Shown piece after piece: positions 1 through 64,000 of a DNA stretch of 64,000 nt. This stretch comes from an uncultured Thermoplasmata archaeon (GTDB lineage Archaea; Thermoplasmatota; Thermoplasmata; UBA10834), in contig CAWBDD010000021.1 in NCBI GenBank assembly GCA_963787465.1, positions 80,598-144,597 on the forward strand, in the 5' to 3' direction. Each line of letters begins with the position of its first letter. Position 1 is the stretch's first letter. The notes beneath the pieces were generated by a model. It was not told the DNA's origin and did no database searches. It saw nothing but the letters and a program-made list of their open reading frames with translations. The position numbers and the translations under genes are program-made.

Positions 1-1
1 G

Positions 2-385
2 AGGACGAAGGACCTCGACATCGTCCTGAGGAAGATCTGCGAGGACACCGAGTCCGCGGGATTGTTCTTCGTCAAGAGGCCCGAAAGGAGAGGCGACGAG
101 ATACTGTTCACGAAGGTCCCGTGCGACCCCGACGGGTACAGGCAGGCGATGGATGACACCGAGAGGCGTTTTCGCTATTGTCATTGCGATGTCGTGCGCG
201 AACTGACAAGGCACGAGGACGCAGACATACCAGAGGTCTTCTGTACCTGCGGAGGCGGATGGTATGTCACGCTGTGGGAAGGGGTCCTCGGGGAGCCCGT
301 CGAGGTCGAACTCGTCGAGTCGGTGCTCCAAGGGGCCGACTGCTGCACCTTCAGGATCAAGCTGCCGAAGAGGCCTCGTACCTGA
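2..385 (+). CDS. Partial (5'-truncated by window edge) hypothetical Cys-rich protein. The frame is open back to base 2. The C-terminal region carries CHC ... CTCGGGW ... CC motifs.
   Basis: The open frame continues upstream of the track's TTG at 62 with no stop. Composition is protein-like and there is no competing real ORF. Confidence 0.4.
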   Translation, partial: RTKDLDIVLRKICEDTESAGLFFVKRPERRGDEILFTKVPCDPDGYRQAMDDTERRFRYCHCDVVRELTRHEDADIPEVFCTCGGGWYVTLWEGVLGEPVEVELVESVLQGADCCTFRIKLPKRPRT

Positions 386-409
386 AGGAACTAATGACGC
401 GGTCTTGCA

Positions 410-877
410 TCACCTGGCAATCACGACGGCGCACTCCGCCTTCTTCGAGACCGCCAACGAGACGCTTCCCATGAGCACGCCCTTCGCGCCCGTCAGTCCC
501 CTGCCACCCATGACGATCAGGTCGGGCCTGTGCTGCGAGACGTGCCTGAGTATCTGCGCTGCGGCATGTCCCTTGAGCATGACCGTGTTCGGCGTGGCGC
601 CCAGGGATATGGCCAGCTTCGCGGCCGAGCCGAGCACCATCTGCCCGTGCTCCTCCCTCGTGCGGTCCCCTGCCTCCGCGATCAGCGTCGGGATCTCCTC
701 GACATCCACCACGTGCAGCAATGTCATCTCCGCCCCGAGCGCGACGGACATCTGCGACGCCAGGACGATGGCCCTGTCGCTCTCCTTCGACCCGTCGACC
801 GCGACGAGCATGCGCCCCACTGCATGGCCCTGGCCTCCCTGCACGGTCATCCCTCCTCCAGCTTCGGGCTGAACCAC
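410..877 (-). CDS. Universal stress protein (UspA family)
   Basis: 155 aa. It has a typical Usp fold signature, including the C-terminal ...VMGGRGLTGAKGVLMGSVSLAVSKKAECAVVIAR ATP-binding motif region. Confidence 0.85.
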   Translation of the reverse strand: MVQPEAGGGMTVQGGQGHAVGRMLVAVDGSKESDRAIVLASQMSVALGAEMTLLHVVDVEEIPTLIAEAGDRTREEHGQMVLGSAAKLAISLGATPNTVMLKGHAAAQILRHVSQHRPDLIVMGGRGLTGAKGVLMGSVSLAVSKKAECAVVIAR

Positions 878-1080
878 TTCTGTGCGATGATGGTCGGCAC
901 GATGGCCGTCAACATGACGGTCATCACCAGTATGGAGAATTGGTCCCTGTCAATAAGTCCGCTGCTGAGGCCGTACTGCGCGGAGATGGTCCCGAAGGTG
1001 AGTCCCGTGCTCATGAGCAGGGTGGTCGAGTCTATCAGGGCCTCACCTCCGGTCGGATGCGGTTGGCGGTGGGGTAGAAG
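848..1080 (-). pseudogene. Remnant C-terminal fragment (~60 aa) of a monovalent cation:proton antiporter (CPA/NhaP-Kef type). It ends directly upstream of uspA.
   Basis: The minus-strand frame reads ...STGLTFGTISAQYGLSSGLIDRDQFSILVMTVMLTAIVPTIIAQKWFSPKLEEG*, which matches the last TM helices of NhaP/Kef antiporters. No N-terminal part is present, because real genes occupy the upstream DNA. Confidence 0.35.
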
Positions 1081-1277
1081 CTATCAGCCCGCATCAGGCG
1101 GTTCAAGGTGAGCCTCATCACCTGCGGAGGGGCTGAAGCCGAGGCAGTTCATAAGCATTGCCGAGCGGAGGGGCAGACCGGTGACGGAGAGCGGCTCGCG
1201 CGCGCTCGGAGTATATCAACCCTGCCGTCGCGCGTGCATCTCAGCGCACCCGTCATGGGAAACTTATATATGCCGAG

Positions 1278-2135
1278 ATGACGAACTCCACCGTAGTCAG
1301 GCGCGCGGCGCGCGCGCTCAATAGGGGACACAATGGGGCTAGGGACCTTGACAGGGCATCTCTCCTCTTCCGTTATGATCATGGGGCGGTCGACCTGATC
1401 GCTTACTACAAGGCATCCACGACCGAGTACGTCATCCTCCACCGGAAGGGCGCGACGAGGAGGAAGGGCAAAGGGCTCGGCTTCTTCTACCTCACCCACG
1501 GGAGCGCCATCGTCTCGGTCCCGCTCAGCGCGATCGAGGCGGACTTCGACCTCTCGGAGACGACGCTCGATTTCCAGACAGTGCACATGAAGGGGAAGGC
1601 CGTCTACTGGATAACCGACCCCATTGCGGCCGCATCCAAGTTCGACTTCGGGGTCAACCCGAGGACGAGAGAATACCTGACCGACGAGCCCGAGAGGCTG
1701 AAGCAGATGGTGGTCAACCTCGTGCACGACTCCATCCGAGCTGACATACAGCGCCTCAAGCTCGAGGACTCCCTCCGCAGGAGGGCTCTGCTCTCGAAGG
1801 CCGCGCTCTCGAGGCTGAAGCAGAGGCCGGAACTTGAGGCCATCGGGGTCGAGGTCGCGAGCGTCTTCATAGGATCCGCCAAACCCGACCCGGAGATCGC
1901 CAAGGCCCTCGAGGCAGGGTACCGCGAGACGCTCCTGGCGAGGGCCGACATGGCGAGGACGAACCGGAGGACATCCACCATCGCGCGACCCGGCGCCGGG
2001 ATCGACCATGCCGGCGAGCTCGATGGGATCGAGTGCAACGACATGTGCCCGTTCGCAGCCGTCTGTGAGGACTACAGGAAGCACGTGCACGGAGGCAAGG
2101 CATGGTGCACCCTCTTCCAAGAGTTCAGCAGGTGA
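1278..2135 (+). CDS. SPFH/band-7-like domain protein with a Cys-rich C-terminal tail
   Basis: 285 aa. The pattern IVSVPLSAIEADFDLSETTLDFQTVHMKGKAVYWITDPIAAASKF resembles an SPFH core. The opposing 323-aa ORF is P/R/G-rich junk. Confidence 0.55.
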   Translation: MTNSTVVRRAARALNRGHNGARDLDRASLLFRYDHGAVDLIAYYKASTTEYVILHRKGATRRKGKGLGFFYLTHGSAIVSVPLSAIEADFDLSETTLDFQTVHMKGKAVYWITDPIAAASKFDFGVNPRTREYLTDEPERLKQMVVNLVHDSIRADIQRLKLEDSLRRRALLSKAALSRLKQRPELEAIGVEVASVFIGSAKPDPEIAKALEAGYRETLLARADMARTNRRTSTIARPGAGIDHAGELDGIECNDMCPFAAVCEDYRKHVHGGKAWCTLFQEFSR

Positions 2136-2204
2136 GCCCCGAGCGCATCATGAGAAATGGGAACCGGGAATGGTTTTCGTGAAAGGGTTTGGAATGGACG
2201 TGCC

Positions 2205-2837
2205 TCACTTCATCATTCTCTTGGCGACATCGACGGCGCCGGATGCGTCGCCGCTGTAACCCTCGGCCCCGATCTCCTTCGCGTAGGTGTCCGTGACCGG
2301 AGCGCCTCCGACGAGGGCCTTGACCTTCTTGTCCTTCCTCTTCATGGGCTCGATGACCTCCTTCATGCGCGGCATGGTGGTGGTCATGAGTGCGCTCATC
2401 GCGACGATGTGCGGCTTGTGCTCGTCGGCCTTCTTGACGAACTCCGCGCTCGGCACGTTGACGCCGAGGTCGATGACCTCGAAGCCGTTCGACGCCAGGA
2501 GGGTCGACACGAGGTTCTTGCCGATCTCGTGTATGTCGTCCTGGACCGTCCCGATGACGACCTTGCCGGCGCTCGCCCTGTGCTGTCCCTTCGGGACAGC
2601 TGGCTCGAGGACCGCGAGGGCCGACTTCATGGCCTCTGCGCCCATGACCAGCTCAGGTAGGAAGATCTCGCCCCTGCCGAACCTCTCGCCGACGGTCTTG
2701 ATCCCCTCGGCAAGGCCCTTCTCGATAGCCACGAGCGGGTCGACGCCGTCCTTCAGCGACTGCTTCGCCAGGTCAGCGATGGTCTCCATCTCGTAGTTCA
2801 TCACAGCTTCCTTAAGCCTCGCGACAGCGTCTGCCAT
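2205..2837 (-). CDS. Methyltransferase cognate corrinoid protein (MtaC/MtbC/MttC family, B12-binding)
   Basis: Cobalamin-binding D-x-H-x-x-G motif (QDDIHEIGKN) and a Rossmann B12-binding domain. The likely start is M at 2835-2837; the longer track ORF (to 3164) is an upstream extension in low-complexity sequence. Confidence 0.85.
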   Translation of the reverse strand: MADAVARLKEAVMNYEMETIADLAKQSLKDGVDPLVAIEKGLAEGIKTVGERFGRGEIFLPELVMGAEAMKSALAVLEPAVPKGQHRASAGKVVIGTVQDDIHEIGKNLVSTLLASNGFEVIDLGVNVPSAEFVKKADEHKPHIVAMSALMTTTMPRMKEVIEPMKRKDKKVKALVGGAPVTDTYAKEIGAEGYSGDASGAVDVAKRMMK

Positions 2838-2903
2838 GGTAGCAACTCCGAAGATCCCTGGGCACACGGCCTGAGGCCTGTCCCCGGACCCGGATGGCAT
2901 TCT

Positions 2904-3925
2904 TTGTATTTGACCCGAACGGATGGGGACTGGCAGGGGCGATTCAGGGCGCCCAGGACCAAACCATTCAAGATGGTGGACGACATCACCCTCGTTGACC
3001 TTAGGGGCATCCGCTGCCCAGAAGGAGACAATCGGATGGACATGGACGGTTTCCACGGGCCTGGTCCTGAAAGGGACTGGAGCGAGGAGTTCTACTTCGA
3101 CTTCTACGACAGGGAGAGGGACGTCTGCGGGCACATGCGCATCGCCATGTGGCCTAACCTCCACGAGAAGGAGTTCCAGTTCTTCCTGCTCATGCCCGAC
3201 GGGTCAGTGATCGGCGGCAGGGACACGGCTCCCGTATGACGGACAGAGGCTCGAGGCGAAGGGACTCGCGTTCACGAGGACCATGCCCCAGAGCGTCTGG
3301 CGCATCACCATGAACTCGAACATGCCAAGGATAGGCGGAAGGCTCGAGAAGCGCAGCCATGTCGAGATGGACCTGACATTCACCGGGCTCAACGAGACGA
3401 TCGCCTCAGAGGAACGCCTACCTGGCCGTCCCGGAGCAGGGATCTCCCACGCGCAGCAGTTCGGAGGCGTGGCGGGCAAGCTCTCTACCGGGGTCGAGGA
3501 GTTCGCGATCGACACGTTGGGGCACAGGGACCATTCATGGGGGACGTGCGACCTCGGGCCGCTCGACATCCAGGTTGACGCTCACATGCCAGTTCTCGAA
3601 GGACCACGCCTTCAGCGTCACCAGGTGCTCGACGGAGGGGGGAGACGCCGATTCTGGCTTCGTCCACGCCTCTGGGGCGAACCGGGCCGTGTCCTCGATG
3701 GCGATGAAGACCAACTCAGGGCCGGACGGGAGTCCCAAGTCCATGGAGGTGGCCGTGACGGACGCATCGGGCGAGGTCCACAAGGCCGTCGCGATGGTCC
3801 TGAAGGTCACGAAGACGCAGATGGCCGGGGCGAGGGACCACACCATCCACAAGATGCTCGTCCGGTGCTCGACCGAGGGAAAGGTCGGCTACGGGATGGC
3901 TGAGTTCTGGGCGATGCCTCCGTAG
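2904..3925 (+). pseudogene. Hypothetical protein broken across three successive reading frames (frame 0 -> 1 -> 2). It looks like a frameshifted gene or pseudogene.
   Basis: Three abutting ORFs (2904-3239, ~3235-3570, 3575-3925) each stop where the next frame opens. Composition is protein-like in each segment and junk beyond each shift. Confidence 0.3.
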
Positions 3926-3979
3926 GATGTTTATCCACGTAACGCAGTTATGCCAGGGCATCATCCGAGGTACCTGCCC

Positions 3980-4783
3980 ATGGCGAGCAAGATCATCGTC
4001 AGGGACATGACGGAGGAGGACATGCCCTTCGTCGGGACCTGCACACACATAGGGGAGTCGCAGGAGATAGACTCGTCCTCCCGCAGGAGGCTCACCTGGC
4101 TCAAGTGGGCCGAGGGGAAGGGGGCCAGGGTGAAGGTCGCCCTGGTCGACGGGCGACACGCTGGCTTCCTCCACCTGATGCCCGTCGAGGTATGCCCGTG
4201 CGGACCCATCGGGCTCGGGATCATGTTCATCCCGTGCCTGTACACCGTGAAGGAGTTCACGAGGAGGGGTGTGGGCCGTGCCCTGGTCCAGGCAGCTGTC
4301 CGTGAGGCCGTCCGTCAGGAGGCCGAGGCCGTCGCAACCATAGCGTACCTCCACGACAACTGGTTCATGCCCGCGGGGTTCTTCAGGGCCTGCGGCCTGT
4401 CGATATGCGACCACGGGGGCAACACTGCACTCATGTGGATGCCGCTCGCCTCGGACGCCATCCCGCCCAGGCTCGTGGAGACCTACTACGAGCACCGCCC
4501 CAGACCGGGCAAGGTCGTCGTGGAGCTCTACTGGAACAGGTTCTGCGAGACCAGCGACATCGAGGCGCAGAGGGTCAGGGAGGTGGCCGCGGAATTCGGA
4601 GGGGTCGTGGTCCTGGAGGAGCACTGCTCCGAGGACATGACCACACACTGCGGCCTCGCCATATGCAGGGCCATATTCGTCAACGGCAGGGAGGTCGGCT
4701 GGGGACACGAGGCGCCGAAGGAGGGGCTCAGGAAGGCGATCACGGAGGCACTCCAGGACATGCGCCGAGGGGGCAGGGAGTAG
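3980..4783 (+). CDS. GNAT family N-acetyltransferase with a C-terminal YoaP-like domain
   Basis: The N-terminal sequence MASKIIVRDMTEEDMPFVGTCTH is a GNAT fold start. The C-terminal half resembles the YoaP-like domain. Start chosen at ATG 3980. Confidence 0.65.
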   Translation: MASKIIVRDMTEEDMPFVGTCTHIGESQEIDSSSRRRLTWLKWAEGKGARVKVALVDGRHAGFLHLMPVEVCPCGPIGLGIMFIPCLYTVKEFTRRGVGRALVQAAVREAVRQEAEAVATIAYLHDNWFMPAGFFRACGLSICDHGGNTALMWMPLASDAIPPRLVETYYEHRPRPGKVVVELYWNRFCETSDIEAQRVREVAAEFGGVVVLEEHCSEDMTTHCGLAICRAIFVNGREVGWGHEAPKEGLRKAITEALQDMRRGGRE

Positions 4784-4785
4784 CG

Positions 4786-5568
4786 ATGGGCGAGACGAAG
4801 GGAGTGGACGCACCTGAGGTCCCGCTCAAGGACGTGCCCACGGAGGCACGCAGGATCGTCGACCGGGCCAGAGGAGCCGGCATCCAGCTGAGGCTCATGG
4901 GCGGCATCGCAGTCAGGTTCCACTGCTCTGACATCTCGTTCTGCGAGAGGCCGTACTCGGACATAGACCTCGTCGGTCTCGGATCGCAGTCGGTCGGGAT
5001 GGTGGGCCTCTTCAAACGGATCGGCTACGTCCCTGACCTCGCGTTCAATGGGCTGCACGGGGCGCAGCGTCTGAAGTTCGAGGACCATCACAACAACAGG
5101 CACGCGGAGGTGTTCCTCGACATGTTCAGGATGGACCACACGTTGGACTTCAGAGGGAGGCTGGAGATACATCCGTACACTGTCTCGCTCACCGACCTCC
5201 TGCTGACCAAGCTCCAGGTGACCAAGCTGGACCTCAAGGACTTCCACGACATGTTCTCCCTTTTCAGGGGACACAAGGTCGGCATCGACGACAGGGAGGG
5301 GGTGTTCAACGCGAGGTACATCGCCCACCTCTGCGCGCAGGACTGGGGGCTCCACCACATCGTGCTGAGGAATCTGGAGAGGATACCTGGGTTCTACGAC
5401 GACTTCGCGCTGGACGACGTGGAGCGCGAGTCCATGGATCGGAGGCTATGGGTCCTGAGGCTCATGATCATCGAGGAACCGAAGGGGCCGCTCTGGAAGG
5501 CCAGGGCGAGCCTCGGGGAGAGGCTCCCGTATCACGAGCAGGTGGAACACGTCACGGGGGACGAGTGA
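4786..5568 (+). CDS. Nucleotidyltransferase-domain protein (Pol-beta-like NTase fold)
   Basis: GG-x-AV...SDIDLVG (G[GS]-x9-13-D-x-D NTase motif). Start is ATG at 4786, immediately after the upstream stop. The 5' part of the track ORF is a shadow frame over the GNAT gene. Confidence 0.55.
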   Translation: MGETKGVDAPEVPLKDVPTEARRIVDRARGAGIQLRLMGGIAVRFHCSDISFCERPYSDIDLVGLGSQSVGMVGLFKRIGYVPDLAFNGLHGAQRLKFEDHHNNRHAEVFLDMFRMDHTLDFRGRLEIHPYTVSLTDLLLTKLQVTKLDLKDFHDMFSLFRGHKVGIDDREGVFNARYIAHLCAQDWGLHHIVLRNLERIPGFYDDFALDDVERESMDRRLWVLRLMIIEEPKGPLWKARASLGERLPYHEQVEHVTGDE

Positions 5569-5580
5569 GTCCCCAGGCGC

Positions 5581-8331
5581 TCAGCCCTTCAGGGATTGGA
5601 TGTTCTCCGTCGCTATCCTGAGGGCCGCCTGATCGTCGGAGACCTCCGCGTGCCTCGCGGCTTCCTCGTACTCCTTCACCGCGCCTTTCTCGTCGCCGCG
5701 CTTCTCGAGGATCGTTCCGAGCATGATGTGGACCGCTGCGAGTCCGCCGTGGTCCCCCAGCCCCCTCAAGACCTCGCCGGCGTCCGCGAGGCTCCCGAGG
5801 GCGGAGTCGAAATCGTCCGAGTCCTCCTGGACCATGGCGAGCTCCATCCTCGCCCTCGCCTTCAGCTGGGCGTCGCCGGTCAGGTCCGCCATCCCCGAGA
5901 GGCGGGTTGCCTGCCTCGTGGCCTCCTTGTAGTCGCCTGACCTGCGCAGCAGGTCCACCAGGGTGAGGACCAGGGCGACATCTCCGCCGTCGAACCGAGG
6001 CGCCTTCTGGAAGAGCCCCTTCCTAGGCCTCAGCTCCGGCCTATCCAGGGCGCGCCTGCAGAGATCGACGCCGTCGGCGGCCCTGCCCTGGGCGCCGAGC
6101 GACTCCGCGCACGCCGCCTGGAGCCGCTTGAATTCGTCGACCTCACCGGCCCTCCTGAACGCCTCGGAGGACTCCCAGAGGAGCGTGGTCATCTCGGTGA
6201 GCTTGAACTGGGCGCGGTAGAGCTCCGCCAGGTTCTCCAGGCCCTTGGCCTCGCCCGCATGGTCCCTGACCGCGTGGGCGAGCTTGACGCTCTCCTTCAG
6301 GTGCAGCTCGGCGTCCCTGAGCCGGCCCTCATCCCAGTCGAGCAGGCCGATGTTGTTAAGGCACGCCGCCTGGGAGGACCTGTTCTCCTCCATGGACGAG
6401 AGGGAGAGGGCGGTCGAGTATGCCTCGCGGGCCTTCACGTAGTCGCCCCGCCTCCTGTGGGCGGCCCCCATGTTAAGCCATTCCCTGGCCTGGCCGTCCC
6501 TGTCCCCAGCCTGCCCGTAGAGCTTGAGCGCCTTCTCGTGGGCGACGAACGACTCCGTCCACTGTTCAACCGTCGACTGCAACTTCGCGAGCGCCTCGAG
6601 GACCTCCGCGCGCACGGGAGCATCGACATCGGAGGCTAGCAGCGCGGCGCTCTCCTCGTAGTCCCTGATGGCCTCCCCGTGCTGCCCAAATCCCTCCTCC
6701 AGCTGCCCCCTGATGAACAGGAGGTCTGCGCGGTCCCTCACGGCCAGGGATTCCTTGGGGATCCGGCGTATGAGCGTCAGGGTCTCCTCTGGGAAGTCGC
6801 CCGCGAGGCCTGTCGCATGCGAGGACGCGACGCGCTTCGCATCTGCCCAGTCGGAGGCCTCCACGAGGTGATACAACGTCTCCAGCATCCACTCGACCCC
6901 CGGGTTGCCCTCGCAGTACGAGGCGGCCCTGATGTGATGCGCGACCTTCGCCTCCTTGGTCATGCGGTTCGAGAAGAACTCCCTGAGCAGGTCGTGAGTG
7001 TAGATCCCGTTCTCCTGCTCGGTCACGAGCGCCTTCTGCCTCAGCTGGGCGACGACGGCGTAGTCGACGCCTGGGATGGCCTCGAGCTTCACCGGGTGGC
7101 GGAAGATGGACAGGAGCTCGAGCACGCTGCGCTCCTCGGTGGAGGCGGCGGAGTAGACCTCGCGCTCGATGAATGAGATAGCGTCGCCCTTCGCCGTCAC
7201 GGCCCCGACCCTGGACATCAGCCTCAGCAGTAGCGGGTGGCCGTGGCTCTGCTCGACGGCCGCGGCCACATCGGCCACCTGGACGCTCTCGGCCATCTGC
7301 CGGGCCGAGACGGCGTCCAGCCCCGACAGCTCGATGGTTAGGTTGCCCGGACTGGAGTTCGAGAAGAAGGGTGGGACCACTCTGGACACTAGCACCACCT
7401 TCGCGGACCCAGAGGCCTTCGCGGCGTCCACGAGGATCGATAGCAGGAGGCTGAGAGGTGGGGCCGCCTTGTGGACATCGTCCACGAAGACGGTCGCCTT
7501 TGAATCGGACAGGTCGGTCACGAACGGGGCGAAGAAATCTGCCGTGGTGTGGCCGCGGCCGACGGCATCCTGTGTCGCCCCTCGCCCCATTAGGGAGAGG
7601 AAGCCGCCGAAGGCCGTGAGGAAGGACGACTCGGTGTCCCACTCCCTCAGGGTGTACCAGAACATGGGCCTCCTGCCGACGCTCTCATCGTACAGCTTCG
7701 ACGCGAGGTAGCTCTTGCCTATGCCAGGTATCCCCCAGAGCAGGACGGCGTCCGCTCCTTCCCTCGAGATGGCCAGGGTCACCTCGTTCCGTTCCGCCCC
7801 CCTGCCGAAGAATGCATCGAGCTTGGGCCTCCCGTGGGCCCTCTGGACGAACTCGGCTGGCATCTCGACCGGTTCGGCGGCCCGCCTCATGGACTCGATC
7901 CTGACGACGTCATTCTCGCGCGCGAGCTCGACGAGGTCGAGGAAACCGATGGAGAGGCCGGTGGAGGATACGGTCCTTCTCAGGGCTTCGTCGAGCGGCA
8001 GGTCCTGCGCGCGCCCACCCTCCTCGACGACGATCCGCCTCTTGCCAAGGTCGGCCTTGATGGACCCAACGGCGCGCCTCCCCTTCTCCGTCAGGAAGTA
8101 CGCCCTCCGCCTCTTCGGCGCCCCGCGCACGTGGGCCAGCCTGTCTGAGACGAGGCCGTCCGCCTGGAGCGACGAGAGGGCCCTCGAGGCGTTGTGCACC
8201 TGAGTACCCAGCCTCTTCGCTATCCCTTCCTGGCAGACGTCCATAGGGACCTCGACGTCATCCCTGCACCGCTCGTTCTCCAGGAGGTGGAGCAGGATCC
8301 GCTCGTTCTGGGACGCGACGATGCGTGCCAT
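5581..8331 (-). CDS. STAND-class NTPase with an N-terminal winged-helix DNA-binding domain and a C-terminal TPR-repeat array (AfsR/SARP-like or Avs-like architecture)
   Basis: 916 aa. An N-terminal wHTH is followed by a P-loop GIPGIGKS (Walker A) NB-ARC-like ATPase. The C-terminal ~400 aa is rich in TPR-type repeats. Confidence 0.75.
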   Translation of the reverse strand: MARIVASQNERILLHLLENERCRDDVEVPMDVCQEGIAKRLGTQVHNASRALSSLQADGLVSDRLAHVRGAPKRRRAYFLTEKGRRAVGSIKADLGKRRIVVEEGGRAQDLPLDEALRRTVSSTGLSIGFLDLVELARENDVVRIESMRRAAEPVEMPAEFVQRAHGRPKLDAFFGRGAERNEVTLAISREGADAVLLWGIPGIGKSYLASKLYDESVGRRPMFWYTLREWDTESSFLTAFGGFLSLMGRGATQDAVGRGHTTADFFAPFVTDLSDSKATVFVDDVHKAAPPLSLLLSILVDAAKASGSAKVVLVSRVVPPFFSNSSPGNLTIELSGLDAVSARQMAESVQVADVAAAVEQSHGHPLLLRLMSRVGAVTAKGDAISFIEREVYSAASTEERSVLELLSIFRHPVKLEAIPGVDYAVVAQLRQKALVTEQENGIYTHDLLREFFSNRMTKEAKVAHHIRAASYCEGNPGVEWMLETLYHLVEASDWADAKRVASSHATGLAGDFPEETLTLIRRIPKESLAVRDRADLLFIRGQLEEGFGQHGEAIRDYEESAALLASDVDAPVRAEVLEALAKLQSTVEQWTESFVAHEKALKLYGQAGDRDGQAREWLNMGAAHRRRGDYVKAREAYSTALSLSSMEENRSSQAACLNNIGLLDWDEGRLRDAELHLKESVKLAHAVRDHAGEAKGLENLAELYRAQFKLTEMTTLLWESSEAFRRAGEVDEFKRLQAACAESLGAQGRAADGVDLCRRALDRPELRPRKGLFQKAPRFDGGDVALVLTLVDLLRRSGDYKEATRQATRLSGMADLTGDAQLKARARMELAMVQEDSDDFDSALGSLADAGEVLRGLGDHGGLAAVHIMLGTILEKRGDEKGAVKEYEEAARHAEVSDDQAALRIATENIQSLKG

Positions 8332-8480
8332 CCGTGCCTCGAAGGAGCCACATGCTTAATACCCCTTTCGGACAGGAATCCAGACGCTGCAAAACCAGTG
8401 CAAAAGACCGGTCAGGGTTCATATACCCTCACGGGGGGTATCGATGTCAGAGAATCCGAAAGAACGGAGGGAAAAGAAGG

Positions 8481-9935
8481 ATGTTCGCAAACGCAAGGAA
8501 GATCTCTCTCGCGATGGCGTCCGTGCTGGTCATGCTGCTAGGGGTGCTGGCGATACCAGCCCCGGCCTCGGCCGCCACCGTGCTGACTGACGAGATCACC
8601 ACATCCGAGGGCACGACCGACATGCTCGGCGGAGGTAGCTACTTCTTCGTCAAGTTCGGTCCGGACGCGCTCTTCGGGATAGTGTGGGGCGACGATCAGA
8701 CCGAGAACAACGTGTACTTCGTGACTGTCAAGGCGAGATACCTTGGCTTCGCGCAGATCTACGACCGCGCCGGCGAGCTCGTCGAGGGCAACCACTCGGT
8801 CAAGATCTACACGATGTACGCCGTGAAGCTTGACAGCATGCTCGAGTTCAACGACGTGAACGACGACGGGGCCCTTGACTATGCCAGGGCGTACGACAAC
8901 GACACCGCCAGGTTCACGGACTACGTCGCGACGGAGCCGCTGTACAAGAAGGTCGACCTCAAGACATCTTGGAGCGACTCGCCGGTCGAGGCCACTGACG
9001 ACGGAGACGTCAAGACCTGGGAGTTCGGGCTGACGGCCTCCAACCTGAGCTACGAGCTCCTGGACGAGGGCGCTGACCAGACTGTCGGTGACGACAAGCT
9101 CAACAACCTGACGCTGACCTTCCACCTGGAGGCATCGGCGATGCAGGTCGACGCCGAGATGCCACAGTACAGGATCACCGTGACAACGGGCCCGAACGGC
9201 AAGATGTGGTTCTACGACGCCCAGAAGCTGGCCAACCTGCAGGTGAACGGCGAGGTCGCCAAGTATGACATGAAGTGGGACCAGACCATCGAGGGCTGGG
9301 ACTACGACTCGAACAACACCGACCCGATGCTCCTCATGGAGATCGGCACCTTGGCGGGGAACTTCTTCCCGATCGCCTGGATGGAGGCTAGGATGCTCCA
9401 GTACATGAACCAGGTGACCGTGATGAACTGCGCATCGGTGGAGGGCAACCTGACCGTCAACGAGACGACTGGCGACCTCGAGAAGCCGAAGCAGCTCATA
9501 CAGACGAAGCTGACCTTCAGCGCCGGCTGGACCTATGTCGGCAACCTGAGCTGGGTCGACGACGTCACTGTCGACGGAGAGCCGGAGCAGGTGAGGGCGC
9601 AGGTCATGTCCGCCCACAGGATATGGGCTGTCGGCGAGGACGGCAGGCTCTTCGCCGGGTTCGTCGCGCTGACCGGGCTAGTGTTCCCGGGCGGCGACCT
9701 GATAGTGCACGACCCGACATATTCCAGCGAGGCGCTGGTGAACATCGGCGAGGAGACCACGCAGCTGCCTAGCCTGATGCTGCTGCTCGCGGCGGGGATC
9801 ATAGTGATCGTCGTCGTCGCGGTCGCGGCGGCGTCTCTCGGCGGCAAGAAGCCCGGGGTCGGAGCGAAGAACAGCTACGAGAAGACCCAGAGCTCGCAGC
9901 CCGGGGCGTGGACCAAGTACTACCAGAAGAAGTGA
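8481..9935 (+). CDS. Cell-surface protein: signal peptide, large extracellular domain and a C-terminal TM anchor with a basic KYYQKK tail
   Basis: N-terminal MFANARKISLAMASVLVMLLGVLAIPAPASAAT signal. C-terminal hydrophobic helix plus ...TKYYQKK. A TATA-like TTCATATA lies ~60 nt upstream. Confidence 0.65.
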   Translation: MFANARKISLAMASVLVMLLGVLAIPAPASAATVLTDEITTSEGTTDMLGGGSYFFVKFGPDALFGIVWGDDQTENNVYFVTVKARYLGFAQIYDRAGELVEGNHSVKIYTMYAVKLDSMLEFNDVNDDGALDYARAYDNDTARFTDYVATEPLYKKVDLKTSWSDSPVEATDDGDVKTWEFGLTASNLSYELLDEGADQTVGDDKLNNLTLTFHLEASAMQVDAEMPQYRITVTTGPNGKMWFYDAQKLANLQVNGEVAKYDMKWDQTIEGWDYDSNNTDPMLLMEIGTLAGNFFPIAWMEARMLQYMNQVTVMNCASVEGNLTVNETTGDLEKPKQLIQTKLTFSAGWTYVGNLSWVDDVTVDGEPEQVRAQVMSAHRIWAVGEDGRLFAGFVALTGLVFPGGDLIVHDPTYSSEALVNIGEETTQLPSLMLLLAAGIIVIVVVAVAAASLGGKKPGVGAKNSYEKTQSSQPGAWTKYYQKK

Positions 9936-10241
9936 GGATAGACCAACAACAAACCCACAGCTACCTACCCAAACCCCTTACCCCTTTTCTATTCCCTTCT
10001 GATGCTCGACCATGCCATCTCGCGTGCTCATGGCCGAGGCGACCCTGGCACCTGGGCGAACGGTCCTGGCATCTGTCATGCGTCGACGGGCGCCAAGGTC
10101 ACGAACGCGCCCGCCTCAGCGCACTCCCGCCACGATGGCTTCCGCCAGGGAGTGAAGGAAATCAGAATGGTGGTCCGGGTCTACCCGGCCCACCCTGGGT
10201 AAAGGGTTTGGATGCCTGCGATGGTCCCGGTCGGTCCTCGA

Positions 10242-10973
10242 TCAGAACCCGCATGCGAACGGGATGGCCAGCTCGTCCCCGAACGGGATCTCGACCACGG
10301 TCCCATCGATGTCCGGTGTCAAGTACACCATGACCTCGATGTAGAGCGTCATCGAGCAGCCTGTGCCGGCTAGCTCCACCGGGGCGTTCGCATCGACCGC
10401 GATGCCGGTGAATGCGAGCGGTGTGACGCCGTCTTCCGCGAAGCTCTTCTCAACGGTCATCGTCACGCCACTGCGCGCGACATCCGATGTGAGCAGCGTC
10501 GGCGTGCCGTCAGCGAGGTATGTCGTCGCCGTCACGGTCAGCACCGGCGTTATGGGTGTCCAGACCACGAAGTTGGTGAACGACAGGTCGAGGTCGCCGA
10601 TCGCATCGCCTGCAAGCATCACGGAGTCGGTGTCGATGATTGCGACGTTCAGCACGTAGACGAACTTGAAGCAGTCGACATGCGCCCCGCCACCGGTGTC
10701 GATGTCATAGGCACGGGTCATGAGAGTCATTGTCCTGCTGACAGCGATGGACCCGCCCGCGTTATCGATAGTGCTCTGCTCGTGCTCGAACAGCGTCTCA
10801 GATGTCATGTACGGCGCGAACTGCGCCGACGTCACGAACGAGAACGCGGCCGTTCCGAAGAACGCGGCAGCGGAGATTATGGCGAAGGCCATGACTGCCA
10901 CCTTCTTCGTCGCCTTGCGCCGGTTCCCCTCCACGATGCTCTTGCCTAGCTCGCTTTCAAACTTCTTTTCCAT
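10242..10973 (-). CDS. Membrane-anchored hypothetical protein (N-terminal signal-anchor, extracellular domain)
   Basis: Starts MEKKFESELGKSIVEGNRRKATKKVAVMAFAIISAAAFFGTAAF (TM), followed by a Thr/Val-rich probable beta-rich domain. Confidence 0.5.
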   Translation of the reverse strand: MEKKFESELGKSIVEGNRRKATKKVAVMAFAIISAAAFFGTAAFSFVTSAQFAPYMTSETLFEHEQSTIDNAGGSIAVSRTMTLMTRAYDIDTGGGAHVDCFKFVYVLNVAIIDTDSVMLAGDAIGDLDLSFTNFVVWTPITPVLTVTATTYLADGTPTLLTSDVARSGVTMTVEKSFAEDGVTPLAFTGIAVDANAPVELAGTGCSMTLYIEVMVYLTPDIDGTVVEIPFGDELAIPFACGF

Positions 10974-11272
10974 GCTTCCACACCTCTCTTCATGGGCACG
11001 ACCTCGGCGAGCTCGTCTTGCCGCGTGCCCGGTTCGATGCGCGCAACTGCGGAGGCGACGCATATCTCCGGGGGATAGCCCCGGTGTCCCCTTTGTCGCC
11101 TCTTCCACGCGTCGACCGACGAGTGACACTTACCATCTATACCCGTTGTGGTGCAAGTATCAACCAGTGGAACAGATTTCGAATCATCTGCGGGGAAGAA
11201 AGGCTATATAGCATCGAATTGGCAGACGAATTCCGACCATGGCATAGATGAATCGCGTCTGTTAACGGACCA

Positions 11273-12589
11273 TCACCGCTTCTTCTTCGCTGCCAGCTCG
11301 TTCAGCGCGCTCAGCAGGGACAGCGCCTCCTCTGGCGTATTGTAGTGCACGAAGGTGGCACGCACCATAGTCTTCGCGTCGAACAGCGCCGGCACGCGCG
11401 AGAAATAATCCTCGGCGCCGACCGCTATCGCGTATCTGTCCCACAGGATCTTCGCCAGGACGCGGTCGTCGTATCCCTTCAGCTTGAACGAGAAGGTCGG
11501 GTCCCGGTCCTCTGCGCGAGCTGGGTCCTTCGGACCGTAGAGCGTGAGCCCTGGGATGCCGTTCAGGCCAGGTATCCTGCCCTTGCCCTCGAGCATGAGC
11601 CTGGATATCCCCTTCTCGTACTCCTCGACGGATTCGAGCCCCTTCCTGACCCGTTTCATCCTTTGCTCCCCCGCCTTGGGATAGCTCTTCGCAGACGGGT
11701 TCCCGAGCCATGCGAGGTAGTCGACCGCGCCGGTGATGGCAGCGAACATCGCCTGGTCCCTCGTCCCCCACTCCCACTTCTCTGGCCCGTGGTGCGGGGA
11801 CGCGTAGACCTTGAACGGGCAGAGGTCCTCGATGAGGTCAGGGCGCATGTACATGAAGCTGCCATGGCGCGCGAAGAGCTTGTAGCCGGAGAATACGAGC
11901 GCGTCGCACCCGATGTCCCTGGCGTCGAGAGGACCGTGGGCGACATGGTGCACGGCGTCGACGATAAAGTATGCGCCGACCTCCCTGGCCAGCTTCCCGA
12001 TGCGCTTCAGCGCGGTCTTCGAGCCGAGGCAGTTGGACGCCGCGGTGACCGTGACGACGGCCGTGTCCTCGTCGATCCTCTCCTCGAGGTCGGCGAGGTC
12101 CAGCTCTCCCGACTCCCTGTCGAACTCCGCGAACCTCAGCTCCTCTATGACGCCGTTGCTCCCGAGCTCGACCCACGGGCTCACGTTGGTGTAGTGCTCG
12201 TACCCGGTGGTGACGACGTTCTCCTTGCCGGTCAGCTCCTTCCCGATCGCGTAACTGAGGTTGAACAGCAGTGAGGTCGCCGACTCGCCTGAGACGATGG
12301 TCTCCGGCCTCCCGGCGTTGAGGAGGTCCGAGACCGCCTGCCTGCCCTCGAGGATCGTCTGCTCGGCCCCCTTCGACTCTGTGAAGTCGTTGCCGACGTT
12401 GGCACTCCACTGGACGCGGGCCGTGACCTCGCGGTCGAGGCTGCGCACGTTGACGAGGGTGCCGGCGCCGTTATCCAGGAAGGACCTCTTCCTTCCGGTC
12501 GGGTCGGACTCGGCCGTCGGGAACTCGTTGCGCACCTTCTTCAGGAACTTGCGATCGAAAGTCATGCTGCGGTATATGCGGGACGCCAT
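11273..12589 (-). CDS. Class V aminotransferase / cysteine desulfurase-like PLP enzyme
   Basis: 438 aa. The FIVDAVHHVAHGPLD and SGYKLF..HGSFMYMRP region corresponds to the PLP-lysine region of NifS/SufS/CsdA-like enzymes. Confidence 0.7.
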   Translation of the reverse strand: MASRIYRSMTFDRKFLKKVRNEFPTAESDPTGRKRSFLDNGAGTLVNVRSLDREVTARVQWSANVGNDFTESKGAEQTILEGRQAVSDLLNAGRPETIVSGESATSLLFNLSYAIGKELTGKENVVTTGYEHYTNVSPWVELGSNGVIEELRFAEFDRESGELDLADLEERIDEDTAVVTVTAASNCLGSKTALKRIGKLAREVGAYFIVDAVHHVAHGPLDARDIGCDALVFSGYKLFARHGSFMYMRPDLIEDLCPFKVYASPHHGPEKWEWGTRDQAMFAAITGAVDYLAWLGNPSAKSYPKAGEQRMKRVRKGLESVEEYEKGISRLMLEGKGRIPGLNGIPGLTLYGPKDPARAEDRDPTFSFKLKGYDDRVLAKILWDRYAIAVGAEDYFSRVPALFDAKTMVRATFVHYNTPEEALSLLSALNELAAKKKR

Positions 12590-12729
12590 TGATAAGAATT
12601 GAGATTGGAGGGAGGGTCAGGAGAAACATGGAAAGGGATTTGGAAAAGGGGTTTCAGTGGGCAGGAAGGCCCTCGTACTTGCCACAAAGCTGTTTGGGGG
12701 AGACTCTGTGTGCGAGATCCGGAATGGGC

Positions 12730-13050
12730 TCATTCCTGTCCACATGCAGACGAATAGGGAGGGTCCAGCTCAGTCTCATTGTAGAGGAACTCGTGGTCGT
12801 AGAGATAGTCGTAGTCGAGGCACGAGTCGCAGGTGGCGTCATCCGCGACGGTCTCGTCCGCGAGGGTCGCGTCGTCGGTCGTGACATCGTCCGCGCACGG
12901 GCAGTCACAGTTGTCGCCGGTGCCGTCCTTCAGCTGGTCCTGTATCTGGTCACAGTCGCCGTTCATGTTGCCGAGCGCCGATACAGTTGCGACGCCGCCG
13001 ATCATCATGGCCGCGCCGAGTGCCAGCGCAATGTATGCGTTTGCGATCAT
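12730..13050 (-). CDS. Small secreted, highly acidic Cys-rich protein (signal peptide plus ~80 aa mature peptide, 8 Cys)
   Basis: MIANAYIALALGAAMMIGGVATVSALG signal, then a D-rich, Cys-rich peptide. Composition is protein-like, in contrast to the overlapping plus-strand ORF. Confidence 0.45.
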   Translation of the reverse strand: MIANAYIALALGAAMMIGGVATVSALGNMNGDCDQIQDQLKDGTGDNCDCPCADDVTTDDATLADETVADDATCDSCLDYDYLYDHEFLYNETELDPPYSSACGQE

Positions 13051-13256
13051 GGTTTTTCACCGCTCTCTTCTCGAGGCAGGTTCGCCCGCCTCTGATTCGC
13101 AGAGTACAGGGGACTTGATAAGTGCGTTGTGGTACGAGAATCAACCAATAGCACAAGGTTCAATGTATATAGCCAGATGGTCGGAAAACACGCTCGGTCT
13201 TTTGCAGAAAATGATAACGGGGAAATGGTTTGAGATGTGCGATTCAGCGGGTGCGT

Positions 13257-14189
13257 CTATCTCCCGTGCCTGCTCATGACGGTGCCGAGCTGGCCGTTGC
13301 CGTTCCCGCCGCCGTTCATGTTGCCGCCGCCACCGTCGCCACCGCCATCGTGGTCACCGTTGTCGCCGCCGCCGGTCGATCCGCTGTCGGACTTATCGAC
13401 CAGGTCGCCGAGCTGGACCCAGGCGCCGTTGGTTCCCTCGATGAGACCGCCGTTGTCCGCCGGAATCGGGGTGAACCCGATCGGCTCAACGACAACGTCC
13501 TCGCTCAGGATGACGACCTCCTCTTCCTCCACCGGGTACTCGGTCTGCAGGGCGTAGTTGACCGTCCACAGGCCAGGTATGGTCACTTCGACTTTGTAGA
13601 TGCCAGGTATTATCCCCTCGGTGTCCCACAGGAACCCGTAGATCAGGTGCCCGGCCTTGTTTATCTCCCTGGTGACCTCGTCGGCGTCCGAGACGCCGTC
13701 GTCGAAGTCAGAGGTGAAGGTATAGGTGTATTCCGCATCTTCCACGTTGTAGATCTTGACCGTGATGTCCGAGACGGACACCATGTACGTGTCGTAGAGC
13801 ACGTACGGGTCGTACATGATCTCTGCCTGAGTGTACACCTTCGGGACCTCCACACCTGTGGCGTTGAGCATGGTGAGTCCGCTCACGCTCTGGGCGAGGT
13901 CCACCGGCAGGTCGCTCACGGCGATCGTGTCGGCGAAGTCATAGTCCCAGTCCGGGTCGAGGTTGACCACGGCGGTCTCAATCCTGATCAGGTTCCCCAC
14001 CCGCCACTGCGGCCCGAATGCCATGTTGTCCGCGAAGTAGACCGCCACAGGGACCGACCCTTGGCCATCCAACGGACCCATGATCGGAACCGGCACGGCG
14101 GGCTCCTCCTCAGCTGCGGCGAGAGAGGCGAACGATATCGCCAACATCACCGTAGCTACCGCTGTCACATACAGTTTCTTTGATCTCAT
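13257..14189 (-). CDS. Secreted protein with a C-terminal Gly/Asp/Asn-rich tail (paralog of 14406-15149)
   Basis: Signal peptide MRSKKLYVTAVATVMLAISFASLAAAEEEP. Conserved blocks FADNMAFGPQWRVGNLIRIE and INKAGHLIYGFLWDTEG are shared with the neighbouring gene. The tail is GGGDNGDHDGGGDGGGGNMNGGGNGNG. Confidence 0.6.
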   Translation of the reverse strand: MRSKKLYVTAVATVMLAISFASLAAAEEEPAVPVPIMGPLDGQGSVPVAVYFADNMAFGPQWRVGNLIRIETAVVNLDPDWDYDFADTIAVSDLPVDLAQSVSGLTMLNATGVEVPKVYTQAEIMYDPYVLYDTYMVSVSDITVKIYNVEDAEYTYTFTSDFDDGVSDADEVTREINKAGHLIYGFLWDTEGIIPGIYKVEVTIPGLWTVNYALQTEYPVEEEEVVILSEDVVVEPIGFTPIPADNGGLIEGTNGAWVQLGDLVDKSDSGSTGGGDNGDHDGGGDGGGGNMNGGGNGNGQLGTVMSRHGR

Positions 14190-14405
14190 TTGCTTCAGTC
14201 TCCCCCTTGTTGTTAGAACCCCGCAAGGAGTTCGGAGAGGGGCATCGCGAAACAGCCTAATAATCCTGCTTACTGACACGCCCCGTAAGATGCCCATCTG
14301 AGGGGCGTGTTTTCACGGCGTGAACATCGTGCAAGAAAGAGGACGAAAATGGTTTACAAGTGTCTGCCGGACGGATCCGATTGTCCGTCGACGAGACGGC
14401 GGGTC

Positions 14406-15149
14406 TCACTTCCTGCCGTTCCCGCCCCCGCCGCCGTTGCCCCCACCGCCGCCCTTGGCGATCAGCTGGCCGAGGTAGATGTGTGCAGCGTTCGCCGTCT
14501 GGTCGACCCCGCCTGTCCCGGAGACGCCGGTATCCAACGGGAGAGCTTCGTAGCCAGTCATCGTGCCGTCCTCGGCAATCAGGCTTCGGACAGCGAGATC
14601 GACGTCGTACGCGTCTGGGATGTCCACACTGACCTTGTAGACCCCTGCCGGCGCGGCGCTCGTGTCCCACTTGAGCCCGTATATCAGGTGCCCGACCTTG
14701 TTGATCTCCCTCCCGACCGTATCCGCGTCGCCGACCCCGTCGTTGAAGTCGGAGTGGAACACCGTCGAGTACCCGTTCCCGGATATCGTGACGGTGATCT
14801 CGGACACAGACACCATCCAGGTCGTCAGTATCAGGTCGGGATCGGTCACGAGGTCCGCCTGGGTGTAGCCCAGGTTCACGTTCAGCGGGATGTCCGCCGC
14901 CGTGGCGGACCCGTCACCGTCTGTGTCGTAGAGCTCGAGCACCATGATCTCGATCCTCACCAGGTTCCCGACCCTCCACTGCGGCGTGAACGCCATGTTG
15001 TCGGCGAACGCGACCGCGTAATCGATCGTCGGGTCCGGCGGCGTAATCGGTATCGGTATAGCCGGTTCCTCTGCACTCACTAACCATGCCGAAGGCACGA
15101 TTGCCATCAGCAAAGTCAACGCCAAAGCTGATGCCTTTCTTCCTCGCAC
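14406..15149 (-). CDS. Secreted protein with a C-terminal poly-Gly/Asn tail (tandem paralog of 13257-14189)
   Basis: Signal peptide MRGRKASALALTLLMAIVPSAWLVSAEEPA. Shares the FADNMAFTPQWRVGNLVRIE and INKVGHLIYGLKWDTS blocks. The tail is KGGGGGNGGGGGNGRK. Confidence 0.6.
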   Translation of the reverse strand: MRGRKASALALTLLMAIVPSAWLVSAEEPAIPIPITPPDPTIDYAVAFADNMAFTPQWRVGNLVRIEIMVLELYDTDGDGSATAADIPLNVNLGYTQADLVTDPDLILTTWMVSVSEITVTISGNGYSTVFHSDFNDGVGDADTVGREINKVGHLIYGLKWDTSAAPAGVYKVSVDIPDAYDVDLAVRSLIAEDGTMTGYEALPLDTGVSGTGGVDQTANAAHIYLGQLIAKGGGGGNGGGGGNGRK

Positions 15150-15439
15150 TTCTTATGTCCCCCTATCCTCTGTGGCCGGTGAAGGCCCATCCCATCGAAG
15201 CTGTAACGGAGTTATATTGATTACGCGACACAACCGTACATAACGATGTGATAGTGCGTGGTCAGTGCGACACCGCGGGGCGCCAAGGGATCACTCCAGA
15301 AAGCCTTACGTATGACAAATGGTCTACAGGGCGTCGGGATAGGGTGACAACGAGACCGACGGTATTGTCGACAGGGCCGTCCATGTTCTATGGCTGTACC
15401 AAATCCCTTAATAAATCCGACAGGGATGTTGTCTTCGAT

Positions 15440-16669
15440 ATGCGGGGAAACAGGGTTCTGTCCACAGTCGTGTTCCTTTCGCTCGTCCTAGCGGCAATGC
15501 TGGCCCTGCCAGGAAGAGCGGAGGCAGCAACGGCGGACGAGGGGATCACCTACACGGTCGACCCCGGAGTCGTCACCGTACAGACCCCGAACATGACCAT
15601 CCAGATATCAACCACACTCCCTGCGGTCATAGTCTGGAACTCGACCGACATCAGCGAGCCAGGGGACGGCTTCCTGTTCTCGACCATACTCGGGTACAAC
15701 ACCACGCTCCCTGACGGCCTCATCCTCGACCAGGTTCCGTATCACGCGACCTTCGACAGCACCGTCTGGACGCCGGTCGGACCGAGCCTGACGACCGACC
15801 CGGAGCTGGGCGACGTTCTGACCATGGAGATGGTCACCACCGTGGACATCAACAAGAGGCTGTCCTTTTCAGGTGGCAACCCCGAACCTGGAACGCCAGG
15901 CATAGAGGTCATCGAGGACTGGGCCACCATCACCGTCGCATTCATCGTGGCCGAGAGGTCGTACTCCGCCGAGTACGACGTGGCCGACTCACCGGCGTTC
16001 CCGGTGAACGGCTCGACGGAGGTCAAGTTCGACATCGCGATCGACATCCATGAACCCATTGACGCCGACAGCCTGGCACTGGATCTCGGGCTCATGAAGA
16101 TGGATTCGACGGTCTTCGGACCGTCGCTGACGGCAGAGTCCTACCTCTTCCGCGGGTACCAGGACACGACCATCACGACGAGCGACCCATCCGTCAACGA
16201 GACCGACGGTGAGGAGCTCATCATGCACACCTTCGATCCGAGGGACGGCTGCAAGCAGCTCTTCGAGTTCGTAGACATCAACGAGACGAGCTTCTTCGGG
16301 TGGGCCGACCAGGCCCTGATGGAATGGTCGAACACGGACCCTGACCTGGTCGATGTCACCACGTACTACAGGACCGACGGCGAGGCGCTGCGTGTATACG
16401 TCGCCACTCCCCTGGACAACGAGACGGAGCTGATTACCCACGACCCGAGCCTCGGGGCGTACATCTGGTCCAGCGGCGGAGGCTACGTGCCCCTGCCCGG
16501 CGGCGGCTCCATAGTCGGCGCGTCCGTGACCTCTCTGGCCATCGGCCTGCTCATGGGCGTCGCCGTGGCCGGCGCCACCGGCGCGTTCATCGCTGTCAGG
16601 AGTCTGTCCAAAGAGGACCCGGCGGACCTGGTCAGGCTTGAGAAGAACAGGTACTACCGCAAGAAGTGA
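15440..16669 (+). CDS. Cell-surface protein: signal peptide, extracellular domain and a C-terminal TM anchor with an NRYYRKK tail
   Basis: Start MRGNRVLSTVVFLSLVLAAMLALPGRAEAA. The C-terminal TM is ...SLAIGLLMGVAVAGATGAFIAV, followed by ...LEKNRYYRKK*. Same organisation as 8481-9935. Confidence 0.6.
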   Translation: MRGNRVLSTVVFLSLVLAAMLALPGRAEAATADEGITYTVDPGVVTVQTPNMTIQISTTLPAVIVWNSTDISEPGDGFLFSTILGYNTTLPDGLILDQVPYHATFDSTVWTPVGPSLTTDPELGDVLTMEMVTTVDINKRLSFSGGNPEPGTPGIEVIEDWATITVAFIVAERSYSAEYDVADSPAFPVNGSTEVKFDIAIDIHEPIDADSLALDLGLMKMDSTVFGPSLTAESYLFRGYQDTTITTSDPSVNETDGEELIMHTFDPRDGCKQLFEFVDINETSFFGWADQALMEWSNTDPDLVDVTTYYRTDGEALRVYVATPLDNETELITHDPSLGAYIWSSGGGYVPLPGGGSIVGASVTSLAIGLLMGVAVAGATGAFIAVRSLSKEDPADLVRLEKNRYYRKK

Positions 16670-16675
16670 CCCTGG

Positions 16676-17302
16676 TCACAGAGGTCCCTGGGCGTCGTCG
16701 GTGTTCTGATCCCTCTTCGGAGAGGCGGTGCCCATCTCGACGTACCTGGCAACGAACTCATCGACCAGCTTGTCGAGGAAGGTCCTGCGGTAGACTATCA
16801 GCAGGTCCGCGACCTTGTCTGGGTCGATGACCGTCAGGCGCGACTCGCGTCCGACCTTGTCGAGCTTGACGACCCCTTTCGACACGAGTTTCTTGAGGTG
16901 GTACGAGAGGGTGCCGCCGGAGATCGTGAAGTTCTTCAGCACGTCCCCGTGCGTCGCCCCTGGGTTCGACAGAAGGAAGAGTATGACACCCCTGGGGATC
17001 TCCTGCCTCAGCGAGGAGAGTATCCTCTGCTTGTCCTGTCCCATCAGGATGCCTGGATAGTACCTTGAGAAGCTCTCGCGCTTGTCGAGCGAGATGATCG
17101 ACCGGTCCACGAGGTAGTTCAGGTGGTACTCGAGGACCCCGATGGGCAGCGCAGTCCGGCGTTGGATCTCCCTGAAGTGCAGGCCAGGGCTCGCCCTGAT
17201 GCACTCGAATATCCTCTTGCGGTTCTCGAGCTCAAGGGGATCCTGCAATGCGCCTCCCTCCGACGAGGCCGACCATGATCGCGGCCAGCAACACTGCGGC
17301 AT
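16676..17302 (-). CDS. Transcriptional regulator with two winged-helix (ArsR/MarR-like) HTH domains
   Basis: RIFECIRASPGLHFREIQRRTALPIGVLEYHLNYLVDRSII and ILFLLSNPGATHGDVLKNFTISGGTLSYHLKKLVSKGVV are both wHTH-like. The true start may be TTG at 17246-17248. Confidence 0.65.
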   Translation of the reverse strand: MPQCCWPRSWSASSEGGALQDPLELENRKRIFECIRASPGLHFREIQRRTALPIGVLEYHLNYLVDRSIISLDKRESFSRYYPGILMGQDKQRILSSLRQEIPRGVILFLLSNPGATHGDVLKNFTISGGTLSYHLKKLVSKGVVKLDKVGRESRLTVIDPDKVADLLIVYRRTFLDKLVDEFVARYVEMGTASPKRDQNTDDAQGPL

Positions 17303-17522
17303 CCGCTACAACCACGATGATCGCGTCGACCTCGTCGAGCCAGTCCGTCGTGTAGGCCAGCGCCAGTATCGAAATGGTCAGGACGATGTGGGCCGTCAGG
17401 GCCCCCGACATGAGGAGGAGCGGGCGTACGCCGCTCCTGCGGTATGACATCACGGACAGCACGAGCAAGAAGGCTGAGACGCCTAAGAACAGCCCCAAGA
17501 CCGTGTCCAAAATCTCTACCAT
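17232..17522 (-). CDS. Small integral membrane protein (3 TM), co-oriented with and overlapping the wHTH regulator
   Basis: 96 aa, very hydrophobic, with a positively charged loop (YRRSGVRP). Confidence 0.45.
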   Translation of the reverse strand: MVEILDTVLGLFLGVSAFLLVLSVMSYRRSGVRPLLLMSGALTAHIVLTISILALAYTTDWLDEVDAIIVVVADAAVLLAAIMVGLVGGRRIAGSP

Positions 17523-17603
17523 ATCGATGTCTGGAGTCTGTATGCCTTCACGGCCTATAATACGTGCGCTGGCTGAGAATTTGAAGTGACCATGAGGAGG
17601 TGG

Positions 17604-18539
17604 TCAGAGTATGCGCTTCAGCCTCAATGCGGCCCAGAGCACAGCGACGCCGACGGCCGACAGCCCTATCACGAGGAAGAACGCCCTGGAATCCTCTGCG
17701 AAAGGCAGGGGGACGTTCATACCGTAGAGGCTCGCGAGGAGCGTCGGCAGGATGAGGATCAGGCTGATCGTGGTCAGTGTCTTCATGACCAACGACAGGT
17801 TGTTCGATATCTGTGACTCGTAGGCGTTGAGGACGTTGGACATGATCTCCCTGTAGATCGTCGTCATCTCGTACAGCTGGGCCACGTCGTTCTCGAGGTC
17901 CTCGGCCACGTCCAGCTTGTCCTTGGCCATCTTCAGTTGCTTGGACCGCGGGAGCATCGATATGGCGTTCAGGTTGGACAGGAGCGCGGTGTTCAGCAGG
18001 ATGAGGGAGTTGCTGAGGGCGAACGCGGCGTGGGCCACCTCCGCGCTCTTCGCCTTGAGGACGGTCTCCTGGATGGAGCTGATCCTCCTCTCCATGGGCC
18101 GGACCCTGCGCTCGATGTCCCTCGTGACCTTCCTGACGATGCCGAAGAACAGGTCCTCCTTGGTTTCGATGCGGGGCCTCCGCCTCATATCGGACGTGAG
18201 CTCTGGCGGGGTGAAAGTCGCCCCGAGCCTGACGGTGATCACGTTCTTCGGCGTGACGAAGATGCCTATGGGGACCGTCTGCACCTTGTCCCCCTCGGAT
18301 TCCTCGGCGGCCAGGTTCCGCAGCACGAGGAGGTCGTACCCCTCCTCGACCTCGACCCTCGCCCGCTCGTTGGGGTCGAGGCAGTCCGCGACGTCCTGGA
18401 GCGCGAGACCGAAGACGCGGTGGAGGACGTCGACCTCCTCCGGGGACGGCGCGACGAGATCCACCCAGAGGGCCGACCTGACCATGTCAGGGCTGACCTC
18501 TTCGAGGATGCCTTCCTCGGCGCAGTAGAGCCGCATCAT
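17604..18539 (-). CDS. corA: Magnesium/cobalt transporter CorA
   Basis: 311 aa. C-terminal YGMNV (GMN motif) between two TM helices. The cytoplasmic N-terminal domain is acidic. Confidence 0.85.
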   Translation of the reverse strand: MMRLYCAEEGILEEVSPDMVRSALWVDLVAPSPEEVDVLHRVFGLALQDVADCLDPNERARVEVEEGYDLLVLRNLAAEESEGDKVQTVPIGIFVTPKNVITVRLGATFTPPELTSDMRRRPRIETKEDLFFGIVRKVTRDIERRVRPMERRISSIQETVLKAKSAEVAHAAFALSNSLILLNTALLSNLNAISMLPRSKQLKMAKDKLDVAEDLENDVAQLYEMTTIYREIMSNVLNAYESQISNNLSLVMKTLTTISLILILPTLLASLYGMNVPLPFAEDSRAFFLVIGLSAVGVAVLWAALRLKRIL

Positions 18540-18629
18540 CGTTTACCACTCGTCCCGGCTCCCGATGGCCGAAGGCAGGATATATGCCTTCGCGGCGGGG
18601 CGGGACCCACTCCGTCCGCAAGAGAACGG

Positions 18630-19196
18630 TCACGCCAGGGGCTTGCCCCAGCCGTCGATGAAGAAGTTCTCGCCGACGGGTTTCCGCTCGGGCCTGGCGG
18701 CCTCCCACCCCTTCTGCTTCTCCGAGAGGAGGGAATCGTCCGTCCCGGGATAGCCGCATATGACGAGCGTGACCACCACGAACTCGTCAGGTATCCCGAG
18801 GGCCGACCGGACCTTCGCAGGATCGTACCCGGCGATCGGATGCGCGATGATGCCGAGCTCGGTCGCGCGCAGCAACAGCTGCCCCAGGGCGAGTCCGCAG
18901 TCGAAGCGGTAGTAGTCTCGACGGTCGCTCAGCTGGCAGTCATCCGTCTCCCTCGCGGCCACGACGATCACGGTGTCCGCCCTCGTCGCCCAGACGTTGC
19001 CCTTGGCCAGGGCGGCCTTGACGGATTCCAGGGCGGGCCCGCGGCGGCAGAACACCATCCGCCACGGCTGGTTGTTGAAGCACGATGCGGAAAGCCGCGC
19101 CGCTTCGACAAGCGACAGCACCTCCGCATCCTCGATGTGCTTCTCAGAAAGGGACCGCTTCGCCCTGCGCGTCCTGACGGCTTCCGCCACCTCCAA
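18630..19196 (-). CDS. Nitroreductase family protein
   Basis: 188 aa. Nitroreductase fold signatures are present (RRAKRSL...; ...GQLLLRATELGIIAHPIAGYDP). Confidence 0.75.
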   Translation of the reverse strand: MEVAEAVRTRRAKRSLSEKHIEDAEVLSLVEAARLSASCFNNQPWRMVFCRRGPALESVKAALAKGNVWATRADTVIVVAARETDDCQLSDRRDYYRFDCGLALGQLLLRATELGIIAHPIAGYDPAKVRSALGIPDEFVVVTLVICGYPGTDDSLLSEKQKGWEAARPERKPVGENFFIDGWGKPLA

Positions 19197-19258
19197 CCCG
19201 ATTCACCCCGACCGAGAATCGCACGGGGAGGATTTAGACTTGGCCCAATGTCGTCAAC

Positions 19259-20056
19259 TCAGACCCTGTAGACCTTCCACTTGACCTCGTAGCCCGAACC
19301 CGCCTTGAGCTCGTTGACGGACTCGAGCATCCGGTCCGTGGATTCCTTGTTCCCGCAGAACACGACGTCCACCCCCTTGCTCAGGGCGCTCATCGTCGCC
19401 TCCACAGGCGCGTGTATCGTGAAGAGCTCGCCGCTGGCCTTCATCATAAGGGCCGCTCCCACGAGGTCCCCTGCCACAAGCAGTCCCGGGGAGAACGACT
19501 CCAGCTCCTTGGAGACCCTCGGGACGTCGACGCCCTTCGAGCCGCCGTCGTACTCGGACGGGGCCTCGATGAGGAGCAACTTCCCAAGGTCCATCTCGAC
19601 GATGCCCTCGAGGTCGCCGACCAGCACGTCGTCGCCATCGGAGGCCCGCTCCTTGGCCACACCCATGGAGGATTCCTTCCGGCTCGGGTAGGCCATCAGC
19701 ATGCCGTCCTCCATCGTCAGTCCGACCGACTGGCCCGAGTCGATGGCCCCGCCCGCGATTGCGACGCAGGTGTCTATCACGCTGATCCTCTTGAGGGTGG
19801 TGTCGACCTCCTGCTTGAGGGCGGTGAAGTGCTCCTGGAGGAGCTGCATCCCCTTCCTGGTCGGTCGGATCATCCCCTTCTGCTCCCTGACCAGGCCCTC
19901 CTTCCTCATGATGCCTATGTACTGGCTGACCGCCTGTACGGTCACGTCCAGCCTGTCGGCGATCTCCTTGAGACGGACCGACGGCGAGTCGATGACCTCT
20001 ATGAGGATAAGCAGTTCCGTGTTCCTCTTGAGGTCCCTAAGCGGTCGGATTCTCAT
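19259..20056 (-). CDS. Winged-helix transcriptional regulator with a C-terminal putative ligand-binding domain (likely regulates the adjacent ABC importer)
   Basis: The N-terminal sequence LILIEVIDSPSVRLKEIADRLDVTVQAVSQYIGIMRKEGLV is a wHTH. It is divergent from and overlaps the start of the ABC ATPase gene. Confidence 0.6.
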   Translation of the reverse strand: MRIRPLRDLKRNTELLILIEVIDSPSVRLKEIADRLDVTVQAVSQYIGIMRKEGLVREQKGMIRPTRKGMQLLQEHFTALKQEVDTTLKRISVIDTCVAIAGGAIDSGQSVGLTMEDGMLMAYPSRKESSMGVAKERASDGDDVLVGDLEGIVEMDLGKLLLIEAPSEYDGGSKGVDVPRVSKELESFSPGLLVAGDLVGAALMMKASGELFTIHAPVEATMSALSKGVDVVFCGNKESTDRMLESVNELKAGSGYEVKWKVYRV

Positions 20057-21317
20057 CCCTGTCCCCTCGGCGGCTCCCGATCTCTGTCAGCAGCCCTTCG
20101 ACGCCATCCACCTCAATGGCGCCCGAGGTAATCAAACCCTTGATGGCGGAATCGGCCTTCCCACCAGCGAAGTCCACGGTCCTCCCCGCGTCCGGCCGGA
20201 CGATGACCACCGTCTTGCCAGCCTCCAGGGCTTCCCCCGCGGCCTCGAGGTTCCTGAGATTGCCAGGGCCTACCGGGAACGGCGCGATCACGACCGCGAC
20301 GCACTCGGCGATGAGCCTCATGTTCTCACGATGCGCGGCCTCAGTTATGGGCGAGAACGGGGCGTCCACGGCCACCGGTATCCTGAGGTCCTGGGCGCTC
20401 TCCGAGTCAGAGTCCAGGACGTTGAGCACGCCCGCAGACACGCTGTATCCGGCATCTGAAAGAGTCTTCATTACCGGACCGCCGGCGCCGCCGCCGCAGA
20501 CGACGTGCACCCTCGTCCCGTGCTTGTGCAGCAGGGAGGGGACCGACCTCGGCATGACGTACACGACGTTCGTCAGAGGGTCCTTCCTGATTGCGACATC
20601 GACGCCGTAGACCGACAGCACCGTCTCGGCGGTGAGCACATCGGCCGGAGGGCCCACTGCCTCCACGGACCCATGGCTGAGCAGCACGATCCTGTCACAG
20701 TACCGCGCGGCGAGGTTCACGTCGTGGAGGACAGCCACGACCGTCATCCCCTTCTCCCTGTTTATCCTCTTGACTAGGTCCATGACCTCTATCTGCCCGC
20801 TGATGTCCAGATAGATCGTCGGCTCGTCGAGCAGGAGCGCCTGGGGTTCCTGGGCGATTGCGCGCGCGATTATGACCCTCTGCCTCTCCCCTCCGCTCAG
20901 CGCGCCGAAGATCCGTTTCGCGAACTGCGCCGTGTTCGTCATCTCCATCGCGCCCTGGACCTTGGCCAGGTCGTGCTTGGAGTACATCCCGAACCCGCCG
21001 CCGACGTGCGGTATCCTGCCCATCATGACTATGTCGAACGCGGTGAACGGGAAATCCGTCGACGAGGTCTGGGGGACGACGGCGAACAGCCGCGCGACCT
21101 CTTTTGGCGTCCAGGTACCGATCGGTTTCGAGTCCACGAGTATCTCCCCGGACTGGGGTCTCAGGAAGTTGGTGAGGCACCTCAACAGGGTCGTCTTGCC
21201 TGAACCGTTCGGGCCCATGATCCCGATGAACTCGCCCGGCTCGACGTCCAGGGACACCGACCTGAGGACCTTCCGGTCCCTGTACGCGAAGTCGAGGCCT
21301 TTGATCTGGAGTCTCAT
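20037..21317 (-). CDS. ABC transporter ATP-binding protein (FepC/BtuD/FhuC type) with an extra ~170-aa C-terminal domain
   Basis: Walker A GPNGSGKTTLL, signature LSGGERQRV and Walker B LLLDEPT are all present. The C-terminal extension VHVVCGGGAGGPVMKT... is not part of a canonical ABC ATPase. Confidence 0.85.
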   Translation of the reverse strand: MRLQIKGLDFAYRDRKVLRSVSLDVEPGEFIGIMGPNGSGKTTLLRCLTNFLRPQSGEILVDSKPIGTWTPKEVARLFAVVPQTSSTDFPFTAFDIVMMGRIPHVGGGFGMYSKHDLAKVQGAMEMTNTAQFAKRIFGALSGGERQRVIIARAIAQEPQALLLDEPTIYLDISGQIEVMDLVKRINREKGMTVVAVLHDVNLAARYCDRIVLLSHGSVEAVGPPADVLTAETVLSVYGVDVAIRKDPLTNVVYVMPRSVPSLLHKHGTRVHVVCGGGAGGPVMKTLSDAGYSVSAGVLNVLDSDSESAQDLRIPVAVDAPFSPITEAAHRENMRLIAECVAVVIAPFPVGPGNLRNLEAAGEALEAGKTVVIVRPDAGRTVDFAGGKADSAIKGLITSGAIEVDGVEGLLTEIGSRRGDRDENPTA

Positions 21318-22348
21318 CAGGTCTCACGCTCCCTGCTGCTCCTCCTCAGGAGATATAGGAAGAACGGGCCGCCGCAGAGGGCGGTGATTATCCCCACGGG
21401 GAGCTCCGTGGGAGCGAACACACTCCGCGCGATCGTGTCCGCCCATATGAGGAATATCGCGCCCGACAGGGCCGCGGCGGGCACCAGGAGCCTGTGGTTA
21501 GACCCGACCACCAGCCTGGTCATGTGCGGGACGATCAGGCCGACGAAACCAATCACTCCGCTGAAGGCGACCGCGGCCGCGGTGACCAGAGCGGCGACCC
21601 CGAGCACCTGCTTCTTCAGCGCCTCGGGGTTCGAGCCCAGGTTGTGCGCGGTCTCCTCGCCGAGCAAGAGAGCGTCGAGGTCCCTTCCGTACCTCACTAT
21701 GACTATGACGCCGATGACGACGGGGAAGAGGAGCACGAGGACCTTGTCCCAGCTGGCGAGCGACAAGCTACCCAGGAGCCAGAAGAGTATCTGATGATAC
21801 TCCTGCCTGGCGAAGTATATCAGGAACGAGACGAGGGCACCGAGGAAAGCGGCGACCGCCACCCCCGAGAGGAGGAGGGAGTCGACGTAGACCTTGCCCT
21901 TGAAGGACCCCAGGGTGTAAACGACGAAGACGGACGCGAGAGCCGTCACGAAGGCGAGCACCGGGGATGCGAACGCCCCGAGCACCACGGTCCACCCGAT
22001 GAGGCCCGCCGCAGCGGCGCCGAGGGCCGCGCCAGAGGAGACCCCGATGACGAACGGGTCGGCCATGGAGTTCCTGAAGACCGCCTGCATCGCGGTGCCC
22101 GCGCACGCGAGCGCCGCGCCCACGAGCGCAGCCATGAGTACGCGCGGGATCCTGACATCCCAGAACACCCACTGATAGGTGGAGTCGCCAAGGAGCGCGC
22201 TGAACGCCTCTGAGAAGGTCAGCTTCACCGGGTCACCCGGGCCGATGGGGCCCAGGCTGCCGATCATGAGGGCCAGAAACGCGGAGACCACGAGGACCGA
22301 GCCTAATACGACGAGCATCAGCGCGCGGTTCTCCCTGAGGGATGTCAT
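21317..22348 (-). CDS. ABC transporter permease, FecCD/BtuC family (iron-siderophore/cobalamin)
   Basis: 343 aa with ~9-10 TM segments. Its stop overlaps the ATPase start. Confidence 0.85.
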   Translation of the reverse strand: MTSLRENRALMLVVLGSVLVVSAFLALMIGSLGPIGPGDPVKLTFSEAFSALLGDSTYQWVFWDVRIPRVLMAALVGAALACAGTAMQAVFRNSMADPFVIGVSSGAALGAAAAGLIGWTVVLGAFASPVLAFVTALASVFVVYTLGSFKGKVYVDSLLLSGVAVAAFLGALVSFLIYFARQEYHQILFWLLGSLSLASWDKVLVLLFPVVIGVIVIVRYGRDLDALLLGEETAHNLGSNPEALKKQVLGVAALVTAAAVAFSGVIGFVGLIVPHMTRLVVGSNHRLLVPAAALSGAIFLIWADTIARSVFAPTELPVGIITALCGGPFFLYLLRRSSRERET

Positions 22349-22387
22349 CCGACCCTTGCCTCCGTATCCTGAGCTCTGATGATTGCC

Positions 22388-23386
22388 TCACGGGTACAGC
22401 TCGGGGTGTATCAGGGCGGCGAGCTGCTCCAGCCCGTCGACGATCCTCGGACCGTACCTGCTCATGAGATTGTCGTCTATGGAGTATATCGCCCCTTCCT
22501 GTACCGCGGTTATCTCGTCCCAGCCCTCCCTGCTCGAGATCTCGGTGGCGTTGGTGGTCGTCATGACGCCCACCGTGTAGATGATCACATCTGGGTCGGC
22601 TGCGATGATGAACTCGGAGGTCAGCTCCGGGTACTCGCTGCTGGCGTTCTGGGCGATGTTCACGGCGCCCGCAAGCCCGATCAGGTTGTCCCCGAAGGAA
22701 CCTGGTCCGTAGGTCCAGAGCGGGTAGTACTCTATGTAGACGTTGGGCGTGGACACACCGCTGGCTAGGGTGACATCCTTGACTGCCTCGACCCTCGCCT
22801 CGAGGGACTCTGCGAGTGCGTCTGCCTCGTGGACATGGCCCGTGATGAGCCCCGCGAGCCTGACGTCCTTGTAGATGTCCTCCACGGTCCGCGCGGCGAA
22901 GATGAAGTAGGGTATGCTCTGGTTGGCGATGAGGTCCAGCTGCTGCCTCGGGACCAGGTCGCTGCAGACGACGAGGTCCGGTTCGAGGCCCACGATTGCC
23001 TCGATGTTGAGAGTGAACGATCCCACGCTCGGGAGGTCGAGCGCCTCTGCGGGGTAGTCGCTGTAGTCGTCCCTTCCGATGACATGGTCGCCCGCTCCGA
23101 CCGCGAATATGAGCTCAGTCGGCGTCGGCGCGACCGAGACGATCCGCTCAGCCACGCCGTCAAGGACGACAGTCCGGTTGTAGTCGTCCTCGAGGGTCAT
23201 GCTGATGATGTTGCCCCATTCGTCCGTGACCACGATGGCCTTCGCGTCGGCATAGTCGTCCACTGGCGCCACCTCACCATCTGGCGCCACCAGGTAGCCT
23301 GCCACGAACGCGGTCACCGATGAGACCGCCACTGCTATCGCGATGATCACGAACATGTTCGTCCTCTTGCCATTGTCCGACTGCAT
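22388..23386 (-). CDS. ABC transporter substrate-binding protein (FecB/BtuF-like cluster A-2 SBP)
   Basis: N-terminal TM/lipobox-like anchor (MFVIIAIAVAVSSVTAFVAG), then a class III SBP fold. First gene of the importer operon. Confidence 0.75.
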   Translation of the reverse strand: MQSDNGKRTNMFVIIAIAVAVSSVTAFVAGYLVAPDGEVAPVDDYADAKAIVVTDEWGNIISMTLEDDYNRTVVLDGVAERIVSVAPTPTELIFAVGAGDHVIGRDDYSDYPAEALDLPSVGSFTLNIEAIVGLEPDLVVCSDLVPRQQLDLIANQSIPYFIFAARTVEDIYKDVRLAGLITGHVHEADALAESLEARVEAVKDVTLASGVSTPNVYIEYYPLWTYGPGSFGDNLIGLAGAVNIAQNASSEYPELTSEFIIAADPDVIIYTVGVMTTTNATEISSREGWDEITAVQEGAIYSIDDNLMSRYGPRIVDGLEQLAALIHPELYP

Positions 23387-23569
23387 CTGTCTGCCTCCAA
23401 TGTGCGATGCCCGACCGGGCGCGCGCTCGATTGGCGGCGACACGGTCTAAAGCTAACTTGACATAATGAAAGTATATTTTAAAGTTTCGCGAGCAGGCAC
23501 GGCGGCAGGGGGCCTGAACACACGAAGGTGAGAAATGCGGCAGAAAGGGTTTGGGAAGTCGATGTCAGG

Positions 23570-24910
23570 CTACTTCTTCACGACCTCTCTGAAGCTGGCC
23601 TCGAGGATGTCCATGGCCTGCTCGAGGGTCTCCTTCGGCATGAGCATGGACGGGTGCAGCCTTATGACGTTGTCGTAGGTGCCGCACGTGAGGAGGACCA
23701 GCCCCCTCTTCAGGGCAGCGACCTTGATCGCCTTGGTCTCGGCGGCGGCCGGCGTCTTCGCCTTCGGGTCGCTGACGAGCTCGACGGCCATCATCGCGCC
23801 CATGCCCCTCACGTCGCCGACGATCGGGAACGCCTTCTGTATCTCCTTCAGGCGCTTGGTCATGGTCGAATTGATGCCCGCGACGTTGGGAAGTGCCTTC
23901 CCGATGATCTCGAACTGCGCGAGTGCCGCGGCGCACCCTACAGGGTTGCCTCCGAATGTCCCGCCCAGACCGCCGATCTGCGGGGCATCCATGATCTCCG
24001 GCCTTCCCGTTGTGGCAGACACCGGGAACCCTCCGCCTATCCCCTTGCCGCTGACTAGCATGTCGGGCTCGACGCCAGGCCAGTGCTGCACGCACCACAT
24101 CTTGCCGGTCCTGCCGGCACCGGTCTGGATCTCGTCATCGACGTAGACCACGCCGTGCTTCTTGCAGATCTTGGTGATCTTGGCGTAGAACTCCTTCGGG
24201 GGGACGATGAACCCGCCCTCGCCGGCTATGGGCTCGCCGATGAGGCACGCGACCTTCCCCTGGAACTGCGGTGACGACCAGGTCTCGTCGATCTTGTCGG
24301 CGCACGCGATGCCACACGAGGGGTAGGTCATGCTGAGCGGGCACCTGTAGCAGTAGGCGAACTCGACCTTGTAGGTCTCGGGGAGCGGACCGAAGCCCGC
24401 CTTGTACGGCATCTCCTTCGAGGTGAGGGCCATGGCCATCATCGTCCGCCCGTGGAACGAGTGGACGAACGAGAAGGCCGCGGGCCTCTTCGTGGACTGC
24501 CTCGATATCTTCACCGAGTTCTCCACGGCCTCGGCACCTGAATTGTACAGGACGGACTTCGAGAGCCCGCCGTGCGGCGCCACCTTCGCGAGCTTCTCGG
24601 CAAGGCGGACGTAGCCCTCGTAGGGCGTGACCTGGAAGCACGTGTGGATGAACTTCTCGGCCTGTGACTTGACGGCGTCCACGACCTCCTTCGGGCAGTG
24701 GCCGACGTTCGTCACGCCAATCCCGCTGCCCATGTCTATCAGGTCGTTGCCGTCGACGTCCGTGAGGATGGACCCCTCCGCCCTCTCGATGAAGATAGGG
24801 GCGGATATCCCGACGGACTTCGAGATGTACTTCTCCCTCAACCCCATGAGTTCCTTCGACTTCGGTCCGGGGACCTCCGCGGTCCTTATTGAAGCTTTTT
24901 TCGTTGTCAT
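23570..24910 (-). CDS. Class III PLP-dependent aminotransferase (4-aminobutyrate/ornithine aminotransferase-like)
   Basis: 446 aa. The PLP-lysine region is VSGKGIGGGFPVSA and the Gly-rich PLP-binding region is NSGAEAVENSVKI. Confidence 0.8.
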   Translation of the reverse strand: MTTKKASIRTAEVPGPKSKELMGLREKYISKSVGISAPIFIERAEGSILTDVDGNDLIDMGSGIGVTNVGHCPKEVVDAVKSQAEKFIHTCFQVTPYEGYVRLAEKLAKVAPHGGLSKSVLYNSGAEAVENSVKISRQSTKRPAAFSFVHSFHGRTMMAMALTSKEMPYKAGFGPLPETYKVEFAYCYRCPLSMTYPSCGIACADKIDETWSSPQFQGKVACLIGEPIAGEGGFIVPPKEFYAKITKICKKHGVVYVDDEIQTGAGRTGKMWCVQHWPGVEPDMLVSGKGIGGGFPVSATTGRPEIMDAPQIGGLGGTFGGNPVGCAAALAQFEIIGKALPNVAGINSTMTKRLKEIQKAFPIVGDVRGMGAMMAVELVSDPKAKTPAAAETKAIKVAALKRGLVLLTCGTYDNVIRLHPSMLMPKETLEQAMDILEASFREVVKK

Positions 24911-24987
24911 GGACGCACCTCGAATCTTGTGCGATGTCTAACGGGTTAATTCGTGCATGGTTGAAAACGTAGATATTACTTTAGGAT

Positions 24988-26203
24988 TTACTTTTTAAGA
25001 CCGTCGGGGGCGGCCTGCGGCCCCGCCCTCTCGGCCTTCCTCGCGTTCCAGCTCTCCCATACGCGCAACGACAGGAAGAGTGCAGGGACGACGAACGGGG
25101 CGAGTGTGCTCTTGACCGACACGGCCAGGAAGGCCAGCGATACCAGCAGGACCCGGTCGTTGATGCTCTTCAACCTCAGCCCTAGCAGCAGGGTGACGCC
25201 TATCGCGGCGATGCTTATCGCGGAGTAGTACGGGCTGTCTGGCATCAGCTCGCTCAGCAGCGTCCCCCCCATGGGCCGGTCCTCCCTGGTCTCGCCGCTC
25301 GAGTAGATGAACACGGTCGAATCCAGCACGTCGGAGACGCCGAACGGTGCCAGAAGAAGCAGTGCCAGAGCACCACACGCCATCGCCGCCCCGATGGTCC
25401 TCATGACTGCCCTCACGTCCCTCGCCCTGACCCGGTCCTGGAGATCGAACAGCAGCACGACAGCGAGAGGGATCGCGGCGAATATCTTCGTGAGGGTGGC
25501 GAGCCCGAGGATCACGACCGACAGCTCCTTAGGCATCACCCGTGACCTGTCACGGACGTGGAGCGCGCATACCATCAGCAGGAGGGTCAATGCGGAGTTG
25601 TCGAACGAGAGGAACAGGATCACCATGCCCGCCACGGGGGCGAACACGGTCCACTCCGAGCGGAACCTGAGGTTGAGGACGTACATCGCCCCCGCCGCGA
25701 GGACGACGTTGACGAGGACGAACCACAAGGGGGAGCCAAGGTCTCCCAGGACGCCGTAGCACGACGAATAGAAGAGGAGGTCGAGCGGGAGGTAGTTGTA
25801 CGGGCCGAACGCCCACACCACGTCACCTTCGAGCGACTCGCCTATGAGGACGAAGTGGCCCATCTCCGCGAACCGTGGCACGACCGCCTGTGAGTACGGG
25901 TTGGTGCCGTTCAGGAAGCTGTCCGCGGCCGCCTCGACGGCGTCGTCGACGTCGTGGCTCCTCTCGATGTAGTCGTACCCGTTGACATAGACCGCGGCCA
26001 CCAGCAGGAAGCATGCCCACAGCAGGGCGATGAGCAGCTTCCTGTTGGGCCTCCTCCTGAAGAGTCGGGAGAAGCTGCCGACGTACCTGGCATCGACCAG
26101 CCAGATGAGAGCTATGACTACGATCAGGATGTTGTACAGCCAATCGAACAGGCGTGCGCCCCCCCAGGGCCCTCGACGTCCGGGAAGGCACGTAGGGGTA
26201 CAA
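24988..26203 (-). CDS. Polytopic integral membrane protein (possible glycosyltransferase-like/DUF). The N-terminal segment is only in frame with a start codon if a -1 correction is made at a C7 homopolymer.
   Basis: There are ~9 TM helices downstream of the GTG at 26001. Upstream in the same frame is clearly protein-like TM sequence (GARLFDWLYNILIVVIALIWLVDARYVGSFSRLFRRRPNRKLL) with no canonical start. The only start (TTG 26203 or GTG) is in the adjacent frame, across the ccccccc run at 26156-26162. Confidence 0.5.
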
Positions 26204-26225
26204 AGCGTGTGCGATGCCCGGGACC

Positions 26226-27002
26226 TCAGTAGTATCCTGCGACTTCCTGCGTCTGCTGACCCCGGCTCTTCTTCTCGGTGTCCTTGTGCAGGACCTTCAG
26301 CTGCGCCTCGAGCCTCTCGGCCTCCTTGCAGAGCGGTTCCACGTTCAGGTTCATGTGGAGGACCATCTGATCGATGGCTGCGAGTATCAGCGCCGCCGCG
26401 CGCGCGTCGGCCATGTCCGGCCTGGCCTCGGCGAGCAGGGTGATGACATCGACGCCGCGCCTCTTGCCCTCGTTCAGCAGGACCCCGGCTGTCCCGGAGA
26501 TCACGCCTTCTACGAACGGCTCGGCGTCAGCCTGCTTGAGCAGCTCCTGAGCGGAGTCGGTGCTGCCGATGCCGTAGACCGCGATCTCGGAGGCCTCGTC
26601 CGGCTCGTCCCCGTCCTCGCCGTGCTCCACGACCAGCCCGCCCGCGGAGATCACGAGCTTGCACTTCTGGGCCTGCGCGAAGTCGATTATCGCCGTCCCG
26701 AGAGGTCTCAGGAGGTTCGCCTGAGGCTGGAGCTCGGTGGAGAACACGACGATCTGCTGGTCGCCCTCCCTCAGGAACGGGCGCGCGTACACGCGCGCGG
26801 GTCCCAGAGGTTCACCGTCTCGGATCAGCGAGATGGTGGGGAACAGGTCGGAGTCCATGGCGGCGATGTACTCCATCTTCAGAAGAGCGATCAGGTAGTT
26901 GGCGACGATGGAGCTGACGAGCCCCACACTCGGGAAACCATCGATTATGACTGCGTTCCTGAGGTCCATGCGCCTGAGCTCGAATATCTCTATGTCGCCC
27001 AT
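26226..27002 (-). CDS. Proteasome assembly chaperone family protein (PAC2/PbaA-B-like)
   Basis: 258 aa. N-terminal LRNAVIIDGFPSVGLVSSIVANYLI matches the PAC2-family pattern, and the C-terminal tail is acidic. Confidence 0.65.
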   Translation of the reverse strand: MGDIEIFELRRMDLRNAVIIDGFPSVGLVSSIVANYLIALLKMEYIAAMDSDLFPTISLIRDGEPLGPARVYARPFLREGDQQIVVFSTELQPQANLLRPLGTAIIDFAQAQKCKLVISAGGLVVEHGEDGDEPDEASEIAVYGIGSTDSAQELLKQADAEPFVEGVISGTAGVLLNEGKRRGVDVITLLAEARPDMADARAAALILAAIDQMVLHMNLNVEPLCKEAERLEAQLKVLHKDTEKKSRGQQTQEVAGYY

Positions 27003-27096
27003 GCGAAAACTGGGAGAGCTATACGGGGTGTTTATACTTAGCCCTCAGGGCACCGGGCCCGGACAGCGGAGCCGCGGACCGGGTCTAGCATATGTT

Positions 27097-27102
27097 TTAT
27101 AC
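27097..27102 (+). promoter_or_regulatory. Archaeal TATA box (TTTATA) ~30 nt upstream of tRNA-Arg
   Basis: TTTATA is at the canonical -26 to -30 spacing from the tRNA 5' end. Confidence 0.45.
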
Positions 27103-27131
27103 AGACGGGCATTATGCCTATTGTGCCAGGT

Positions 27132-27251
27132 GGGCCGGTGGCTTAGACCGGATATAGCACTGGCCTTCTAAGGGCCCGAAGGGCCCGAAGGTAGCCAGTG
27201 GTCTCGGGTTCGAAAGGTGCCCGTGTGCGCCCGGAACTCCCGACCGGCCCG
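27132..27251 (+). tRNA. tRNA-Arg(TCT) with two predicted introns: a canonical 37/38 intron of ~22 nt and a second ~23-nt insertion between the T-loop and the 3' T-stem
   Basis: Acceptor GGGCCGG/CCGGCCC+G. D-arm GCTT..G18G19..AAGC. Anticodon stem CTGGC/GCCAG with loop CTTCTAA (anticodon TCT). T-arm TCGGG-TTCGAAA...CCCGA. Confidence 0.55.
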
Positions 27252-27319
27252 CTAGGCCCATCAAAAGGCATATTAAAAGGAAGCGATATGGGCCAAAGCG
27301 GCTCAAGGGAGTCTGACTC

Positions 27320-27427
27320 ATGAAGCGAAGCTCAAGGGCCTGGAAGAAGAAGGGCAAGCAGCGCTGGAAATGGCGCAAGAAGAAGATGCGCAGAAGAAAG
27401 AGGGCCCAGAAGCTACGAAAGAAGTAG
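27320..27427 (+). CDS. rpl41e: Ribosomal protein L41e
   Basis: 35-aa ORF MKRSSRAWKKKGKQRWKWRKKKMRRRKRAQKLRKK. It is extremely basic, typical of L41e, and is missed by the >=60 aa ORF track. An A/T-rich TATA-like CATATTAAAA lies ~45 nt upstream. Confidence 0.7.
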   Translation: MKRSSRAWKKKGKQRWKWRKKKMRRRKRAQKLRKK

Positions 27428-27451
27428 GCTCCCCATAATCAAACCACTTGT

Positions 27452-27626
27452 GGGGGTATGGGGTAACCTGGTATCCTTACGGGCTCCAGTTATGGGAATG
27501 ATTAGCGTTGGGTTAGCTGACCAGTGATGAGTAACTGGAGCGATGACCCATAGTCCGTAGAACGGGCGGAGTCGCTCTCCGCCTGGTGGAAACCCGTTGA
27601 TGGGGGTTCAAATCCCTCTGCCCCCA
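27452..27626 (+). tRNA. tRNA-Trp(CCA) with a 102-nt canonical (37/38) intron
   Basis: Acceptor GGGGGTA/TGCCCCC+A. D-arm GGGT-AACCTGGT-ATCC. Anticodon stem ACGGG/CCCGT with loop CTCCAG|intron|A. T-arm GGGGG-TTCAAAT-CCCTC. Confidence 0.7.
27490..27591 (+). ncRNA. Box C/D sRNA-like element embedded in the tRNA-Trp intron. Its guide is complementary to the tRNA's own anticodon loop, predicting Cm34 formation.
   Basis: A C-like AATGATTA box, a D' CTGA box and a perfect C' GTGATGA box are present. The guide GTAACTGGAGC is the reverse complement of GCTCCAGTTAC, spanning C34-C35-A36. The nucleotide 5 nt upstream of the terminal (A/C)TGA box pairs with C34. Confidence 0.5.
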
Positions 27627-27745
27627 CTCCTAGGCATAGCCATTGCGGCCCTCTGCCCGGAGAACCCAAATCTGAGCTACATGTGGTGCTGGCTCAGTTT
27701 ACACAGGGACACATTGAATCTCTGTAGCGACCAATTGTCAGGATT

Positions 27746-28174
27746 TCATTGCGAGCGCCGTGGCCTCCCGACCTTCTCGTTGCGTACGAGCATGACCGAA
27801 GGCGAGACTCGCGGTATCGCGGACAGCACGCCGAGGGCGCATGCCGCGACTGCGAGATAGAACCCCAATCCCAACGACAGATGATTGATGGAATCGGGCC
27901 CTGAGTAAATGCCCAGACTCCCCCACGAGATATCGATGAACAATGTCAGTCCTACGGTCAGTGGCACGACTGCCAGAAAGGTGAACAGGACCGCGAACGA
28001 GCCGATGACAAGCATCCAGACCATCGTTGAATACTCGAGACCTGAATTGAAGAAGCTGTCCAGCAGGCCGATCTCTCTCACATACGTGAACTCGCCGGTG
28101 AAGTCCCAAGCCGACGCTCGCGAATAGATCAGCCATGGAAGGTACAGAGAAGCCAGGCCAACCGCACAAGCCAT
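27746..28174 (-). CDS. Integral membrane protein (4 TM). The N-terminal region is paralogous to the N-terminus of 29228-30442.
   Basis: MACAVGLASLYLPWLIYSRASAWDFTGEF... compared with ...GLASLLLPWQWTAEGFSSTDWSV... A hydrophobic protein-like frame. Confidence 0.5.
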   Translation of the reverse strand: MACAVGLASLYLPWLIYSRASAWDFTGEFTYVREIGLLDSFFNSGLEYSTMVWMLVIGSFAVLFTFLAVVPLTVGLTLFIDISWGSLGIYSGPDSINHLSLGLGFYLAVAACALGVLSAIPRVSPSVMLVRNEKVGRPRRSQ

Positions 28175-28462
28175 CGTCGATAGAGGGGATATCCTGACCA
28201 ACAGGTCACGTACTCCGTGCGGAGGGATCCCGAACCTCAATCGCAGACCGTGGTTCACCTTGACCACCCAGTTCTCACTGGTTGGTGCGATGAATCCACG
28301 CGCTATATATCCCCGTCGTCGGCCCTACTTCCCCTCCGCCTTCTCCCTCTGCATCGGCCCCGGCCGCATCATCTCGATCTTGTTCGGCGGGTTCTCCGGA
28401 AGACAATCCCTGGAAAGTGCTATAGGGAGGCACAATAGTCAGGTGATTGAGGGGGGAACGGC

Positions 28463-29065
28463 TTGGGAATCCCGGACATCACTGTCCACGGGCAGGAAGG
28501 AGCAGCGGGCGGCGACGCGCCGTCCGAGAACACGACCGGAACGGAAGGGCGGAACCGCACTCAATCGCTGGCGACATATGCGGCGGTCATCGCCCTCGGA
28601 CTGCTTCTGGCGGGCATCGCGCTGCATGTCATCTACACCCAGATGTACATCGACTTCTTCCGAGATGACCACGATTCCGGGGGAATCGAATCGGCGTTCC
28701 AGGTCGCCAAGGCGTCCATGTACGCGGAGATGTTCGGGGACTTGGCCGCAATCCTGGCGTTGGTGCTGCTGGCCCATGGGGAGCTCGGATGGCTGAGGAG
28801 CGGCGTCGGGCTCGTGGTCCCCAGCAAGGTCAACCCCGTTACAGTCGTTAGGCTGCTCCTTCTGGCGCTCGTGCTCTCCATCGTCTCGGCCGCCTTGTCT
28901 GTGACCGTGTATGAGTCGGACATTGACTGGGGGATCGAGACCAGCATGTGGTTCTCCGCCTTGATTGCCGTGCTGAGAAGCAGCATTTGGGTGGTGGGGA
29001 CCATCGTCCTCCTGATAGTGACGAACGGGCTGCGCAGGGGAGGAACCATCCTTCGTCGGACTTGA
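28463..29065 (+). CDS. Integral membrane protein (4-5 TM), hypothetical
   Basis: 200 aa with TM helices of good hydropathy. The antisense ORF is junk. Confidence 0.5.
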   Translation: MGIPDITVHGQEGAAGGDAPSENTTGTEGRNRTQSLATYAAVIALGLLLAGIALHVIYTQMYIDFFRDDHDSGGIESAFQVAKASMYAEMFGDLAAILALVLLAHGELGWLRSGVGLVVPSKVNPVTVVRLLLLALVLSIVSAALSVTVYESDIDWGIETSMWFSALIAVLRSSIWVVGTIVLLIVTNGLRRGGTILRRT

Positions 29066-29227
29066 CGGACTGAACGACGGAATGACTCGGGGCGACTGGG
29101 GAGACATGTCCATTCCCGAGAATCCATCGATGACGGGTGCGAAAGGGCGATATAGCGCAGGCGAGGTCGTTTGGTCGGGTGTTCGGGCTTGGACGGAGAC
29201 GTTCCGACGGGGCGCACGGATCGGAGA

Positions 29228-30442
29228 ATGGATAGTCCCTCGGAACGCACGCCGGCAGGTGAGTCGCAGACAATCTCCGTGAATCTCCTCTGCATCTTGG
29301 GGGCCGTCGTCGGCCTGGCGTCACTTCTCCTTCCGTGGCAGTGGACTGCAGAGGGGTTCTCAAGCACGGATTGGAGCGTCGCGGACCTGCTGAGAGACGG
29401 GGCCCATGGGCACCCAGGTATCATCTACCCCGCTCTCATAGTCTATGTCACTGGGACCATCATGGCACTGTTCGCCCCGCCAGGAGGATTCGTTCAGATC
29501 GTGGGGCTAACCATGTTCTGCTCCGAGGAGATCAAGAGAGAGGAGAATTACACCTTCATGGAAACAGGGCTATCCGTCGGCTTCTTCGTGGCGACGATAT
29601 CGACTGCGATCGTCATGGCAGCACTGATATCGCCGACGGGGCCGGGCCATGGGGCCGGAACCAAATGGTGGTCCTCACGCGCCTTCACTTTCGCGCGCAC
29701 ACGCGTAGCGAACAACCGCGTCCTGCGACTCTCCTGGGCAACACCGTGCGACATCTTCACGGTCATGAGGTTGCCGAGCAGAAAGGTCACCGTCGGGCTC
29801 GTCGCGGCATCCGTGGTCGCATTGATCGCGTTCTCGACAACCCTGCTCCATGGGGACGATGGACCAGTGAGCAAAGTCGGCGAAGGAGTCCTTCTGTCCT
29901 TCGGCGAGCTGAGGGGCGGTGGGAACTGGGACAATTCGATGATCAGAGTGAGCGACGGGGTGATCCAGGTCCAATGGAATCTCACATCCGACGTCTGGGA
30001 GGAGAGAACATGGACGGCGGTCTCATTCGAGCCCATGGACCTTGGAGGGATCGACCTCCGTCTGACCGTGGTCGACTGGGGGGGCGATGGCTACCGGACC
30101 CTCGGAGACCAGGTCGTGCTGGCACCCATCAACGGAACCGCATTCGAGAATGATGTCCCGTACGCAATAAGCATCTCGTGCCCCAGGGAAATCACCGCCA
30201 CCGACATACCCTCCGTCATGACGGTCGTCACATTCGTCCTGCAATCAGACGGAAGTGTTGATTCCACCGGGGAAACCACCATCTCCGGGGGATGGCTGAC
30301 CTATCATGAGGATCTACCCTGGATCCCCTCGATCGTCGCGGTCTCTATCGCGGTCACTCTCTCACTGACGTTCCATTACGTGCTCATCCGAGCAGTCGTC
30401 AGGCACGAGAGAAGAGCACATTACTTGGACGACCCCTACTAA
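29228..30442 (+). CDS. Membrane protein: N-terminal 4-TM domain, a central extracellular beta-rich domain and a C-terminal TM anchor
   Basis: Start MDSPSERTPAGE... TM helices at the N-terminus. Mid-protein TM is KVTVGLVAASVVALIAFS. C-terminal TM is WIPSIVAVSIAVTLSLTFHYVLI. Confidence 0.55.
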   Translation: MDSPSERTPAGESQTISVNLLCILGAVVGLASLLLPWQWTAEGFSSTDWSVADLLRDGAHGHPGIIYPALIVYVTGTIMALFAPPGGFVQIVGLTMFCSEEIKREENYTFMETGLSVGFFVATISTAIVMAALISPTGPGHGAGTKWWSSRAFTFARTRVANNRVLRLSWATPCDIFTVMRLPSRKVTVGLVAASVVALIAFSTTLLHGDDGPVSKVGEGVLLSFGELRGGGNWDNSMIRVSDGVIQVQWNLTSDVWEERTWTAVSFEPMDLGGIDLRLTVVDWGGDGYRTLGDQVVLAPINGTAFENDVPYAISISCPREITATDIPSVMTVVTFVLQSDGSVDSTGETTISGGWLTYHEDLPWIPSIVAVSIAVTLSLTFHYVLIRAVVRHERRAHYLDDPY

Positions 30443-30511
30443 GGGAGGGTCGAATCGATCAGACCGCCCGGCATCCGTCCGCATGCACGTCTTGGTCCCG
30501 GCTCGTGGGCT

Positions 30512-31183
30512 TCATCTGACGACCGTGTATCTCAACCACACGTAGCCAGACCGCAGCTTCTCGACATGCTTGATCTTCAGGTTGACCACTCCAGAGGCCG
30601 ACGACAGGTCGGGCGCAGTGAACACAGAGCTCGGGCTCGTCCCACCGACGAGGGCCGGGTGCACCAGAACACTGACCTCGTCGACCAGCCCCGCTCTCAG
30701 TAGCACGCCGTTGAGTGTTCCTCCGCTGTCTAGCCGTATGTTTCTCACGGCGTACTTCGAACTCAGCTCCTCCAGCGCCCTTCGCATGTCGATCCGGTCC
30801 TTCCCGGCCATGACCGTGTCGATCGAGTCCTTCTCCAGCCGCCTCAGGTACGGCCCTGGGGTCTTCTCCGAGCAGAGGACGACGACATCGCGCCAGTATG
30901 GCTGGTCCAGCCATGGCTTCCAGTCCCTGACCCTGCCGCGGCTGTCCGGGACGACCAGAAGCGGGCGTCTGTCCCGCGGGTCCTTGCTCCTGCGCTCGTC
31001 GGGTTCGTCGCCGGACGGTGCGGGCATGTGGTCCGCAGCGGCCATGATGGTCCCGCTCCCGGACAGGATGGCGTTGACCTTCCATCTCGAGGCGAGCTCG
31101 TAGTACAGCTCGATGTCGGCGGGCACGAAATCCAGCCGGCCGTCCACGCTCATCACGTTGTGCATCACCACCCGGGGCAGCAT
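30512..31183 (-). CDS. RibD C-terminal domain / dihydrofolate-reductase-family reductase (archaeal 2,5-diamino-6-ribosylamino-pyrimidinone 5'-phosphate reductase-like)
   Basis: Starts MLPRVVMHNVMSVDGRLD, a typical start for this family. The longer track ORF adds an R/P-rich shadow extension. Confidence 0.6.
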   Translation of the reverse strand: MLPRVVMHNVMSVDGRLDFVPADIELYYELASRWKVNAILSGSGTIMAAADHMPAPSGDEPDERRSKDPRDRRPLLVVPDSRGRVRDWKPWLDQPYWRDVVVLCSEKTPGPYLRRLEKDSIDTVMAGKDRIDMRRALEELSSKYAVRNIRLDSGGTLNGVLLRAGLVDEVSVLVHPALVGGTSPSSVFTAPDLSSASGVVNLKIKHVEKLRSGYVWLRYTVVR

Positions 31184-31307
31184 GCGGCGGTGGAGAGTGA
31201 ACCGAGAGATAAACCTGTCTGAGTGCCAAGGCGATGGAGCGAGAAGGCAGGCCGCTGGCGATGCCAGCGGCCGTGGAGTTTGAGAAGTGGTTTGGCAGGA
31301 CCAGCGA

Positions 31308-32702
31308 CTATGTCTTCTGGTCCTTGGCGTCCTTCGCATCCTTGGAGCTCTTCGAGGGCTTCATGTCCCTCAGCCCCTCGACGACGCCTCCGAACTCGGA
31401 GAACCCGAGGTCGTTCGGCCTCGCGAGACGGTTCAGGATCGAGGTCATCGCGCCCTGGTTGCTGACGCCTATCGCTGCGAGCATCTTGCCGAGGTCGAAC
31501 CCCACCTCGTCCTCGTTGCCGCCAGCGAAGACCTTGAGATCCGCGGTCGCGAGCGCCTTCGCGCCTTCGACGCCGATCGCACGGTTCATCTCGATCATCT
31601 TCTCGGCCGTCAGAGCCCTGATCGCTGAGTCGTCGAACATCTTGAGGGCCTCCTGCAGCTTCAGCTTGCCCTCGGCCTCTGCCAGGAGTGCCTCCCTGAC
31701 GGACGCGGCGTCACCCTTGGCCTTCTCGGTGAGCATCAGGTTGTCGCCCTGTCCCTCGAGGAGCTTCCTCTGCTTCCTGATCTCCTCGACGGCTCTCTCC
31801 TGCTCGGCGACGACCAGGTTCTTCTCCCTCTGGATCTCGGCCATCCTGACCTGCTCGACGCGCGTGACCTCCAGCTGCTGGATCCTGGCGAGCCTCTCCT
31901 GCTCGGCGACCATCTTGTCCTTGAGCTGGTTACGCTTGGCCACCTCTTCCATCCTCTGGATCTCCCTCATCGATGCGATCTCGTCGGTCTCTGCCTCCTT
32001 GAGCCTGGCAGCCTTGATCTGCTCCGCGTTCTTCTGCCTGGCCTCGCTGTGGATCTGAGTCTCGATGATGGACGAGATGTCCTTGATGACATGCGGCGGG
32101 GCCGTCTCGCCGTACTCGGCCGTCGTCGGGTCCTTGAAGTCTATGAGCTCCAGGTCCTTGAGGTCGATACCCCAGTGCTTGATCGCGTCCTTGAGCGGCT
32201 CGTCGATCAGCCTTATGATCATCGTCCTGTCGTTGATGATCTCCTTCACGGTCGACTTCGTGCACACATCCCTCGTCGTCGCCTGGACGATCTTGCCTAT
32301 CTGCGTCGAGAGGTCGTTCAGATCGCCAGCGAACCTCTTGGCCGCCTCGACGGGGTCCTTGATCGCGACGTATGCTATGATGTCGCAGAGGAACCTCGCC
32401 CGGTCCTTGTCGAACGACAGGAAGTTGGGCACGTCGATCGCGAGTATCCTGAGGGGTATCCTGTGCACGGTCATGCCCATGCCCATTATGAAGAACCAAC
32501 TCGGGATGCGGAAGTACGCCGATTTCCCAGTCTGGCTGTATTCAGGATGGGGTGAGTACACCCTCATCTTCCCCTTCTGAATCACGACGTCCGCGAAGTC
32601 TGCGGGGACGATCGTGTACAGGCCCGCGAGTATGATCATGAACAGCAGTATCGCCACGCCGATCATGAGCAGTATCAACGTCAGAATTTCCATGCGTTTC
32701 AC
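31308..32702 (-). CDS. Flotillin-like SPFH/band-7 family protein
   Basis: 464 aa. N-terminal TM, an SPFH domain, then a long EA/EQ-rich coiled coil (AEQERLARIQQLE...) typical of flotillin/YqiK. Confidence 0.8.
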   Translation of the reverse strand: MKRMEILTLILLMIGVAILLFMIILAGLYTIVPADFADVVIQKGKMRVYSPHPEYSQTGKSAYFRIPSWFFIMGMGMTVHRIPLRILAIDVPNFLSFDKDRARFLCDIIAYVAIKDPVEAAKRFAGDLNDLSTQIGKIVQATTRDVCTKSTVKEIINDRTMIIRLIDEPLKDAIKHWGIDLKDLELIDFKDPTTAEYGETAPPHVIKDISSIIETQIHSEARQKNAEQIKAARLKEAETDEIASMREIQRMEEVAKRNQLKDKMVAEQERLARIQQLEVTRVEQVRMAEIQREKNLVVAEQERAVEEIRKQRKLLEGQGDNLMLTEKAKGDAASVREALLAEAEGKLKLQEALKMFDDSAIRALTAEKMIEMNRAIGVEGAKALATADLKVFAGGNEDEVGFDLGKMLAAIGVSNQGAMTSILNRLARPNDLGFSEFGGVVEGLRDMKPSKSSKDAKDAKDQKT

Positions 32703-32947
32703 GCCTCCTTGTTCTCGGACGGACCGACGCGTGCGCTCAGCACTATCGTCCCGTCATAGATCTTGTTCGTCAGCATCGGCTGAAGGAGCTTGGTGACGAC
32801 ACCGTCCTTCTCGATGTAGATGTCCCTTCCGTTGTCTATGTCCTTGTATGCCTGCTCCATGTCTTCCAGCGTGGCGAAGACTATCTGGTCGAACTGACCC
32901 TTCGTCCCGATCCGGAAGCTTTCCACTCGGTATGACTTCTGCGCCAT
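32699..32947 (-). CDS. Small hypothetical protein co-transcribed upstream of the flotillin gene (stop/start overlap)
   Basis: 82 aa from MAQKSYRVESFRIGTKGQFDQIVFATLEDMEQAY... Its ATGA-type overlap with the flotillin start suggests operon coupling. Confidence 0.45.
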   Translation of the reverse strand: MAQKSYRVESFRIGTKGQFDQIVFATLEDMEQAYKDIDNGRDIYIEKDGVVTKLLQPMLTNKIYDGTIVLSARVGPSENKEA

Positions 32948-33118
32948 GGGGACCCCGCCTCCCTCCAGGGAGCGGGATGGGGATTGCCCTTCATGAACGT
33001 ATCTGGGGGATTCCGGGCAGGCGAGGAGACATGGTCCATCATCGTGCGCTGTCCGCCCCACCAGCCATAGCAGGGCTTGGGCGAAAAGGTTATTCAGGAA
33101 CGCGGTTTACCTGCACCC

Positions 33119-33769
33119 ATGCACAAGGTCGTCACCATCGACATGGAGAGGGACCTGCTCGCAGAGAACCGGCGCATCGCCAACGAGAACCGGGCGCTCC
33201 TGGAGAAGAACGATATCGTGGCGTTCGACTTCCTCGGCGGGATCGGCTCCGGCAAGACCTTGATCATCGAGAAGCTGGTCGACGCGCTGAAGGCGAAGGG
33301 GAAACGCTGCGCTGCGATAGCCGGGGACGTCTCCGGTGACGACGACTATCAGAGGTTCGTCAAGCACGGGATCCCCGCGTCCAACGTGAACACCGGCAAG
33401 GAATGCCACCTGGACGCCCACCTCGTGGACCACGCGCTCGAGGACCTCCCGCTGGCGGAACTCGATTACATATTCGTTGAGAACGTCGGGAACCTGGTGT
33501 GCCCGGTCGATTTCCCTGTCGGCTCGCACAAGAGGGTCGTCGTCATAAGCGTGACAGAGGGCGACGACATGGTCCGGAAGCACCCGCCGATCTTCGCTTT
33601 CAGCGATGTCATCATCATAAACAAGGTCGACCTGGCAGAGGCCATGGAAGTCGACCCGAAGATACTCGAGCGTGACGCCAGGCGGATCAACCCAGGCGCG
33701 AAGGTCATATTCATGGACACGCGCCGGGGAAAGGGGATGACCGAGCTCATGGATGCGCTCGGCATCTAG
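33119..33769 (+). CDS. hypB: Hydrogenase nickel-incorporation GTPase HypB
   Basis: P-loop GGIGSGKTLIIEKL and a CH...C metal-binding region. A BRE/TATA-like AAAAGGTTATTCA sits ~25 nt upstream of ATG 33119. Confidence 0.85.
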   Translation: MHKVVTIDMERDLLAENRRIANENRALLEKNDIVAFDFLGGIGSGKTLIIEKLVDALKAKGKRCAAIAGDVSGDDDYQRFVKHGIPASNVNTGKECHLDAHLVDHALEDLPLAELDYIFVENVGNLVCPVDFPVGSHKRVVVISVTEGDDMVRKHPPIFAFSDVIIINKVDLAEAMEVDPKILERDARRINPGAKVIFMDTRRGKGMTELMDALGI

Positions 33770-33778
33770 GGGCTGAAG

Positions 33779-35986
33779 ATGAAGGTCACGGTCTACGGCA
33801 TCGTCCAGGGCGTCGGCTTCAGGCCGACGGTCTACCGTGTCGCGAAGGCCATGGGGCTGAAGGGGTTCGTGCTGAACAACGGTTCGAACGTCGAGATACA
33901 CGTCGACCGCGACGTGGAGGAGTTCCTCAGACGGCTCAAAGCGGCCCTCCCCGCGCTGGCGAGGATAGACAGGGCCGACATCGAGGAGATGCGGGAGGAG
34001 CTGCAGGACTTCACGATCCACCACAGCGAGCAGGGCGCGAGGGTCTCGCTGATCCCCACGGACACCGCGATTTGCGACAGGTGCGCCTCCGACTTCCAGA
34101 GCTCGGGGGGAAAGAGGCATCTCTTCCCATTCACGAACTGCACCGAATGCGGGGCCAGGTTCACAGTGATAGCCGACCTGCCCTTCGACAGGGCCCGGAC
34201 GAGCATGACCGACTTCCCGATGTGCCCTTCGTGCACGGAGGAGTACGCCTCGCCGGAGGACAGGAGGTTCCACGCGCAGACCATCTCGTGCCCCGAGTGC
34301 GGCCCAACGTACACACTATACGATAGTGGACGTAGGGAGGTCGCCGGTGACCCGTTCAAGATCTTCGCGGACAAGATCGACGGAGGAGCCGTCGGCCTTC
34401 TGAAGGGCTGGGGGGGCATGCACATCGTCTGCGGCTTCGCCGGCGCGCCGAGGCTGAGGAAGGTCTACCGGAGGGGGGACAAGCCCTATGCCGTCATGAT
34501 GCGGGACCTCGCGACCGCCAAGAGGTATGCCCGCGTCACGTCCGAGGAGGAGAGGCTCCTGACTTCGCCTCAGAGGCCAATCGTCCTCCTCCACAAGGAG
34601 GAGACGGCGGCGAGGACCCTCGAGGAGGTCTCGCCGGGCCTCGGGAACATCGGGGTCATGCTCCCGTACTCCGGGGCGCATCTGCTACTGTTCGAGCACC
34701 TGAGGGCGGACGGGATCGTCATGACGTCCGCGAACCCTCCAGGCGAGCCCATGGTCACCGTGAACGACCACGCCTTCGATCTCGGCCTCGACTTCTACCT
34801 CATGCACGACAGGAGGATCATCCACCGCTGCGACGACAGTGTGGTCAAGGTCAACTCGGGGATGACCAACTTCACCAGGAAGTCCAGGGGGTTCGTGCCC
34901 ATGCCGGTCGAGGCGAACCACGGACACACGGTCATCGGCGTCGGGGCCCAGTGGGACGTCACGGGGTCCGTCTCGAGGACCGGCGAGATATTCCTGACGC
35001 AGTACGTGGGGGACAGCCAGCAGTACCCGACGCTCCAGTACCTCGACGACGCGATACACCACCTCGGAGGCCTGTTGGGGACGAAGAAGGTCGACGCCAT
35101 AGGCCTCGACAAGCACCCGAGGTACTCGACCAGGATAGTAGCGAAGAGGCTTGCGAAGGAGCACGGGTGCGAGCTGATCGAGACACAGCACTATCATGCG
35201 CACGCGGCGGCGCTCAAGATCGACAGGAAGGTCGACGGGCCGCTCGTCACACTCGCGTGGGACGGGACCGGGTACGGCGACGACGGGACCTCGTGGGGCG
35301 GCGAGACGCTCCTCGCCGATTTCGACAGCTACAGGAGGCTCGGGACCCTCGAGGGGATCCCGCTCCTGGGTGGGGACCGTGCGATCATCGACCCCGGAAG
35401 GGTCGTCACCGCGATCCAACTGCAGCTCGGACTCGAGCCGACGCTCGTCGCGGGGGACCAGGCGGACATCTTCTCCAAGATGATGGGGAAGAGCGTCAAG
35501 GCCTCCAGCATGGGCAGGGTGCTGGACGCCGTCTCATGTATCCTCGGCATCTGCTGCAAGCGGACCTACGAGGGTGAGCCGGCGATCAAGCTCGAGAGAT
35601 GGCTCGAGGTCGGTGAACCCGTTGTCCCGTTCGAGGTCGAGTTCTCCTCTCAAGGAGGTGTCGAAGCCGCCAGGACGCTCCCCATGTTCGAGAGACTGCT
35701 CTCCGCAGACATCTCGACGGACAGGAAGAAGGCCGACGCCGCCGCATCCTTCGTCAAGGCCCTTGTCATGGCGCTCGCGGGCCGCGCCTGCGAGCACGCG
35801 CGCGAGGAAGGGCTGAGGCACGTCGGGCTCACGGGCGGTGTCTCATACAGCGGGCCCGTCGCGGCGTGGACCAATGAGGCCGTCGAGGCGCACGGCCTGG
35901 AGTTCGTCGGGCACGAGAGGATATGCAACGGGGACGGGGGCATCTCCACCGGCCAGAACGCCATAGCTGGCGCGAGGCTCGGGTAA
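33779..35986 (+). CDS. hypF: Carbamoyltransferase HypF
   Basis: 735 aa. N-terminal acylphosphatase domain, two CxxC...CxxC zinc fingers, a YrdC domain and a Kae1-like domain. Confidence 0.9.
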   Translation: MKVTVYGIVQGVGFRPTVYRVAKAMGLKGFVLNNGSNVEIHVDRDVEEFLRRLKAALPALARIDRADIEEMREELQDFTIHHSEQGARVSLIPTDTAICDRCASDFQSSGGKRHLFPFTNCTECGARFTVIADLPFDRARTSMTDFPMCPSCTEEYASPEDRRFHAQTISCPECGPTYTLYDSGRREVAGDPFKIFADKIDGGAVGLLKGWGGMHIVCGFAGAPRLRKVYRRGDKPYAVMMRDLATAKRYARVTSEEERLLTSPQRPIVLLHKEETAARTLEEVSPGLGNIGVMLPYSGAHLLLFEHLRADGIVMTSANPPGEPMVTVNDHAFDLGLDFYLMHDRRIIHRCDDSVVKVNSGMTNFTRKSRGFVPMPVEANHGHTVIGVGAQWDVTGSVSRTGEIFLTQYVGDSQQYPTLQYLDDAIHHLGGLLGTKKVDAIGLDKHPRYSTRIVAKRLAKEHGCELIETQHYHAHAAALKIDRKVDGPLVTLAWDGTGYGDDGTSWGGETLLADFDSYRRLGTLEGIPLLGGDRAIIDPGRVVTAIQLQLGLEPTLVAGDQADIFSKMMGKSVKASSMGRVLDAVSCILGICCKRTYEGEPAIKLERWLEVGEPVVPFEVEFSSQGGVEAARTLPMFERLLSADISTDRKKADAAASFVKALVMALAGRACEHAREEGLRHVGLTGGVSYSGPVAAWTNEAVEAHGLEFVGHERICNGDGGISTGQNAIAGARLG

Positions 35987-36020
35987 ACGTTTATCAACGG
36001 CCCCCGCATTCTCACGCCAG

Positions 36021-36248
36021 ATGTGCCTAGCCGTCCCAGGTGAGGTCAAATCCGTCGATGGCGTGGTCGCCAAGGTCGATTTCGGCGGCGTCACGCGCAC
36101 TGCGAACCTGTCGCTCGTGGACGCGAAGATCGGTGACTACGTCATAGTCCACGCCGGCTACGCGATACAGGTGCTCGACAGGGAGGAAGCGGAGAAGACC
36201 CTCGAGGTCTTCAGGGAGCTCCTGGGCCAGGAGGACGCAGGGACGTAG
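36021..36248 (+). CDS. hypC: Hydrogenase maturation factor HypC
   Basis: 75 aa, beginning MCLAVP (the conserved N-terminal Cys2 motif). Confidence 0.85.
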   Translation: MCLAVPGEVKSVDGVVAKVDFGGVTRTANLSLVDAKIGDYVIVHAGYAIQVLDREEAEKTLEVFRELLGQEDAGT

Positions 36249-36254
36249 GTACCG

Positions 36255-36629
36255 ATGCACGAGTTCTCGGTCATGAGCCAGTTGGTGCAGGGCGTCCTCG
36301 AGGAGGCTAAGGGGCACAGCGCGTCCAGGGTCGAGGAGGTCGTCCTGGACCTCGGCGACTTCACGATGCTGGGCGTCGAGCAGCTCACTTTCGCGTTCGA
36401 CGTCCTCACGAAGGGGACCATCATGGAGGGCGCCGTCCTCACAGTCCACCGCATACCGGGAAGGGTGAGATGCGGCTGCGGGGTCGACAGGGAGATGGCG
36501 CCCGATGCGGATTCCCCTCACAGGGTCGTGCCCGTCCTCGAATGCCCCGGCTGCGGAAAGCTGGCCGAGTTGGTAGAGGGCAGGGAGTGCGTGGTCAGGA
36601 ACATCAGGATGGTGGTCCCTGATGCTTAG
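36255..36629 (+). CDS. hypA: Hydrogenase nickel insertion protein HypA
   Basis: Starts MHEFSV, with CGCG...CPGCG zinc-ribbon motifs. Confidence 0.85.
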   Translation: MHEFSVMSQLVQGVLEEAKGHSASRVEEVVLDLGDFTMLGVEQLTFAFDVLTKGTIMEGAVLTVHRIPGRVRCGCGVDREMAPDADSPHRVVPVLECPGCGKLAELVEGRECVVRNIRMVVPDA

Positions 36630-37707
36630 GCTAAGGGACAGGGAGATGTCGAGGAAGGTCCTCGACAGGCTGGAGGCGATGAGGCTCGACCTCACCCTCA
36701 TGCACGTCTGCGGCACGCACCAGGACACCCTCATCAGGTTCGGCCTCGACGGCGAGTTCGCGAGAGTCGGGGTCGACATCCGTCAGGGGCCAGGATGCCC
36801 CGTCTGCGTCACGACGCCCAGGGAGATCGAGGAGGTGCTCGCGCTCGCAAGGAGCGGGCTCACCGTCGCCGTCTTCGGGGACGTGATGAAGGTCCCCGGT
36901 GAGACCGGGTCTCTGCACGATGCGAAGGCCGAGGGGGCCGACGTCAGGGTCGTGTTCGGGGTCGACGACGCCGTGGCTCTGGCCAAGAGCACGCAGAAGG
37001 AGACGGTCTTCATGGGCATAGGGTTCGAGACCACCGCCCCGACGACCGCCTCCGCGCTCGTAGCCGGCATGCCGCCCAACCTCTCCGTGCTGAGCTGTCA
37101 CAGGACCGTTCCGCCCGCGCTCAAGGCGATCGCGGGGATGGGCGACATCCGGTTGCACGGGCTGATCCAGCCAGGCCATGTGAGCACGATCATCGGGACG
37201 CGGCCGTACGAGTTCCTGTCGAAGGAACATCACATACCACAGGTGGTTGCCGGCTTCGAGCCGCTGGACCTGCTGATGGGCGTGTACATGATAGCGAGGC
37301 AGGTCAAGGAGGGGAGGGCGGAGGTGGAGAACGAGTACTCGCGCATCGTCCACCCCGAGGGGAACCCTGCGGCGCTGAGGGCGATGGATGAGGCTTTCGA
37401 AGTCACCGACGTCGTCTGGAGGGGTTTCCCGGTGATCGCCGGGAGCGGGCTGGAGGTCGGGCGACGGTTCGAGGACCACGATGCCAGGAAGCGGCACGAG
37501 GCCCTCCTGAGGGACGTCCATTCACGCGAGTTCCACGAGGCCAAGGGATGCAGGTGCGGGGAGATGCTCCGCGGGATCGCGAAGAGCGAGGAGTGCACCC
37601 TCTTCGGGAAGAAGTGCACGCCGTCGACGCCGATCGGTCCGTGCATGGTCTCCCGCGAGGGGAACTGCTACATCTCGTACAGGTATCAGAGCAGGGCCAA
37701 GCGGTGA
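36622..37707 (+). CDS. hypD: Hydrogenase maturation factor HypD
   Basis: CGTHQ, GPGCPVC and C-terminal CxxC motifs are present. Its start overlaps the hypA stop. Confidence 0.85.
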   Translation: MLRLRDREMSRKVLDRLEAMRLDLTLMHVCGTHQDTLIRFGLDGEFARVGVDIRQGPGCPVCVTTPREIEEVLALARSGLTVAVFGDVMKVPGETGSLHDAKAEGADVRVVFGVDDAVALAKSTQKETVFMGIGFETTAPTTASALVAGMPPNLSVLSCHRTVPPALKAIAGMGDIRLHGLIQPGHVSTIIGTRPYEFLSKEHHIPQVVAGFEPLDLLMGVYMIARQVKEGRAEVENEYSRIVHPEGNPAALRAMDEAFEVTDVVWRGFPVIAGSGLEVGRRFEDHDARKRHEALLRDVHSREFHEAKGCRCGEMLRGIAKSEECTLFGKKCTPSTPIGPCMVSREGNCYISYRYQSRAKR

Positions 37708-37927
37708 ACGGTCAGAACGCGGGGTCCATATACCCGGGCGCTTACGTTCGGCATACGGGCCAGGCTGCGGGAACGACGGTGCCGGGCCGACCTTGCCCCG
37801 TCGAGGGAGACGCTGCGGTGCTCGTTTCCGCCCGTCGATTTATCGACGGTTTCGAGAAACGGCGATTATACGAATTTCGATTTTCGAGGACATTATCTGC
37901 AAGATAAACTAAGGTTTCATAAGGAGT

Positions 37928-37940
37928 TGCTTAACGAATG
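37928..37940 (+). promoter_or_regulatory. Conserved motif TGCTTAACGAATG (within GGAGTtGCTTAACGAATG), ~183 nt upstream of the hdrA start. An identical copy lies upstream of the second hdrA operon.
   Basis: Exact 13-mer repeat (16/17 including flanks), at 37928-37940 and 47207-47219. The two copies are nearly the same distance (183 and 181 nt) from the respective start codons. Confidence 0.4.
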
Positions 37941-38122
37941 TCGTTCGCACGGCTGCGCTTTTCGAAATCCTCGCGGCGAAACCTATATTAACGGCGTCTC
38001 AATTATCGGTCAACCGTCGGAATTGATGGACCGAGTGGACGCGCCAGACCAACCACTGGCGACGCCCGGTGGGCACTCGGACCGACGCATCTACGACTTG
38101 CACGAGTACGAGGAGGGGGAAA

Positions 38123-40204
38123 GTGACCTCGTCCGATTCGCAACACGAGAACAAGAGCAAGGATGGTCCCGCGAAGCCGAGGGTCGGGGTGTTCGTCTGC
38201 CATTGCGGCAGCAATATTGCTGGCGTCGTGGACTGCGGCAAGGTCAGGGAGGCCGCGGAGAAGATACCCGGCGTCGTCGTCGCCAAGGAGAACAAGTACA
38301 CCTGCTCCGACCTCGGCCAGGAGGAGATCGTCAAGGCGATCAAGGAGAACGGCGTCGAGCGCGTCGTCGTCGCATCCTGTTCACCGAGGCTCCACGAACC
38401 CACCTTCAGGGCATGCATCCAGAGGGCGGGCCTGAACCCATACCTCCTGCAGATGGTCAACATACGCGAGCAGTGCTCGTGGGTGCACGCGCACGAGAAG
38501 GAGAAGGCCACCGAGAAGGCGAGCGCCCTCGTGCGCATGGGCGCCTCGAAGGCGGCCATACTGGAGCCACTCGAGGCGCGCGAGGTCCCGGTCGAGCCGT
38601 CGACGCTCGTGATCGGCGGAGGGGTCTCTGGCATACAGGCCGCGCTGGACCTCGCGAACATGGGGTTCAAGGTCCATCTCGTCGAGTCGAAGCCGAGCAT
38701 AGGCGGCGTCATGGCCCAGCTCGACAAGACCTTCCCGACGGGCGACTGCGCCATCTGCATACTCGCACCGAAGATGGTGGAGCTGTCGCGTCATCCGAAC
38801 GTCACGCTCCTCTCCTACTCCGAGGTCGAGGAGGTCAAGGGCTACATCGGCAACTTCGATGTGAAGATCAGACGCAAGGCCAGATACGTGGACGAGGCGA
38901 AATGCGTCGGCTGCGGCGTATGCGCCGAGGCCTGCCCCGTCAAGGTCGAGAACGAGTTCGACGAGGGGTTCGGCCAGAGGAGAGCGATATACGTCCCGTT
39001 CCCGCAGGCCGTGCCGCTGAAGTACACCATCGACAAGGTCCACTGCCTACACTTCAAGACCGGCAAGTGCCAGCTCTGCGTGAAGGCGTGCATGAACAAC
39101 GCCATAGACCACAAGATGACCGACGAGGTGATTACCCTGAAGGTGGGGACGATCATCGTCGCGACCGGGTTCGAGACCTACGTCCCGAAGAAGAACGGGG
39201 TCTACAAGTACTGGGAGTACGAGAACGTCATAACCGCTCTCGAGCTCGAGAGGCTCCTCAACGCGTCCGGACCGACCGGAGGCCATCTCACCAGACCATC
39301 CGACGGGCTCGTCCCGAAGCGCGTGGCGTTCATCCAGTGCGTCGGATCCAGGAACAAGAAGATAGGGAACAACTACTGCTCGCGCGTCTGCTGCATGTAC
39401 GCGATGAAGAACGCGCAGATCATCAAGGAGCACTATCCAGATACCGACATCGCCGTCTATTACAACGACATCCGCGCCTTCGGGAAGGGCTTCGAGGAGC
39501 TCTACCACAGGGTCAGGGAGGACTACGGCGTCGAGTTCATCCGCGGGAGGCCGGCCAAGCTGACCCGGAACAAGGACACTAAGGGGGTCATGATCAGGGC
39601 CGAGGAGACCCTGCTCAACAAGATCACTGAGAGGGAGTTCGACCTCGTGGTCCTCTCGACCGGGCTGGTCCCATCCGAGGGGACGAAGAGGATCGCCAAG
39701 ACTCTCAGCCTCACCGTGAGCCCGGACGGCTTCCTCGCCGAAGCGCATCCGAAGCTGAGGCCCGTGGACACGGCCATGGACGGCATCTACCTCGCGGGTT
39801 GCTGCCAGTCGCCCAAGGACATACCCGACTCCGTAGCGCAGGCGAAGGCCGCCGCGTCGTCGGCCGCCCAGCCCATGGCGACCAAGAAGGTCCGCATCGA
39901 GCCGCTCACGGTCACGATAGACGAGGAGGTCTGCGTCGGCTGCGGGCTGTGCGTCGAGCTCTGCCCGTACGGCGCGCCCGAGCTCGCCCAGGGGGAGAAG
40001 GGCGGCATGAAGGCACATATCATAGAGGCGCTCTGCCACGGCTGCGGCACTTGTGCCGCATCGTGCCCGCAGAAGGCCATCACCGCGAAACAGTTCACAG
40101 ATGAGCAGATCTCGGCCGAGATAGCCTCCGCGCTGGCCTCCGATGACGAGGGGCACGCGCCCAAGGGGCATCACGGGAAGAGGGACGCCGAGGCGGGGGT
40201 GTGA
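38123..40204 (+). CDS. hdrA: Heterodisulfide reductase subunit A (canonical ~690-aa form)
   Basis: N-terminal VGVFVCHCGSNIAG Cys-cluster domain. FAD GG motif VIGGGVSGIQAALDLA. Inserted and C-terminal 4Fe-4S ferredoxin CxxCxxCxxxCP motifs. GTG start at 38123 preceded by the RBS GAGGAGGGGG. Confidence 0.9.
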   Translation: MTSSDSQHENKSKDGPAKPRVGVFVCHCGSNIAGVVDCGKVREAAEKIPGVVVAKENKYTCSDLGQEEIVKAIKENGVERVVVASCSPRLHEPTFRACIQRAGLNPYLLQMVNIREQCSWVHAHEKEKATEKASALVRMGASKAAILEPLEAREVPVEPSTLVIGGGVSGIQAALDLANMGFKVHLVESKPSIGGVMAQLDKTFPTGDCAICILAPKMVELSRHPNVTLLSYSEVEEVKGYIGNFDVKIRRKARYVDEAKCVGCGVCAEACPVKVENEFDEGFGQRRAIYVPFPQAVPLKYTIDKVHCLHFKTGKCQLCVKACMNNAIDHKMTDEVITLKVGTIIVATGFETYVPKKNGVYKYWEYENVITALELERLLNASGPTGGHLTRPSDGLVPKRVAFIQCVGSRNKKIGNNYCSRVCCMYAMKNAQIIKEHYPDTDIAVYYNDIRAFGKGFEELYHRVREDYGVEFIRGRPAKLTRNKDTKGVMIRAEETLLNKITEREFDLVVLSTGLVPSEGTKRIAKTLSLTVSPDGFLAEAHPKLRPVDTAMDGIYLAGCCQSPKDIPDSVAQAKAAASSAAQPMATKKVRIEPLTVTIDEEVCVGCGLCVELCPYGAPELAQGEKGGMKAHIIEALCHGCGTCAASCPQKAITAKQFTDEQISAEIASALASDDEGHAPKGHHGKRDAEAGV

Positions 40205-40785
40205 GCATGGGCGAGGCGGAGAAGACCTTCATAGGCGGGCTCCACGAGAAGCTCACGGAGGACAAGGTCATAGACGAGTCGCAGCTCGACCGAGACTTCG
40301 CGAAGGAGATCACGAAGTACGGCGGGAAGGACGTCATGACATGCCTCCAGTGCGGCAACTGCACCGGTGTGTGTCCCATCTCGCTCAAGATCGATTACAA
40401 GACCAGGATCATAATGAAGTACTGCCAGTTCGGGCTCAAGAAGTACACCCTGGGGACGCAATGGGTCTGCGCCACCTGCTACAGATGCTACGAGCACTGC
40501 CCCGCTGACATCAACCCCGCAGAGGTCATGATCGCCCTGAGGCACATCGCGGTCCGCGAGGGGGCCATCCCGCCGTTCGTCAAGGTCGCGGCGACCAACC
40601 TCGTCATGTACGGCCAGAGCGTCAAGCCCGACGCCGAGATCGAGAAGATACGCAAGGAGCTGGGCCTTGAGGACGTCCACTCCAAGGACCAGGAGTACAG
40701 GGTCGTCCTGAGGGAGATCAGGACGATCGTGCAGGCGACCAAGTACGACAAGCTCATAGGGATCGACGCGGAGGTGAAGCAGTGA
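40201..40785 (+). CDS. hdrC: Heterodisulfide reductase subunit C
   Basis: Two 4Fe-4S motifs: CLQCGNCTGVCP and CATCYRCYEHCP. Its start overlaps the hdrA stop. Confidence 0.85.
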   Translation: MSMGEAEKTFIGGLHEKLTEDKVIDESQLDRDFAKEITKYGGKDVMTCLQCGNCTGVCPISLKIDYKTRIIMKYCQFGLKKYTLGTQWVCATCYRCYEHCPADINPAEVMIALRHIAVREGAIPPFVKVAATNLVMYGQSVKPDAEIEKIRKELGLEDVHSKDQEYRVVLREIRTIVQATKYDKLIGIDAEVKQ

Positions 40786-41699
40786 GCGCATACGCCTACT
40801 TCTTCGGATGCGTCATCCCCAACAGATATCCAGGCATCGAGTTCGCCGTCAGATGGGTCTGCGGCAAGAACGGGTTCGACCTCGACGTCAAGGACATCAA
40901 GGAGTTCTCCTGCTGCCCCGTCCCTGGCATATTCTACTCCACCGACAAGGACACGTGGCTCGCGCTGGCGACGCGCAACCTCACCCTGGCGCAGGACGAG
41001 AGGAGGGAGATCATGACGGTCTGCAACGGCTGCCTGACCTCGCTCCTCAAGGCCACCGAGTACCTCCAGGACCCGAAGACCATGGGCAAGGTCAACAGGA
41101 CCCTGTCCCAGGTGGGGAGGAAGTACACGGGGATACCGAGGAAGGGCGAGGGGACCCGGCGGGTCTTCGAGCCGGTCAAGGTGCGCCACTACGTCGATGT
41201 CATGAGCAAGGACGTCGGGATGGACGCGGTTGCGGCCAAGGTCACCCATCCCCTGAAGAACATCAGGGTCGCGGTGCACTACGGCTGCCACTACCTGAGG
41301 CCGACCGAGCACCAGACCTTCGACGACCCTAACGACCCGAAGCTGATCGACAGGATGGTCGAGGCATGCGGGGCCACGAGCGTCGAATACGAGGACAGGC
41401 TCGACTGCTGCGGCGCGGGCGGCGGCGTCAGGTCGCACGTGGTCGAGCTGGCCAACTCGCTCACGCAGGACAAGTGCGCGAACATCAGCGCGGCCGGCGC
41501 GGACTGCATAGTCACCGGTTGCCCGTTCTGCCTCCTGCAGTTCGACAACGCGCAGAAGGCGTTCTCGAAGGACGGCATACCCGTCATGCACATCTCGCAG
41601 TTCCAGGCGCTCGCGATGGGGATAGACACCATCTCGCTGGGCTTCGACACGCACCATGTCTCCGTACACTCGTTCCTCAGGAAGCTCAGGGGGGCATAG
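40782..41699 (+). CDS. hdrB: Heterodisulfide reductase subunit B
   Basis: Two CCG domains (..SCCPVPG.., ..CCGAGGG..). Overlaps the hdrC stop. Confidence 0.9.
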   Translation: MSAYAYFFGCVIPNRYPGIEFAVRWVCGKNGFDLDVKDIKEFSCCPVPGIFYSTDKDTWLALATRNLTLAQDERREIMTVCNGCLTSLLKATEYLQDPKTMGKVNRTLSQVGRKYTGIPRKGEGTRRVFEPVKVRHYVDVMSKDVGMDAVAAKVTHPLKNIRVAVHYGCHYLRPTEHQTFDDPNDPKLIDRMVEACGATSVEYEDRLDCCGAGGGVRSHVVELANSLTQDKCANISAAGADCIVTGCPFCLLQFDNAQKAFSKDGIPVMHISQFQALAMGIDTISLGFDTHHVSVHSFLRKLRGA

Positions 41700-42159
41700 T
41701 CTGACCGAGGGGACGAAGGGCATCGACCAGGGGGAGGAGCAGGCTCCTTCCTACGAGCCGAGGATAGTGGCCTTCTGCTGCAACTGGTGCTCCTACGCGG
41801 GGGCGGACCTAGCGGGGACGACGAGGCTGCAGTACCCCACCAACGTCAAGATCATCAGGGTCATGTGCTCGGGCAGGGTCGACCCGGCGTTCGTGCTGAA
41901 GGCGTTCGCCCTCGGGGCCGACGGCGTGATAGTCGCTGGCTGCCACCCGGCGGACTGCCACTACATCAACGGGAACGAGAAGGCCGCCCTTAGGGGCGAC
42001 TTCCTCCAGCAGTTCCTCGAGGACACGGGCATCGAACCCCAGAGGTTCCGGGTCGAGTGGATCGCCGGGTCCGAGGGCTCCAAGTTCGCGTCGGTCATCA
42101 GGCAGATGGTCGCCGACCTCGAGAGGCTCGGCCCCATGGCGCAGGAGGGAGGGCAGTGA
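41656..42159 (+). CDS. mvhD: Methyl-viologen-reducing hydrogenase delta subunit MvhD. The start is ambiguous: ATG 41656 overlaps hdrB by 44 nt; the alternative is GTG 41767.
   Basis: [15 protein letters not shown]...IRVMCSGRVDP...[15 protein letters not shown] is diagnostic of MvhD. Confidence 0.75.
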   Translation: MSPYTRSSGSSGGHSLTEGTKGIDQGEEQAPSYEPRIVAFCCNWCSYAGADLAGTTRLQYPTNVKIIRVMCSGRVDPAFVLKAFALGADGVIVAGCHPADCHYINGNEKAALRGDFLQQFLEDTGIEPQRFRVEWIAGSEGSKFASVIRQMVADLERLGPMAQEGGQ

Positions 42160-45100
42160 CTGGGAGGACCGTCGGCGCGGTGCTCGTGGTCGGGGGCGGC
42201 CCGGCGGGCATGCAGGCAGCGCTGGACCTCGCCGACTCCGGGTTCAAGGTCTACCTGCTCGAATCGGGGGCCAGCATAGGCGGCACCATGGCCCAGCTCG
42301 ACAAGACATTCCCGACCAACGACTGCTCCATGTGCATCATATCCCCGAAGCTCGTCGCCACCGGGAAGCACGAGAACATCACCATGATCACCCACGGCGA
42401 GATCAAGAAGGTCGACGGGAAGGCCGGGGACTTCAAGGTCAAGATCACGAGGCACTCGAGGTACATCGAGGAGGCGAAGTGCACTGGATGCGGCGTGTGC
42501 GCCGAGCACTGCCCGGTCGAGGGGACCAACGCCTTCGACAGGGACATGGCGCCGAACAGGGCGATCTACGTGCCGTTCCCGCAGGCCATGCCACTCGTGT
42601 ACACCATAGACAGGGGACTCTGCATCGGCTGCGGTGTCTGCGAGAAGTTCTGCGAGGCGAAGGCCATCAAGTACGACGAGGCCCCTGACAAGGAGGAGAC
42701 CATCGAGGTCGGGGCCATCATCCTGGCGCCTGGCTACGAAATCTTCGAGGCGAAGAAGAAGGTCCAGTACGGCCACGGGACCTTCCCGAACGTCCTGACG
42801 AACATCGAGTTCGAGAGGATGCTCAGCGCCTCGGGGCCCACCGAGGGGCACATCATCAGGCCCTCCGACGGCGACGTGCCGAGGAGGATCGCGTTCGTAC
42901 AGTGCGTCGGCTCGAGGGATGCGCAGACCCCGAACACCTACTGCTCATCGTACTGCTGCATGGCGGCTCTCAAGCAGGCCGTGATAGGGCAGGAGCACGT
43001 GCCCGGGCTCAAGACCACGATATTCTTCATGGACACCAGGGCGTTCGGCAAGGAGTTCGAGGAGTACCTCTCGCGCGCGGAGAACGAGTACGGCGTGCGC
43101 GTGTGCAGGAACAACAGGATACCCAAGGTCGAGGAGGACGCGGAGACCAAGGAGCTCATCCTCAGCTACATCGGCGGCGCCGACATATCCGAGGAGAGGT
43201 TCGACATGGTCATCCTGTCGTGCGGCGCACGGCCGCCGGACAGCGCCGGGCACCTCGCCAAGACCCTGGGCATAAAGCTCAACAAGTTCGGGTTCGCGGA
43301 GACGGACGACCTCACACCGGTCGAGACATCGGTGCCGGGCATCTTCGTCTGCGGCGCCTTCGCCGGTCCCAAGGACATCCCCGACTCGGTCGCACAGGCG
43401 AGCGGGGCGGCGGGGAAGGCCGACGCCCTCCTGGCGGACGAGCGCGGGAAGCTCGTCTCGAAGAAGGAGTACCCCAAGGAGAAGGACGTCGCAGGGAAGG
43501 AGCCCAGGATCGGGGTCTTCGTCTGCCACTGCGGCATCAACATAGGCTCCGTCGTCGACGTGCCCGCTGTCGTGGAGTACGCGAAGACGCTCCCGGGGGT
43601 CGTGTTCGCCGACAGGAACCTGTACACGTGCTCGGGCGACACGCAGACGCGGATCAGGGAGATCATCCAGAAGCACGACCTCAACAGGGTCGTGGTCGCG
43701 AGCTGCACGCCCAGGACACACGAGCCGCTCTTCCAGAACACGGTCAAGGAGGCGGGGCTGAACAAGTACCTCTTCGAGATGGCGAACATCAGGGACCAGT
43801 GCTCATGGGTCCACAGGCTGGAACCGGGGCGCGCCACCGACAAGGCGAAGGACCTCGTGCGGATGGCGGTCGCGAAGGCCTCGACGCTCGAGCCGCTCCC
43901 GCAACCCAAGATACCCGTCACCCCCTCCGCGATGGTCATCGGTGGAGGGCTGGCAGGGATGACCGCGGCGCTGACGATCGCGAACGCTGGCTACGAGGTC
44001 CACCTCGTCGAGAGGGAGAAGGAGCTCGGGGGCCACCTGAGACGGATACACCGCACCCTGGCGGGCGTGGACCCCCAGGACACCTTCAAGGACCTGAAGA
44101 GGCAGATCTCCGAGAACAAGAACATCAAGCTGCACCTCGGGGAGACACCGAAGGAGGTCAAGGGCTACATCGGCAACTTCGAGACCACCCTGAGCGGAGG
44201 GGAGAAGTTCAAGCACGGCGCGGTCGTCGTGGCGACCGGCGCGTCGGAGTACGAGCCCAAGGAGTACCTCTTCGGGAAGAACCCCAAGGTGATGAGGCAG
44301 ACCGACCTCCAGGAGCTCCTGGCCAGCAAGCAGTTCAAGGCCAAGACAGTCGTCATGATCCAATGCGTCGGCTCGAGGAACGAGGAGCACCCCAACTGCT
44401 CCCGCATCTGCTGCTCGACGTCCATGGCCAACGCGCTCTGGATAAAGAGGGAACACCCGGACACCAGCGTGTACGTGCTGTACAGGGACATCAGGACCTT
44501 CGGGTTCGCCGAGGAGAACTACAACGAGGCGGCCAGGCTCGGTGTCATCTTCCTGAGGTACGACCCCGAGGACCCGCCCAGGGTCACCGAGGAGGGCGGG
44601 CAGCTCGTCGTCGAGATCGACGAGACTTTCATCGAGCAGGGGGTCCGCATCAGGCCCGACTACCTCGTCCTCAACGCGGCTGTGCACCCGAACCCCGACA
44701 ACAAGGAACTCGCCCAGCTGCTCAAGGTCCCTCTGAACAAGGAGGGCTTCTTCCTAGAGGCGCACATGAAGCTGCGCCCGGTGGATTTCGCCACCGACGG
44801 GATATTCCTGTGCGGCCTGGCCCACTCGCCCAGGCTCATAGACGAGAGCGTCTCGCAGGCGCTCGCCGCGGCAGCCAGGGTGAACACGGTTCTCTCCAAG
44901 GAGTTCATAGAGGCGGATGGCATGGTCAGCGTCGTCGACCAGGAGAAGTGCGTGGCTTGCGGCAGGTGCGAGGAGGTCTGCCAGTACGGCGCACCCAGGC
45001 TCGAGGAGGTCTCGCCTGGTGTCGTCAAGTCGCGCATAAACGAGGCGCTGTGCAAGGGCTGTGGCTCCTGCGCGGTCACGTGCTGCACACGCGCCATCAG

Positions 45101-45194
45101 CCCGAAGCACTTCAAGAGCGAGCAGATACTCACCATGATCGAGGCGTGCCTGCGCAAGGACCTCGATAAGGTGGACGGGGAGGTCAAGGCATGA
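42156..45194 (+). CDS. hdrA: Tandem HdrA-like protein (1,012 aa): an N-terminal HdrA-like FAD/ferredoxin module fused in front of a complete HdrA
   Basis: Two FAD GG motifs: VVGGGPAGMQAALDLA at the N-terminus and VIGGGLAGMTAALTIA at ~aa 600. An internal RIGVFVCHCGINIG Cys-cluster domain. Ferredoxin motifs in both halves. A GTGA start/stop overlap with mvhD. Confidence 0.8.
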   Translation: MTGRTVGAVLVVGGGPAGMQAALDLADSGFKVYLLESGASIGGTMAQLDKTFPTNDCSMCIISPKLVATGKHENITMITHGEIKKVDGKAGDFKVKITRHSRYIEEAKCTGCGVCAEHCPVEGTNAFDRDMAPNRAIYVPFPQAMPLVYTIDRGLCIGCGVCEKFCEAKAIKYDEAPDKEETIEVGAIILAPGYEIFEAKKKVQYGHGTFPNVLTNIEFERMLSASGPTEGHIIRPSDGDVPRRIAFVQCVGSRDAQTPNTYCSSYCCMAALKQAVIGQEHVPGLKTTIFFMDTRAFGKEFEEYLSRAENEYGVRVCRNNRIPKVEEDAETKELILSYIGGADISEERFDMVILSCGARPPDSAGHLAKTLGIKLNKFGFAETDDLTPVETSVPGIFVCGAFAGPKDIPDSVAQASGAAGKADALLADERGKLVSKKEYPKEKDVAGKEPRIGVFVCHCGINIGSVVDVPAVVEYAKTLPGVVFADRNLYTCSGDTQTRIREIIQKHDLNRVVVASCTPRTHEPLFQNTVKEAGLNKYLFEMANIRDQCSWVHRLEPGRATDKAKDLVRMAVAKASTLEPLPQPKIPVTPSAMVIGGGLAGMTAALTIANAGYEVHLVEREKELGGHLRRIHRTLAGVDPQDTFKDLKRQISENKNIKLHLGETPKEVKGYIGNFETTLSGGEKFKHGAVVVATGASEYEPKEYLFGKNPKVMRQTDLQELLASKQFKAKTVVMIQCVGSRNEEHPNCSRICCSTSMANALWIKREHPDTSVYVLYRDIRTFGFAEENYNEAARLGVIFLRYDPEDPPRVTEEGGQLVVEIDETFIEQGVRIRPDYLVLNAAVHPNPDNKELAQLLKVPLNKEGFFLEAHMKLRPVDFATDGIFLCGLAHSPRLIDESVSQALAAAARVNTVLSKEFIEADGMVSVVDQEKCVACGRCEEVCQYGAPRLEEVSPGVVKSRINEALCKGCGSCAVTCCTRAISPKHFKSEQILTMIEACLRKDLDKVDGEVKA

Positions 45195-46786
45195 CCGAGG
45201 AGAGGTTCGAGCCGAGCATAGTGGCCTTCTGCTGCAACTGGTGCTCCTACGCCGGGGCCGACCTGGCGGGCGTGAGCAGGATGCAGTACCCACCGAACGC
45301 GAGGGTCATCAGGGTCATGTGCTCCGGCAGGGTCGAGCCGTACTTCATACTCAGGGCGCTGGAGCTCGGGGCCGACGGTGTCCTGATCGCAGGGTGCCAC
45401 ATAGGCGACTGCCACTACATCTCCGGGAACGTCGAGGCCGAGAAGCGCATGGCCGCGACCAAGGAGGTCCTCGACAGGCTCGGCATAGGCAAGGACCGGA
45501 TGCGCCTGGAGTGGATCTCCGCGTCCGAGGGCCAGAAGTTCGCCCAGACGATGAAGGAGTTCACGGAGCAGATCAGGAAGCTCGGGCCCAACCCGCTGGC
45601 GGGGAAGCTCCCGGAGAAGAAGCCGTCCGCTGACCTCAAGAAGAAGGTCGACCAGCTCATAGAGGACACCGGGGCGTTCGACTGCGTGGAGTGCGGGAAG
45701 TGCACCACGGTCTGCCCTGTGGCCAAGTACGACCCCGACTTCGCCCCCAGGACCATCGTCCTGAAGTCCATGGAGGGGCAGGTGAGCGAACTGTCCAAGG
45801 GCAAGGACATCTGGACGTGCGTCACCTGCGAGCAGTGCAACTCGATGTGCCCGTACAAGGTGGACTACTCGGGCTTCATACGCGGGCTCAGGACCGAGGC
45901 GGCCGCCTGCGACAACGTGCCCGTGTGCTCCCAGGGCGGGCTCATGCAGGGGGTCATGAGGGTCCAGGCGAACGGGTCCTTCAAGCAGGACAGGCTCACG
46001 TGGCTGACCCCTGACCTGAAAGTGGCGGACAAGGGGGACTACTTCCTGTTCACGGGTTGCGCGACATACTTCGACGCCATATTCAGGGACCGCCAGGAGC
46101 TCAAGCTCGCCGACATACCCCGCGCGGCGGTCAAGATCATGAACAGGGCGGGCATCGTCCCGGTCGTCAGCAACGACGAGGTCTGCTGCGGGCACGACCT
46201 CAACTGGACCGGGGACGAGGACGGCATGATGAAGCTCATGAAGAAGAACGTGGACCTGATCAAGGCGTCGGGGGCGAAGAAGGTGGTCTTCCCGTGCCCG
46301 GAGTGCCTCAGGACCTTCAACATGGACTACCAGGACTTCCTGGGCGACTTCGACTTCGAGCTGGTGCACATATCCCAGCTCGTGGACGACCTCCTGAAGG
46401 AGGGGAAGATCAAGCTCAAGAAGGGCGTCTCCAAGGTCACGTTCCAGGACTCCTGCAGGCTCGGGAGGCACATGGGCATCTACGACGAGCCCAGGGCTGC
46501 CATCAGGGGGACCCAGGCCGAGGTGGTCGAGATGGACAACACCAGGGACAAGGCCCTGTGCTGCGGCGTCAGCGCGTGGGCGACCTGCGACGAGGTCTCG
46601 AAGAAGATGCAGGTCGACAGGCTCAAGGAGGCGAAGCGGACCGGCGCCGAGTGCCTGGTGACCGGGTGCTACAAATGCCTGATACACCTTAACTGTGCGC
46701 AGGTCAACAAGACCCAGGTTCCCAAGGAACAGATAGACATACCGATCAAGGATCTGAGCGTGTTCATCGCGGACGCGCTGGAATGA
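45191..46786 (+). CDS. MvhD-HdrC-HdrB triple-domain fusion protein
   Basis: N-terminal MvhD domain ([15 protein letters not shown]...CHIGDCHY). Two ferredoxin motifs (CVECGKCTTVCP, CVTCEQCNSMCP). C-terminal CCG domains (CCGHDL, LCCGVSAW). ATGA overlap with the upstream gene. Confidence 0.8.
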   Translation: MTEERFEPSIVAFCCNWCSYAGADLAGVSRMQYPPNARVIRVMCSGRVEPYFILRALELGADGVLIAGCHIGDCHYISGNVEAEKRMAATKEVLDRLGIGKDRMRLEWISASEGQKFAQTMKEFTEQIRKLGPNPLAGKLPEKKPSADLKKKVDQLIEDTGAFDCVECGKCTTVCPVAKYDPDFAPRTIVLKSMEGQVSELSKGKDIWTCVTCEQCNSMCPYKVDYSGFIRGLRTEAAACDNVPVCSQGGLMQGVMRVQANGSFKQDRLTWLTPDLKVADKGDYFLFTGCATYFDAIFRDRQELKLADIPRAAVKIMNRAGIVPVVSNDEVCCGHDLNWTGDEDGMMKLMKKNVDLIKASGAKKVVFPCPECLRTFNMDYQDFLGDFDFELVHISQLVDDLLKEGKIKLKKGVSKVTFQDSCRLGRHMGIYDEPRAAIRGTQAEVVEMDNTRDKALCCGVSAWATCDEVSKKMQVDRLKEAKRTGAECLVTGCYKCLIHLNCAQVNKTQVPKEQIDIPIKDLSVFIADALE

Positions 46787-47196
46787 CAACTCGAGAAAGT
46801 GATAGGATGACACCGAACAAGGCCCAACAGCAGCCGCCGAAGGCTGACGAGAGGTTCGTGCTGATAGAGCTGTCCTGCAAGGACAAGAAGTGCTCGCCTT
46901 GCACGTACCCGAACTGCCAGAGGTTCGCGACCGAGCAACCCAAGAAGAAGCCGTACGAGACGCGCTTCTCGAGGATGTTCGAGGTCAAGAAGCCCATGAC
47001 CACGCCCGAGGCACCCAGGGAACGCCTGGTGCTCGTGGAGCTGTCCTGCAAGGACAAGAAGTGCTCGCCTTGCACATACCCGAACTGCCAGAGGTTCGCC
47101 AAGGCGACCACCCAGGAGAGGAAGAAGGCGCCTTTCAAGGTGAAGATCACGGAGATCGAGAAGGGCACGGACGTCTCGAAGCTCCTCGGCAAGTAG
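46783..47196 (+). CDS. Small tandem-repeat Cys-cluster protein (2 x C-x4-C-x2-C-x4-C), last gene of the hdr module
   Basis: 137 aa. The 27-aa block ER(F/L)VL(I/V)ELSCKDKKCSPCTYPNCQRFA occurs twice. The underlying 66-nt DNA repeat (46870-46935 versus 47040-47105) differs by one base. The start overlaps the upstream stop (ATGA). Confidence 0.55.
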   Translation: MTTRESDRMTPNKAQQQPPKADERFVLIELSCKDKKCSPCTYPNCQRFATEQPKKKPYETRFSRMFEVKKPMTTPEAPRERLVLVELSCKDKKCSPCTYPNCQRFAKATTQERKKAPFKVKITEIEKGTDVSKLLGK

Positions 47197-47206
47197 CAGG
47201 CTGGAG

Positions 47207-47219
47207 TGCTTAACGAATG
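47207..47219 (+). promoter_or_regulatory. Second copy of the TGCTTAACGAATG motif, 181 nt upstream of the start of the second hdrA-like operon
   Basis: See the entry at 37928-37940. A CATATG-ACGCA-CATATG inverted repeat also lies at 47346-47362. Confidence 0.4.
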
Positions 47220-47399
47220 AGAGCATGGGCGGCAGGGGAGAGCGACCGGAATCGTCGCGTGACCAACGAAACAGATAAAGCGATGAATTGGTTACCGAAG
47301 GGCGCGCCTAGGCCACCGGGCCGGGCCTGCTTGACATCTGCCGGTCATATGACGCACATATGTGAACAGGGAGTATCTAGTAATCGTGGAGGTCTTTGA

Positions 47400-48698
47400 A
47401 TGGAGAAATCGGTCTTGGTTATAGGAGGGGGTGTCGCGGGCATACAGGCCGCGCTCGACCTCGCTGACAAGGGGATAATCGTTCACCTGGTCGAGAAGAC
47501 CCCGAGCATCGGCGGGAGGATGGCGCAGCTGGACAAGACGTTCCCCACGAACGACTGCTCGATCTGCATCCTCGCGCCTAAGATGGCGGACTGCTTCAGC
47601 CACCCGAACACCAACGTCATCACCTACGCCGAGGTCGTCGGTGTCGAAGGGAAGGTAGGGAGCTTCAAGGTCAAGGTGCTCAAGAAGGCCAGGTACGTCG
47701 ACGAGACGAAGTGCACTGGCTGCGGCGAGTGCCTCGAGAAGTGCCCGAGCAAGGTCGTCAACGACTGGGAGCAGGGGCTGACCAACAGGAAGGCCATCTA
47801 TGTCCCGTTCATGCAGGCGGTCCCGAGGGTCATGACCATCGACAAGGACAACTGCCTCATGCTCACGAAGGGCAAGTGCGGGAACTGCAAGAAGGCCTGC
47901 AAGAGGGAGGCCATCAACTACGAGATGAAGGACCAGATCCTGGAGCTCGAGGTCGGCTCCATCATAGTCGCCACCGGGTTCGATGTCTGGAACCCGACGA
48001 CATCCACCGAGTACGGCTACGGCAGGTACCCCAACGTCTTCACGGCGATGGAGTACGAGCGCATGATCAACGCCGCCGGGCCGACCCACGGGCACATCAA
48101 GAGGAGGTCCGACGGCCAGCGCCCGATGAGGATGGCGTTCATCCAGTGCGTCGGGTCGAGGAACCCGACGACCGGCCACCCGTACTGCTGCGGCGTCTGC
48201 TGCATGCACTCCACGAAGGAGTCGATGCTGGCGCGGGAGCACTACGACGACATCGAGTCGACCATATTCTACAAGGACATGAGGGCCTGCTCGAAGGGCT
48301 TCTGGGAGTACGTGGAGCGCGCGAAGCGCGACTACGGTGTCAGGTACATCAACTCGGACGCCACGGTGCAGGAGAACGCTGACAACCACAACCCGATCGT
48401 GGTCTACGACGTGGGCGGAAGACAGCAGTCGGAGGAATTCGACCTGGTCGTCCTCGCCACGACACTCGTCCCCAAGAAGGAGACCCTGGAGCTGGCGAAG
48501 CTGCTGGGAATCAAGGCCGACGAGTTCGGATTCCTGGAGAGCGCCGACAGGATACTGGCGCCAGGGACCACCATCGTGCCCGGCATATACCTGGCCGGAT
48601 ACTGCGCAGGACCGGCGGACATACCGGAGAGCGTCGCTCAGGGCTCGAGCGCGGCGGCCAAGGCTGCCGAGGCAATCGCCCAGGCCGGAGGAGGATGA
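47400..48698 (+). CDS. Truncated HdrA-like flavoprotein (FAD/thioredoxin-reductase-like core plus inserted ferredoxin; lacks the HdrA N- and C-terminal cluster domains)
   Basis: VIGGGVAGIQAALDLA, CTGCGECLEKCP, and the FIQCVGSRN...CCGVCCMHS region. It corresponds to the N-terminal half of the fused 42156-45194 protein. Confidence 0.75.
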   Translation: MEKSVLVIGGGVAGIQAALDLADKGIIVHLVEKTPSIGGRMAQLDKTFPTNDCSICILAPKMADCFSHPNTNVITYAEVVGVEGKVGSFKVKVLKKARYVDETKCTGCGECLEKCPSKVVNDWEQGLTNRKAIYVPFMQAVPRVMTIDKDNCLMLTKGKCGNCKKACKREAINYEMKDQILELEVGSIIVATGFDVWNPTTSTEYGYGRYPNVFTAMEYERMINAAGPTHGHIKRRSDGQRPMRMAFIQCVGSRNPTTGHPYCCGVCCMHSTKESMLAREHYDDIESTIFYKDMRACSKGFWEYVERAKRDYGVRYINSDATVQENADNHNPIVVYDVGGRQQSEEFDLVVLATTLVPKKETLELAKLLGIKADEFGFLESADRILAPGTTIVPGIYLAGYCAGPADIPESVAQGSSAAAKAAEAIAQAGGG

Positions 48699-48702
48699 TC
48701 CG

Positions 48703-50572
48703 ATGACCACCCATGACAAGGCGGAGAAGCCAAGGATCGGAGTGTTCGTCTGCCACTGCGGCTCGAACATCGGCGGGTTCGTCGATGTGCCGTCCGTCGC
48801 GGAGTATGCCAAGACCCTCCCCGACGTCGCGTTCGCGACCGACAACCTGTACACCTGTGCCGAGGACGGCCTCAGCAGCATCAGGGAGGCCATAAGGAAG
48901 CACAACCTCAACAGGGTCATAGTCGCCAGCTGCACGCCCAGGACCCACGCGCCCCTGTTCCAGGCCACCTGCGAGGGGGCCGGGCTGAACAAGTACCTGT
49001 TCACATTCGTGAACATCAGGGAGCACTGCTCCTGGGTCCACATGAAGGAGAAGGACCTGGCCACGAAGAAGGCCAAGGACCTCATCAGGATGGGGGTCGC
49101 GCGGGCGCGCCTGCTCATCCCCCAGGAGGAGGTCAAGGTCGACGTGGAGCCAGTCGCGCTCGTCATCGGCGGAGGAATAAGCGGCATGACCGCGGCGCTG
49201 TCGATGGCGGAGATGGGCTTCCCGGTGCACCTCGTCGAGAAGGAAGGCGAGCTCGGTGGCTTCGTCAAGATACTCAACAACCTGTACGTGACGGACAAGA
49301 CCGCCGCGGACACGATCAAGCCGCTGGTCGACAAGGTGATGAGCGCACAAGAAGATCAAGGTCTACACCGGCTCGACCGTCAAGAGCGTCGAGGGCTTCA
49401 TCGGCAACTACGAGATAGTCATAGGCAAGAAGGGAGCCGACGACGTCAAGGCCAAGGTCGGCACGATCGTCGTGGCCACCGGGGCGCTCGAGTTCATCCC
49501 CGAGGGGCTGTACGGGTACAACCAGTACCCCAACGTCGTGACGCTGACGGAGTTCGAGATGCTCTGCAGGAAGAAGACCCTGCCGAAGCTGAAGAACGTG
49601 GCGTTCATCCAGTGCGTCGGGTCCAGGGGACAGGTCAAGTCGTACTGCTCCAGGATCTGCTGCAATGTCTCGATCAAGAACGCGGTCAACATCGTCGACA
49701 ACTACGACAACATGCTCGGGGCGGCCGAGAAGCTCGGCACGGTGATCGAGAAGGTCCCGGTCGAGAAGAAGGCCACAGACGAGATACTGGAGCGCAGGCG
49801 CAGGAGGCGCGGGCGCGACGCTGGGACCGACGAGGGCGGGGCCGAGGAGGTCAAGCTCGGACCGTCGGAGAAGATCGAGGTCACCGTCTTCAACAGGGAC
49901 GTGATGGCGTACGGCGTCGAGCACGAGCTGCAGTTCAACAAGGCGAGGGAGAAGCGCGTCAAGTTCGTGAGATACACGACAGACCACCTCCCGAAGGTCT
50001 TCATGGAGGGCAACCAGCTGATGCTGACCTACTTCCACGAGACCCTGAAGCTCGAGAGGACGATGCCGGTCGACATGGTCATACTGGCGACGCCGCTAGT
50101 GGCGCAGCCGGACGCGGACCAGCTGTCGAAGCTGCTCAAGGTGCCGCTCGGCCAGGAGGGGTTCTTCCTCGAGGCGCACGTCAAGCTCAGGCCAGTGGAC
50201 TTCGCGACGGACGGCATATACTGCGCCGGCACCTGCCGCGGACCCGCGGACATAACCGAGTGCGCGTACCAGGGGAGCGCGGCGGCCTCGAGGGCCGCCA
50301 TCCCGATGGCGAAGGGGTACGTGCAGGCCGAGGCGATCACCAGCGTGGTCGACGAGACCAAGTGCACCGGGTGCGGGACCTGCATGCAGGTCTGTCCGTA
50401 CGGCGCGCTCAGGAAGAACGACAAGGGCTACGCCGAGGTCATAGTGGCCGCGTGCAAGGGATGCGGCTGCTGCGGGGCGACCTGCCCCGAGGGCGCGATA
50501 ACGATGACGAACTACACCGATGCACAGCTCCTGGCTGAGGCCAGGGCGGCCCTCGAGGAGGGATTGCAGTGA
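48703..50572 (+). CDS. hdrA: HdrA paralog with an apparent +1 frameshift near 49343-49349. As read, it is in two frames: 48703-~49347 and ~49349-50572.
   Basis: N-terminal RIGVFVCHCGSNIGG and VIGGGISGMTAAL. After ...DKVMSA the frame turns to junk, and the authentic HdrA continuation (KKIKVYTGSTVKSVEGFIGNYEIVIGKKG...) is in the +1 frame. The C-terminal ferredoxin motifs are intact. Confidence 0.6.
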
Positions 50573-51372
50573 GTGACCAGGTCAAGAAGGAGCAGAGCGG
50601 GGAGTTCGAGCCCAAGGTCATCGGGTTCCTCTGCAACTGGTGCTCCTACGCAGGGGCGGACCTCTGCGGGGTCAGCAGGTACCAGTACCCGACCAACATC
50701 CGCGCGGTGAGGGTCATGTGCTCGACCAGGATCAGCCCGCACCTCGTCCTCGACCTTTTCAGGGCTGGGGCGGACGGCATCCTGCTCGGTGGCTGCCACA
50801 TAGGCGACTGCCACTACATATCCGGGAACTACTACACCGAGAAGCGCGTCAGGCTCATGAAGAAGCTGCTCGAGGAGAGCGGCCTGGAGCCGGAGCGCCT
50901 CAGGCTGGAGTGGGTCTCGGCCTCCGAGGGCGAGAAGTTCTCGAAGGTCGTGAGCGAGTTCACGGAGCACGTGAGGAAGCTCGGCCCCAGCAAGGTCAAG
51001 AGCGACCCGGTCCAGAGGGACAAGGTCGCGGCCGCGGACGCCGCAGGCGAGACCTTCAGGCTGAGGGCGCTGGTCGGCAAGGAGCTCAACCTTGTCCAGA
51101 AGGGGAACGTGTACGACAACAAGCTGGACCCGGTCGAGCTGCAGAAGATCATCGACCACGCGACCGAGGAGGAGTTCGAGCGCGCGCTCATACTGGAGCT
51201 GAGCCGCTCGAAGCCCAGGTCGGTCAAGGAGCTCGGACAGATCATGGACGTGCCGACGGACAAGGTCCTGAGGCACATAGTGGCGCTCCGTCAGAAGAAC
51301 ATGATAACGATGGAGCACCCGGACGGGTTCACACCCACATACAAGACCATAGAGATCGGAGGTGAGCACTGA
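50569..51372 (+). CDS. MvhD domain protein fused to a C-terminal winged-helix-like domain
   Basis: N-terminal [14 protein letters not shown]...CHIGDCHY (MvhD). The C-terminal ~90 aa (ALILELSRSKPRSVKELGQIMDVPTDKVLRHIVALRQKNMI) is homologous to the free-standing protein at 54867-55257. GTGA overlap with the upstream stop. Confidence 0.75.
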   Translation: MSDQVKKEQSGEFEPKVIGFLCNWCSYAGADLCGVSRYQYPTNIRAVRVMCSTRISPHLVLDLFRAGADGILLGGCHIGDCHYISGNYYTEKRVRLMKKLLEESGLEPERLRLEWVSASEGEKFSKVVSEFTEHVRKLGPSKVKSDPVQRDKVAAADAAGETFRLRALVGKELNLVQKGNVYDNKLDPVELQKIIDHATEEEFERALILELSRSKPRSVKELGQIMDVPTDKVLRHIVALRQKNMITMEHPDGFTPTYKTIEIGGEH

Positions 51373-54300
51373 TGGCTACCACGGACAAGATCGGGGCAGT
51401 AATGGTCGTCGGTGGCGGCATCTCGGGGATGCAGTCGGCCCTGGACCTAGCGGACCAGGGGTTCAAGGTCTACCTGATCGAGAAGCAGCCGAGCATCGGC
51501 GGCGTCATGGCCCAGCTCGACAAGACCTTCCCGACCAACGATTGCTCCATGTGCATCATGGCCCCGAAGCTGGTCGCCACCGGCAGGCACCACAACATAC
51601 AGCTGATCACGAACGCCGAGATAGCGATAGTGGATGGCCAGGCAGGCAACTTCACCGTCACGGTGAAGCAGCGCGCCTTCAGGGTCGACACGACCAAGTG
51701 CACGGGCTGCGGCAGCTGCGCGCAGAAGTGCCCGATCGAGACCGCCGACGAGTACAACGAGGGCACGAAGGTGCGCAAGGCGATATTCGTGCGCTACCCG
51801 CAGGCGGTCCCGCTGGTGTACAGCATCGACCCTGAGAAGTGCATCGGTTGCGGCATCTGCGCCGAGGAGTGCAAGGCCAAGGCCGTCGCGTACGACCAGA
51901 AGGAGAGGGTCATCGAGATCAACGTCGGATCGATCATCGTCTCGCCCGGCTTCGAGGAGTTCAACGCGAGGCTGAAGAGCGAGTACGGGTACGGCGTCTA
52001 CCAGAACGTCGTGACGAGCATCGAGTTCGAGAGGATGCTCAGCGCGACCGGGCCGTACTTCGGGTCCGTGCTCAGGCCCTCGGACGGCGACATACCGGAG
52101 AAGATAGCCTTCATCCAGTGCGTCGGCTCCAGGGACGAGCATGTCGGCAACGAGTACTGCTCCAGCGTGTGCTGCATGTACTCCATCAAGGAGGCCGTCA
52201 TCGCGAAGGAGCACGGCGGGAACATCAAGCCCACCATCTTCTTCATGGACATGAGGGCCTTCGGCAAGGAGTTCGACGAGTACTACAACCGCGCCCAGAA
52301 GGAGTACGGGATCAGGTTCGTCAGGTCCAGGATCGCATCCGTGGTCGAGGACCCGAAGACCAAGAACCTGATGCTCAAGTACACCGGAGAGGGCGAGCCC
52401 AAGGAGGAGGCGTTCGACCTCGTCGTGCTGGCGGTCGGGCTGAGGCCCGCTGCGGACGCCGAGGCGCTGAGCCGGATCATGAAGTTCAGGCTCAACGACG
52501 ACGGCTTCTGCCAGACGGGGACCTTCGCCCCGGTCGAGACATCGCGTCCGGGCGTCTACGTCAGCGGCGCGTTCTCCGCGCCCAAGGACATACCGATGAC
52601 CGTCGCAGAGGCGAGCGGCGCGGCCGCGAAGGCCGCCTCCGACATCGCCGGCGCCAGGGGCACGCTCGTCACGAAGAAGGAGTACCCCAAGGAACTCGAC
52701 GTCACGGGCCAGGAGCCCAGGATCGGGGTCTTCGTCTGCCACTGCGGCATCAACATAGGCGGGGTCGTGAAGGTCCCGGAGGTCGCGGAGTACGCGAAGA
52801 CGCTGCCGAACGTGGTCTACGCCGAGCAGAACCTGTACACCTGCTCCCAGGACGCGCAGGAGCGCATCAAGGAGAAGGTCAAGGAGCACAAGCTCAACAG
52901 GGTCGTGGTCGCGAGCTGCACGCCCAGGACGCACGAGCCCCTGTTCCAGAACACCATCAGGGAGGCGGGACTGAACCCGTACCTCTTCGAGATGGCGAAC
53001 ATCAGGGACCAGTGCTCGTGGATACACATGCACGAGCCGAAGGCCGCCACGAAGAAGTCCAAGGACCTCGTGCGCATGGCCGTCGCGAAGTCGAGGCTCC
53101 TGGAGCCGCTCGAGAACCTCGAGATCAACGTCAACCAGGCCGCCATGGTCATTGGCGGCGGGCTGAGCGGGATGACCGCGGCCCTGGAGCTCGCGAAGCA
53201 GGGCTTCCAGGTCCACCTGGTCGAGAAGGAGAAGCAGCTCGGGGGCAACCTCGGAAAGCTGCACTACCTGCCGACGGGCGACGACCCGAAGGCGCACCTC
53301 GACGCGATGGTGAAGGAGGTCATGTCCAACCCGCGGATCAAGACGCACCTCGGGACGACCGTGAAGACCATCGAGGGGTACGTCGGGAACTTCAAGACCG
53401 ACCTCGTGAACGGCCAGAAGGTCGAGCACGGCGCCGTCATCGTGGCCATCGGCGGCCAGGAGTACAAGCCGGAGGGCGAGTACCTCTACGGGAAGAACAA
53501 GGGCGTCATGACCCTCCTCGAGTACAAGGACAAGTTGTCGAAGGGCGAGGTCAAGGGCGGGACGACCGTGTTCATCCAGTGCGTCGGGTCCAGGGAGGAC
53601 AAGCACCCGAACTGCTCCCGCGTCTGCTGCACCGGCACGATGACCGCGGCGATCAAGACCAAGGAGAAGGACCCAGCGTCCACGATATACGTGCTCTACC
53701 GCGACATCAGGACCTACGGCTTCAGGGAGAAGTTCTACAAGGAGGCCAGCCGGAAGGGCGTGACCTTCATCAGGTTCGAGGACGGCACCAAGCCGAAGGT
53801 GGAGGAGAAGGGCGGGAAGCTCGAGGTGACCGTGAAGGACGAGGACACCGGCAAGGATGTCATCCTCAGGCCGGACCACCTGGTCCTCGCTTCGGGGACG
53901 AGGCCGTCCCACGATATCGAGACGCTCGCGCCGATGCTGAAGGTGCCCGTCACGCAAGGAGGGATTCTTCCTCGAGGCGCACATGAAGCTCCGGCCGGTC
54001 GAGTTCGCCACCGAGGGCGTGTACCTGGCGGGCCTCGCGCACGGACCCAAGTTCGTGGACGAGAGCATCGGGCAGGCGCTCGCGGCGGTGTCGCGCGCCA
54101 TGACCGTCCTGTCGAAGACCACCCTCGAGGCGGAGGGCATAGTCGCGAGCATAGAGGAGACCCTCTGTGACGGCTGCGGCATATGCGTCCCGACCTGCGA
54201 GTACAAGGCCCTCGATGTCCTCCCGGACAAGAAGGACCCGAAGAAGAAGATCGTCGAGGTCAACGTCGGCCTGTGCAAGGGCTGCGGCGCCTGCGTGGGC

Positions 54301-54410
54301 GCCTGCCCGTCCGGCGCCCTGGACACAGAAGGGCTTCAAGGACGAGCAGATCTACGCGATGATCGATGCCGCGCTCGAGGACGACGCGCAAGAGACAGGA
54401 GGTGAAGTAA
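51372..54410 (+). CDS. hdrA: HdrA paralog (third module). It is complete in its first ~860 aa, but the C-terminal part requires at least two +1 corrections (~53958 and ~54328). It is possibly continuous with the downstream MvhD.
   Basis: VVGGGISGMQSALDLA, RIGVFVCHCGINIGG and a second GG motif MVIGGGLSGMTAAL (a tandem-type HdrA). After ...MLKVPVTQ the track frame becomes P/R/G junk, while EGFFLEAHMKLRPV... continues in +1. After ...ACPSGALDT it shifts again, to KGFKDEQIYAMIDAALEDD.... Confidence 0.6.
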
Positions 54411-54866
54411 TGAGCACTGAGGCGCACGGGCACAAGCAATGGACATGCGACTGGGGACGGGTTCGAGCCGAAGATACTCGTCTTCTGCTGCAACTGGTGC
54501 TCCTACGCCGGGGCCGACCTGGCAGGGGTCAGCAGGCTGCAGATGCCGCCGCACTTCAGGGTGATCAGGGTCATGTGCTCCGCGAGGGTCGACCCCGAGT
54601 TCGTCCTGCGGGCGTTCCAGAAGGGCGCGGACGGCGTGCTCGTCGCTGGGCTGCCACCCGGCGGACTGCCACTACATCGGAGGGAACTACAGGACCCGCA
54701 GGAGGATCGCCCTGCTGAGGATGCTGCTGCAGCAGTTCGGGTTCGACCCGGGCAGGCTGAAGCTGGAGTGGGTCTCGGCCGGGGAGGGCGAGAAGTTCCA
54801 GAAGACCATCACCGAGTTCACGAACACTATCATGGAGCTCGGACCGTCTCCGATGAGAGGTGGTGA
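54410..54866 (+). CDS. mvhD: MvhD (third module), interrupted by two apparent +1 frameshifts at G-runs (~54453 and ~54648)
   Basis: [15 protein letters not shown] | [65 protein letters not shown] | [31 protein letters not shown]...MRGGE*, reconstructed by removing one G at each site. Confidence 0.55.
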
Positions 54867-55257
54867 ATGAGGATGCCGGCGAACGAGGCCAGGATCAGGG
54901 CGGCGCTCAGGACCGTGGAAGGGGAGCGCGTCAGGTGGCTCCTGGGCAAGAAGGGGCCACTGACCACGATCGGGCAACGTGTTCGGCGAGACCATCACCG
55001 ACGCGAGGTACAGCTTCATACTGCAGAAGGCGGCAGGGGTCGAGCTGGACCGGAACCTCCTTCTCATCGAGATGGAGCGGGGACCGAGGACCGTGCACGA
55101 GCTGCACGACGCCACGAGGCTCCCGAAACCCGAGATCGTGAAGCACATCATCGCCCTGAAGAAGTGGAGGCTGGTCGAGCAGGTGGGCATGAAGGACCGG
55201 TCGCCGCAGTACATGGCCGTAGCGCGCAAGGCATCGGATGAGAGAGAGGTGAGCTGA
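54867..55257 (+). CDS. Free-standing winged-helix-like protein homologous to the C-terminal domain of the MvhD fusion at 50569-51372. It contains an apparent +1 frameshift at ~54972-54976.
   Basis: MRMPANEARIRAALRTVEGERVRWLLGKKGPLTTIG | NVFGETITDARYSFILQKAAGVELDRNLLLIEMERGPRTVHELHDATRLPKPEIVKHIIALKKWRLVEQVG... It starts directly after the mvhD stop. Confidence 0.45.
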
Positions 55258-55259
55258 AC

Positions 55260-56276
55260 ATGGCTGACAAGATCAAGATCGCACAGTACTGGGGAGCAGG
55301 ATGCGGCGGGTGCGACGTCGCGCTCCTGGACATCGACGCCAAGATACTGGACATCCACGCGATAGCGGAGGTCGTCTTCTGGCCGATCGGCTTCGACGGG
55401 AAGCTCCACGAGATCGAGGCGATGCCCGACAAGAGCATCACCGTATCGTTCTACAACGGCGCGATAAGGAACTCCGAGAACGAGCACGTCGCGAAGGTGC
55501 TGAGGCAGAAGTCCGTCATAATGATCGGGTTCGGCTCGTGCGCCTGCTTCGGCGGCACGCCCGGCCTGGCCAACGTGACGAACAGGAAGGAGGTCTTCCA
55601 GACCGTCTACAAGGACACGCAGTCGACGGACAACCCGAACTTCGTGACGCCCCAGACCCACACCAAGACCAAGGACGGCGAGCTGGAGCTGCCGGAGTTC
55701 TACGACACGGTCAAGATGCTCGACGAGGTCGTCGACGTCGACTACTTCATGCCCGGCTGCCCGCCGACGGTCAACCTGATCGCGCTGGCGGTCGACGCCG
55801 TCGTGAAGCACGTCAAGGAGGGCGCGCCGCTGCCCCCGAAGGGCACGATCATAGCCTCCGACAAGACCCTGTGCGACGAATGCAAGAGGGAGAGGGTCGA
55901 GAAGAACAGGAGGATCGAGAGGATCTACCAGGCCTACGAGATCACGCCCGACCCGAAGAAGTGCCTCCTGGACCAGGGGATCATATGCATAGGGCCAGCG
56001 ACGCGCGCCGGATGCGGCGCGATGTGCCCGAACGCGCAGATGCCCTGCAGGGGCTGCATGGGCCCGACGAGGGCCGTCACGGACCAGGGCGCGAGCATGC
56101 TCTCCGCGGTCTCGTCGCTGCTGAACATCACGGATTCGGAGTCAAAGCTAAGTGAGGAGCAGATAATGGAGCTCATGATGCAGGTCAAGGACCCGCTCGG
56201 GACCTTCTACGCTTTCACGCTGCCGAAGTCCCCGATCAAGCGCGTCGTGACCGAGAGAGGCAAGAGGAAGGTGTGA
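55260..56276 (+). CDS. mvhG: [NiFe] hydrogenase small subunit MvhG (F420-non-reducing hydrogenase)
   Basis: N-terminal WGAGCGGC cluster motif, plus medial and distal Fe-S cluster Cys patterns (GSCACFGG, CxxC...CRGC). Confidence 0.85.
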   Translation: MADKIKIAQYWGAGCGGCDVALLDIDAKILDIHAIAEVVFWPIGFDGKLHEIEAMPDKSITVSFYNGAIRNSENEHVAKVLRQKSVIMIGFGSCACFGGTPGLANVTNRKEVFQTVYKDTQSTDNPNFVTPQTHTKTKDGELELPEFYDTVKMLDEVVDVDYFMPGCPPTVNLIALAVDAVVKHVKEGAPLPPKGTIIASDKTLCDECKRERVEKNRRIERIYQAYEITPDPKKCLLDQGIICIGPATRAGCGAMCPNAQMPCRGCMGPTRAVTDQGASMLSAVSSLLNITDSESKLSEEQIMELMMQVKDPLGTFYAFTLPKSPIKRVVTERGKRKV

Positions 56277-57796
56277 TCACCGTGGCTGGACCTATCATCA
56301 ACGACACCACTGTCAAGACAAAGGAGAGGAAGATCACCATCGACCCGATCACGAGGCTCGAGGGCCACGGCAAGATCGAGATATTCCTGGACGAGGCCGG
56401 CGATGTCGCCGACGCGTACCTCCAGGTGCCCGAGCTCAGGGGCTTCGAGAGGTTCTGCATAGGCAGGCACGTGCAGGAGCTGCCGGTCCTGACCAACAGG
56501 CTCTGCGGCGTCTGCCCGGCGGCGCACCACCTGGCGTCGACGAAGGCCCTGGACGCGGTCTTCAACGCCGAGCCACCGCCCACGGCGAAGAAGCTGAGGG
56601 AGCTCTTCTACATGGGCCAGTACACGCACAGCCACATCGCGCACTTCTACGCCCTCGCGGCGCCGGACTTCGTGCTCGGGCCGTCCGCCCCGGCCAACAA
56701 GAGGAACGTCCTCGGCGTGGTAGACGCCGTCGGCGTGCCGATCGGGGCCGAGGTCATAAAGCACAGGTCTTACGGTCAGAAGGTGCAGGAGATCGTGGGC
56801 GGCAGGGCGACACACCCCGTGTTCGGCCTCCCCGGAGGCGTGAGCAAGCAGATCAGCGAGGAGGAGCGCGCCCAGATGGAGGAGATGGCCAAGAGCTGCG
56901 TCGAATTCGGAAAGTTCACGGTCAAGCTCTTCCACGACGTCGTCCTCGCGAACAAGGACTACCTGGGACTCATACTCAACCAGGACGCGTACTACCTGGA
57001 GACCTACTACATGGGCATGGTCGACAAGAACAACAAGAGCAACTTCTACGACGGCGATATCCGCGTGGTCGACCAGACAGGTAAGGAGTTCGTGAGATTC
57101 AAGCCGAGCCAGTACCTCGACGTCATCTCAGAGCACGTCGAGCCCTGGACATACATGAAGATGCCCTTCCTGAAGAAGGTCGGCTGGAAGGGGTTCGTCA
57201 CCGGACCGTCGAGCGGCATATACAGGGTCGGGCCCCTGGCCAGGATCAACGTCTGCACCGGGTACACGACACCGCTGGCGCAGGCCGAGTACGAGGCCTT
57301 CAGGAAGACCATGAAGGACCTGGGAGTGACAGGGCCGGTGCACCACACCCTGGCGTTCCACTGGGCGAGGGTCATCGAACTGCAGCACGCGGCGGAGCGC
57401 ATGCTCGAGCTCGCGAGCGACAAGACCATCACGAGCGCCGACATCAGGGGCAAGTTCAACCCGCCCACGGAGGGCGTCGGCATCGTCGAGGCCCCGAGGG
57501 GCACGCTCATCCACCACTACGCCTCGGACAAGGACGGCATCTGCACCAAGATCAACATGGTCGTCGCCACGACCAACAACTACGCGGCCATCAACACCAG
57601 CGTGAAGCAGGCGGCGAAGGCGCTGATCAAGGGCGGCATGGTGTCCCAGGGCCTCCTGAACAAGGTCGAGATGGCCTTCAGGTGCTACGACCCGTGCAAC
57701 TCCTGTGGCACGCACGCGCTGAACGGCGGGCCCGCGCTCGAGGTCACCGTCAAGAGGAAGGACGGCACCGTCGTCGAGAGGCAGAGAAACTTCTGA
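56273..57796 (+). CDS. mvhA: [NiFe] hydrogenase large subunit MvhA
   Basis: N-terminal RLCGVCP and C-terminal DPCNSCGTH Ni-Fe ligand motifs. GTG start overlapping the mvhG stop. Confidence 0.9.
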   Translation: MITVAGPIINDTTVKTKERKITIDPITRLEGHGKIEIFLDEAGDVADAYLQVPELRGFERFCIGRHVQELPVLTNRLCGVCPAAHHLASTKALDAVFNAEPPPTAKKLRELFYMGQYTHSHIAHFYALAAPDFVLGPSAPANKRNVLGVVDAVGVPIGAEVIKHRSYGQKVQEIVGGRATHPVFGLPGGVSKQISEEERAQMEEMAKSCVEFGKFTVKLFHDVVLANKDYLGLILNQDAYYLETYYMGMVDKNNKSNFYDGDIRVVDQTGKEFVRFKPSQYLDVISEHVEPWTYMKMPFLKKVGWKGFVTGPSSGIYRVGPLARINVCTGYTTPLAQAEYEAFRKTMKDLGVTGPVHHTLAFHWARVIELQHAAERMLELASDKTITSADIRGKFNPPTEGVGIVEAPRGTLIHHYASDKDGICTKINMVVATTNNYAAINTSVKQAAKALIKGGMVSQGLLNKVEMAFRCYDPCNSCGTHALNGGPALEVTVKRKDGTVVERQRNF

Positions 57797-57859
57797 ATGG
57801 AGCTTACGTGAGGGAGACCCCCTCACGGAATCACACTTTTCCCAGCCCAGGCAAGACCC

Positions 57860-58348
57860 ATGACACAACCGCTTCAGGCATGCACGCGCGCGCTCGTTCT
57901 GGGCGTCGGCAACCCCATACTCTCGGACGACGGGGTCGGCATACACGTCGCCAGGGAGCTCGGCGCCAGGGGCCTGCCAGGCGTCACGGTGGAGGAGCTG
58001 CCCGCGGGTGGGCTGGAACTCCTCGACCTGGTCCTCGACCACGACGTCGTCGTGATAGTCGACGCGATACAGACATCCGGGGGCAAGCCGGGCCAGATAC
58101 ACGAGCTCGAGGAGAGGGATTTCGAGAGGGCGGTCCACGGGTCGTCCCCGCACGGGGTGAACATCGCCACGGCACTTGCGCTCGGCAGGAAACTCGTCCC
58201 CGAGAGGATGCCTCACACTGTCAGGTATGTCGCGATAGAGGCGGCGGACCTGGTCAACGTCTGTGAGAAGCTCACGCCCCCGGTCCAGGAGGCGCTGCCG
58301 AAGGCGGTGGCGCTCGTCGAGAGGATCCTGGGGCTCAGCAGATCCTAG
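57860..58348 (+). CDS. Hydrogenase maturation endopeptidase (HycI/HyaD/FrhD family)
   Basis: LVLGVGNPILSDDGVGIHVAREL motif and ...HGSSPHG..., 162 aa. Confidence 0.8.
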   Translation: MTQPLQACTRALVLGVGNPILSDDGVGIHVARELGARGLPGVTVEELPAGGLELLDLVLDHDVVVIVDAIQTSGGKPGQIHELEERDFERAVHGSSPHGVNIATALALGRKLVPERMPHTVRYVAIEAADLVNVCEKLTPPVQEALPKAVALVERILGLSRS

Positions 58349-59390
58349 GCACCGGGTCCCCGATCGGGGGCTCCACCACCCTCTTCCCGCCGGTGTGCGT
58401 CTCCATCATTACCCCGTTGATCTCCTTGGACGCCTCGCCGACTATCGCGGCCCTGGCCCCCTCAGGGGTGGACCTCAGGGCCTTGAGGACCGACTCCGCC
58501 TGGTCCGGCACGACCGCGAGGACCGCCTTGCCCTCGTTGCCGATCTCCAGGGGGTCGATGCCCAGCATCTCGCACGCGGAGATGACCGCGTCGTCCATCG
58601 GGAGCCGCTCCTCGGCGATCCTGATCCCGACGCCCGACTTCTCGGCCCATTCGTTCAGCAGGTTGGCCACGCCCCCCCTCGTCGGGTCCTTCATGGCGGT
58701 GACCCCGCCCGCCTGCAACGCCTTTGCCAGCATCTTGTTGAGCGGGGCGGCATCGCTCCTGACGGTCGTCTCGAACCCGTAGCCCTCCCTGAAGGACAGG
58801 AGCGCGACGCCGTGGTTGCCTATCGGACCTGAGACGATGATCACGTCGCCCTCGGCGACGGCGGAGTCGTTCGGCCAGTTGAAAGCGAACTTCCTGGAGG
58901 CGCGGACCATCTGGAGGTTGTGGTCGAGGTGCGGGGACCTGCGCCCGATCCCGCTCGTGTTGATGAAAAGGCCGTCCACCGCGCCCTTCTCCACGACCTT
59001 CGTGTCACCGGTGACTATGTTCACGCCAGCCCCCTTGGCGGTGGTGGAGATGCTCTTCATGATCCGGTGGAGGTCCTCAGTGGCGAACCCCTCCTGGATG
59101 ATCATCGCGCAGGAGAGAGCCCGCGGCTCTGCCCCCATCATGGAGACGTCGTTGACGGTGCCTGCGACGCTCAGGACGCCGATGTCGCCTCCTGGGAAGA
59201 ACAGCGGCTTGACGGTGTACGAATCGGTGGTGAAAGCGATCCCATCGACTATGGCGGCATCGTCGAGGGCACCGAGAGGTATCTCACCGAACTGGTGGTC
59301 CAGCTCGTTGAGGACGAACTCGCGTATGAACTCCTGCATGCGCTCGCCCCCGGCCCCCTGCGCCAAAGTCACCTTGGCCATTCTCGACAC
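58335..59390 (-). CDS. hypE: Hydrogenase maturation factor HypE
   Basis: PurM-like AIR-synthase-related fold. The C-terminus ends ...PVPRIC, the HypE PRIC signature with the terminal Cys. Confidence 0.85.
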   Translation of the reverse strand: MSRMAKVTLAQGAGGERMQEFIREFVLNELDHQFGEIPLGALDDAAIVDGIAFTTDSYTVKPLFFPGGDIGVLSVAGTVNDVSMMGAEPRALSCAMIIQEGFATEDLHRIMKSISTTAKGAGVNIVTGDTKVVEKGAVDGLFINTSGIGRRSPHLDHNLQMVRASRKFAFNWPNDSAVAEGDVIIVSGPIGNHGVALLSFREGYGFETTVRSDAAPLNKMLAKALQAGGVTAMKDPTRGGVANLLNEWAEKSGVGIRIAEERLPMDDAVISACEMLGIDPLEIGNEGKAVLAVVPDQAESVLKALRSTPEGARAAIVGEASKEINGVMMETHTGGKRVVEPPIGDPVPRIC

Positions 59391-59494
59391 CAGCTGGCCT
59401 TCGAAATGGCTACAGCTAATAATACCTTTGTCCCGTCACGCGGGGTGGCGCTTCCGAGGGATATCTTGATTACGACGCATGGGGCTCGGAGTGC

Positions 59495-60101
59495 GATGCT
59501 CTCGGCGGTCGTCCTATCGGGCGGATCGGGAACGCGAATGGGGGCGGAGAAGGGACTCCTAAGGCTGGGAGGGAGGCCGCTCGTATCGATTGTGGTCGGT
59601 ACGATGTGGTCGTTGGCAGATGAGGTCGTGGTGGCGGTCGCGCCCGGCATGTCGTCTGAGTACAGAGCGACACTGGGGAGTCGACCGTCGATTATCGAGG
59701 ACCGGGCTTCCGGGATAGGCCCCCTGGAAGGGCTCGCTGCCTCTTTCGCTGTTGCGAAGGGGGATATCGTCGTCACGAGCCCCTGCGACACACCGTTCCT
59801 CAGTAGGGAACTCATCCAGCTCATCGCGGGCAGCATAGGCGACGCGGACATGGCCGTGCCGAGGGTCGGTGGACTTCTCGAACCCCTGCACGCAGCCTAC
59901 AGGAGGGAGAGATGCCTCCGCGCGTTCGAGGAGACCATGGCGAGAGGCGAGCGCAAGATAGTCACGGCGTTCTCCGGGCTCGACGCAGTCATGGTCGACG
60001 AGGAGTTGCTAAGGACCGTCGACCCTGAGTTACGGAGCTTCTGGAACCTGAACACGAGGAACGACCTTGCACGTGCAGAGAGGATGGCCGAACCGGGGTG
60101 A
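59495..60101 (+). CDS. mobA: Molybdenum cofactor guanylyltransferase MobA
   Basis: LSGGSGTRMGAEKGLL (MobA LAGGxSxRMG motif), ~200 aa. Confidence 0.7.
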
Positions 60102-60111
60102 CCTGCGCGCG

Positions 60112-60753
60112 TCATCCACCTTCGAGCTTCTTCCTCATATCCTTGAGATTCTCCGTGGCGCCTCCAATGTTCATCTCTTCGATGAAGTGATCGGGCGACG
60201 TCGTCCTCAGGTAGTAAGTGCCCGCGGCGGCGACGGCGAGACCGGCGAACGAATCGAAGAAGAGGTCCAGCATGGTGTCGTCAAGCGAGTATTGCAGGTG
60301 CGTGCCCGTGAGCGCATCCATGGCATACTCGATCACCTCCCAGAACACGCCTATTGCCATGGTGAACATCACGATGAAGACGGCGAGGAATGCTGGTGGG
60401 AGACGGATGCTGACAACGTACTTGTCGATGGAGACGACGACCACGAACCCGAGGGCTGCCATGAGCGACGATGTCATCGCGTGGGTCAGATGGTCCCACC
60501 CTGCGACATCATCGTAGAAGCCAGAGTATCCACCGACCACGTGCAGGAATAGAGCGAGGACAAGCCAGAAGTTCAGTCCGGCAGGCAGCACCATCCTGAG
60601 ATCGCGCCTCAGTATGCTCGGGACCCCGCTTATGAAAAGGGAGAACAGAGCAGCTAGCAGCCATGTCATGTTGCCGGTGAGAGGCCCCGCGATGGCGACA
60701 CCCAGCATGCCCAGCTGCATAGCTCGCGAGATGATCTTCAGCCTCTTCTTCAT
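60112..60753 (-). CDS. Integral membrane protein (5-6 TM), tandem paralog of 60750-61415
   Basis: Shared blocks FWEVIEYAMDALTG (here) versus FWKVFEYVGGLVTG (neighbour). Confidence 0.55.
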   Translation of the reverse strand: MKKRLKIISRAMQLGMLGVAIAGPLTGNMTWLLAALFSLFISGVPSILRRDLRMVLPAGLNFWLVLALFLHVVGGYSGFYDDVAGWDHLTHAMTSSLMAALGFVVVVSIDKYVVSIRLPPAFLAVFIVMFTMAIGVFWEVIEYAMDALTGTHLQYSLDDTMLDLFFDSFAGLAVAAAGTYYLRTTSPDHFIEEMNIGGATENLKDMRKKLEGG

Positions 60754-61415
60754 TCTATCACCTTTCGCGGACGCGTGAAACCGAGGGCTCGTTTGCGAGA
60801 ATCAGACAGCGCCTTCATGTACTGGCCGTACACGACCCCCATCAGCGCACCGCCTACAAATGTCCACACGAAGAAGATCATGACATCGGCGTTGTCCCCG
60901 ATCGTCGGGTCCCCGGTCACTAGACCCCCGACATACTCGAACACCTTCCAGAAACCGGCCGCGGCGACCGTGAACATGAAGACGAAGAACAAGGCGAACG
61001 ACCTGTTCATCCTGACGTCCGTGTACAATTGGAGCTCGACGGTGAGAAGGAAACCGACGGTCGCGAACGCCAGGGAGAATGCGATCGCGGTCAGGTCGTC
61101 CCACCACATCGGGGCACCCTCCGCAGGGTCCCATGCAGAGGAGATGTGCAGGAACACGGGGATGACCAGGATCAGCGCCATCTCCCAGGGGAGCGCCTTG
61201 AACGGGTCCCTCGTCATGATGACCGGCAGGATCAGCAGGCAAAGGGCAGAGACGCCGAAAGCCGCCCACATGATGTCCAGCCTGACAACGAGATAGACCG
61301 TCGAGAAGAACAGTGCAAGGCTCGATATCCAGGACAGCTCGGCCTCGAGGACCCTTCGTGGACTTCGGACCGTTGGCCCGTCGCCCGAGGGCGACGGACC
61401 GGCATCACCCTGCAT
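60750..61415 (-). CDS. Integral membrane protein, tandem paralog of 60112-60753
   Basis: Same topology and conserved blocks as the neighbour. Its stop overlaps the neighbour's start. Confidence 0.55.
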   Translation of the reverse strand: MQGDAGPSPSGDGPTVRSPRRVLEAELSWISSLALFFSTVYLVVRLDIMWAAFGVSALCLLILPVIMTRDPFKALPWEMALILVIPVFLHISSAWDPAEGAPMWWDDLTAIAFSLAFATVGFLLTVELQLYTDVRMNRSFALFFVFMFTVAAAGFWKVFEYVGGLVTGDPTIGDNADVMIFFVWTFVGGALMGVVYGQYMKALSDSRKRALGFTRPRKVIE

Positions 61416-61462
61416 ATCCGGGCTTCGAAGGACTTGGACACTATTAATCGCTGACGGAGGGG

Positions 61463-63319
61463 TCAGGCGATCCGGAAGGAGTTCTCAGGCACAGTAATCT
61501 CGAAACGGGCGCCGCTTCCAGGCGTGCCGGTCTCCCTGATCGTCATCCCTGTGATCCCCAGGACCTCCCTCACGAAGTAGAGGCCGTAGCCGGTGTTCCG
61601 GCCGTATCCCCTTTCGAACACCCGCTCCTTCTCCTCCGGCGGTATCCCGGCGCCGTCGTCCTGGACTACCACGACGACCGACCCGTTGTCCCTCCTGAAC
61701 GAGAATTCCAGGCGCGTGACCTGGGAGTTGTGCCTTATGGAGTTATCGACGAGGCTGGAGAACGCTCGGCCCATCATCGGGTCCGCGAGGACGGACAGCC
61801 CGTGCACTCTCACATCGACCTTCATGCCGTCGAGGACATGTGTGTTGAGGCCCGCATGGATGGCCTGGCCGACATCGATCCACTCCGCACGGGACACACC
61901 CATGTCCCTGTAGTCGCTGGTGAGTTCGAGGAGCGTGCGCATCTTATCAACGGATTCCTTCGCGAGGGAGATGTGGTCCCTCACCAAGCCCTCGGTCGAT
62001 GTATCGGCGGCCATTTCAAGGCCCGCTGACATCACGGACAGCTGGTTCAGGAGGTCGTGCCTCGTTATGCTCCCGAGGAGCACCAACCTCCTGTTCGCCT
62101 GCAGCAAGGCCTGCTCGGTGAGCCTGCGCTTCGTGATGTCCCGCGCGATCCCCTCGATGGCCACAATCTCCCCGTTGTCGTCCTTGATCGGGTGGATGAT
62201 CTGCTCCGTCCAGACCGTGCTGCCGTCCTTCCTGACCCACCTCACCTCGAACGGCGCCCCGAACCTCGATGGGTCGGACCTCACGGCGCTCAGGGTCTCG
62301 CGGTCCTCTGGATGGATCAGCTTGAAGCCCAGGGACGGATCCTGGTAGTGCTCCTCCGGGGTGTATCCCACCATGGCGGTGCTCGTGGGGCTCACATACT
62401 CGAACTTGAAATCCGGCTTCAGACTCATCCGGTACAGGATGTCACCGCATTCCTCCGCTAGCACGCGGAAATGCGGCCCTCCGGCCCTGCCGGGAGTACC
62501 GACCGGAGCGAACCTGGAGATATCCACGAACGATGCGACCATGATGTCGGCATCCGGGACCTTCCTGATCGAGGCGGAGACCCGCCTCTTGTTGCCCCGT
62601 TTGTCGGCAATCATCATCTCGTGGATGTGCGGGCCCGACAGACCCTCGTCCGTCTTGGACGTGTGTGCGCCGACAATCCTCTCGCGGTCCTCGGAGGCGA
62701 TGAAGTCGAAGCCACTCATCCTCCCCTCGACCTCGCTCCGGGAGTACCCTGTCATCCTCTCGAACTCGGCGTTGACATGGGCTATGGTCCCGTCCGCTCC
62801 GAAGACCGCCATCGCGGTGCCCGTGTTCTCGAAGAGGGTCCTGTAGATCATGTCGCTCTGCTTGAGCCGTCTCTCGGCATCTGCCTTCTCGACCAGCAGC
62901 CTGACGGTCCTCGCGACCTCCGTGAAGTGCGCCTTCGGGTCGCGGCTCTTATACACGTAGAAATCAGCACCTTCCCGGAGAGCGAGCGAGGCGACATCCT
63001 CCCTCCCGGGGTCCGTCACGAGGATGAAAGGCACCGTGTTCCCCTGCACCCGCATGGTCTTCAGAAGACCGATGGAGTCAACCACTGGCGGTGAGTAGTC
63101 GGCTATGATGGCATCGAACTTCTGGGCATGGAGCGCGGCGGCCGCGCCCTCGGTCGTCCCTGCGCTCTCGACGGATATGCCTTCGTTGGCAAGAAGCGTC
63201 CTCGCTACTTCGAGATATGCCGAGTCGCTGTCCAAGTGAAGGACCTGGATGCCTATGGTTCCACCTGGGTGATGCCCCGATGGGACAGGGCACGGGCCTC
63301 TATTTATTCGTAGCCCCAC
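61463..63319 (-). CDS. Hybrid sensor histidine kinase: N-terminal receiver domain, two PAS domains, HisKA and HATPase_c
   Basis: Receiver IQVLHLDSD...AIIADYSPP...FILVT. PAS domains YRTLFENTGTAMAVFGADGTIAHVN and FRVLAEECGDILYR. H-box ITRHDLLNQLS. ATPase DDGAGIPPEE...GYGLYFVREV. The proposed start, GTG 63317-63319, is the first start that does not overlap tRNA-Ser. Confidence 0.8.
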   Translation of the reverse strand: MGLRINRGPCPVPSGHHPGGTIGIQVLHLDSDSAYLEVARTLLANEGISVESAGTTEGAAAALHAQKFDAIIADYSPPVVDSIGLLKTMRVQGNTVPFILVTDPGREDVASLALREGADFYVYKSRDPKAHFTEVARTVRLLVEKADAERRLKQSDMIYRTLFENTGTAMAVFGADGTIAHVNAEFERMTGYSRSEVEGRMSGFDFIASEDRERIVGAHTSKTDEGLSGPHIHEMMIADKRGNKRRVSASIRKVPDADIMVASFVDISRFAPVGTPGRAGGPHFRVLAEECGDILYRMSLKPDFKFEYVSPTSTAMVGYTPEEHYQDPSLGFKLIHPEDRETLSAVRSDPSRFGAPFEVRWVRKDGSTVWTEQIIHPIKDDNGEIVAIEGIARDITKRRLTEQALLQANRRLVLLGSITRHDLLNQLSVMSAGLEMAADTSTEGLVRDHISLAKESVDKMRTLLELTSDYRDMGVSRAEWIDVGQAIHAGLNTHVLDGMKVDVRVHGLSVLADPMMGRAFSSLVDNSIRHNSQVTRLEFSFRRDNGSVVVVVQDDGAGIPPEEKERVFERGYGRNTGYGLYFVREVLGITGMTIRETGTPGSGARFEITVPENSFRIA

Positions 63320-63342
63320 CGCGGGTGATGTGTGAGAACGAG

Positions 63343-63448
63343 CGCTGAGGGGGAGATTTGAACTCCCGAGGCGCAAAGCGCCACGAGCTTGCTAGCATGG
63401 CAACCTGAGTTTCCAGGCTCGCGCCTTACCGGGCTGGGCCACCTCAGC
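63343..63448 (-). tRNA. tRNA-Ser(GGA), class II, with a ~21-nt canonical intron
   Basis: Acceptor GCTGAGG/CCTCAGC+G. Anticodon stem CGAGC/GCTCG with loop CTGGAA|intron|A. Long variable arm GGCGC-TTT-GCGCC. T-arm GGGAG-TTCAAAT-CTCCC. A TTTAAATA TATA box lies 25 nt upstream (63471-63480 on minus). Confidence 0.65.
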
Positions 63449-63513
63449 TCGGCTACCACCAAAAGACTGTCCGTATTTAAACGTGTCCGCTGTCGATCCC
63501 TGATGCCAGGGGG

Positions 63514-64000
63514 TCATGAACCGTCTTCGCCGTGTCCGGTCCCATATCCAGCCGCGAGGAGGCTCATCTCGGCCAGCACATCCGACCTCGTGTCCTTGAG
63601 GAGCGGCCTGAACCTGCGGGCGACCTCGATCTCCGTCAGATCGATCTCGTGGTGGACCACGTCCTCGTCCAGGTCCTTCGCCTTGACGATGATGTCCCCC
63701 TTCGGCCCGTACACGGCGCTGCCCCCGCTGAAGACCAGGGACCCATGGACCCCGACCAGGTTGCAGAAGGCGAGGAACGCCCCGTTCTCGACAGCGCGGG
63801 CAGGCATGACCTTGTCGAAGTTCGGCCTGGAGGTCGTCGGAGAGGCCGAGAGGTCGACCAGGACCTGGGCCCCCATGAGGGCCTCCAGCTTGGCCAGTTC
63901 GGGGAAGAACAGGTCATAGCAGACCATCAAGCCGTACCTCGCGTGGAGCCCCTGGGCGACGACCGCCTTCCTCCCAGGGGCGAAGAAGACGCGCTCCTCG
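63514..64000 (-). CDS. Carbon-nitrogen hydrolase (nitrilase superfamily), 3' portion. The gene continues beyond the window end.
   Basis: ...LMVCYDLFFPE... (the catalytic Cys region of the nitrilase superfamily). The frame is open to base 64000. Confidence 0.7.
   Translation of the reverse strand, partial: EERVFFAPGRKAVVAQGLHARYGLMVCYDLFFPELAKLEALMGAQVLVDLSASPTTSRPNFDKVMPARAVENGAFLAFCNLVGVHGSLVFSGGSAVYGPKGDIIVKAKDLDEDVVHHEIDLTEIEVARRFRPLLKDTRSDVLAEMSLLAAGYGTGHGEDGS

Follow-up and report, generated by a model that had tools for sequence, protein, structure and literature searches.

Results

A hydrogenase-linked hdr locus with interrupted reading frames

The window analyzed here (the whole stretch of 64,000 nt, with every feature below on the forward strand) lies on a contig of 334,356 nt from an uncultured Thermoplasmata archaeon and contains a hydrogenase-linked heterodisulfide reductase module with the gene order hdrA-mvhD-wHTH-mvhG-mvhA-hycI, referred to as module C. 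The hdrA gene (heterodisulfide reductase subunit A; 51372..54410) extends from an ATG at 51372 to a TAA at 54408-54410 and includes three extra bases; 861 codons are unbroken before the frame is lost, and removal of the three bases yields a protein of 1011 aa, the best match of which is a 1013-aa HdrA family protein (94% identity, 100% coverage). The uncorrected HdrA ORF of 932 aa, junk tail included, is the deposited public protein P0123. The mvhD gene (54410..54870; FlpD family, PF02662) contains two extra bases and encodes 152 aa when restored, the length of all members (7/7) of the MvhD protein cluster. Restored MvhD matches the FlpD profile at positions 1-123 of 123 with 189 bits, while the uncorrected ORF covers only 24-63 of 123. 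A small gene for an ArsR-like winged-helix protein (wHTH; 54867..55257) follows, with one extra base and a restored length of 129 aa, and a 92-aa fragment ORF of it is public protein P0352. The family match of the wHTH protein is borderline (HTH_5, 22.1 bits; cut-off, 22); its counterparts in relatives are 127 to 129 aa long, one of them bearing the JGI name ArsR family regulator. Downstream, mvhG (55260-56276; [NiFe] hydrogenase small subunit, 338 aa) and mvhA (56273-57796; [NiFe] hydrogenase large subunit, 507 aa) are unbroken and present as public proteins, both identified by Pfam matches on a syntenic relative. Two genes outside the module are also interrupted: a paralogous hdrA that encodes the C-terminal half of a split HdrA (48703..50572; one extra base, 622 aa when restored) and a DUF7065/DUF7064 gene (2973..3925) spread over three frames by two extra bases.

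Position and context of the extra bases

Frame breaks were traced by three-frame translation and a codon-usage Viterbi frame path, and the locus was aligned in MAFFT with 22 orthologous loci plus three close relatives that share 87-92% nucleotide identity with it. Translation, Viterbi path, and alignment all confirmed the observation of an earlier sequence-only reading that the HdrA, MvhD, and wHTH frames are broken, with P/R/G-rich junk from ~53954 onward while conserved sequence runs on in the +1 frame. That reading had counted five breaks; six were found (53954, 54321, 54384, 54440, 54648, and 54975), together with a seventh extra base at 55257 in the wHTH/mvhG spacer. The single event it had placed at ~54453 resolves into two, one at 54384, which had been missed, and one at 54440. 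One event at ~54453 was rejected as an alternative placement, as it needs an in-frame HdrA-MvhD fusion that is present in no relative.

With the extra base bracketed, the window reads GTC AC[G]C AAG at 53954, where relatives have ACC or ACG and then AAG, with no run extended; CCC T[G]G ACA at 54321, where relatives have CTG ACC and G has become GG; and GAC G[A]C GCG at 54384, where relatives have GAC GCG CAC, again with no run extended. Removal of the base at 54384 restores both the HdrA C terminus (EDARKRQEVK, then the stop) and the stop/start junction with mvhD, as in relatives. The extra base at 54440, CAA [T]GG ACA, falls in the N terminus of MvhD and extends no run. At 54648 the sequence is GCT [G]GG CTG C, as compared to GCA/GCT GGC/GGT TGC in relatives, and can be read as GG to GGG or as a C after GGG; at 54975 it is ATC GGG [C]AA CGT, as compared to ACC GGG AAC GTG. 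The seventh base affects no reading frame, lying in the 2-nt spacer from the wHTH stop to the mvhG ATG (55257; TGA[A]CATG, TGACATG in three relatives). The earlier statement that all breaks occur at short G/C runs holds for 54321, 54648, and arguably 54975, and fails for 53954, 54384, and 54440. The rest of the window had been regarded as essentially clean, yet there are further +1 breaks in the paralogous hdrA at 49344 (GTG ATG AG[C]G CAC) and in the DUF7065/DUF7064 gene at 3226 and 3565 (ACA[C]GG and CTC[G]ACA). Only three to four of the extra bases extend a run.

Taking out seven of these bases produced four full-length ORFs (1011, 152, 129, and 622 aa) with lengths and stop/start overlaps as in relatives. 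For HdrA, MvhD, and wHTH, restored lengths and gene junctions match all 25 relatives compared, and the restored frames contain neither in-frame stop codons nor deletions (0 of each).

The extra bases are private to the window, each aligned with a gap in every other sequence. At five sites all 22 orthologous loci are gapped at the window's extra base, and at all eight sites within 46.9-57.6 kb the gap is present in three of three close relatives. The comparison for the seven clustered bases was made only with same-genus relatives (87-92% identity) and the 22 remoter orthologues, all of which are without them. Every window-private one-base indel is an insertion (10/10, deletions 0), and seven of the ten events fall inside 1,304 nt of the 64,000-nt window, a concentration that had already been described as striking and is far beyond chance (~6e-8 by approximation; 0 of 200,000 simulations). 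The cluster has no excess of window-private substitutions (4.0-7.8% per 500 nt, 5.6% overall), indicating that only the indel channel is affected. Private mismatches near the insertions exhibit a weak pile-up (P 0.004-0.16, depending on radius), part of which is explained by variable protein tails.

Selection on the restored frames

The sequence-only reading had offered two explanations, pseudogenization of a redundant third hdr module or localized homopolymer indel error. The restored frames evolve under purifying selection, with dN/dS of 0.09-0.10 for HdrA and MvhD and 0.19-0.21 for wHTH. On the window's own branch, 8 nonsynonymous and 20 synonymous changes follow the first break, as compared to 28 and 33 before it, and the probability of at least 20 synonymous changes among 28 under neutrality is 9e-8. 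No relaxation of selection on this branch was thus found by dN/dS and branch counts, tests that are blind to mutations younger than the ~0.4-2% divergence from same-species contigs. These values, together with the lack of stops and deletions, speak against pseudogenization. Nor is module C obviously a redundant copy, as it is the one with mvhG-mvhA-hycI directly 3′, in an arrangement that is intact and syntenic in every relative examined.

Same-species contigs and a shared error signature

Same-species contigs are without all three of the extra bases that they cover (3226, 3565, and 49344). The JGI contig L084 (98.46% identity) is without those at 3226 and 3565, its sole two gaps in 2.6 kb, and its DUF7065/DUF7064 gene is unbroken (316 aa). 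Contig L167 (97.9% identity) is without the base at 49344 and reads GTGATGAG-GCAC. Three more same-species contigs, L165 (97.96%), L168 (99.6%), and L169 (99.4%), are gap-free over 55391-61457, and the public, apparently short-read runs ERR4334725 and ERR4334726 contain a population 99.4-99.6% identical to the window. The Logan and JGI same-species contigs end before the cluster, L165 starting at 55391 and both Logan contigs at 57676. Searches for same-species sequence over 53.9-55.3 kb gave a best match of 86% with the HdrA C terminus; a metagenome scan with restored MvhD gave, among the matches listed, none above 90% identity; and MvhD and wHTH cluster members reach at most 95-96% amino-acid identity and are not of the same species.

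Two contigs of ENA assembly ERZ25039477 exhibit indels of the same kind. The related contig L083, which has a Flye-style name, contains 39 private one-base insertions as compared to 2 one-base deletions in 7.5 kb, and the insertions are mostly G or C and outside runs; no insertion site is common to L083 and the window. The same-species contig L167 bears at least three private insertions (41252, 41840, and 48313) as compared to a single deletion (43420), and these break genes that are unbroken in the window. The motif CAC[G]CAA is common to the window at 53954 and the private L167 insertion at 41840, a coincidence that is suggestive only. The 'NCBI, ENA' source label shared by L083, L167, and the window, together with an identical 531-aa protein, suggests that the window's contig belongs to the ERZ25039477 assembly or its project.

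Discussion

The extra bases are very likely errors in the consensus of the deposited metagenome assembly rather than mutations of the organism. The assembly process would leave private single-base insertions, mostly G or C and mostly outside base runs, and a 1.3-kb stretch resolved especially badly would gather seven of them, from which gene callers would then yield truncated fragments. The clustering may stem from locally reduced usable coverage, from micro-diversity among strains, or from reads cross-mapped between the three neighboring hdrA/mvhD paralogues. The sequencing platform was probably one of noisy long reads, for which consensus indels giving frameshifted gene calls in metagenome-assembled genomes (MAGs) are well documented (PMC9262707). 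Of the two earlier options, localized indel error is thus the better supported: the indels are assembly-private, all insertions, absent at the three sites with same-species coverage, and of the ERZ25039477 signature. The qualifier "homopolymer" does not stand, as most of the events are not run extensions.

One form of such an artifact is that the SNP alleles of co-assembled strains were both kept side by side in the consensus (e.g., ACG/ACC to ACGC, GGG/GGC to GGGC, CTC/CTG to CTCG, and TGAC/TGAA to TGAAC). Merging of this sort would explain why only insertions occur and, if the stretch varies among strains, why they cluster. When the extra base and its neighbor are taken as alternative alleles, two synonymous codons result at six of the ten sites, several of them matching states in relatives, and at 55257 TGA-A-C joins the A of L083 to the C of two other contigs (L080 and L082); the breaking off of short-read same-species contigs near the locus, at 55391 and 57676, also fits local micro-diversity. 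However, by a rough estimate ~45% of random insertions mimic the pattern, so that six of ten is not significant, and 54321 (G next to G) fits poorly. We regard merged alleles as a possible but rather doubtful source of the insertions.

Genuine and very recent pseudogenization would require that a burst of seven +1 insertions, left for example where repair synthesis was locally error-prone or as scars of end joining, inactivated hdrA, mvhD, and wHTH, and that the DUF7065/7064 gene and the hdrA paralogue were hit separately. The frameshifts are present in the deposited sequence, other hdrA/mvhD copies in the window might buffer the loss, and lesions young enough would escape the selection tests. 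However, neutral decay in Bacteria and Archaea is characterized by an excess of deletions over insertions, with insertion:deletion ratios of 0.07-0.9 (PMC2817411), and under these published ratios the chance of ten insertions in ten is at most 5e-4; an all-insertion record is the opposite of the bias in real prokaryotic pseudogenes. Stops, deletions, and an excess of nonsynonymous change are all absent, and a mutation shower should leave substitutions too, which the cluster does not exhibit. Same-species contigs lack the three events open to checking (3226, 3565, and 49344), and L167 and L083 each bear insertions of this type at sites of their own. Loss of mvhD with mvhG, mvhA, and hycI intact and conserved would be odd as well, since electrons travel between hydrogenase and HdrA by way of MvhD in the Mvh-Hdr complex. 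Pseudogenization of this kind is accordingly unlikely, and it is very unlikely that the seven clustered insertions are real, such that a +1 burst in one strain has just severed the hdrA-mvhD link and spared mvhGA. Were they real, they would constitute an unusual mutation shower made up of insertions only and suggest that repair in this archaeal lineage is prone to insertions in local patches; nothing here favors that.

Breaks that are all +1, each with the conserved protein restored exactly, are also what would be expected if programmed +1 ribosomal frameshifting or RNA-level base removal restored HdrA, MvhD, and wHTH during expression. Yet k-mer comparison found no motif common to the ten sites of the kind that a programmed shift or a systematic error linked to methylation might leave; the best 4-mers and 5-mers they share are matched by those of random site sets (P 0.57-0.87). 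The zero frame has no stop or known shifty codon at any site, no site is conserved among 25 relatives or in same-species contigs, all orthologues are single-frame, and the base at 55257 sits in a noncoding spacer. We know of no precedent for six recoding events in 1 kb, and recoding is extremely improbable as an explanation.

With consensus error as the preferred reading, the locus is a warning about data quality: a public MAG contig bears nine or more frameshifting extra bases within 64 kb. In automated annotation, HdrA is therefore truncated and MvhD and the regulator are fragmented, and a metabolic reconstruction built on such calls could wrongly score the hydrogenase-linked heterodisulfide reductase as lost from this Thermoplasmata lineage. 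With the corrected coordinates the genes can be repaired.

Comparison with known systems

The gene content resembles that of the MvhADG-HdrABC cluster, with hdrA (1011 aa, FAD and Fe-S domains), mvhD (FlpD), mvhG (Oxidored_q6), mvhA (NiFeSe_Hases), and a hycI protease in order, and the order hdrA-mvhD-mvhG-mvhA-hycI is present in about 25 Thermoplasmata and Methanomassiliicoccales MAGs. The locus differs in the small ArsR-like winged-helix gene between mvhD and mvhG. As in programmed +1 frameshifting (e.g., bacterial prfB), a +1 shift is needed for the full protein, but a conserved shift site, a zero-frame stop, a hungry codon, and conservation in orthologues are all lacking, and the sites number six within 1 kb, with a seventh in a spacer. 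The likeness to prokaryotic frameshift pseudogenes lies in 1-nt indels that interrupt ORFs with intact orthologues in relatives; in contrast to such pseudogenes, the locus has no deletion bias, stop codon, larger lesion, or dN/dS relaxation, and same-species contigs are intact at the testable sites. Classic nanopore indels fall in homopolymers, whereas the events here include no deletion and are mostly insertions outside runs. The pattern otherwise parallels that of consensus errors in long-read metagenomes: private single-base indels that split conserved genes and have no counterpart in independent same-species assemblies, a normal level of substitution, retained purifying selection, and a density that is uneven along the contig (PMC9262707). 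Frameshifted or truncated gene calls of this origin are what the IDEEL test quantifies and proovframe-type tools repair.

Organization of the hydrogenase-linked module

The window, from an uncultured Thermoplasmata archaeon, has a G+C content of 62.8%, and its closest relatives are MAGs labelled Thermoplasmata or Thermoplasmatota. A hydrogenase-linked module on the plus strand (51372-58348) comprises hdrA (ATG at 51372), mvhD (ATG at 54410), a small ArsR-like winged-helix gene (wHTH; ATG at 54867), mvhG (55260-56276), mvhA (56273-57796), and the hycI protease gene (57860-58348), all in the same orientation. The closest relatives keep the identical order from hdrA to hycI, and their products measure 1013, 152, 127-129, 338, 507, and 162 aa. 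Upstream lie hdrA/mvhD paralogues as well as hypF (33779-35986) and hypD (36622-37707), the latter two preceding ∼20 kb with several tandem hdr-type modules (38000-58350). Within this stretch, hdrA copies, each with an mvhD copy, start near 38145, 42150, 47400/48703, and 51372, and mvhG, mvhA, and hycI come only after the last of the modules.

Other features of the window include a fluoride riboswitch on the minus strand (1068-1131; Rfam RF01734, 45.5 bits, gathering score 34), which precedes small ORFs on that strand at ∼420-1042. A 106-nt tRNA match on the minus strand (63343-63448), found by Rfam and missed by ARAGORN, is probably an intron-containing archaeal tRNA. The interval 27000-30450 has lower G+C (0.57-0.60), little or no codon-usage signal, and no Pfam matches for its long ORFs; it could be noncoding or foreign DNA.

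Single-base insertions interrupt hdrA, mvhD, and wHTH

Upon three-frame translation, the HdrA frame became P/R/G-rich after ∼53954 while the next frame held the conserved sequence, a pattern repeated to 54975, and a codon-usage Viterbi path gave identical frame switches without intervening stops. When window 53800-55300 was aligned by MAFFT to 22 orthologous loci, the bases at 53954, 54321, ∼54390, 54647, and 54970 each faced a gap in all 22. Finer placement was obtained from three closer relatives, L080 (87% nucleotide identity), L081, and L082 (both 92%), against which the window-private bases fall at 53954, 54321, 54384, 54440, 54648, 54975, and 55257, plus 49344. The base at 55257 lies in the wHTH/mvhG spacer, and that at 49344 is the one private extra base of a paralogous hdrA (48703-50572); this gene encodes the C-terminal half of a split HdrA, with the N-terminal half at 47400-48698. 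On the basis of these private bases, the breaks described in the sequence-only reading are present in the sequence, but they number six, plus one spacer base, rather than five. What had been taken as a single event at ∼54453 is in fact two, at 54384 and 54440: removal of the former yields an HdrA end of ...ARKRQEVK* at TAA 54408, which overlaps the mvhD ATG by one base, an arrangement close to that of every relative, and removal of the latter yields an MvhD N terminus (14 residues, not shown) close to ...HGHSGGDGFEPK in the protein P0135. Nor are all sites at short G/C runs, as had been proposed; a G run is lengthened only by 54321, 54648, and arguably 54975, and the bases at 53954, 54384, and 54440 lengthen no run. 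The breaks belong to the public record: a 334,356-nt NCBI+ENA contig encodes a public 932-aa HdrA ORF with a junk tail (P0123) and a 92-aa wHTH fragment (P0352).

The remainder of the window, previously considered essentially clean, contains further +1 breaks at 3226, 3565, and 49344. A frame scan flagged a DUF7065/DUF7064 gene (2973-3925) in three pieces (frames 2, 0, and 1), which match DUF7065 21-59, DUF7065 146-182, and DUF7064 13-123. In a 98.46% identical JGI contig the gene is whole (316 aa), and exactly two gaps separate the two sequences, i.e., the window's extra C at 3226 (ACA[C]GG) and extra G at 3565 (CTC[G]ACA). With these, the window's total comes to one extra spacer base and at least nine +1 frame breaks, 10 of 10 being insertions; its coding DNA yielded no private one-base deletion. 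The reported dense clustering holds, with seven of the 10 extra bases in 1,304 nt (∼6e-8 under a uniform model).

Restored frames are under purifying constraint

Deletion of the bases at 49344, 53954, 54321, 54384, 54440, 54648, and 54975 gave four ORFs, complete and properly terminated, of 622, 1011, 152, and 129 aa. The FlpD model matched restored MvhD end to end (1-123 of 123; 189 bits), as compared to positions 24-63 only for the uncorrected ORF. Nei-Gojobori dN/dS for the restored frames, window versus L080, L081, and L082, was 0.09-0.10 for HdrA, 0.09-0.10 for MvhD, and 0.19-0.21 for wHTH, judged to be in the range of intact neighbor genes (0.03-0.16). When substitutions on the window branch were polarized by ten outgroup orthologues, 28 nonsynonymous and 33 synonymous changes were assigned to the 861 codons upstream of the first break, and eight and 20, respectively, to the 431 codons downstream. 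At a neutral synonymous share of 0.233, the probability of at least 20 of 28 being synonymous is 9e-8; a pseudogene phase, if the downstream sequence had one, was therefore too short to measure. Substitutions private to the window were no more frequent in the break cluster than elsewhere.

Error profiles of sister and same-species contigs

Two contigs of the ENA metagenome assembly ERZ25039477, which share the "NCBI, ENA" source label with the window's contig, exhibit an insertion-dominated error profile. The first, L167 (contig_70672; 9.9 kb), is 97.9% identical to window 40115-50007 and encodes an identical 531-aa MvhD-HdrC/B fusion protein. It reads GTGATGAG-GCAC at 49344 and therefore lacks the window's extra C, and it has private indels of its own (+G 41252, +G 41840, -C 43420, and +C 48313) that split genes whole in the window and other cluster members. 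The second, L083 (contig_83967; related species, 85% identity), carries 39 private one-base insertions versus two one-base deletions in 7.5 kb, mostly G/C, mostly outside runs, and none at the window's sites; its indel density is ∼1 per 150 nt, and its gene calls are broken into small ORFs. Every error-prone assembly thus carries a distinct private set, mostly of +1 insertions outside runs, in genes intact elsewhere, which is the behavior of noise rather than inheritance.

Same-species short-read-like contigs showed no gaps over 55391-61457 (L165, 97.96%; L168, 99.6%; L169, 99.4%), and no same-species short-read contig covering window 50-55.4 kb was found; none of the same-species sequences obtained spans the break cluster. 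The JGI contig L165 starts at 55391, inside the locus, and both same-species Logan contigs (ERR4334725 and ERR4334726) start at exactly 57676; such ends hint at local strain diversity or paralogue trouble. L081 (GCA_025457845.1, JALOTO010000084.1) has private deletions of 66, 35, 71, and 32 nt versus the window, L080, and L082, which truncate its own paralogous hdrA, mvhG, and mvhA and are probably another assembly fault. In the related contig L166 (JGI 3300043305; 831-1846), mvhG is called in two pieces (197 and 72 aa) and may therefore carry a frameshift or gap.

Origin of the extra bases

Genuine gene decay, the pseudogenization option of the sequence-only reading, which the selection tests would miss if very recent, is considered improbable. 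Decay would be expected to bring stops and substitutions, and none were seen; dN/dS is low, and the module that it would strike is hydrogenase-linked and kept in every relative. Kuo and Ochman found deletions to be more numerous than insertions in each of their sets, bacterial or archaeal (insertion:deletion ratio 0.07-0.9; PMC2817411), and under such a bias 10 insertions of 10 have P ≤ 5e-4. Programmed +1 frameshifting is excluded for practical purposes: no motif is common to the sites, orthologues conserve none of them, and one of the extra bases is noncoding.

The deletion bias of real decay, the lack of a motif, and documented long-read indels instead argue that the extra bases are very probably an assembly artifact and no biological feature, in favor of the indel-error option raised earlier; the private insertions, the insertion-dominated sister contigs, and intact selection point the same way. 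The platform was probably one of noisy long reads, and the clustering of the bases might reflect a local coverage drop, reads cross-mapped between the three modules, which are paralogous, or strain microdiversity in which two SNP alleles were merged into one insertion. Frameshifted gene calls caused by residual indels have been documented for long-read assemblies and MAGs (PMC9262707). The sole import of the finding is a warning on annotation of this MAG.
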